A program made the translations under genes and the position numbers. The notes under the pieces were generated by a model. The model made no database searches. It saw nothing but the letters and a program-made list of their open reading frames with translations, and was not told the origin of the DNA. This document shows, one piece after another, positions 1-32,000 of a stretch of 32,000 bases of DNA (position 1 is the stretch's first letter; each line of letters opens with the position of its first letter). Source of the DNA: Halomicronema hongdechloris C2206 (GTDB taxonomy: Bacteria; Cyanobacteriota; Cyanobacteriia; Phormidesmidales; Phormidesmidaceae); NCBI RefSeq assembly GCF_002075285.3, contig NZ_CP021983.2, positions 2,010,001 to 2,042,000 on the forward strand, given 5' to 3'.

Positions 1-846
1 CAAGTTGCTCCAGTAGGAATCGGGAATCACCGGGGCGGCTGCATCGTCAGCAGTAGGCACCAGCAGTGGTTGCAGCCACCGCTCTAGAGACTCTGCCGAG
101 AGTGGTGGCAGGGAAATCACCGGATTGAAATAGGCACCGATACTGCAGACTCGGTCTAGGAAGGCCCAGGCCCAGGTGTTACAGCCGATCAACCAAAAGT
201 AGTTTCCCGACTGACCCACGGCGTCCCGTAGCCACTCGATGCTACGCCAGCCTCGGATACAGCGCAGAAATCCCTGATGCAGCTGGGGAATGACGACCAG
301 GGTATGGCGGCGATCTAGCGGCGAGGTCTTGGTTTCTTCCTGAGCTGCGGCCGCGGCGGAGCGCTTCACCAGGGCCGCTTGAATCGGTTGAGCTATGCCA
401 TACTCGCGATTGGGTCGCCGTGACCAGGAAATGGGATGCATCACCTGCTCCACCGGTGAAGCCCAATCCTGAAAACAGGCGTGGAAAACGCTCTCCAGGT
501 TTTCGATGGGACTGCCCAAGACCACCAGGCTGTTGGCAGCATCTGGATGGCGTTGCCATCGCTCAACGGCCTCGGTGAGGGCCTGACGGATGGCATCCAC
601 ATAGTCGGTGGGGCAGCCTAGGGATTGGGTCGCCTGCTGGATTTCCAGCGTCCAGGCAGGCGGTAGCCCGTGGAGTGCTTCGTCAGGCGGGGTAGGATGC
701 GCCTCGGAAAACCAAGAGATGAGGCGATTGTAGGCGGAGCGAACCTGAATGCTGGCCATGCTCAGTTGCCGGGGTTTTTCCCACTGTACGCTCTGGTGTC
801 CTGTTAGGGTATGGGCTGTCGCCGAATCGCCTAGAACGGCAGTCAT
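1..846 (-). CDS. hypothetical protein, N-terminal 282 codons; the 3' end lies beyond the left window edge
   Basis: The reverse-strand frame starting at ATG 846-844 stays open for 282 codons to position 1 (MTAVLGDSATAHTLTGHQSVQWEKPRQLSMASIQVRSAYNRLISWFSEAHP...LVVLGSPIENLESVFHACFQDW...HTLVVIPQLHQGFLRCIRGW...NYFWLIGCNTWAWAFLDRVC...LPPLSAESLERWLQPLL). It is missing from the ORF track only because no stop lies inside the window. Its composition is balanced, unlike the Arg/Pro/Gly-rich shadow ORF 242..559 in another frame. No family recognised. Confidence 0.55.
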   Translation of the reverse strand, partial: MTAVLGDSATAHTLTGHQSVQWEKPRQLSMASIQVRSAYNRLISWFSEAHPTPPDEALHGLPPAWTLEIQQATQSLGCPTDYVDAIRQALTEAVERWQRHPDAANSLVVLGSPIENLESVFHACFQDWASPVEQVMHPISWSRRPNREYGIAQPIQAALVKRSAAAAAQEETKTSPLDRRHTLVVIPQLHQGFLRCIRGWRSIEWLRDAVGQSGNYFWLIGCNTWAWAFLDRVCSIGAYFNPVISLPPLSAESLERWLQPLLVPTADDAAAPVIPDSYWSNL

Positions 847-1357
847 CTGAGATGCCTTTGCGGCCCGATCAGACGTAGCCAGCGGTCTCGCGACGGCAGT
901 AAGTTTACAAATCCAAAGATTGCTTAATAGAAGTCGGAATATCCGACATCAAAGTCATCATTGGTCGTTAGAAGTCTTAACCGATGTTCATTGCATATTT
1001 GTCCGGATACTCCTATGCTCGGGAAAGCGGCGATTTTCCGAGAAAATTTATCCTTATTAGCAAATATAGCTCGGTTTTAGGTGTTCCTTGTCCATAGGCT
1101 AATCTGGCAGGCTGATCCTGTCTGGCACCACCTTTTTGAGGCGGTTCATAAGGGATTCGCGTCAAGATAAAGTACCCATCGAGGAGATAGCAGGTGATGG
1201 GGTGTTTTTTAGGCACAACTCCCTAAGTTCTCAGGTGGAGGCTATTCACCATGTGCTAGGTCACCTGCTGGCGCTTGGGCTAGAGGCCGTTCTGATCGCA
1301 TTTCAGTAGGTCTGTGGCTGTCCACAAATCAAAGTATTCCTTCGGCAATAAGGTTTA

Positions 1358-1416
1358 TGGACAGCATTCATAGACATCATTTATAGACATCATTTGTAGA
1401 CATCATAGGGACATCA
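1358..1416. repeat. tandem direct repeat of about 13 bp, consensus TAGACATCATTTR, 4-5 copies
   Basis: Read directly: GACAGCATTCA (1360-1370, degenerate), TAGACATCATTTA (1371-1383), TAGACATCATTTG (1384-1396), TAGACATCA (1397-1405), TAGGGACATCA (1406-1416). It lies about 220-280 bp upstream of ATG 1637 in the divergent intergenic region. Confidence 0.85.
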
Positions 1417-1636
1417 AGCTATGGCGGGACCCTGCCATGGGCTGGCTACTGGTGAGTCAGTTTAGGCCAGGTCAATTGCCTGTTAGCAATGAAGGTTTTT
1501 TTATGCAGTCAACAGGCCATCAGAGGCTCGCAGTTTCCTGGTTGCGATGGCGATGATGGCCCGGTAATGCTGACAAAAACAAGTCAGTGAATCAGCAAGT
1601 GTATTAACCCTGCGGCACTAATTTTAGGGGCATCTT

Positions 1637-3703
1637 ATGGTTACCATTCCCATCTATGAGGATTTGTCCATTGGTCTGGAGGGAACGCAGGGTCAGAGTG
1701 GTGTGGCCATTACGGGGTTGCAGTTAGCGGCGATATCGGTGCCCCTGCCGCAGGTGGCTAGGGTTACGATTCCCCAGAAATTCTTTCTGTCTGAGGCTGA
1801 TCGGCTGCGGCTGCGGCCAGCCGATGAAGTCCTTAACCAGACCTTTGAGTTCCCGGCTAGGGAGCTGCGCTTAGATGGGGTGCAAGTTGCGATCGCATGG
1901 AACAGCCTGCGGCTGCAACTGCGGCTACCGATTACCGGCGCCCCAACCCTACGCCTAGACCTCGTTGGCCTCGCCCTCAGTACTCCCCTAGTCCCCGGCT
2001 TTGACATCAACGGCCACCTCTCCCTGGCCTTTAGCTTGGACGGAGGGCTGCTGGCTGAGGAGTCCCGTTTCCAGCGCTTCGAGCCCGATCCCAGCAATCT
2101 GGTGCCCCTGGATATTCGGGGCTTCAAATTAGACGACCAGTGCTTCGCCGTGCGCTGGGGCGAGACCAATCTCAATTACTGGATCCAACGGCTGGTGCCC
2201 AACTTCGCCGATCAGAGTGCCCCCATCGAGAGTGAACTCACGCTGCGGCTGCTACTGGGCCAGCCCCTAGAGGAAATTCGCCTAGATTGGGCCGTCTCCG
2301 GCATCGGCAAGACCTTCACCCTGCCGGGACTGCAGATTCAAACCCCCGATGCGGTGCGCTTCACCCTGCTGTTGCAGGCCCTAGAGACCCCCGATCTGCT
2401 GGATAATCTGGCCTTCCTACTCACCCTGGATGCGCCTGCCGACCCTAGTAACCCTCGGCCCGGGGAAGCCCTGACCGCCTCCAGTAACTTTGCCTGGGAG
2501 CGCCCCAGCGGTAGCAGTCAAGACCGGGAACTACAGCCTTCAGCAGATGAGACTCCTCCGGCCCGGCCCTTTCTGCAGATGCAGGCCATCCCCAACCAAG
2601 GCATCAGCCTGGTGCTGCTGAGCCTGACCTTGAATGAGCTGGCCCTGCCCCAGTTTTTTCGCCAACTAGACAGTACCCTGGAAGCCCTGAACTTAGAGGA
2701 TCCAGAGTCTCTCCATGGCAAGAGTGTCAATAGCTTTGAAGATTTTGTCCCCCTCAGCAGCAGTATCTGGGGGCGAGCAGAGGAGAGCGATCGCACCGGC
2801 CTCAGTATTACCCTCAACGACCCCTTCAACCTCCCCTTCCTGAACCGGCCCGGCAGTAACCAGACCGATGCCAGCGGCAACACCAGCCCAGCCCAGAGTA
2901 TCCGGGTGCGCTCACCCTTCCCTCTGCAAGTCTTCATCGACTTTGCCACCACCGCCGTGGCCGTTCCCATCGACGCCGAGGTCAGCATCGGCGCCCTCAG
3001 CTTTGCCACCCAGATCACCCTAGAGCTGAATTGGGAGACCTTCGCCTTTCGGGTCAACCACGACGGCGGTATCCGCCTGATTTCCGACGGCGAGGCCCTA
3101 CCAGAAAAACAAGTTTCTAGGGCTAACCTGGCGGTTCATCGGCGGCGCCTTCACCGAGGAGCGCAATGGCCTGGAGCGCTACCACCACCTCACCCTGATC
3201 ACCAAAAACTACGACTACAAGATCATCCAAGCCCCCGAGGCCGTGGTGGAAATCGACTACACCCGGGCCAGCCAAGACCCCATCACCTTTGCCCTCAGCG
3301 ATCTGGTGATTTCAGCCCAGGGCTTGAGCCTGACCGCCGAGGTCACCGACCGACCAGCCCGCCTGAATGGGGTCGACACCCGCTTCCGCTTCCACGGCAG
3401 CCGTCTCAGTATCGTCGAAAATCGCATTCAAGATTTTACCCTGGCTGGATCGGGGCCCTTGCCGCCGGCACTGGTGGGGGATGCCATGGTGGATGTCTCC
3501 CTGCAGTTTGCCCAACGAGACGGCAACCTCACCCTGGTGGAAGGAGGAGCAACCCTCTCCGGAGAAAAGCTGCTGCACTGCCAGGGCACCCGCTTTCAGT
3601 TCTCGGTGGATGCCATCGGCCTCAAGTTCGTCAACGACGGTCAGTTCCACCTGTTTTTCACCATCACCGGCAGTGCCCAATTTACCCTGGCCCCCGGCGA
3701 TAG
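1637..3703 (+). CDS. giant-protein gene A, 5' segment (about 490 authentic codons; the tail of this ORF is probably out-of-frame overlap)
   Basis: ATG 1637, frame 2. The translation is protein-like up to ...FRVNHDGGIRLISDGEALPEKQ (about nt 3107). After the A5 run 3105-3109 it becomes Arg/Pro/His-rich (LAVHRRRLHRGAQWPGALPPPHPDHQ...). Frame 0 opens at 3081 and carries the sensible continuation into the next ORF. Confidence 0.6.
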   Translation: MVTIPIYEDLSIGLEGTQGQSGVAITGLQLAAISVPLPQVARVTIPQKFFLSEADRLRLRPADEVLNQTFEFPARELRLDGVQVAIAWNSLRLQLRLPITGAPTLRLDLVGLALSTPLVPGFDINGHLSLAFSLDGGLLAEESRFQRFEPDPSNLVPLDIRGFKLDDQCFAVRWGETNLNYWIQRLVPNFADQSAPIESELTLRLLLGQPLEEIRLDWAVSGIGKTFTLPGLQIQTPDAVRFTLLLQALETPDLLDNLAFLLTLDAPADPSNPRPGEALTASSNFAWERPSGSSQDRELQPSADETPPARPFLQMQAIPNQGISLVLLSLTLNELALPQFFRQLDSTLEALNLEDPESLHGKSVNSFEDFVPLSSSIWGRAEESDRTGLSITLNDPFNLPFLNRPGSNQTDASGNTSPAQSIRVRSPFPLQVFIDFATTAVAVPIDAEVSIGALSFATQITLELNWETFAFRVNHDGGIRLISDGEALPEKQVSRANLAVHRRRLHRGAQWPGALPPPHPDHQKLRLQDHPSPRGRGGNRLHPGQPRPHHLCPQRSGDFSPGLEPDRRGHRPTSPPEWGRHPLPLPRQPSQYRRKSHSRFYPGWIGALAAGTGGGCHGGCLPAVCPTRRQPHPGGRRSNPLRRKAAALPGHPLSVLGGCHRPQVRQRRSVPPVFHHHRQCPIYPGPRR

Positions 3704-6700
3704 CCCCAATGGCCCGCTGGCGCTGCTGAGCGCCGTGCAGCTGCAGCTGGTGGAATGCCCCCTCACCGGCGATGCCAGCGTCATCGCCGAGCATGTGAAC
3801 TTCGTGGTAGAGCTGCCAGAGCCGGTCAGCTTCAATTTCCTTGGCTGCTTCGAGATGGAAATTCGGGGCATCGGCTTCGTACCCCAGTTTGAGAAATTTG
3901 ACAACGAAGCAGCCATGCGCATCTCCGGGCAAGTGAAATTTGCCCAGGGCGGCGGCGACGCCCTCAGTGCCCGCATCGATGTCCACGATCTCTACATCGG
4001 CTTACCGCGGCCGGGGAGCTTTGTGCCCCGGCTCTACTTCCGGGAGCTGGTGGTGGAAATCACCTCCGGCGAAGCCTTCAAACTCTACGGCGTGGTGGAG
4101 ATGATCGACGAGGCCGATGCCCAGGGGTTTGCCGGGGAAGGGCGCATCGAGATCAAGGGCTTGCCCGTGATCGCCGCTAGCTTTGCCTTCTTGCGGGTGC
4201 GCCGTGATGAAACCGCTCCTTGGGTCAGGGCCTGGTTCGTCTTCCTGCAGATTGAGCAAGTCACCTTCCGCATTCCCTATGTGGAGTTATATATCCGGGA
4301 AGTGGGGCTGGGCTTCGGCTATCGCTATACCCTGGCCAGTATTCGGGCCGCCGATGAGGCAGGGGATCTGCAGGAACTGCTGTCGCAGTTACGTAGTCTG
4401 TCCCGCACTCAGGGGGATCTGACCCGACGCGATCGCTGGGCAGTCGATATCGAAGGGGAAGGGGAAGCGCTGCGCTGGACCATTGTATTGCGGGCGTTGA
4501 TCTCCCAGACCTCAGCCTCTCCCAATTCCCTACGCTGGATCGAGCAGGCGGAGCGGGTATTGCCCTGCCTCTATGTGTTTGATGCCATTATTGCCTTCCG
4601 CAGCGATCTCACCTTTTTTATGGCGGTGCGCTGCTGGTTTAACACCAACTACTGGGGCTTCGTCAACGATGTGGATGGCCTACGGGAGCGGCCCCTACTC
4701 ACTGGGTTTGTGTTGTTGTCGGTACGGCAGAAGCGGTTTTTAGCCCAGATTGCCTCGAATCCGGAGGGCAGTTTGGGCCATATCGTGCCGATCCCCCCTC
4801 TAGTAGAGCGGATCGTCAACAATGCTCAATTTTCCGCCACCCTGCTGATCGAGCCGGGCCTAGTCATGCGGAATTGGGCTGGCCCAATATGTTGCGCTGG
4901 TCTAACAAGATTGGTCCCTGGATGTGGAGATCCGCGGCGGCGCCATCTTCCGCACCACAGCAGATTATCTGGTGATTGGGGTCGCTTCTTGGCCCGGGCC
5001 AGCTTCCGCTTCCAAGCCGAGCGCAATCTCCGGGTGTTTGGGGCTCGAGTCACTGCCGATGTCAACGGAGCCTTCGGAGCTCGCTACATTGGCTTGATGG
5101 ATTTCAACGATCCAGTAGCCGATTCCGCCTTCTATGCGGCCATCGGTATCGAGGTGCGCATCCGCATTGCCATCGAGTTCTGGATCAAGTTTCTATTTAT
5201 TGAGAAGAGCTTTGAGTTCAGCGTCTCCTTGGAGTTCACCGCTGCCATGGAAGTGGGGGTAGCCAGCCTCAACCCCTCCGACGCCGGCTTCCGGGCTCGA
5301 GGTACTCTGGCAGTGCGGTTCATGGGCCGGGGGATTCAACTCAGTGTCAGTCTTGGCTTCCGGGAAGAGAAGGTAACCATCGCCCAGCGACGGGTAGAGC
5401 CTTTCCTAGGGGTGGGGTTAGAGGCCACCGATGTGGAGGCGGTGCCTGGGGTAGAACCGGCAGATGCCGGAGGGAATGGCCAAACTGTCTTGGCCACGGC
5501 GACCTCAGGAGGTCCCCCCCCGACCCCGGCTGCTGCCTTCCTGGCCACCGGCCCCCGAGCCACGACAGGCACTCCCCCGACAGCCCCCTCCGTCCTAGGG
5601 TCGTCGGTGGGTGCCAGCGCAGGCAGGGCTCCCCAGGCCTTGACTGCGACCGGCGTGGATGTAACTGCCGTATTGGCAGCCCTAGAGGGCATCACCTTAC
5701 CCGCCCCCAGCCCCCAGAGACCGCCTTACCACCCCAACTACGATGTCTTCTTGATTGACGACCCCGACGATGGGTCCGATTACCACTACTTCGTGCTGGT
5801 GCCCCGGGGGAAGCTCCGCAGGCAGCACTGCCCTAGAAGAATTGGCTTTTTGCCGGCACCGCCTATGGACGATCAGGGCAATTTCGTCCAGGTGGAACAG
5901 GATTTTGAGTTGACGATTCCGGCGGCAGACTTGACCTTGGAACAGTACGATCCCATCGCTGCTGATTGGGTGACCCGTCCCTTAGGGCAACCCTTCAGCT
6001 GGCAGGTGGCCTGGACGGCCCCGATCCTGACTGGTATAGAGTTTGATCCTGCTACAGAAACTCCGCGCACCGATGGCAGTGGAGTGCCAATCCCAGGAGA
6101 ACAGCAGCTGCAAGATTACCTCACCTATGCCTTCAAGGTAGACGGGGAGATTGACCAGGAGCGCATCATCGCCGATCCAGATCCGCTGTGCCAGGACCGC
6201 CACCAGGCCAGCAGCATTGCCGATGAGCGCGTGCATAATCCCAGCGAAGATGCCTTCGAAGCCGCAGTGCGGGGGGCTTTAGAGCAGTTCCGGGGCTCCC
6301 CTTACTTCAAGCGGGATCCCAACTCTCCCTACGATCACGCCTTAGATGGCGCCTTCCAGGCCACCACCACCATCTACAACGACTCTGGTGCCATCGATGA
6401 GGCTGCCGACATTAACCAGCAAGCTCACCAGTTACGGGGCTTGGTAGTGCACGATCTGGTCAATGATCTGCGCAGCTATGCCGAGGCTGCCCTCGAGACC
6501 AAACCCGATGTTACTGCCATGATCGGCTTCCAGATGGGGTTAGTCTTTCGCTGCACGGGTTCTCTGCCGACTTGGCTGACGGAAGCGGTCACAGAGCCTG
6601 ATAAGACTAATACCGATTTTGATCCAGCCACGGCCTCGATTCCCATTCTCTATCAGCGGCTGGGACCGCATAGTCCCCGTCCCGATAAGTCCCAATACGG

Positions 6701-9700
6701 CTGTGTGCGCACCTTCAACATTGCCGCCGCCAACTTCGCTCTCAACCCGCCCCAGTTCCAACGGATAGAGCAATATACCGACGCCAATACCATTGCCCTG
6801 GCCTGGGATCTGACCTGGGCCCAACCCCCGGCCCTGAACTGCAGCGAATGTCAGGCCGAGCCGGAGCACCATCTGATCCACTACCAGGTGCGGCGGCGCT
6901 CCCTCGATGGCGGCGAGCGGGAGGTGAGCTACACCGTTAAGGGTGCCGAAGCTCTCCACTACGAGACCCGCTTTCAGATCACTGCCGAGACCCTCCAGAC
7001 CCTGACCCAGGCCCTGGATGCCCAGGCTCAGCCATCCCTGTTGGCGGAACTGCAGCAGATCCTAACGCCCCTGATGGATCGTTCTTTCCAGGGACAACGG
7101 GCCTTTCTGGCTGCCCTAGAGCCAGTCTTGACGGAGCTACAGCAGCAGGGAGCCAGCTCCGCTCAGGTGGCCCAGTTGCAAGCCCTGCTCTTGCAAGCTG
7201 CGATAGAGCCGGGGAGTGGCCTGTTGCAACGGCTGCAACCGCGCTTCCAGCTAGTGGATCACTTCAATGCTGAGACCCTGGAAGACCAAGCCGCCCTACC
7301 GGTTACTGGGCGTAGCTACCTCTACAGCATCACGCCGGTAGATTTGGCCGGTCATAGCGGCCGTCCCCTCACCCTGGTGGCGACCCGCTATCCCAACGAG
7401 CCGCCCCGGGTGCCCGTCAATGGTCGGCTGATTATGCGCTATGACCTGCAACAGCAGGGAGATACTGTGGTAGTACGCTACCCCAATCGCCAGGATCCCC
7501 TGCTCTCAGACATCCATCCCGAGCGTCCCACCCTGCCGACGGTGCTGTTGCCTACCTTGGAGCCAGACGGCGAGGAGGTCGAGCTGGGCATTGAGGTCAC
7601 CTGGCAGGATCCTCAGCCCCAGCGAGAGGGGCCACGAGTACCCATCGCCACTTACCGACTGATCTTCCGGCGAGAGACGATTCTGCCCATCGGTAGCTAT
7701 GGCCTCGATAATTCCATCCAGGGCCCCCGCACCAAGACCTTGCCCACCAGCAATGCCCGCCCCCTGCCCACGGATATCAAAATCGATGTGATTCCCAGTG
7801 GTCCTCAGGAGGCCAGGCGGGCTCGAATTCCCTTGGAGACGCTGCAGCAGACAGGCATTTTCCCAGCAGGGGAAGCTGCTCTCTGGCAGCCGCAAGCCTG
7901 GCGGATTTATCTGCAGACCATTTCTGCTAATCAGGTGCCCTCGGCCCTGGCCCCGGTGGAACTGGTATTGCGGTTTGACTCTCCCGATGGCCGGGAAGAG
8001 AAGCAACCCTCCGAACTGGAGTGGGTACCCAAACCCATCCGCCTGCCGGTATTGCCTCCAGAAGACCAGCGGGCCACCACCGGCCCGGCCCACTTCCCCA
8101 TGCCTCGACCGGATCGCTTGAAGTTCCAGGGCACTCCGGCCCAGGTGGCGGCAGCAGTTCACTATGGCAGCCATCCGGCTGGACTGCGGTTGATTCGCTT
8201 CCGCTGGAATCAAGGTCCTAGCGGCCAGGCGGATTATCCCACCGACCTCAATGGTGGCTATGAGCTATTGCAGCTGGATGCCGATGCCCATACCGATACT
8301 GTGTGGGCAGGCCAGGCTGGACAGACGGAACGCTTTGCCCGGGCCTGGCAACCGATTCAGGATGTGCAGATGTTGCCGGGGGTAGGATCTGCTACTCACC
8401 CCCGACGACACCCTGTCTACGGGGCAATGGAGGCCTGTACCGCAGTGAAGTCGTCTTCGCCCCTCGAGCCAGGGGAACGGGGAGAGGGATCTCAGATTCC
8501 TAGGGGGCCCTGGTATTCCTGGCGGGAGTCGATTCTAGTATGGCCCCAGTGGCAGCGGCCCCAGGCCATTGACCGAGCTAGTGATGCCGAGGCGGCGGCC
8601 TTGCATCCCCTGTTGCGGAAGATTCTGGATGACTTAGGCCGGAACTACACCCTGGATCTGCAGACCAATGTGCCCATGCAGCCGGTGGAATTCGCTCCCT
8701 TCATGGATGCCACGGCCTTTAAGGCGGACCCCTATGGCTGGGGAATCTTGCAGCGTCTGGGCTTAAGCATCACCGTGTCGTTGCGACAGCGACGGAGCAA
8801 TGATCTGTTGACAGGTCAGGAATTGTTGCAGGTCTTGTTACCTGTGGTTGATGTCAATCAACAGGACCCTGCCTACCAAGGCCATTATTCCCACCTGCAT
8901 GTGGAACTACTGGTGCAGCCCAGTCGGCGGGTCAGCCCTGGTCCCTTAGAGGGCTTAGCTCCGGATGCTCTATTGGGCATGGTACAGCTGAGCATGCGCC
9001 CCACCATTCGCCAGGTACAGCGGTATGGTCAGGTGACAATTACTGGCACCGGTAGCACCTCGGTACAGGTGGCCTTTACGCTGAATGGTCCTTGTACTGT
9101 GATCAATCAGGCTGATGCAGCCGGTGGCCAACTGGAGTTGGAGCCCTCTGGCGATGACGACAAGCCCATCGTGCGCAGCCTGCGCCTACCTCTCACGGGC
9201 AAATTAACGCTGCTACTGCGGGGACGGCAATTGCCTACGGTGGCCCTAGAGCCAGTGAGTAATTTGCCGCAGGGGGCTCGGGAACCTTCGATTAGCCCGG
9301 TCGAGCCCTTTGCAGCCACCGATGAGCGCTCTACCTACTTCACGGTGGCTGTGGAGACTTTGGCCAACGCCTTCAGTGATAGTACGCCGGTATCGGCAGC
9401 TCAGACCCAATGGCGGCGATTGAAGGCTTATCTGGAGTTTCTTAACCCCGATGACGATGCCAGTGCTAACCCTCGCCTGCGCCTTCCCACCGATGCCGAT
9501 GGCATTGCGGCGGTGTTACCTGACTTCTTGGCCTGGTCGCAGCGATTCTTCGATGCCAACGGTGCCACGGTGATCGATGCCGGGGGTCTGGCCGTCACGG
9601 ACTCAGGGCCATGGCTGGTGACGGCCTATCCCCACAGTGGCTCTCCCGCCTATGCCAGCCCCGACCGGAGTGGGCGGCTGAGCTATGACCATGTGCTGGA

Positions 9701-16348: not shown

Positions 16349-17227
16349 TTGGTGTTGTCAGGGGGGGCCAGCACTCACCTTGGGCGAGGAAAGGGTATTG
16401 GCCGGTATTTCCGGACACTTTGCCTTGGCGGAAAATCGACTGACTCGCCTGGCTCCTGGAACCCGTGGCTGCCAGATGCCTATGCCGTGACGGCAGGCAG
16501 TCTAGCGGCCCACTCTGAGTCGGGTGGCCTCAGTGACCAGCGGGGGTTGACCCGCTTCGGTGCGATCGCATCAGCCGATCTCCCCATCAATCTGATCAAG
16601 ACTCCCATAGCATTTCAGGCCACCCCCGATCGCCGCCTTGCCTATGAACTCGTGAGTCTGCAGCAGCCAGAGTCCCTACAGGGAGGCGGCACTCCCTGGC
16701 AACTCTGGTTTCGCGATCTCCCCGTCCAGACCCTAGATCCTGAACGCGGCGAATTTCGTCGCCAGGATACCGTTTCACCGGTGGCCAAAGAGCTTCACAG
16801 CGACATCAACGATCCCGAAGCCCTCTCCCGAGACCACAACTTTCTCAATGGCTATGAGTGGCGTTTGGCCGCCGAGGCTGCCCCACCGTTAGACCTCTTC
16901 GGCCTACACTTCTATCCCCTCACCCTAGAGCGAGTCGATATCCAAAATGACCAGGTGATGGTGGTGGAGATCGTCGGTCGCCTGCAGCTCCCCTTGCCCG
17001 GTCAAGACGAGAAGAAGACGCCACACGAAGAAAACGCCAATCCCGCATCTGAGCTTAAGGATCTCGGCAATGCCGTGCGCCTGCGTTACCAGCGCCAGAC
17101 GACTGAGGGCTCCTTAGAGCTGAGCCGGGTCAGCCTCGACTCGGCTGTGGCCGAATGGCCCCTGGCCCTGGATGCCAACGGAGAAATCACCGATGCCCCC
17201 TGCTCACCTGGCAGACCCTGCGGCTAG
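16349..17227 (+). CDS. large LamG-domain protein D, segment 1
   Basis: TTG 16349 / GTG 16352 lies 10 nt after the stop of gene C. The translation is protein-like from about 16465 (NPWLPDAYAVTAGSLAAHSESGGLSDQRGLTRFGAIASADLPINLIKTPIAFQ...) to ...LALDANGEITDA (about 17196). The first ~40 codons look out of frame, and frame 0 there reads PALTLGEERVLAGISGHFALAENRLTRLAPG. Confidence 0.55.
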   Translation: MVLSGGASTHLGRGKGIGRYFRTLCLGGKSTDSPGSWNPWLPDAYAVTAGSLAAHSESGGLSDQRGLTRFGAIASADLPINLIKTPIAFQATPDRRLAYELVSLQQPESLQGGGTPWQLWFRDLPVQTLDPERGEFRRQDTVSPVAKELHSDINDPEALSRDHNFLNGYEWRLAAEAAPPLDLFGLHFYPLTLERVDIQNDQVMVVEIVGRLQLPLPGQDEKKTPHEENANPASELKDLGNAVRLRYQRQTTEGSLELSRVSLDSAVAEWPLALDANGEITDAPCSPGRPCG

Positions 17228-17472
17228 TCGACGGGACCCTGCGCCTGGGGAGACCCAATGATACGGAGGGCGGCCAGGTGTGGTTGCGATTCTTCCGATT
17301 TGGTCAGGAATGGGCCTTGCCATTACCCGCCGATGCCCTGCAATTTCCCCAGCCCCAACCAGTGGTCTATGAATTTCCGCCGCCCTCATCCTCAGATTAT
17401 GTGTGGCCCCCAAGGCAGTCCATCTGCGCTTGGATATGGAGACTGCCAGCTACCAGCATCAAGCCTTTTTAG
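17155..17472 (+). CDS. protein D, short bridging segment (authentic part about 17197-17410)
   Basis: Frame 1 reads PLLTWQTLRLVDGTLRLGRPNDTEGGQVWLRFFRFGQEWALPLPADALQFPQPQPVVYEFPPPSSSDYVWPP between two C5 runs (17196-17200 and 17407-17411). Both ends of the tracked ORF look out of frame. Confidence 0.45.
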   Translation: MAPGPGCQRRNHRCPLLTWQTLRLVDGTLRLGRPNDTEGGQVWLRFFRFGQEWALPLPADALQFPQPQPVVYEFPPPSSSDYVWPPRQSICAWIWRLPATSIKPF

Positions 17473-19544
17473 ATCTCGGCCTGCGCCTGGGCCGCTCCCG
17501 CCCAGAGGGCGGCGAATCGCGCTCGGTGTTTGAGGCCCTGGTGCAGTTTTCCCTAGTATCTGCCTCGCTAGCTCCCACCTGGGAGCAGTCCAGCCTATTC
17601 TTCGGCGATCTGCAGGCGGGTGACGAGGCCGAAGTAGTAGCGACCCCCAGTAGTCTGCAGTTTCGCTGGCAAGGTTACACGGCCACCTCAAGCAATTTAC
17701 CGCCAACGGCATTACAATTGCTGCCCGGCATGCATTTGGACCGTCCTGAAGCAGCCGGAGGCTACGCTGTTTTAACCTTTGCCACGGCAGCGGCTCCAGA
17801 GGCACCGTCAGACGACTTACCAACCCCGGCGGTGTATCCGGTCTTCAGACTAACGGCTGCCTTCATGGAAACCCTGCTGTTTTGTCGTTGGGGCACATTT
17901 CTCCAGACACCAGCAACAACAGAAGCAACTCGCTCAGGGACACGCCAGCAAATCTATGGCTCCACCGCCGGCGATCTCACCGTTGGCTATACCGCCCGCT
18001 GGCAACTCGACCCCGACGCTCCCGCCGCCAACCCAGGTACCTGGCAAGAGTCCCTATTACTCAACGGCTTCCTAGAAGTCAAAAACGTGATCTCCTGGCC
18101 TCAAGCCCTGGAACTCAGCAGCCAGGCAGATGCCAACGGCGTGGTCATGACCACCCTAACCTTACCTGCGATTGAGACTCCCAACGGAGAAACCGCTGCC
18201 CTCAACCATGTGCGGCATACGGCCAGAGTGTTGTTCAATCAGCATGTCTTACCTCCGGAGCTGCTCGCCGCTGGTGCCGGAGAACTCTTTTTCCAGCTTG
18301 CTTCCGACCACTCATGGCAGTTTCTGGCCGTCGTCGAACACCAGCTGATCAACGTGGCCTCCACCTCTGACCTGGCTAGCCACCAACTCACGGGTGACCG
18401 GCGCTGGACCATTACCCAGGAAGTGCGGCTGGTTACCCCGGCGGGGTTCAAAACCTTCCTGGAAAGCCATCGCTCTGGTCAGACCATCGATGCGGTTATC
18501 GGCGTCGACAGCTTGGGCGATAGCAGTGATAGCTATCTGACCGCTAGCCTGCGGGATCAACTCACTGTCGGAGAAACCGCTGAACTGGATCGACTCTCTG
18601 AGAAAACCCTATTGGTGGAGATGAGCGCCGTGCACTGGGTGCGGCAACCGACCTCGACCTCAGCGGTCTCGGCGGCTACCACTCGAGGTAGCGGCACCAC
18701 TTTACAATTTCTCCCTAACGGCACCCAATTGGGCCTGCTCAGCAGCCCTGAGGATTATGGCGCCTCCGATCCCCATGACCCGGCTTGGCTGCTATTGACC
18801 TTACCGCTATTGGGCCGTTTGCAAGCTCAAGAGGCTGATGAGCTGCCAACCACCGTCACAGATGCCCTCAGTCCCCTGCAGGTGGATCCGATACTGCTGT
18901 TAGCCCAGCCATCTACCACAGTGACGAATCTACGGCTGCTGTCAGCCCTGACTCACTGGGGACGAGAGGATGCCATTACCCTGGCCGTGACTGGCTTCGA
19001 CACCGCTGCTGGCCGTACCTGGGCGCGTTTAGATCCCCTCTCTCTAGAAGAAAGCTGGTTCCGCCTGCAGACCCCGCCTCCGGAAACTAGTCCCGACAGC
19101 TTCCAGAGCATCTTGGCCGCCTTACCCGAGACCCCAGCCCGCCAGAGTCGAGCCGCCGCCCTGGCCCACGCCTTCCGAGTGGTCCGCCCTACCTATCCCC
19201 CCCAGACCTTGTCCATCTCTGCCTCGGAAAGCTCAGGAGATAATTTCCTCCACTGGCGTCCCCACAGCCTCTTAGCCCCCTCCGGGGTCAGTCGCCTAGG
19301 GGATGGCCTAGAGCTCCTGTATCGCTTCGATGGCAGCAGCGGAGACCAAATTCCCGACGATTCCCAAGTAGATCCGCCTCTGAACCTGACCATCGACAAT
19401 GCCGCCGCAACCGCGGAGTTTCTACCGGGGGAGGCCTACGAATTCGCCAAGCAACCATTATCCAGGCCTCGCCTCCAATCAATAAGCTCCTGGCGGCCTG
19501 CCGGGCCAGCAACGCCTTCACCCTGGAAATCTGGATTTCCTTAA
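17403..19544 (+). CDS. protein D, segment 3 (713 aa as tracked)
   Basis: A long, uniformly protein-like frame-0 ORF (..KAVHLRLDMETASYQHQAFLDLGLRLG...LLYRFDGSSGDQIPDDSQVDPPLNLTIDNAAATAEFLPGEAYEFAKQ). The last ~30 codons (PLSRPRLQSISSWRPAGPATPSPWKSGFP) look out of frame. Confidence 0.7.
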   Translation: MAPKAVHLRLDMETASYQHQAFLDLGLRLGRSRPEGGESRSVFEALVQFSLVSASLAPTWEQSSLFFGDLQAGDEAEVVATPSSLQFRWQGYTATSSNLPPTALQLLPGMHLDRPEAAGGYAVLTFATAAAPEAPSDDLPTPAVYPVFRLTAAFMETLLFCRWGTFLQTPATTEATRSGTRQQIYGSTAGDLTVGYTARWQLDPDAPAANPGTWQESLLLNGFLEVKNVISWPQALELSSQADANGVVMTTLTLPAIETPNGETAALNHVRHTARVLFNQHVLPPELLAAGAGELFFQLASDHSWQFLAVVEHQLINVASTSDLASHQLTGDRRWTITQEVRLVTPAGFKTFLESHRSGQTIDAVIGVDSLGDSSDSYLTASLRDQLTVGETAELDRLSEKTLLVEMSAVHWVRQPTSTSAVSAATTRGSGTTLQFLPNGTQLGLLSSPEDYGASDPHDPAWLLLTLPLLGRLQAQEADELPTTVTDALSPLQVDPILLLAQPSTTVTNLRLLSALTHWGREDAITLAVTGFDTAAGRTWARLDPLSLEESWFRLQTPPPETSPDSFQSILAALPETPARQSRAAALAHAFRVVRPTYPPQTLSISASESSGDNFLHWRPHSLLAPSGVSRLGDGLELLYRFDGSSGDQIPDDSQVDPPLNLTIDNAAATAEFLPGEAYEFAKQPLSRPRLQSISSWRPAGPATPSPWKSGFP

Positions 19545-19980
19545 CCGCCGATCAGCTCTTCCAGAATAATGCCCGCATTGTCACCCTGTCGGTGAATAAT
19601 CAGAACAGCTACTTCTCGCTGGTCATGCGGGATAACCGGAATGGTCACTATGCCCTGCGGCTGCAGACCAGTGACGGTGATGCCAGTATCGAGAGTGCCT
19701 TCAGCTCTATTGCCCCGGGGTTGACTCAACTGGTCTTCAGTCTTACCTCGGCGGGAACGGGCCATGTCTATGTCAATGGGGTAGAGCAGCCCCAGCAGCG
19801 CCAGTCTATCGCCGGTGCCTTATTTGCAGCGGATGACATCGCAGATGATCGCTTCAACCTGGCCTTTGCCAATGAAAATGGCAATTTCCCGCGGCCTTGG
19901 TTGGGGGAGCTTCACTACGCCGCCCTCTACAGCCAGCCCTTACCCGCCGCCGAGGTAGCCCATCATTATCAACTGGGCGT
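19313..19980 (+). other. LamG / concanavalin-A-like jelly-roll domain coding region, split by a frame break near 19446-19463
   Basis: Reading across the break gives LLYRFDGSSGDQIPDDSQVDPPLNLTIDNAAATAEFLPGEAYEFAKQ | TIIQASPPINKLLAACRASNAFTLEIWISLTADQLFQNNARIVTLSVNNQNSYFSLVMRDNRNGHYALRLQTSDGD...LTQLVFSLTSAGTGHVYVNGVEQ...RPWLGELHYAALYSQPLPAAEVAHHYQLG. This is the classic layout of LamG-like jelly-roll domains: FDGxxG..DxS start, FTLExWI strand, and a W.G.l....lY...L...Ev..hY end. Confidence 0.7.
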
Positions 19981-22387
19981 GGCGCTGTTAAGAACCTATC
20001 GCCAGCGTCCCTATCCCTGGCATGGCACTGGCTTACAACTACGGAGCAGCCGCCTCTGGAGTTCGACGGCTGATGCAGCGATTCAGCGCTACCCGGCGGC
20101 CACCCTATTACCGGCCCTGCTGCAGTTAGAAACTACCCCCAATCCCATCCCCTGTAGTTTGGCTGTCAGTCCCTACCTAGGGTTAGACTTTCGACCCGCT
20201 CAAGGGACATACGAGCGACGAATCGTCTCTGCCGAACTGCTGGGTCTAAATCCAACGTCTGGCCAGTTGCTGCCGGTAGCCAGCCACCTGTGGGAAGCCA
20301 CTCAAGATGCGATCGCCCTCGACGATGAGAGGTTGACTGCCAGCATCGACCAGTGGGCCCAGCAGACTCATATTCGCTTAGCCCCCGACTCGGCCATCGC
20401 CATCCTGCGATTGCGGGAGCTCCGGCAACTGACCTCGGAGAATCCAAATCAGACAATGGCTGTCTTACAGCCTCGATATCGCTTCCGCATCGTGCCCAAT
20501 ATCCAGATTCGCCAGTCGCTGACCCAACGCACCTTCAATCTCAGATCTCAGGTGAGCCAACTGCGGTTCCGGCAAGGACAATTTGGAGGATATCAGCTGC
20601 CGCAGAATCTGCACCCAGTAGAGCTGGCCCCACCCCAGGTGATCGGGGTTCAGCCCTTATACTTGCCTGAGCGACCCGAGTCAGATGCTGCGGGAGCATG
20701 GCCTTGGGGATTGAGTAGTTTGCGCCTCAGTGTGCAGTACACCCAGGACCAGCAAGGCGTGATCGGTCCCTATGATGACTCGGAAACTCTCTGGTGGCAG
20801 GCGCCCCAGTATGGTTTGCAGTTTCGCTCGGCCTTACCGGAAGATGGGCCTACTGCCGGGCTGCCTCCCTATTTCCGAGCCACAGCCATTAAGAGCTTGT
20901 TGCCGGTATTGCCGACGCCGCCCTTGCCGGCCATGGTGGATACTGATGCCTGGCAACCGATTCTGCCGGGCCACCTACACTATTTTCTGGTGGGAGATCG
21001 ACCGGGAGCTATGTTGGCCCTGCGCCACCAACTGCTGCGGCAGGCGGCCAGCGCTGGCAATCTGGTGTCCGGTAGTGTGCCGGTGCAGCACCGCTATCCC
21101 CGGCCTGTGCCCTTGCCCTCTAATCAAAACCCAAACACGGCGCTACGGACCTGGGCCAGTTATTTCGATCTGGGCAGCAGCCATCGCCTCACCCAGGCTC
21201 CCAGCGACACGGCCTTTTTCGCCGGTTTCTTAGATGAGAGTAGCGGGCTATTGCAACCTGCTCGAGGTCTAGAGTTAACGATCAGGGAGCCTGTCCAGGG
21301 TGTGATTGACTCCAGCTGGGACGGTCGTCTGGAATTCAGTGCTCAGGCCCAAATTGGATTTTCGCCGCAGTCAGAAGTTGTCGATGAGGCGTGGGACATC
21401 CAGGTGACGATTATCAGTGGTGGTCTCACCCTCACCTATGAGCAATTCCCAGAGGGTCACTATGACTTGAGTGCCGACCAACAGCAACGCCTACAGCGAT
21501 TGCTAGCGGAGCGACAACCAGGGGAAACCCTGACCGTGTGTGCCAAGGTAAACCCCAGGGCCATCGAGGATGGATTCTATCAGACCCTAACCTTCCCGCT
21601 GCGGCTGCGGGATCCGGACGCGTTACCGTTACCCCTGACCCCTTACTTCATTCATTTCGAAGATCCCGAGTACAATCGCCAGTTGGCCTCCTCGGCAGCC
21701 CATGCCGCCCGAGAGATTTCCTTGCCAGGCGATGGTGACGAGCTGGTCACCTACCGTGCTAAGTTGGCCTGCGATCGCAGAGAATACAATCCCGATAGCC
21801 AGATGGCCCTGCGCTACGACTGGGATGATGATGCCGTTACAGGCACTGCCGACCTGACCATCCAGCGCATCGATGCCAATGGCATTTCCGCCGACCTAGT
21901 GTTACTCAATGGATCCTTAACCGGGATTGCTCCCGGCCGACTGTTACAGTTTTCCCTGGCCGACCTGCGCCGACCCGGTCAAGAGCAACCGCCGCTGCTA
22001 CAGACGGGCATGGCCCTGCAATTGACCTTGACCTTGAGATCTAGGCAGGATGTGCCGATTGATAGTGATCCTGTGGTGCTCACCGTCACTATCGTGGCCG
22101 ATCCTGTGATTCCAACCCCTGACGCCGCCTATGCCCTGTTGCGACAACGGCAATCCGATGGAGTCGAGTGCGTCCGCTTCGCCTGGGGCCCCGCCGCCGG
22201 CCGCATCGAGCTGTTGCGGGCCGATGATTTGCGGACTGAAATCGTGCGCCGACGAGCCGTCTTTCAGTGGTCAGACACGGCCAGACCCCTAACGCCTGAA
22301 ACCTCTGACGGCATTCACTATGCCCTGCAAAAGATCGGTGCCACCGGGGCTACCCACACCACCGATTTCCAGTCGCCGGCATCCTAA
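19592..22387 (+). CDS. protein D, 3' segment (931 aa as tracked; the frame is open and protein-like from about 19455)
   Basis: Frame-2 ORF with no suspicious stretch, ending at TAA 22385-22387. The tracked GTG 19592 sits in the middle of the LamG domain, so it is not the true start. Confidence 0.75.
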   Translation: MNNQNSYFSLVMRDNRNGHYALRLQTSDGDASIESAFSSIAPGLTQLVFSLTSAGTGHVYVNGVEQPQQRQSIAGALFAADDIADDRFNLAFANENGNFPRPWLGELHYAALYSQPLPAAEVAHHYQLGVALLRTYRQRPYPWHGTGLQLRSSRLWSSTADAAIQRYPAATLLPALLQLETTPNPIPCSLAVSPYLGLDFRPAQGTYERRIVSAELLGLNPTSGQLLPVASHLWEATQDAIALDDERLTASIDQWAQQTHIRLAPDSAIAILRLRELRQLTSENPNQTMAVLQPRYRFRIVPNIQIRQSLTQRTFNLRSQVSQLRFRQGQFGGYQLPQNLHPVELAPPQVIGVQPLYLPERPESDAAGAWPWGLSSLRLSVQYTQDQQGVIGPYDDSETLWWQAPQYGLQFRSALPEDGPTAGLPPYFRATAIKSLLPVLPTPPLPAMVDTDAWQPILPGHLHYFLVGDRPGAMLALRHQLLRQAASAGNLVSGSVPVQHRYPRPVPLPSNQNPNTALRTWASYFDLGSSHRLTQAPSDTAFFAGFLDESSGLLQPARGLELTIREPVQGVIDSSWDGRLEFSAQAQIGFSPQSEVVDEAWDIQVTIISGGLTLTYEQFPEGHYDLSADQQQRLQRLLAERQPGETLTVCAKVNPRAIEDGFYQTLTFPLRLRDPDALPLPLTPYFIHFEDPEYNRQLASSAAHAAREISLPGDGDELVTYRAKLACDRREYNPDSQMALRYDWDDDAVTGTADLTIQRIDANGISADLVLLNGSLTGIAPGRLLQFSLADLRRPGQEQPPLLQTGMALQLTLTLRSRQDVPIDSDPVVLTVTIVADPVIPTPDAAYALLRQRQSDGVECVRFAWGPAAGRIELLRADDLRTEIVRRRAVFQWSDTARPLTPETSDGIHYALQKIGATGATHTTDFQSPAS

Positions 22388-22389
22388 GA

Positions 22390-22422
22390 CAAAAAACTCC
22401 CCCAGGATACCCCCAGGGGAGT
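22390..22422 (-). terminator. candidate intrinsic terminator read on the minus strand (may also act as a hairpin stop for the + strand locus)
   Basis: The minus strand reads ACTCCCC-TGGGGGTATCCTG-GGGGAGT followed by TTTTTT (forward A6 at 22391-22396, arms at 22396-22402 and 22416-22422). It sits between convergent genes: D ends at 22387 and the minus-strand gene ends at 22623. Confidence 0.5.
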
Positions 22423-22622
22423 GAATGGAACGCCATAGCGAGGAGTGCCGACCCAGAGCCCTATGATGGCTTAATGGGCTGAGCTCCTGTGCTGATGTGT
22501 CAATTGTTACCGACTCGCTACTGAAGTAGGGTGATGGTCATCATGTCTCTTGGTGACCTCTGTCTCCATAGCCGGTGACATCGCAGCCTTAACCCGATGA
22601 TGCAGATCACACCTGGACTCGC

Positions 22623-23300
22623 TCAACTACCACGTCTACAGTGGCCCTGAAAAGGAATGATCTGGTCCTCCGCTACCCCATAGGCAACGGCATCCCCTGA
22701 AAGGGCAATATCATAGCCGCCGGTAAACTCTCCAAAGGAGGGCAGGGTCAGCCGCCGTTGGGAGGGCTGCCAGTGAAAGCAGGGTAACCGTAAGCTATCC
22801 AGGGTAGTCTGCAGCCGGATCCGAGGATGGACATGACCGCAAATATTCACGAGAATGTCAGCGTCCATCACCGGTTGGGGTTCATGGCTCAGCAATACTG
22901 CATCCCGCTGCACCAACTCTTGCCAGCAGTGAATCGAGAGCTCTTCCCAGGCTGCCTTGAGAGGACGATCGTGGTTGCCCAGAAGCAAGTGCACTGATAT
23001 CGCCACCTCCTCTAAAAATCGGCACCAATGCTCTTTGACAGTCTCGACTAGCCCGATCTGACTGTGGAATAGATCACCCAAGATCCAGAGTTGTTGAGGT
23101 CGCCAGGTTTGGCACAACCGTTGCAGGCGCGCCAACGTGGCATCGTTGATTTGGCTGGATACTGGCACACCATGAGCTTGAAAGGTCTCCGGTTTACCCA
23201 GATGCACATCGGCCACCAGCAGCGATCGCATCGCCTCAATATACACAGCCCGCTGCGGCAGCAACTGTAACCGCACCGATCCCAACACTAGTTCTTGCAT
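22623..23300 (-). CDS. pdeM: PdeM-type (ligase-associated) calcineurin-like metallophosphoesterase; the tracked ORF extends to 23408 but ATG 23300 is the more likely start
   Basis: LQLLPQRAVYIEAMRSLLVADVHLGK ... LWILGDLFH ... LLLGNHD ... ICGHVHP ... LRLPCFHW...LPSFGEFTGG matches the motif order of PdeM-family phosphoesterases. The M37 start (MQELVLGSVRLQLLP..) leaves a 111-bp divergent promoter region before ttcA, instead of 3 bp. Confidence 0.75.
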   Translation of the reverse strand: MQELVLGSVRLQLLPQRAVYIEAMRSLLVADVHLGKPETFQAHGVPVSSQINDATLARLQRLCQTWRPQQLWILGDLFHSQIGLVETVKEHWCRFLEEVAISVHLLLGNHDRPLKAAWEELSIHCWQELVQRDAVLLSHEPQPVMDADILVNICGHVHPRIRLQTTLDSLRLPCFHWQPSQRRLTLPSFGEFTGGYDIALSGDAVAYGVAEDQIIPFQGHCRRGS

Positions 23301-23411
23301 CTGTTTTCTCACAGCCGTCTCTATAGTCTGATCGGGAAGGGACCACAACCCTAGCTTGAGTCCTATCACCCCTGTTCTTACAATAGGCAGTGATTCCGCC
23401 GGGCCCAACCT

Positions 23412-24263
23412 ATGGATTCCAGTACAATACCCACCTCCAAAAGCTTCAAAAAATTACAGGCGCGTCTGCGGGGGCTGGTGGGCAAAGCCATTCATCACTA
23501 CGGCATGATCCGAAACGGCGATCGGGTCATGGTCTGTGTCTCTGGCGGCAAAGATTCCTATACCCTGTTGGATCTACTGCTGAGCCTCCAGCGCAATGCT
23601 CCCATCTCGTTTCAGATCCTGGCGGTTAACCTAGACCAAAAACAGCCTGGCTTTCCGACCCAGGTATTACCTGAGTATTTCGAAGCGAAAGGTATCCCCT
23701 ATCGCATCGTCGAACAAGATACCTACAGCACTGTTAAGCGAGTAGTTCCTGACGGCAAAACCATGTGTGGCCTTTGTTCGCGGCTGCGGCGGGGGATTCT
23801 CTACCGAGTAGCGGCAGAGGAGGGAGCCACCAAGATCGCCCTAGGCCACCACCGAGATGACATCGTCGAGACCTTCTTCCTCAACCTATTCCATGGGGGA
23901 CAGCTGAAAGCCATGCCCCCGAAGCTCCTCACCGATGACCACCGCCACATCGTAATTCGCCCCCTGACCTACTGCCCAGAAGCCGATATCGCTCGCTACG
24001 CTCGTCAGCGCCAATTTCCCATCATTCCCTGCACCCTCTGTGGCTCCCAAGACACCCTGCAACGGCAGCAGATCAAGCAGATGCTGCAGACTTGGGAACG
24101 AGAATGGCCAGGACGGACAGAGCAGATCTTCCGCAGCCTCCAGACCGTGGCCCCCTCTCAATTGGCCGACCGGGACTTGTTTGACTTTGCCAACCTCGAT
24201 GCCCAGCGCTCACGACTCCAGGACAGCCCATCCCCAACTAAAGTCTTTGCAGAGAAAACATAG
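23412..24263 (+). CDS. ttcA: tRNA 2-thiocytidine(32) synthetase TtcA
   Basis: PP-loop SGGKDS ([16 protein letters not shown]), [10 protein letters not shown] and PCTLCGS cysteine motifs, HHRDD; 283 aa, the full length typical of TtcA. Confidence 0.9.
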
Positions 24264-24609
24264 AGTCTTGATTTTCAACCCGATAGGACAGGTTAAGGTT
24301 GTTAAGAAATATAGTCCGGGCTCGGGTGTTTATGCCTAATCTAGGTCGCGATTTAGAGCATTTCCTTGAGAAAGCTTCAGATCTGGCCTCAGACAAGGTG
24401 AAAACCCCGAAAATACTCTCTAGATTTGGGATTTCCCGCAAATACTACTATTTCTCTCGTGTAACGCGGCAGTCCAATAAGATGCTCAGTTAGGATGATC
24501 AGTTTCCCAGTTCATGTTGGAACTATGGGATTAGTCGCAACTGTGCTTACACAGTACTACCGCTGGACCCTGGAGAAACCCTGTCATACAGAAGGAAACA
24601 TTAGACATT

Positions 24610-25680
24610 ATGGACACTAAACGGGCGCTAATTACTGGGATTACGGGTCAGGATGGTTCCTACCTAGCCGAATTGCTCTTAGAGCAAGGGTATGAAGTCC
24701 ACGGCATTATCCGACGAACCTCTACCTTCAACACCGATCGCATCGACCATATCTATGTTGATCCCCATAATGAAGCTGCTCGCATCTTTCTCCACTATGG
24801 CGACCTCACCGATGGCACCACCCTGCGCCGCATCCTAGAAGAGGTCAAGCCCCACGAAGTTTATAACTTGGGCGCCCAGTCCCATGTGCGAGTTAGCTTC
24901 GATTCTCCCGAATATACGGTGGACTCCGTGGCCATGGGCACCCTGCGAGTCTTAGAAGCTATCCGAGACTACCAACATCGTACCGGCATTCAAGTGCGGT
25001 TTTACCAAGCGGGATCCTCGGAGATGTTTGGCAAGGTTCAGGAGATTCCTCAAAAGGAAACGACTCCCTTCTATCCCCGCAGTCCCTATGCCTGTGCCAA
25101 GGTCTATGGCTACTGGCAGACCCTGAACTATCGAGAGGCCTACGATCTCTTTGCCTGTAACGGCATTTTGTTCAATCACGAATCGCCCCGCCGTGGCGAA
25201 ACCTTTGTTACCCGCAAAATCACGCGGGCCGTCGCCCGCATCGTGGCAGGGCAGCAGAGGAAACTCTACCTAGGCAACCTGGATGCCAAACGCGACTGGG
25301 GCTATGCCAAGGATTATGTCAAGGCCATGTGGTTGATGCTGCAGCAAGACACCGCCGATGACTATGTGATTGCCACGGGAGAAACCCACTCCATTCGCGA
25401 ATTCTTGGACATTGCCTTCCAGCATGTCAATCTCGACTGGCAAGACTATGTCGAGTTTGATCCTCGCTATCTGCGGCCCGCCGAAGTAGAACTACTGATT
25501 GGGGATCCGGCCAAGGCCCAGCGACAGCTCCATTGGGAACCCACGGTGACCTTTGAGGGACTAGTGAAATTGATGGTCGATGCTGATCTAGAGGCGGTTG
25601 GAATCTCCCCAACCAGCAATGGCAATGGCAATGGAGATATCGCCACGATTCGTAGCGCCATCACTAACGCATTTGCCTAG
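24610..25680 (+). CDS. gmd: GDP-mannose 4,6-dehydratase
   Basis: [44 protein letters not shown]..., [12 protein letters not shown] (YxxxK), [18 protein letters not shown]; 356 aa. Confidence 0.95.
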
Positions 25681-25749
25681 GGCCCATAATTCAATAAGTA
25701 CACGGATTAATGGCATCCCTGAACTCGAGCATACCCGATATGGCGCTAA

Positions 25750-26721
<972 letters not shown>

Positions 26722-26744
26722 GGATTGAGGGCGACTGGTGCTGG

Positions 26745-26775
26745 GCTACCCGATTTTGTCGGGTAGCTTTTTTAT
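26745..26775 (+). terminator. rho-independent terminator after fcl
   Basis: Perfect 9-bp stem GCTACCCGA (26745-26753) / TCGGGTAGC (26759-26767), loop TTTTG, followed by TTTTTTATT. Confidence 0.85.
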
Positions 26776-27086
26776 TGCGTATATGCAGCTACAGGCCATC
26801 TGTCGTGTCCTCAGAGGACATTTGAAAACTCGGCTGAAAGCCCTGCAGGGTAAGCTTAGAGCGTATGGCTCTGTTGGCCAGAATCCAGTCTGGAGCAAGG
26901 TTGCAGGGTACTTTCCAAATATCCTCTCAGCTGACCCGCGAAAATTATAAAGGGAACTTATCCAAATCTGCTGTGATGTCAATGGGCGGCAGGTGGGCAG
27001 GCTCTGGGTGATGCCGTACCATGGGGGAGAATGCCTTCATCGCAATGCGGTGAACGAACTTAGAGGGAAAAGGGTTGATAGCACCT

Positions 27087-27680
27087 ATGGCTGACGAGAA
27101 TATGCCTAATAAGACTAATCAATCGTCATCCCAGCCATCTGAGCAGACCTCGTCTAAGCAGGTCTCTAACCAGGATGAGAATGGGGCGTCAGGTAAATCT
27201 TCGGCAAAGACAACGAATCCCTCAGCAAATCAAGGCTCGGCCAGTAAGAACTCGGCGAAGGCGAAGGGGGATAGTGCTAAGGCCAAGAAAAAGGAAAAGC
27301 CCCCTGAACCTGAGGAAAAACCCTTCCAGGAATTCATTCGGCAGCATTATCTACCGGATCTAGAGCAGGCCCTGAAGGGGGAAGGTCTAGAGGATATCCA
27401 GTTGGAGTTTGATCAACAGCCGCTGCCGGTGGTGGGAGCTGATCCTGCTACGGAGTACTGGCAAGTGCGGGGTCGCTGGCAGGGCGGTAAGCGCTGGTTT
27501 GCGATCGCATTTACCAAAGAAGACATCAAAGGGCCGAAGCTCTTTTCCTATGCCGACAACGGGGCCAAGCCCAGCACTATCGAGCAGTTCATGGGAGACG
27601 AACGCAAGGTGAATCTGGGCCTGATGGTGCTTTACGCGGTGCAGCGGCTGAACGCGCAGAAATGGCTGACTCGCAATTGA
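27087..27680 (+). CDS. conserved cyanobacterial protein with a low-complexity Ser/Lys/Asn/Gln-rich N-terminal half (possibly the DUF2996 family; the name is uncertain)
   Basis: The tracked ORF starts at TTG 27075, but ATG 27087 (MADENMPNK..) is more plausible. The C-terminal half is globular-looking (PFQEFIRQHYLPDLEQALKGEGLEDIQLEFDQQPLPVVGADPATEYWQVRGRWQGGKRWFAIAFTKEDIKGPKLFSYADNG...). It converges with purH with a 27-nt gap. Confidence 0.6.
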   Translation: MADENMPNKTNQSSSQPSEQTSSKQVSNQDENGASGKSSAKTTNPSANQGSASKNSAKAKGDSAKAKKKEKPPEPEEKPFQEFIRQHYLPDLEQALKGEGLEDIQLEFDQQPLPVVGADPATEYWQVRGRWQGGKRWFAIAFTKEDIKGPKLFSYADNGAKPSTIEQFMGDERKVNLGLMVLYAVQRLNAQKWLTRN

Positions 27681-27707
27681 ACCGGTCCTGGTCAAATAGC
27701 AGCAGGG

Positions 27708-29264
27708 TTAGTGCCAGAAATGGCGAGTGCCGGTAAAAGCCATGACCACACCGAGCTCATTGGCTGCATCGATGGAGTCTTGATCGCGGCGGCTGCCCCC
27801 CGGCTGCACGATGGCTCGAATGCCAGCGGCGGCGGCAGTACGGACAGAATCGTCAAAGGGAAAGAAGCCATCACTGGCTAGGACCGCCCCCTGGGCCTGT
27901 TCCCCAGCCTGGTTTAGGGCAATGGTTGCCGCCCCCACTCGATTCATTTGACCGGCACCAATGCCTAGGGTGGTGCGATCGCAACTGACCACGATGGCAT
28001 TAGATTTCACATGCTTCACCACTTGCCAGGCAAACTGTAGTTCTGCCAAATCTTCCTGGCTAGGGCGGCACTCCGTCACAATCTGCCACTGGTCAGCAGC
28101 ATCTAAGTGTTGATCGGTGGCCTGCACCAAAAACCCACCGGCAATGGACTTAACCTCTTGGGCAGGCCCCTGAGTGAGGTCAGTCAGGGTCAAGAGTCGC
28201 AGATTCTTCTTCTGCGCCAAAATGGTCTCAGCCTCTGGCGCGCACCCTGGAGCGATAACACACTCCAGAAACGTTTGGGTCAGGGCGGCAGCGGTCTCGG
28301 CATCAATGGGCTGATTCAGCGCCACAATCCCCCCAAAGGCCGAGACGGAATCGGCCCCATAGGCCCGCCGATAGGCTGCCGCCAAGGGACTTCCCACGGC
28401 AACACCACAGGGATTAGTATGCTTTAACACCGCTGCTGCCGGCATGTCAGGATCGAACTCGGCAATCAGGCGGCGGGCCGCTTCTAAATCGACCAGATTG
28501 TTATAGCTCAGTTCCTTCCCCTGCACCTGAGTGGCCCCAGCCCAGCCCTGGGACACCGTGCCGGTACGATACCAAGCTGCCGTCTGATGCGGGTTTTCGC
28601 CATAGCGTAGCCCCTGCTGTCGGCTCCCTATCAGGCGCCAGCGCTGGGGCAAGCCAGCCGAGGCTGGCACTGATGTCACCTCTGTTCCATCTAGGTAGGT
28701 GGCAATTGCCTGATCATAGGTAGCCGTATGCCAGAAGGCCTCACGGGCGCAGGCGCGGCGAAAGTCCAACGGGGCATCGCCATGATGACGCAGGGCCTCT
28801 AGGTAGGGGGCGTATTGGGTCGCCTGGCAGAGCACCGTCACATGATCATGGTTTTTGGCGGCGGCCCGGAGTAGGGTGGGGCCGCCGATATCGATCTGCT
28901 CGATCGCTTCCGGCACGGTTACCTGGGAGCGCGCAATGGTCTGCTCAAAGGGATAGAGATTCACCACCACCAGATCGATAGGGCGAATGCCTTGCTCCGC
29001 CAGATCTTCAGCATCGCTAGCCTGATCACGACGGGCTAAGATGCCGCCGTGAATACGAGGATGCAGCGTCTTCACCCGGCCCCCTAAAATTTCTGGAGAA
29101 CCGGTGTAGTCACTCACCCTAGTGACTGGAATATCCGCCTCAGCTAGACTGCGAGCCGTGCCCCCGCTGCTAACCAGCTCGAAGCCAAACGCCTCCACCA
29201 GGGTACGGGCAAAGCTCACCAGCCCCGTCTTATCCGAGGTGCTCAGCAGTGCCAGACGCGCCAT
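27708..29264 (-). CDS. purH: bifunctional AICAR transformylase / IMP cyclohydrolase PurH
   Basis: MARLALLSTSDKTGLVSFARTL...SSGGTA...SPEILGGRVKTLHPRIHGGILARRD..., 518 aa, the full-length PurH layout. Confidence 0.95.
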   Translation of the reverse strand: MARLALLSTSDKTGLVSFARTLVEAFGFELVSSGGTARSLAEADIPVTRVSDYTGSPEILGGRVKTLHPRIHGGILARRDQASDAEDLAEQGIRPIDLVVVNLYPFEQTIARSQVTVPEAIEQIDIGGPTLLRAAAKNHDHVTVLCQATQYAPYLEALRHHGDAPLDFRRACAREAFWHTATYDQAIATYLDGTEVTSVPASAGLPQRWRLIGSRQQGLRYGENPHQTAAWYRTGTVSQGWAGATQVQGKELSYNNLVDLEAARRLIAEFDPDMPAAAVLKHTNPCGVAVGSPLAAAYRRAYGADSVSAFGGIVALNQPIDAETAAALTQTFLECVIAPGCAPEAETILAQKKNLRLLTLTDLTQGPAQEVKSIAGGFLVQATDQHLDAADQWQIVTECRPSQEDLAELQFAWQVVKHVKSNAIVVSCDRTTLGIGAGQMNRVGAATIALNQAGEQAQGAVLASDGFFPFDDSVRTAAAAGIRAIVQPGGSRRDQDSIDAANELGVVMAFTGTRHFWH

Positions 29265-29459
29265 ATCTGTTCTCCCCTAAATTTGCCCTCCACACTATAG
29301 CGGAAAACCCGAAACAACTTAGCCAAGCTGTCGTTGGCGAAAGTGGCCCCCTATCTCTCCAGCTCCTTGGTCCATCGCCACTATTGACCGGCCCGATCAC
29401 TGCCAAGTTGGCCCCTAATCATCGTAGGATCAAAGGCGTAGGGATGAGGGCAGTCATCC

Positions 29460-29951
29460 ATGGACATTCTTGCCAACGCCCGTCGCCTAGTAATCGGGCT
29501 ACTATTGTTGGGACTGTTGGGTTTGGCCTGGCCCGGTCTAACGATGGCGGAGAGCTTTGACCGGCAGAACCTGCGCATGAGCGATTTCGCCCATGAAGAC
29601 CTGCGGGGGAATGATTTTATCCGAGCCGATCTAGCTGGGTCTAACCTAGCCCATACCAACTTACAGGGAGTGCGGTTGTTCAGCGCCAATCTTTCCAAAG
29701 CCAACCTAGAGGGTGCCGATATGCGGGGAGCTACTCTAGATGGGGCACGGTTAATCAAGGCCAATTTAACCAACGCTCGTCTTGAGGGGGCCTACGCCGT
29801 TAGCACTGACTTTCGGGGTGCTGTCATTGATGGCGCTGATTTCACCGATGTCCTGCTAGACCCCACCATGAACGATATGCTCTGCGAGGTAGCCACAGGG
29901 ACCAATCCTGACACTGGTCGAGAGACCCGAGAGACGCTCTATTGCCCATGA
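29460..29951 (+). CDS. pentapeptide-repeat protein with an N-terminal signal peptide (lumenal or periplasmic type)
   Basis: Signal-like N-terminus (RRLVIGLLLLGLLGLAWPGLTMA/ES) followed by consecutive A(D/N)LXX pentapeptides (ADLAGSNLAHTNLQGVRLFSANLSKANLEGADMRGATLDGARLIKANLTNARLEGA...). Confidence 0.9.
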   Translation: MDILANARRLVIGLLLLGLLGLAWPGLTMAESFDRQNLRMSDFAHEDLRGNDFIRADLAGSNLAHTNLQGVRLFSANLSKANLEGADMRGATLDGARLIKANLTNARLEGAYAVSTDFRGAVIDGADFTDVLLDPTMNDMLCEVATGTNPDTGRETRETLYCP

Positions 29952-30026
29952 ACTAGAGAGTATCGCTCTAGTTTGTAAGGTACGTCGTGAACATGACGCA
30001 CCTTAGATTTTATTAAGACATAATAT

Positions 30027-30428
30027 TTAGATACGTCTGAGATATTCGATAAAATGCTTTTTCTCTTCCTCTGTCAATTCACGTCTACGTGTTTTACTGT
30101 AATTTTCTTGAAGGTACTCTTGGGCTTGTGTAACTTTCCAACCTGCAAAGCACATTTCAACTAGAATTTGGTCATCTAAGGATAACTCTATAACTCCGGC
30201 AATGAGCTTCCAGCAAGGATCTGGTGGTCCAGTCCATTCTGCAGGAGTGTAGGGCATCCCAAGGCTGACAGTGACTAGGCAGGGTCTCTCTGGAAAGATT
30301 TCTCGATCTAGCAAATCTACAAGTTCAGGATCAGTAATTGGTAGATTCTGCAGAGAGTAACCTGTCCGAGTCCTTAGGGAAGCTTTCCATTGTTTGCCAC
30401 CTGTTCTTCGAGAAGATTTAGCAGGCAC
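30027..30428 (-). CDS. hypothetical small protein (133 aa, GTG start) in an AT-rich islet
   Basis: This is the only sizeable ORF in the visibly AT-rich stretch 29955-30620. The product has a basic N-terminus (PAKSSRRTGGKQWKASLRTRTG) and a charged C-terminus (TRRRELTEEEKKHFIEYLRRI). No family recognised, and the start codon is uncertain. Confidence 0.4.
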   Translation of the reverse strand: MPAKSSRRTGGKQWKASLRTRTGYSLQNLPITDPELVDLLDREIFPERPCLVTVSLGMPYTPAEWTGPPDPCWKLIAGVIELSLDDQILVEMCFAGWKVTQAQEYLQENYSKTRRRELTEEEKKHFIEYLRRI

Positions 30429-30625
30429 AACAGAATCTACATAAATGAGTTGGAGAGACTTTCTTTGTTCTGCTGGTAAAGACTGTAAATAGGGAACCGA
30501 AACATATTTTTCAGTCGTATGCAGTATAGGACTATGAAGTTTTTACACGGCCCATAGGACAGAATCAGCCTAAAGATGATGAATGTCCACATTTCCCCAT
30601 TTCTTGGGGGTAACTCTTGGCAGTG

Positions 30626-31285
30626 CTAGAGATACCCGTGGTCGGCTAGGAAGTCGAGATCGATGGCTACTCCTTGGGGTATGGCAGCTGAGGCATCTCG
30701 GTGTAGGAACCTCTCGACATATTTTCCCAGGATGTCTCCTTCTAGGTTAACGGCCTGGCCAGGCCGCAGGTACTGCAGGGTAGTCTCGCGGTAGGTCACC
30801 GGAATGACTGCGACTCGAAACCAGTTACCCCGATCGCCACAGTCGGCGACGGTGAGACTGATGCCGTTCACGGCGATGCTGCCCTGGGGCACAAGGTAGC
30901 GGGCTAGCTTAGGATTCGGGACAGAAAAGCTGATCTCCCAGGCATTGCCGGTTTCTGCGGCGGTGTCCAAATATCCCCAGCCGTCTACATGGCCAGTAAC
31001 GAAATGACCACCAATTTTGCTACCCACCCGTAGGGAGGCTTCCAGATTGACCCAACTGCCCTCGGCCTGTTGCCCCAGGGTAGAGCGATCCAGGGTTTCT
31101 GGAGAGGCCGTAGCCAGGAAGCCCTGGGGTACCTGCTGTTCTACGGTCAGGCAGACGCCATCTACGGCAATGCTATCTCCTAAGGCCAAGTCTGCCAGTA
31201 TCGGGGCCTGCGGGCAGTGGATGCGCAGTTGGTTGCGACCGACGGGATACATCCTGCCCAAGGCTTGAATTAAACCTGTGAACAC
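30626..31285 (-). CDS. ribE: riboflavin synthase (alpha chain)
   Basis: MFTGLIQALG..., duplicated lumazine-binding halves (GDSIAVDGVCLTV / GSIAVNGISLTV), 219 aa. Confidence 0.9.
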   Translation of the reverse strand: MFTGLIQALGRMYPVGRNQLRIHCPQAPILADLALGDSIAVDGVCLTVEQQVPQGFLATASPETLDRSTLGQQAEGSWVNLEASLRVGSKIGGHFVTGHVDGWGYLDTAAETGNAWEISFSVPNPKLARYLVPQGSIAVNGISLTVADCGDRGNWFRVAVIPVTYRETTLQYLRPGQAVNLEGDILGKYVERFLHRDASAAIPQGVAIDLDFLADHGYL

Positions 31286-31606
31286 GCTTATGTACCTTTG
31301 CTAAATTCTCAGGAATCTTGGCGGCAATCTAGAGCCAGATCAGGGCATACTTGAAGCAACGAGCTGTTCAGGTAAGGGTGGGGGTTAGGCAAATACAAAT
31401 CTGATGTTCTGGTTCTCGGCGGAATGGTTTAGCTTAATAGTATAAGGGTTCGAGTTCTCTAAGCCTCTGATGGCGTAGACGATAATTGGTTAGGTACCCT
31501 TTGCTTGACTGCAGCTACCGTTTGAAGCAACTCGATTGCGTGTGTGTTTAGCCGAGTCTGAGTAACTCCGACGAACCTCTGCCTAGCGGATTCATGAGGC
31601 CAACCC

Positions 31607-32000
31607 ATGATTGAAATGAAAGTCGCCGGAATTGCCCTTGACGCCGTCTCTCGCAGCCCAGTGGTCTTGCTGAGAGATACGGCTGACCGGCGGGCTCTAC
31701 CTATCTACATCGGTGCAGACCAGGCCAAATCGATTATCAATGCCTTAGAGAACCAGGTGGCCCCACGGCCACTGACCCACGATCTGTTTATCAATTTGAT
31801 CGATGAGTGGGAAATGTCCCTGGAACGGGTGGTTATCCACGCCCTGCGGGATAATACCTTCTATGCGCTGCTCACCCTGGTTCATGGCGATACCCGCCGG
31901 GAGCTAGATGCTCGCCCCAGTGATGCGATCGCAATTGCCCTGCGAGCCGATGCCCCCATCTGGGTAATGGAAGAGGTGATTGCCGATGCCTCCATCCCGG
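31607..32000 (+). CDS. bifunctional nuclease family protein (DUF151/BFN), N-terminal 131 codons; continues beyond the right edge
   Basis: The frame is open from ATG 31607 (alternative ATG 31616) to the window end: MIEMKVAGIALDAVSRSPVVLLRDTADRRALPIYIGADQAKSIINALENQVAPRPLTHDLFINLIDEWEMSLERVVIHALRDNTFYALL... This is the typical BFN-domain sequence. It is not in the ORF track because there is no stop in the window. Confidence 0.8.
   Translation, partial: MIEMKVAGIALDAVSRSPVVLLRDTADRRALPIYIGADQAKSIINALENQVAPRPLTHDLFINLIDEWEMSLERVVIHALRDNTFYALLTLVHGDTRRELDARPSDAIAIALRADAPIWVMEEVIADASIP

What the first reader, a model, noticed from the sequence alone, without database searches (positions are those of the whole stretch)
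1637..22387. 20.7-kb co-directional locus of orphan giant proteins with no recognisable enzymatic, secretion or phage machinery
Nine consecutive + strand ORF-track pieces abut or overlap. Following the protein-like frame across each break condenses them into four genes:
- A: 1637-13754, about 4,040 codons.
- B: 13805-14836, about 343 codons, with AGGAGG 7 nt before the ATG.
- C: 14845-16338, about 500 codons.
- D: 16349-22387, about 2,010 codons.

The gaps are 50, 8 and 10 nt, which is operon-like. All four share a distinctive composition: rich in L, A, Q, P, T, E and D, and very poor in K, C and M. Gene A has no N-terminal signal peptide or TM segment (MVTIPIYEDLSIGLEG...).

I recognise no catalytic motif, no RTX, YD or haemagglutinin repeats, and no tail, sheath, baseplate or T6SS parts. 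The only recognisable modules are FN3/Ig-like beta-sandwiches and a novel repeat array in A, and a LamG jelly-roll in D.

A multi-protein set built around a protein of more than 4,000 aa with no assignable family is the best candidate here for an undescribed system. A surface or extracellular structural or adhesive role is only a guess, based on the lectin-like and Ig-like modules.
Basis: partly seen in the sequence, partly recalled or inferred. Interest (0 to 1): 0.85.

Follow-up and report, generated by a model that had tools for sequence, protein, structure and literature searches.

The report
Two giant uncharacterised genes, broken frames
The locus holds two giant genes (about 4,040 and 2,860 codons), not four; their frames are broken by about two dozen single-base indels that look like assembly errors, and the pair belongs to a widespread, horizontally mobile family that no curated database describes and whose function is unknown.

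Summary
The window is the Halomicronema hongdechloris C2206 chromosome. The co-directional ORF pieces at 1637-22387 are real coding sequence, but the four-gene model is wrong. Thirteen intact related loci and several plasmid records show two tightly coupled genes. A is 1637-13754, about 4,040 aa. "B+C+D" is one gene, 13805-22387, about 2,860 aa.

In the window both genes are interrupted by about 23 ±1-nt indels. These are often clustered and lie near homopolymer runs. No stop codon lies on the corrected path. The genome was assembled from 454, early PacBio and 36-bp reads, so assembly error is the most likely cause.

The pair is not taxonomically orphan. The A core has 507 clusters at 50% identity. 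Relatives occur in Cyanobacteria, Actinomadura, Myxococcota, Verrucomicrobiales, Chloroflexota MAGs and on conjugative plasmids of rhizobia, Cupriavidus and Undibacterium.

Pfam, NCBIfam, PHROGs, PADLOC and PDB sequence profiles gave nothing except a Laminin_G_3 domain. A confident AlphaFold model of the A core (pLDDT 88) has no structural neighbour (TM ≤ 0.21). It ends in long amphipathic β-hairpins.

A PG_binding_1 insertion in one homologue, and signal-less cell-wall enzymes downstream on some plasmids, point tentatively to an envelope-targeting antagonistic complex.

The parts
1637..13754 (+). Gene A, about 4,040 codons once the frames are repaired. Annotated in pieces as XM38_019130, 019140 and 019150.
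   Evidence: The intact homologue P0024 (3,931 aa) is colinear with 1637-13736 in three HSPs, and its N-terminus MVTIPIYDDLS matches. There are 507 family clusters, and typical intact lengths are 3,300-4,300 aa.
3111..5470 (+). Most conserved core of A, an all-beta meander. The modelled part corresponds to about 3351-5414.
   Evidence: It is 50-70% identical to cyanobacterial homologues. The AlphaFold2 model has pLDDT 87.6 and pTM 0.70. No structural neighbour reaches a TM-score above 0.21 in PDB or BFVD.
4900..5400 (+). Long amphipathic beta-hairpins at the end of the core, with strands of 22-26 residues and strict hydrophobic/polar alternation. Coordinates are approximate.
   Evidence: Secondary structure comes from the model. 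Dyad alternation is 0.85-1.0 on one face against 0.0-0.36 on the other. Anchor peptides lie at 4986 and 5340.
11271..13337 (+). C-terminal array of seven divergent h-x-W-x-G...D..F..A...L modules in A.
   Evidence: Motif scan and coordinates. The same modules appear in the homologue consensus. BLAST self-comparison does not detect the array.
13791..13796 (+). AGGAGG ribosome-binding site, 7 nt before the start of the second gene.
   Evidence: Read directly from the sequence.
13805..22387 (+). Gene BCD: one gene of about 2,860 codons.
   Evidence: L008's 2,932-aa ORF aligns colinearly, residues 1-2920, across all frame changes. Twelve loci carry single ORFs of 2,649-3,314 aa here. Plasmid records annotate one gene of 2,191-2,704 aa.
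15652..16335 (+). Best-conserved module of BCD, with the motifs RHxTLPMxQ, PSASRQLVP, DLPYTDE and HLVEP.
   Evidence: Alignments A3, A4 and A10. It is 50-60% identical to Actinomadura, Archangium and cyanobacterial copies.
19430..19960 (+). Laminin_G_3 (concanavalin-like) domain. Its start lies across the frameshift at 19404-19455.
   Evidence: Pfam gives 27.2 bits in the window piece, and 51 and 57 bits in the L020 and L015 homologues.
3113..3113 (+). +1 indel next to an A5 run. It splits A into the 688-aa and 3,273-aa ORFs.
   Evidence: Frameshift-aware alignment to P0024 reads LPEKQ/FLGLTW against LPERQFLGLTW. P0003, P0010 and P0014 cross the site in a single frame.
4863..4981 (+). Three -1 indels within 120 nt. 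They form a compensated out-of-frame patch inside the 3,273-aa ORF.
   Evidence: The corrected reading HAELGWPNMLRWSNKIGP...RGGAIFR matches three homologues.
8385..8467 (+). Cluster of about four indels in 85 nt.
12951..13075 (+). A +1/-1 indel pair. It creates the 12934-13245 and 13242-13754 ORF pieces.
14519..14580 (+).
14810..14911 (+). Three +1 indels. The apparent stop of 'B' at 14834-36 lies in this shifted patch.
15650..15650 (+). -1 indel.
16330..16467 (+). Three indels, one of them in a G7 run at 16359-16365. The apparent stop of 'C' at 16336-38 lies in this shifted patch.
17201..17401 (+). Two -1 indels. The first is at a C5 run.
19404..19404 (+). -1 indel.
22396..22422 (.). Hairpin with a 12-bp stem, directly after the BCD stop and between convergent genes. 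The T-run is on the - strand.

Best explanation
**Shown.** 1637-22387 is a two-gene operon.
- Gene A is about 4,040 aa.
- Gene BCD is about 2,860 aa, starts 50 nt downstream and has its own AGGAGG ribosome-binding site.
- The pair belongs to a conserved, horizontally mobile two-gene module found in several phyla and on conjugative plasmids.
- Neither protein has a signal peptide, a TM helix, a nucleotide-binding motif or a classical catalytic motif.

**Inferred, p about 0.7.** The roughly 23 frame breaks in this record are ±1-nt consensus errors of the 454/PacBio-RS/36-bp hybrid assembly. The living strain would then make two full-length proteins at low level.

**Inferred, p about 0.45.** The two proteins form one complex that acts on a cell envelope.
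- The conserved core of A ends in long amphipathic beta-hairpins. These would lie against or insert into a lipid phase.
- BCD supplies glycan or cell-wall binding through a LamG domain. One lineage has an inserted peptidoglycan-binding domain.

**Inferred, p about 0.3.** The complex serves antagonism. It would be a self-contained toxin or effector-delivery device, released or deployed without any known secretion system. Some plasmid copies appear to have a variable, signal-less cell-wall enzyme gene as cargo just downstream.
For: **Architecture**
- Intact A+BCD pairs occur in 13 genome loci and 8 plasmid records, with gaps of -10 to +70 nt.
- Alignments are colinear across every frame change.

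**Error reading of the frame breaks**
- The published assembly used 17x 454, 14x PacBio RS and 41x 36-bp reads.
- All events are ±1 nt.
- 10 of 22 sites lie within 6 nt of a homopolymer of at least 4 nt, against 21% background (P about 0.01).
- Clusters reach 3-4 indels in 85-120 nt.
- Corrected patches are as conserved as the rest of the protein, and the corrected path carries no nonsense codon.
- Flanking genes are full length.
- TMT peptides were reported for ORF pieces on both sides of frame breaks: XM38_019130 one peptide, 019140 two, 019200 one, 019210 one. All four are up in far-red light.

**Mobility**
- BCD is 50-55% identical between cyanobacteria and Actinomadura or Archangium.
- Copies sit on conjugative plasmids and on a plasmid-like contig, L003.
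- Locus GC is 59-64.5%, against about 48-60% in the flanks and 54.6% reported for the draft assembly.

**Envelope lead**
- The A core has strict dyad amphipathic 22-26-residue hairpins.
- The only Foldseek hits, all weak, are lipid-contacting beta sheets: SlpA, LptD, ushers, LPD-3, MTP and ApoB.
- LamG is present.
- PG_binding_1 is inserted in the homologue P0164.

**Antagonism lead**
- Three plasmids carry a small enzyme gene without a signal peptide just downstream of BCD on the same strand, directly after it in two cases and after one intervening gene in pRLN3. These are an M23 peptidase with HxxxD and HxH motifs, an L,D-transpeptidase-like protein with SAGCIH, and a papain-like protease.
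- In Archangium the next gene is FG-GAP/TcdB_midN-like.
Against: - No experiment or homology ties either protein to any function.
- The cell-wall enzyme neighbours occur in only 3 of about 20 inspected loci, and not in the window or in other cyanobacterial loci.
- PG_binding_1 was seen in a single metagenomic homologue.
- No export route is evident, and the family occurs in both monoderm and diderm hosts.
- BCD is conserved to its very C-terminus, with no polymorphic toxin tail. That is atypical for polymorphic toxins.
- Many neighbours are defence genes, which fits an intracellular defence role equally well.
- Homopolymer-linked indels also arise by real slippage.
- A second assembly, L005, also shows a fragmented A. 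Real decay therefore cannot be excluded.
- The five TMT peptides are weak identifications.
Confidence: 0.4

Rival explanations
1. The locus is a genuine, recently inactivated pseudogene pair in H. hongdechloris. The indels are real slippage mutations in a horizontally acquired island that is no longer under selection.
For: - There are about 1.1 frame breaks per kb in the locus and none detected in about 8 kb of flanking genes.
- The locus looks foreign, with GC up to 64.5%.
- A in the MAG locus L005 is also fragmented, at different positions.
- Protein abundance is very low.
Against: - Only ±1-nt events are seen, with no nonsense substitution and no larger deletion. Colinearity with intact homologues is perfect.
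- Clusters of 3-4 indels in about 100 nt are typical of poorly polished consensus, not of mutation.
- Peptides map to pieces downstream of frame breaks.
- The sequencing technologies used are indel-prone.
Confidence: 0.25
2. The pair is an intracellular anti-phage or anti-plasmid defence system. It would work by abortive infection: on sensing infection, the amphipathic beta-hairpin domain of A permeabilises the host's own membrane.
For: - Copies sit in variable islands next to AbiE (two plasmids), Avs1 plus a ThiF/multiubiquitin system, a CHAT-ATPase pair, a TIR-WD40 protein, a CARF-PD-DExK protein, an LmuB-like SMC protein and a NACHT protein.
- Neither protein has a signal peptide.
- Distribution is patchy and HGT-driven, and includes conjugative plasmids.
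Against: - PADLOC has no match for A or BCD.
- No NTPase, nuclease or other sensor or effector motif is conserved.
- LamG and PG_binding_1 are typical of extracytoplasmic proteins.
- About 7,000 aa of non-enzymatic protein would be unusual for a defence system.
- The window's own neighbours are housekeeping genes.
- No background statistics for defence-island enrichment were computed.
Confidence: 0.2
3. This is the reader's guess: a structural or adhesive component of the producer's own surface, such as a sheath, junction or aggregation factor of filamentous or social bacteria.
For: - A LamG domain is present, and the composition is poor in Cys and Lys.
- Many hosts are filamentous or gliding: Leptolyngbyaceae, Phormidium, Anaerolineae, Actinomadura and Archangium.
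- One homologue carries a PG-binding insertion.
Against: - No signal peptide, sorting signal or repeat-rich adhesin architecture is present.
- The pair also occurs on plasmids of unicellular rhizobia, Cupriavidus and Undibacterium.
- Both proteins are conserved along their whole length across phyla, which is unlike fast-evolving adhesins.
- Abundance in culture is very low.
Confidence: 0.12
4. A is a bridge-like or apolipoprotein-like lipid carrier. Its amphipathic beta sheets would bind or transfer lipid, as in AsmA/TamB, VPS13/BLTP, LptD or ApoB/MTP.
For: - Weak Foldseek hits fall on LptD, LPD-3 (BLTP1), MTP and ApoB100.
- The strands alternate strictly between hydrophobic and polar residues.
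Against: - TM-scores are 0.21 or lower.
- No AsmA or DUF490 Pfam hit is found, and there is no N-terminal membrane anchor.
- The family occurs in monoderm Actinomadura, which has no outer membrane to bridge.
- The amphipathic sheet covers only a small part of the 4,000 aa.
Confidence: 0.06

Closest known systems
Tc (ABC) toxin complexes (TcA, TcB, TcC)
   Same: - Very large proteins without signal peptides, encoded by adjacent co-directional genes.
- Horizontally mobile.
- Carry receptor-binding beta-sandwich modules.
- In Archangium the next gene has FG-GAP and TcdB_toxin_midN domains.
   Different: - No VRP1, neuraminidase-like, TcA_TcB_BD, SpvB or RHS domain is found in A, BCD or their intact homologues.
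- The A core is all-beta rather than an alpha-helical shell and pore.
- No PDB match to any Tc component.
- No TcB/TcC partner in the window.
Contact-dependent or T6SS-type antibacterial effector systems with cell-wall effectors (M23, NlpC/P60-type amidases, L,D-transpeptidase-like effectors; comparison from general knowledge)
   Same: Some plasmid copies have a variable, signal-less peptidoglycan-active enzyme gene just downstream of the conserved large genes.
   Different: - No sheath, tube, baseplate, VgrG/PAAR, Rhs or CdiA/CdiB parts are present.
- No immunity gene was identified.
- Most loci, the window included, have no such effector gene.
Large lipid-contacting beta-sheet proteins (SlpA, LptD and usher barrels; BLTP/AsmA-like; ApoB/MTP)
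   Same: Long antiparallel strands with alternating hydrophobic and polar residues. These are the only Foldseek hits.
   Different: - TM-scores are 0.21 or lower.
- No signal peptide, and the family is present in monoderms.
- No family-defining Pfam domains.
Giant cyanobacterial surface proteins such as SwmB (comparison from general knowledge)
   Same: A very long cyanobacterial ORF with a low Cys content.
   Different: - A and BCD are not built from tandem repeats. No RTX, VCBS, cadherin or Ig repeat domains were found.
- They are conserved far outside Cyanobacteria.
- No direct comparison with a SwmB sequence was possible.

Membership tests
Tc (ABC) toxin A component | TcA domains (VRP1, neuraminidase-like, TcA_TcB_BD) detectable by Pfam | tested here: not met
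   Pfam finds none in the window pieces or in intact homologues P0017, P0020, P0025, P0104, P0117, or in the L007, L015, L020, L026 and L027 BCD proteins.
Tc (ABC) toxin A component | Adjacent TcB/TcC (SpvB, RHS cocoon) genes | tested here: not met
   The window's downstream genes are a metallophosphatase, TtcA, Gmd and Fcl. Only Archangium has an FG-GAP/TcdB_midN neighbour.
AsmA/TamB/BLTP lipid-transfer proteins | AsmA or DUF490 domains, an N-terminal membrane anchor and a continuous beta-taco fold | tested here: not met
   No Pfam hit. No hydrophobic N-terminus. LPD-3 matches with TM 0.12 and probability 0.21.
Outer-membrane beta-barrels (SlpA, LptD, usher type) | Sec signal peptide and residence in an outer membrane | tested here: not met
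   No signal peptide. Homologues occur in Actinomadura and Spirillospora. TM-scores are 0.21 or lower.
RTX / YD-Rhs / haemagglutinin-repeat exoproteins | Repeat domains of those families | tested here: not met
   No Pfam or NCBIfam hit.
Phage tail, eCIS or T6SS machinery | Sheath, tube, baseplate or fibre homology | tested here: not met
   PHROGs gives none. BFVD Foldseek gives nothing credible. No match in INPHARED phages or IMG/VR contigs.
Known anti-phage defence systems (PADLOC-DB 2.0) | A match of any component to a PADLOC model | tested here: not met
   No hit for any of the ten ORF pieces. Only neighbouring genes in other loci match.
Laminin_G_3 / concanavalin-like lectin domain (domain-level membership of BCD) | Pfam PF13385 at or above the gathering score of 27.6 bits | tested here: met
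   51.0 bits in the L020 homologue and 57.3 bits in the L015 homologue. The window piece scores 27.2 bits because a frameshift cuts the domain.
   No Pfam hit at E ≤ 0.01. The full-length A profile has no PDB match. The motif GRSYLYSITPVD at 7308-7343 only resembles FN3 by eye, and that part was not modelled.
SwmB-like motility proteins | Sequence homology to SwmB | not tested
   No SwmB sequence was available to compare. The evidence is indirect only: no repeat domains and a distribution far beyond Cyanobacteria.

The most novel reading that the evidence does not exclude
A and BCD together are a previously undescribed kind of self-contained cell-envelope-breaching or effector-delivery machine. 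It has about 7,000 residues, a new fold and no ATPase, and it needs no known secretion system. It spreads horizontally among cyanobacteria, actinomycetes, myxobacteria and rhizobial plasmids, and is used in inter-cellular conflict.
Probability: 0.3. Interest if true: 0.9.

Novelty: categorically new. Interest (0 to 1): 0.66.

Why it matters
If the module is functional, it is a widely distributed and mobile pair of giant proteins that no database describes. The A core has more than 500 clusters at 50% identity, spread over at least five phyla and conjugative plasmids. Its conserved core has a confidently predicted fold with no structural relative.

Working out its role would add a new class of large bacterial machine. 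The candidate roles are toxin or effector delivery, defence, or an envelope structure.

There is also a practical lesson. In this genome the locus is annotated as ten separate 'hypothetical proteins' because of indel errors. Error-aware comparison is needed before a run of ORFs is read as a multi-gene system.

Tried and rejected
**Searches that found nothing**
- Pfam, NCBIfam, PHROGs and PADLOC on all ORF pieces gave only a borderline LamG hit.
- The first homologue search, with the 3,273-aa ORF, timed out.
- The word-indexed searches returned only 14 fragmentary hits each and under-represent the family. The B-only search returned only the genome's own protein.
- PDB sequence-profile searches with full A and BCD profiles gave nothing.
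- Foldseek against PDB and BFVD, with both the low- and the high-confidence model, gave no credible neighbour.
- hhalign of A against BCD shows they are not paralogues.
- Scans for Walker A, HExxH, GxSxG, CxxC and HxH found none conserved.
- Rfam and tRNA scans of the window were empty.
- Phage and viral-contig searches found nothing.
- Literature searches by concept and by accession found no description.
- Alignments A3 and A2 were too gappy for the locus scans.

**Ideas considered and set aside**
- Programmed frameshifting or recoding. The shift sites are not conserved in relatives, which have open frames.
- An outer-membrane barrel. The family has no signal peptide and occurs in monoderm hosts.
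- A meaningful fusion in P0033, which has a 2,000-aa N-terminal extension. It gave only a sub-threshold alpha/beta-hydrolase hit.
Full report
**Identity of the window**

The 343-aa ORF at 13805-14836 is 100% identical to XM38_019160 of Halomicronema hongdechloris C2206, on a contig of 5,577,845 bp. The flanking genes are ordinary cyanobacterial genes:
- a metallophosphatase on the minus strand
- a PP-loop TtcA-like gene
- GDP-mannose dehydratase and an epimerase
- DUF2996
- purH
- a pentapeptide-repeat gene
- riboflavin synthase

**The observation**

One search lists eleven + strand ORFs of at least 100 aa that abut or overlap between 1637 and 22387. The composition claim is correct, and neither the window proteins nor intact homologues have a signal peptide or TM helix.

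Pfam, NCBIfam, PHROGs and PADLOC return nothing except a borderline Laminin_G_3 hit. That domain scores 51-57 bits in intact homologues.

**Two genes, not four**

Intact relatives of A are single proteins of 3,300-4,300 aa. An exhaustive profile search with the A core found 507 clusters at 50% identity, 323 of them at E < 1e-30. P0024 (3,931 aa) is colinear with 1637-13736 and has the same N-terminus.

A scan of species-representative genomes with the conserved 'C' module found 19 loci. In every locus that is long enough, the tail of an A gene is followed directly by one ORF of 2,649-3,314 aa.

The 2,932-aa ORF of locus L008 aligns with the window from residue 1 to 2920 through frames 2, 1, (0), 2, 1, 0, 2. 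The apparent stops of 'B' (14834-36) and 'C' (16336-38) lie inside short shifted patches. The homologous reading continues through those patches in another frame.

Plasmid records mostly annotate the same pair as two adjacent genes. Examples are Mesorhizobium pOM4 (3,872 + 2,600 aa) and Sinorhizobium terangae (4,041 + 2,597 aa), with gaps from a 10-nt overlap to a 13-nt spacer. BCD is annotated as two genes in Undibacterium pUYM01 and R. ruizarguesonis pRlX1. A and BCD are not paralogues.

**The frame breaks**

A codon-model Viterbi pass and frameshift-aware alignments locate about 23 ±1-nt events:

| Position(s) | Note |
|---|---|
| 3113 | beside an A5 run |
| 4863, 4919, 4981 | cluster of three |
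| about 5817, 5845 | weaker evidence |
| 8385-8467 | about four events in 85 nt |
| 12951, 13075 | pair |
| 14519, 14580 | pair inside 'B' |
| 14810, 14829, 14911 | cluster of three |
| 15650 | single |
| 16330, 16361, 16467 | 16361 lies in a G7 run |
| 17201 | at a C5 run |
| 17401 | single |
| 19404 | single |

After correction the patches match homologues as well as the rest of the protein does. One example is ELGWPNMLRWSNKIGP, which is identical to P0011. No nonsense codon lies on the corrected path.

Ten of 22 sites lie within 6 nt of a homopolymer of at least 4 nt, against 21% expected (P about 0.01).

The genome paper states that the assembly combined 17x 454, 14x PacBio RS and 41x 36-bp Solexa reads (PMC6416890). 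An indel-only spectrum, tight clusters and a GC-rich segment (59-64.5%) fit residual consensus error better than decay. I put this at about 0.7.

A real pseudogene is not excluded. Slippage mutations share the homopolymer bias, and one MAG locus (L005) also has a fragmented A.

The paper's TMT table lists peptides for XM38_019130 (1), 019140 (2), 019200 (1) and 019210 (1). I assigned these tags to the 688-, 3,109-, 713- and 931-aa pieces from the NSAF/SAF ratios. All four have positive far-red/white log2 ratios. This is weak evidence for low-level expression on both sides of frame breaks.

**What the proteins are**

Neither protein carries a conserved Walker A, HExxH, GxSxG or CxxC motif. Profile searches of both full-length families against all PDB sequences found nothing.

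The most conserved part of the system is the A core (window about 3111-5470). With a 39-sequence alignment it gave a confident model (pLDDT 87.6, pTM 0.70). The model is an all-beta meander ending in four hairpin strands of 22-26 residues. In those strands every second residue is hydrophobic.

Foldseek found no real neighbour, with TM-scores of 0.21 or lower. The weak hits are all lipid-contacting beta sheets: SlpA, LptD, ushers, LPD-3, MTP and ApoB. BFVD gave nothing.

The C-terminal quarter of A holds seven divergent W-x-G modules. BCD carries a LamG domain at variable positions and many invariant W, P, R and D residues along its whole length.

**Distribution and context**

BCD relatives at 43-60% identity occur in:
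- Leptolyngbyaceae, Phormidium and Nodosilinea
- Actinomadura and Spirillospora
- Archangium and Kofleriaceae
- a Verrucomicrobiales MAG
- Anaerolineae MAGs

More distant pairs lie on plasmids, mostly conjugative, of Rhizobium, Sinorhizobium, Mesorhizobium, Bradyrhizobium, Cupriavidus and Undibacterium (A core about 32% identical, BCD about 24%). One metagenomic copy lies on a plasmid-like contig. No phage or viral contig carries the module.

No gene is conserved next to the pair. The neighbours are typical of variable islands:
- AbiE, on two plasmids
- Avs1 with a ThiF/multiubiquitin set
- a CHAT protein with a large ATPase
- TIR-WD40
- CARF-PD-DExK
- an LmuB-like SMC protein
- NACHT
- IS elements

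Three plasmids have a small enzyme gene without a signal peptide just downstream of BCD on the same strand. In pRLN3 a Big_9 membrane-protein gene lies between BCD and the enzyme gene:
- a lysostaphin-type M23 peptidase with intact HxxxD and HxH motifs
- an L,D-transpeptidase-like protein
- a papain-like protease

One metagenomic BCD has a PG_binding_1 domain inserted after the MPLxDGWAQLP motif. In Archangium the next gene is FG-GAP/TcdB_midN-like.

**Mechanism**

Shown: a tightly coupled, mobile two-gene module for two giant non-enzymatic proteins.

Inferred:
- The two proteins form one complex.
- The amphipathic hairpins of A contact or enter a membrane.
- The LamG and, in one lineage, PG-binding modules of BCD bind envelope glycans.
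- In some lineages the complex is paired with cell-wall-active cargo. This suggests an antagonistic, toxin-like or effector-delivery role (about 0.3). The broader claim of envelope targeting stands at about 0.45.

The main functional rival is an intracellular defence system acting on the host's own membrane (about 0.2). It is favoured by the neighbours and the lack of export signals. It is disfavoured by the absence of any sensor or NTPase and by the extracytoplasmic-type domains.

**Comparison with known systems**

The module fails every membership test that could be run. These covered Tc toxins, AsmA/TamB/BLTP, outer-membrane barrels, RTX/Rhs/haemagglutinin exoproteins, phage tail/eCIS/T6SS parts and PADLOC defence systems. 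Only the LamG domain is a recognised unit.

**Verdict**

The locus is a real member of an undescribed, widespread family, and it is probably sequence-damaged in this record. Function is unknown and only leads are available. As far as the libraries at hand can tell, the system lies outside every known kind.

Noticed in passing
window 1-1636: About 1.6 kb upstream of gene A has no ORF longer than 105 aa, no Rfam family and no tRNA. GC is 52-58%. It looks non-coding, or it may hold another error-damaged gene.
   Followed up: partly
window 22396-22422: A hairpin with a 12-bp stem lies 9 nt after the BCD stop, between BCD and the convergent metallophosphatase gene. The T-run is on the minus strand, so it is a likely shared terminator.
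   Followed up: no
window 1637-22387 against the flanks: GC is 59-64.5% inside the locus, mostly 48-57% (up to 0.60) in the flanks, and 54.6% for the draft assembly. This is consistent with horizontal acquisition, and it is also a plausible reason for poor short-read coverage.
   Followed up: partly
L026 38433-38969; L031 35248-35961; L033 29040-29501: Rhizobial plasmid copies of the module have small signal-less enzymes just downstream of BCD on the same strand. These are a lysostaphin-type M23 peptidase (after one intervening Big_9 gene), an L,D-transpeptidase-like protein and a papain-like protease. They look like cell-wall-targeting effectors.
   Followed up: partly
L025 558-2669 (P0164): A metagenomic BCD homologue has a PG_binding_1 domain inserted right after the conserved MPLxDGWAQLP motif. 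In this contig the BCD region is split into three called genes.
   Followed up: partly
L029 (Undibacterium pUYM01) and L034 (R. ruizarguesonis pRlX1): BCD is annotated as two consecutive genes (1,281 + 1,271 aa and 1,199 + 1,532 aa). Some lineages may therefore truly split the second protein. In Undibacterium the module sits between a ThiF/multiubiquitin system and Avs1.
   Followed up: no
L001 8564-18200: This is a short variant. The N-terminal part and core of A (to window position about 5378) are followed directly by sequence homologous to the end of 'C' plus 'D'. The rest of A, and B, are missing. The assembly is noisy, so this could be a real reduced form or a deletion.
   Followed up: no
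L005 7755-17052 (MAG Leptolyngbyaceae SM2_5_2): Gene A is also cut into at least six frames here, at positions different from those in the window, while neighbouring genes are intact. The sequencing depth of this MAG is unknown.
   Followed up: no
L003 1-9969: One copy of the module lies on a 53-kb contig with Rep3, ParA, a PIN/MazE toxin-antitoxin pair and a Toprim gene. This is probably a cyanobacterial plasmid.
   Followed up: no
P0033 residues 1-2100: One 5,296-aa homologue of A has a 2,000-aa N-terminal extension with a GHSTAG nucleophile-elbow motif. It gives a sub-threshold alpha/beta-hydrolase hit.
   Followed up: partly
PMC6416890 supplementary file S2: The GO-term columns of the TMT table are shifted relative to the gene identifiers. 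For example, XM38_019150 'hypothetical protein' carries dihydrodipicolinate reductase terms. All four detected pieces of the locus have positive far-red/white log2 ratios (0.37-1.23).
   Followed up: partly
window 24610-26721: GDP-mannose 4,6-dehydratase and a GDP-fucose-synthase-like epimerase lie 2 kb downstream of the locus. They are not conserved next to the module elsewhere, so they are probably unrelated.
   Followed up: no

Follow-up and report, generated by a model that had tools for sequence, protein, structure and literature searches.

On sequence comparison, positions 1637–22387 of the window (the whole 32,000-nt stretch of DNA analysed here) comprise two predicted giant genes, A and B, rather than one, and the at least 20 one-base indels that break their reading frames in about 12 patches are probably residual consensus errors in the deposited assembly, A and B being intact in the organism. 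The window comes from Halomicronema hongdechloris C2206 (XM38_019200 matches at 100%), the type strain of the first chlorophyll-f cyanobacterium. In the published annotation the locus corresponds to XM38_019120–019210, ten fragments that are all designated 'hypothetical proteins'.

Two giant genes and their relatives

Gene A is read in frame 2 up to approximately position 3110 and thereafter in frame 3, with short excursions, while gene B is in frame 2 at both its start and its end. The start of A, MVTIPIYEDLS, resembles MVNIPIYDDLS in the Nodosilinea orthologues, and that of B, MPSIPAAAMTSVTVQGPLWSA, resembles MPPIPPTAMNSVTVTGPFWSA. Repaired A showed 59.8% identity to a 4,039-codon open frame of Nodosilinea sp. 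P-1105 (about 3,976 aa when the ORF is counted from the matching Met), and the repaired part of B showed 53.5% identity to Nodosilinea B, with no stop inside either of them. B is one ORF of 2,600–3,070 aa in relatives, and the repaired lengths of about 4,035 and 2,861 codons fit those of the orthologues. The initial annotation had treated the giant locus as one gene; this reading is ruled out by the conserved A/B boundary at 13754/13805, since the layout of A stop and B start is common to approximately 30 relatives. The frame change at this point is thus an ordinary gene boundary and no frameshift, and A and B together form a putative conserved operon.

The locus had also been taken for an orphan, but homologues of A/B were detected in 35 GTDB species. 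Among the 39 related loci of at least 9 kb, which come from eight or more phyla, A and B are each encoded in a single frame in about 30. The intact isolates include Nodosilinea sp. P-1105, Leptolyngbya sp. JSC-1, [Phormidium] sp. LEGE 05292 and Archangium minus, and intact A + B were also found in well-covered SPAdes or MEGAHIT metagenome-assembled genomes (MAGs). No second copy or close relative of the strain above approximately 70% amino-acid identity was found in the protein collection, the GTDB genomes or the JGI metagenomes, the best JGI metagenome match reaching 46%.

One-base indels along the locus

Forced frame changes were located with a stop-forbidding codon-usage Viterbi path, which needed 11 frame changes and one gene boundary, and with a frameshift-aware protein-to-DNA alignment against 12 intact homologues (Table 1). 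All eight coordinates at which stop codons had been claimed to force a change of frame proved correct to within about 30 nt. In one of these cases, at 19446–19463, the break itself stands and its position does not, the G5 run at 19427–19431 fitting better. Five patches initially suspected from wrong-frame composition inside open ORFs (4860–4990, 5802–5851, 8381–8465, 14496–14603 and 16361–16465) were all confirmed by homology; the patch at 16327–16470 is forced by stops, beyond composition inference. The lesions are exclusively 1-nt indels, with a stop-free path of about 20 one-base shifts. Deletions exceed insertions by approximately 13 to 5, and some break sites are only 8–60 nt apart. The reported lack of in-frame nonsense codons also held, as homologue-guided repair of A and B left no internal stop.

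Table 1. Genes A and B, their boundary and the indel sites within them, with the frame changes of the Viterbi path and the sites given by homologue alignment (a slash in a peptide marks a break)
Feature	Coordinates	Strand	Viterbi path	Homologue alignment	Details
Gene A (predicted)	1637..13754	+			~4,035 codons repaired; annotated as XM38_019120, 019130, 019140
+1, frame 2 to frame 3	3105..3113	+	~3113	3105-3113	On or adjoining A5 3105-3109; 12/12 homologues read LPEKQ/FLGLTWRF across
Three separate 1-nt deletions	4863..4987	+			4863-4865, 4916-4921 (C3, probably C4), 4984-4987
Off-frame excursion, 2-3 indels	5802..5851	+			Candidates C4/G5 5802-5810, GG 5844-5845 or T5 5847-5851
At least 4 indels	8380..8490	+			+1 at 8385, -1 at ~8428, -1 at ~8436, at least 1 more before 8490
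+1 and -1	12957..13067	+	~12966, ~13066	12957, 13063-13067	+1 on C4 12957-12960 (true run probably C3); -1 at 13063-13067
A/B boundary (predicted)	13752..13807	+	~13743 (boundary)		A stop codon, AGGAGGA ribosome-binding site ~13791-13797, B ATG 13805
Gene B (predicted)	13805..22387	+			2,861 codons repaired; seven fragments XM38_019150 to 019210
+1 and -1	14519..14589	+			+1 on C4 14519-14522 (predicted true run C3); -1 at ~14580-14589; hidden in open ORF
Two or three indels	14801..14923	+	~14828, ~14893	14801-14831 and 14871-14923	Bypass frame-2 stops 14834-14836 and 14846-14848
1-nt deletion, frame 2 to frame 1	15644..15652	+	~15650	15644-15652	12/12 homologues; away from long homopolymers
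Two or three indels	16327..16470	+	~16336, ~16455	16327-16336, 16443-16470	Frame 1 via frame 2 and/or 3 to frame 2; one placeable on G7 16361-16367 (predicted true run G6)
1-nt deletion, frame 2 to frame 1	17196..17201	+	~17198	17196-17201	On C5, true run probably C6
1-nt deletion, frame 1 to frame 3	17374..17401	+	~17377	17374-17401	Just upstream of C5 17407-17411; 12/12 homologues
1-nt deletion, frame 3 to frame 2	19395..19431	+	~19455	19395-19431	Best on G5 19427-19431, true run probably G6

Conserved sequence could be followed from frame to frame across the individual sites. The patch at 4863–4987, which the open ORF of XM38_019130 conceals, is read through frames 3, 2, 1 and 3 again; all 12 homologues align FSATLLIEPGL-V-HAELGWPNMLRWSNKIGP-L-DVEIRGGAIFR...LVIGV-S-FLARA across it, and it measures 121 nt in the window vs 124 nt in the closest relative (L004). 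At 8380–8490, the invariant DL.LTP.DTL...W-EA-WY.S is recovered solely via frames 1, 3 and 2. A frame-3 stop at 13062–13064 terminates the annotated 3,273-aa ORF, and the four closest homologues align EI/PSGLADQLQI...LRDD/TTRDQSLRTAI across 12957–13067. In gene B, frame 3 encodes EAAGFIAAWAALDQALNP at 14519–14589, similar to EAAALTAAWAQLGQMLNP, with support from 6 of the 12 homologues, and STGELVLSGG (frame 2), LTLGEERVLAGISG (frame 3) and AYAVTAGSLAAH (frame 2) each match homologues at 16327–16470. Further downstream, all 12 homologues align ..GEITDAP-x-LTWQTLRL across 17196–17201, the frame-3 VAPKAVHLRLD at 17374–17401 corresponds to (L/I)AP..V.L.LD, and AEFLP/GGGLRIRQATII at 19395–19431 aligns with WLPDGGLRV and WIPGGGLRI, the deletion being placed there by at least 9 of the 12. 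Two segments are variable, and the exact events or positions in them are uncertain: 5802–5851, where frame 1 ALEEL is followed by frame 3 GFLPAPP (homologues have (V/F)EELGFLP(A/V)PP), and 14801–14923, where a frame excursion is needed by 11 of the 12 homologues and the conserved WQETITLEQL picks up again in frame 2. Examples of tryptic peptides that would span the repaired junctions are ...IEPGLVHAELGWPNMLR, IGPLDVEIR, ...YLVIGV(S/A)FLAR, ...GEITDAPLLTWQTLR, ...AEFLPGGGLR and ...SLPQEIPSGLADQLQIAPDQVAWLGAVPSAQQR, and VMRNWAGPICCAGLTR is an example from the out-of-frame reading.

Several breaks had been placed by the initial annotation exactly on homopolymers. This is supported or plausible for A5 3105–3109, C4/G5 5802–5810, C4 12957–12960, G7 16361–16367 (the longest run coinciding with a break) and C5 17196–17200, and also for two further sites, C4 14519–14522 and G5 19427–19431. 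It is less well supported for C5 17407–17411, whose break fits better at 17374–17401, and for T5 5847–5851, where the event could equally lie on GG 5844–5845. About half of the events are off runs of at least four (4863, 4984, 8385, 13066, 14583, 15650, 16333 and 16460). The mix of over- and under-calls on A5, C4, C5, G5 and G7 runs with indels off homopolymers fits 454 and early PacBio data. The events are also clustered, with 8 of 19 gaps shorter than 130 nt (P = 8e-4), and clustered indels are what patches of poor consensus produce.

The flanking genes, described from the outset as intact, have full-length Pfam matches and contain no hidden off-frame patch according to a codon model able to flag the giant locus. 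Confinement was tested on the 8.7 kb of flank CDS contained in the window, in which 8.4 events (5.0 patches) would be expected at the rate of the locus and none was seen (P(0) = 2e-4 by events and 6e-3 by patches); the contrast is hard to obtain from a uniform error process, as had been argued. We considered and rejected three causes of this confinement: locally higher GC (0.611 in the patches vs 0.610 in the rest of the locus), higher homopolymer density (4.0 runs of at least five per kb in the locus vs 3.8 in the flanks) and DNA repeats breaking the assembly, of which there were none of note. Given the equal homopolymer density, the equal GC and the lack of explanatory repeats, a locus-wide cause of the errors is a conjecture.

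Origin of the indels

Changes at columns invariant in all other homologues amounted to 3.4% in repaired A and 4.6% in repaired B, compared with 0.8% to 5.9% in intact lone lineages, so that no excess change at invariant residues relative to those lineages was found; outside the unresolved patches, such changes were mostly conservative. Highly conserved motifs are perfectly encoded across the frame hops, over three deletions in 121 nt at 4863–4987 and over at least four indels in approximately 100 nt at 8385–8490. The out-of-frame stretches swap HAELGWPNMLRW and WEAWY.S for unrelated sequence, and the abandoned frames encode both at normal identity. Given that these motifs are intact in the abandoned frames, the indels, if real, can only be very recent.

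None of the break positions is common to the window and any relative among the approximately 39 loci compared. The broken relatives that can be typed either come from Ion Torrent or SPAdes assemblies of low coverage or bear long-read-style contig names. One study supplied both SM2_5_2, an Ion Torrent assembly of 2.5x k-mer coverage, and RU_5_0, which has 24.5x coverage and is intact; the A/B family is thus shredded in a 2.5x MAG and intact at about 24x, as with Ion Torrent errors. In the broken L018, coverage is 3.9x and the sequence contains runs of N; the names of the broken L030, L035, L002 and L003 resemble long-read assembler output, and in L003 the flanking genes are broken too. The typeable broken relatives point to technical causes.

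The C2206 genome was sequenced with 17x 454, 14x PacBio RS and 41.5x 36-bp Solexa reads and assembled with MIRA, followed by manual merging in Gap5; according to its authors, the 454 reads were poor towards the ends of contigs, contig-end overlaps of 2–50 kb were merged manually, and the genome paper makes no mention of a frameshift check or of homology-guided polishing (PMC6416890). The platform history is thus one of indel-prone 454 and early PacBio reads, 36-bp Solexa reads and manual joins (PMC6416890). The errors most likely arose when the 454, 454-corrected early PacBio RS and 36-bp Solexa reads were merged, a step consisting of MIRA assembly and joining by hand in Gap5, and some 20 kb of the locus may derive from a zone of poor contig ends or overlaps. 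Gene calling would then have split A and B into the ten annotated ORFs. The indels are probably absent from the DNA of the organism, and a specific assembly step would lie behind them.

Five of the ten fragments (019120, 019130, 019140, 019200 and 019210) are present in the published proteome, which detected 1,816 of 5,273 proteins at a protein false discovery rate below 0.5%, each of the five resting on only one or two TMT peptides. Two of them, 019200 and 019210, lie 3.6–5.8 kb into gene B, behind 8–11 breaks, and if the breaks were real, ribosomes starting at 13805 would be unable to reach them.

Consensus indels of 454, Ion Torrent and early PacBio data resemble those of the locus in being one-base indels only, in forming clustered patches in genes with intact orthologues and in combining over- and under-calls on runs of 4–7 bases with scattered indels. 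They differ in that the indels are here confined to one 21-kb operon and the flanks of equal homopolymer density are clean; errors should ignore gene borders, yet 8.7 kb of flank CDS is free of them. The initial annotation had offered surviving consensus errors as its first explanation, attributing them to an orphan, GC-richer locus that polishing could not reach. The intact orthologues, the lack of nonsense mutations, the retained constraint, the downstream protein and the platforms all support the errors themselves. The proposed sub-mechanism is not supported, as the genome paper mentions no homology-guided polishing, homologues are widespread and the patches are not GC-richer than the rest of the locus.

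We regard as unlikely, though deserving of some weight, a genuine and very recent inactivation of the operon, with A and B as fresh pseudogenes in C2206 DNA, possibly under relaxed selection in long-term culture, where a costly 21-kb operon could be dispensable. Confinement to one operon is a prediction of gene-specific loss of selection and is hard to obtain from a uniform error process, deletions exceed insertions as in bacterial mutation spectra, and several events are on homopolymers, which are sites of replication slippage. The pseudogenes of Mycobacterium leprae, Salmonella Typhi and Shigella likewise have lesions concentrated in certain genes next to intact neighbours, with more deletions than insertions. 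However, substitutions are several-fold more frequent than indels in bacterial pseudogenes and mutation-accumulation spectra, and several stop codons would therefore be expected under genuine decay; A and B have at least 20 indels and not one nonsense mutation. The mixed disabling spectrum of those pseudogenes is missing from A/B, with neither nonsense mutations, larger deletions, IS insertions nor relaxed constraint at invariant residues accompanying the 1-nt indels. The occurrence of three or four indels per approximately 100 nt in conserved motifs, and their clustering, is unexpected under neutral decay; roughly half the events lie off slippage-prone runs, and the flanking genes lack the mutation load of a general mutator. 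Moreover, in contrast to reductive-decay pseudogenes, protein is still detected from parts of the locus far downstream of the breaks at the low false discovery rate of the proteome. Decay, which the initial annotation had listed second, would need both a very recent origin and indels alone. More broadly, it is quite improbable that the indels are truly in the DNA, that is, that a conserved operon was riddled very recently by at least 20 clustered one-base indels. Were this so, a locus-restricted, indel-specific mutational process would be implied that left substitutions, conserved residues and neighbours untouched, such as slippage associated with transcription, or tracts of error-prone repair, along a transcription unit of 21 kb, as ordinary pseudogene decay would not give an indel-only pattern.

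Real indels kept under selection, with each frameshift rescued by a nearby compensating indel, would account for the restoration of frame within 50–130 nt and without a stop at 4863–4987, 5802–5851, 8385–8490 and 14519–14589, and for the clustering of opposite-sign events. This is nevertheless very hard to believe: 11 frame changes create stops, are uncompensated locally and divide A and B among ten ORFs, the 'rescued' segments lose conserved motifs that are still encoded in the abandoned frames, and the events at 4863–4987 are three deletions and no +1/-1 pair. On the strength of these motifs and uncompensated breaks, we rejected this third explanation of the initial annotation. Recoding by programmed ribosomal frameshifts or transcriptional slippage, or ten fragments that are separate genes, has a next to negligible chance of being correct, even though fragments downstream of breaks are translated and one site (3105–3113) is on an A-rich run. 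No break position is conserved in the approximately 39 relatives, almost all of them with ORFs free of interruption, the sites have no common slippery motif, shifts go in both directions at sites that can be very closely spaced, and the fragments lack the independent conserved starts that A and B have. Programmed frameshifting (prfB +1, dnaX -1 and IS3-family transposases) and phase-variable loci also have frame changes at or near some homopolymers; the former relies on one site, against about 20 unconserved sites here with no common slippery heptamer or stimulatory element. A phase-variable contingency locus has one long simple-sequence tract, usually of at least 8 nt, whereas the tracts here are of at most 7 nt and about 20 sites, half of them off runs, are spread along the whole gene length.

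The A/B gene pair and its annotation

With the indels read as consensus errors, the ten hypothetical proteins annotated as XM38_019120 to 019210 should be replaced by two genes. The 3,273-aa protein of the annotation is in part a nonsense product of the wrong frame, and proteome searches on the deposited annotation miss peptides from the indel patches. Poor consensus may also affect other stretches of the C2206 genome, a reference widely used in work on far-red photoacclimation.

Sequence searches of A and B against Pfam, NCBIfam, PADLOC and PDB gave no match, apart from a sub-threshold Laminin_G_3 hit in the C-terminal part of the window's gene B (27.2 bits vs a cut-off of 27.6), and a shallow literature search found no paper describing the family; judged by these searches, the pair appears to belong to no described family. 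The AlphaFold model of the A residues encoded by 3243–4830 is all-beta with a pLDDT of 67, and its Foldseek matches to porins and ushers, with TM-scores of at most 0.2, were regarded as meaningless. The upstream neighbours of A/B in other genomes are not conserved, PG_binding_1 being present in two. Giant bacterial genes of more than 2,500 aa are often fragmented by assemblers and gene callers. A and B, at about 4,000 and 2,900 aa, resemble those giant genes whose function is unknown in being mostly beta-strand, widespread and without enzymatic domains, and differ from them in matching no entry of the four databases searched. What repair exposes, a conserved giant gene pair, A then B, is of more interest than the frameshifts themselves; the pair occurs in Cyanobacteria, Myxococcota, Chloroflexota, Rhodothermales, Acidobacteriota, Planctomycetota, Desulfobulbaceae and Acidimicrobiia.

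Two genes in the giant locus and their frame changes

The giant locus (window 1637-22387, + strand) is tiled by ORFs that overlap or abut one another and change reading frame along the way. The published gene table divides it into ten 'hypothetical proteins' in a row, XM38_019120 to 019210; the ORF at 17403-19544, for example, is 100% identical to XM38_019200. Frame changes were located by a sliding codon log-odds scan, a Viterbi path and a frameshift-aware protein-to-DNA alignment. The scan detected a frame switch at every place named in the initial annotation, the Viterbi path with stop codons forbidden needed 11 frame changes plus one more at ~13743, and the same events recurred across 12 intact homologues in the alignment. 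The three methods thus agree that the discontinuities are real features of the deposited sequence, including all eight sites described as forced by stop codons, with small position corrections, and all five patches proposed from wrong-frame composition. Three breaks exist but are, or may be, better placed elsewhere: the one assigned to 19446-19463 fits the G5 run at 19427-19431 better, the one assigned to the C5 run at 17407-17411 lies just upstream of it, and the one on the T5 run at 5847-5851 may rather be at the GG at 5844-5845.

Genes and frame changes in the giant locus (window coordinates)
Feature	Position	Strand	Details
Gene A	1637-13754	+	4,039 codons; start MVTIPIYEDLS, as in the Nodosilinea protein
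Gene B	13805-22387	+	2,861 codons; AGGAGGA upstream; start MPSIPAAAMTSVTVQGPLWSA as in every gene B
Frame change	3105-3113	+	+1
Frame changes	4863, 4919, 4984	+	three separate -1
Frame changes	5802-5851	+	2-3 events
Frame changes	8385-8490	+	at least 4 events
Frame changes	12957 (+1), 13066 (-1)	+
Frame changes	14519 (+1), 14583 (-1)	+
Frame changes	14801-14923	+	2-3 events
Frame change	15650	+	-1
Frame changes	16327-16470	+	2-3 events
Frame change	17201	+	-1
Frame change	17374-17401	+	-1
Frame change	19395-19431	+	-1

Scanning one genome per GTDB species, we found a related locus in at least 35 species from eight or more phyla, with hosts among Cyanobacteria, Myxococcota, Chloroflexota, Rhodothermales, Acidobacteriota, Planctomycetota, Desulfobulbaceae and Acidimicrobiia. 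In nearly all of them, one ORF of 3,200-4,350 aa is directly followed by one of 2,600-3,070 aa, so that the comparison with orthologues proposed in the initial annotation finds A and B as one ORF each, and the locus, which had been treated as a single unit, is two genes. In Nodosilinea sp. P-1105, gene A sits in an open frame of 4,039 codons. A normal gene boundary accounts for the frame change at 13754/13805, because the B start is conserved, AGGAGGA lies ahead of it and A and B have the lengths seen in relatives; all the others fall within genes that are uninterrupted in relatives. After homologue-guided removal of the frame changes, repaired A and B contain no stops and are 59.8 and 53.5% identical to the Nodosilinea proteins, respectively.

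XM38_019130 (annotated as 3,273 aa) stays open through the off-frame patches at 4863-4987, 5802-5851 and 8385-8490, and the deposited protein therefore has nonsense stretches (VMRNWAGPICCAGLTRLVPGCGDPRRRHLPHHSRLSGDWGR, for example) where highly conserved motifs belong. Two adjacent segments that encode the C-terminal end of A, 12270-12953 and 13080-13733, both align to residues ~1665-1989 of the homologue at L001, a related locus on another contig, which suggests an internal repeat module at the protein level; no matching repeat was detected in the DNA.

Detected peptides and fragmented relatives

The published proteome comprises 1,816 of 5,273 proteins at a protein false discovery rate <0.5%, among them five of the ten locus fragments: 019120 (2 peptides), 019130 (1), 019140 (2), 019200 (1) and 019210 (1) (PMC6416890). 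The last two lie 3.6-5.8 kb into gene B, with 8-11 breaks before them; with real breaks, ribosomes starting at 13805 would stop at 14836, short of both. From supplementary file 3 of that paper only the peptide-count column was used. Its Gene Ontology columns seem offset from the locus tags: XM38_019200, for example, is paired with photosystem II terms, and hypothetical proteins with ribosome terms.

Fragmented loci are a minority among the relatives. The closest relative, L004/L038 (Leptolyngbyaceae SM2_5_2, 69% identity), shifts frame six times within gene A and comes from a SPAdes contig of Ion Torrent data at 2.5x k-mer coverage; that study also produced RU_5_0, at 24.5x, where A and B are intact. 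Coverage is 3.9x at another locus, L018, whose sequence contains runs of N, and the contigs of L030, L035, L002 and L003 bear names typical of long-read assemblers. On the L003 contig (ENA ERZ25039600 contig_38187), ordinary genes are also broken (Dak1 into three pieces, an ABC ATPase into two), a sign that this may be a long-read assembly containing indel errors. No break position is common to the window and any fragmented relative, and across the 4863-4987 patch L004 has 124 nt vs 121 nt in the window, exactly three missing bases. Given these low-coverage or long-read-like sources and the lack of breaks shared with the window, fragmentation in the A/B family follows data quality, and conserved recoding sites do not account for the breaks. 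L003 (8564-20316) looks like a much shorter system, with an A-like part of ~3 kb beside a B-like one of ~6 kb. At L001 (5997-13973, Logan SRR25621608), gene A is intact (3,730 aa) and gene B runs as 1,337 + 1,021 + 285 aa via two frame changes, be they real or errors.

Origin of the frame changes

No second sequence of strain C2206 or of a close relative was found in the protein collection, the GTDB genomes or the JGI metagenomes, nor were reads, and for that reason we infer whether the breaks are real from the pattern itself. The frame changes are most probably some 20 errors left in the consensus, which cut up two giant genes that are in fact intact; the indel-only spectrum, normal constraint, preserved motifs, clustering, error mix, assembly type and proteome all agree in favouring this. 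The lesions are exclusively 1-nt indels, at least 20 in number, and repaired A and B need no nonsense codons, so the initial impression that in-frame nonsense substitutions are absent holds. In bacterial pseudogene decay, substitutions outnumber indels and several nonsense codons would be expected. Among columns invariant in all 12 other homologues, 3.4% in A and 4.6% in B are changed in the window, within the 0.8-5.9% of intact lone lineages, and the changes are mostly conservative (I>L, L>V, R>K) once 8421-8448, where the repair is provisional, is set aside. On this measure, constraint on the repaired proteins is not relaxed. The most conserved motifs are still perfectly encoded across frame hops: FSATLLIEPGL/HAELGWPNMLRWSNKIGP/DVEIRGGAIFR...LVIGV/FLARA requires three deletions within 121 nt, and DLLLTPDDTLSTGQW/EA/WY.S several indels within 60 nt. 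Events are significantly clustered (8 of 19 gaps <130 nt, P = 8e-4), as poor-consensus patches would make them and neutral mutation would not. Over- and under-calls on A5, C4, C5, G5 and G7 runs occur together with indels on no run, the mix expected from 454 and early PacBio data. The platform and polishing history, which the initial annotation had singled out, is indeed an indel-prone mix: a hybrid MIRA assembly of 17x 454, 14x PacBio RS (454-corrected) and 41.5x 36-bp Solexa data, described with no mention of a frameshift check (PMC6416890). Its authors describe 454 reads of poor quality towards contig ends, and contig-end overlaps of 2-50 kb were merged manually in Gap5.

The weak point of consensus error as the cause is its confinement to the locus, which was noted at the outset and is borne out. 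The flanking genes (Metallophos protein, ttcA, gmd, fcl, DUF2996 protein, purH, pentapeptide protein and ribE) are full-length by Pfam, and the flanks contain neither stop-forced frame changes nor, by the codon model that flags the giant locus, hidden off-frame patches. Were the flanks hit as often as the locus, the window's own 8.7 kb of flank CDS would be expected to hold 8.4 events (5.0 patches); none was observed (P = 2e-4 and 6e-3, respectively). Homopolymer density is equal (4.0 vs 3.8 runs >=5 per kb inside and outside) and DNA repeats that could explain the confinement are absent. GC content is higher in the locus than in the flank, as had been suggested (0.61 vs 0.54), but the error patches do not exceed the locus average (0.611 vs 0.610), and stretches of 2.4-4.4 kb with the same GC are clean. 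Homology-guided polishing, also put forward, finds no hint in the genome paper (PMC6416890). Since none of these gives a cause, we tentatively attribute the confinement to poor data or manual merging across a zone the size of the locus, a cause that the methods text makes plausible; merged contig ends of that extent would leave a 20-kb stretch of patchy errors beside clean sequence.

Real and very recent decay of A and B would explain the confinement naturally, but it is unlikely: the lesions are all indels and cluster inside conserved motifs, the repaired proteins show normal constraint, and downstream fragments yield peptides. Compensating indels kept under selection are very improbable: 11 breaks create stops, and the 'rescued' segments lose the best-conserved motifs, which the DNA still encodes in the old frames. 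Still less credible is that the breaks are programmed frameshift sites or that the ten fragments are genes in their own right, as relatives conserve no site, there is no shared motif, shifts go both ways and some sites are just 8-60 nt apart. Tests for the mixed mutation spectrum and relaxed selection of a classical pseudogene, for recoding and for phase variation were negative, and the pattern resembles the well-known indel errors by which consensus sequences from 454, Ion Torrent and early PacBio data split deposited genes. Every tested hallmark of such errors was found except independence from gene identity.

The repaired protein pair and neighbouring genes

The frameshifts are most probably not biology and are of low interest in themselves; the conserved, uncharacterised A and B pair is the more interesting by-product. 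Searches of Pfam, NCBIfam, PADLOC and PDB sequences gave no match to either protein, except one sub-threshold Laminin_G_3 (concanavalin-A-like lectin) hit in the last third of gene B (window 19592-19960; residues 4-123 of the 931-aa ORF starting at 19592; 27.2 bits vs a cut-off of 27.6, E = 5e-6); the orthologue from [Phormidium] sp. LEGE 05292 gave no such hit. No obvious signal peptide is present in either protein. For the best-conserved part of gene A (3243-4830), AlphaFold gives a model (pLDDT 67, pTM 0.53) that consists almost entirely of long antiparallel beta-strands, and Foldseek against the PDB gave no meaningful neighbour (porins and ushers, TM-scores <=0.2). Our low-confidence guess is a putative large, non-enzymatic structural or surface-associated protein pair, with a possible carbohydrate-binding module in B.

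In two distant relatives (L023, 2-1789; L037, 173-1384), the gene directly upstream of A encodes a PG_binding_1 peptidoglycan-binding domain; the window has no such gene, and in other loci this position is taken by unrelated genes (LCAT-like, PhoD-like, DUF3738 or no match). Between the pentapeptide gene and ribE, a 133-aa ORF (30027-30428, - strand) has as its sole match the C-terminal part of DuOB (dual OB), below threshold at 23.1 bits vs a cut-off of 27.
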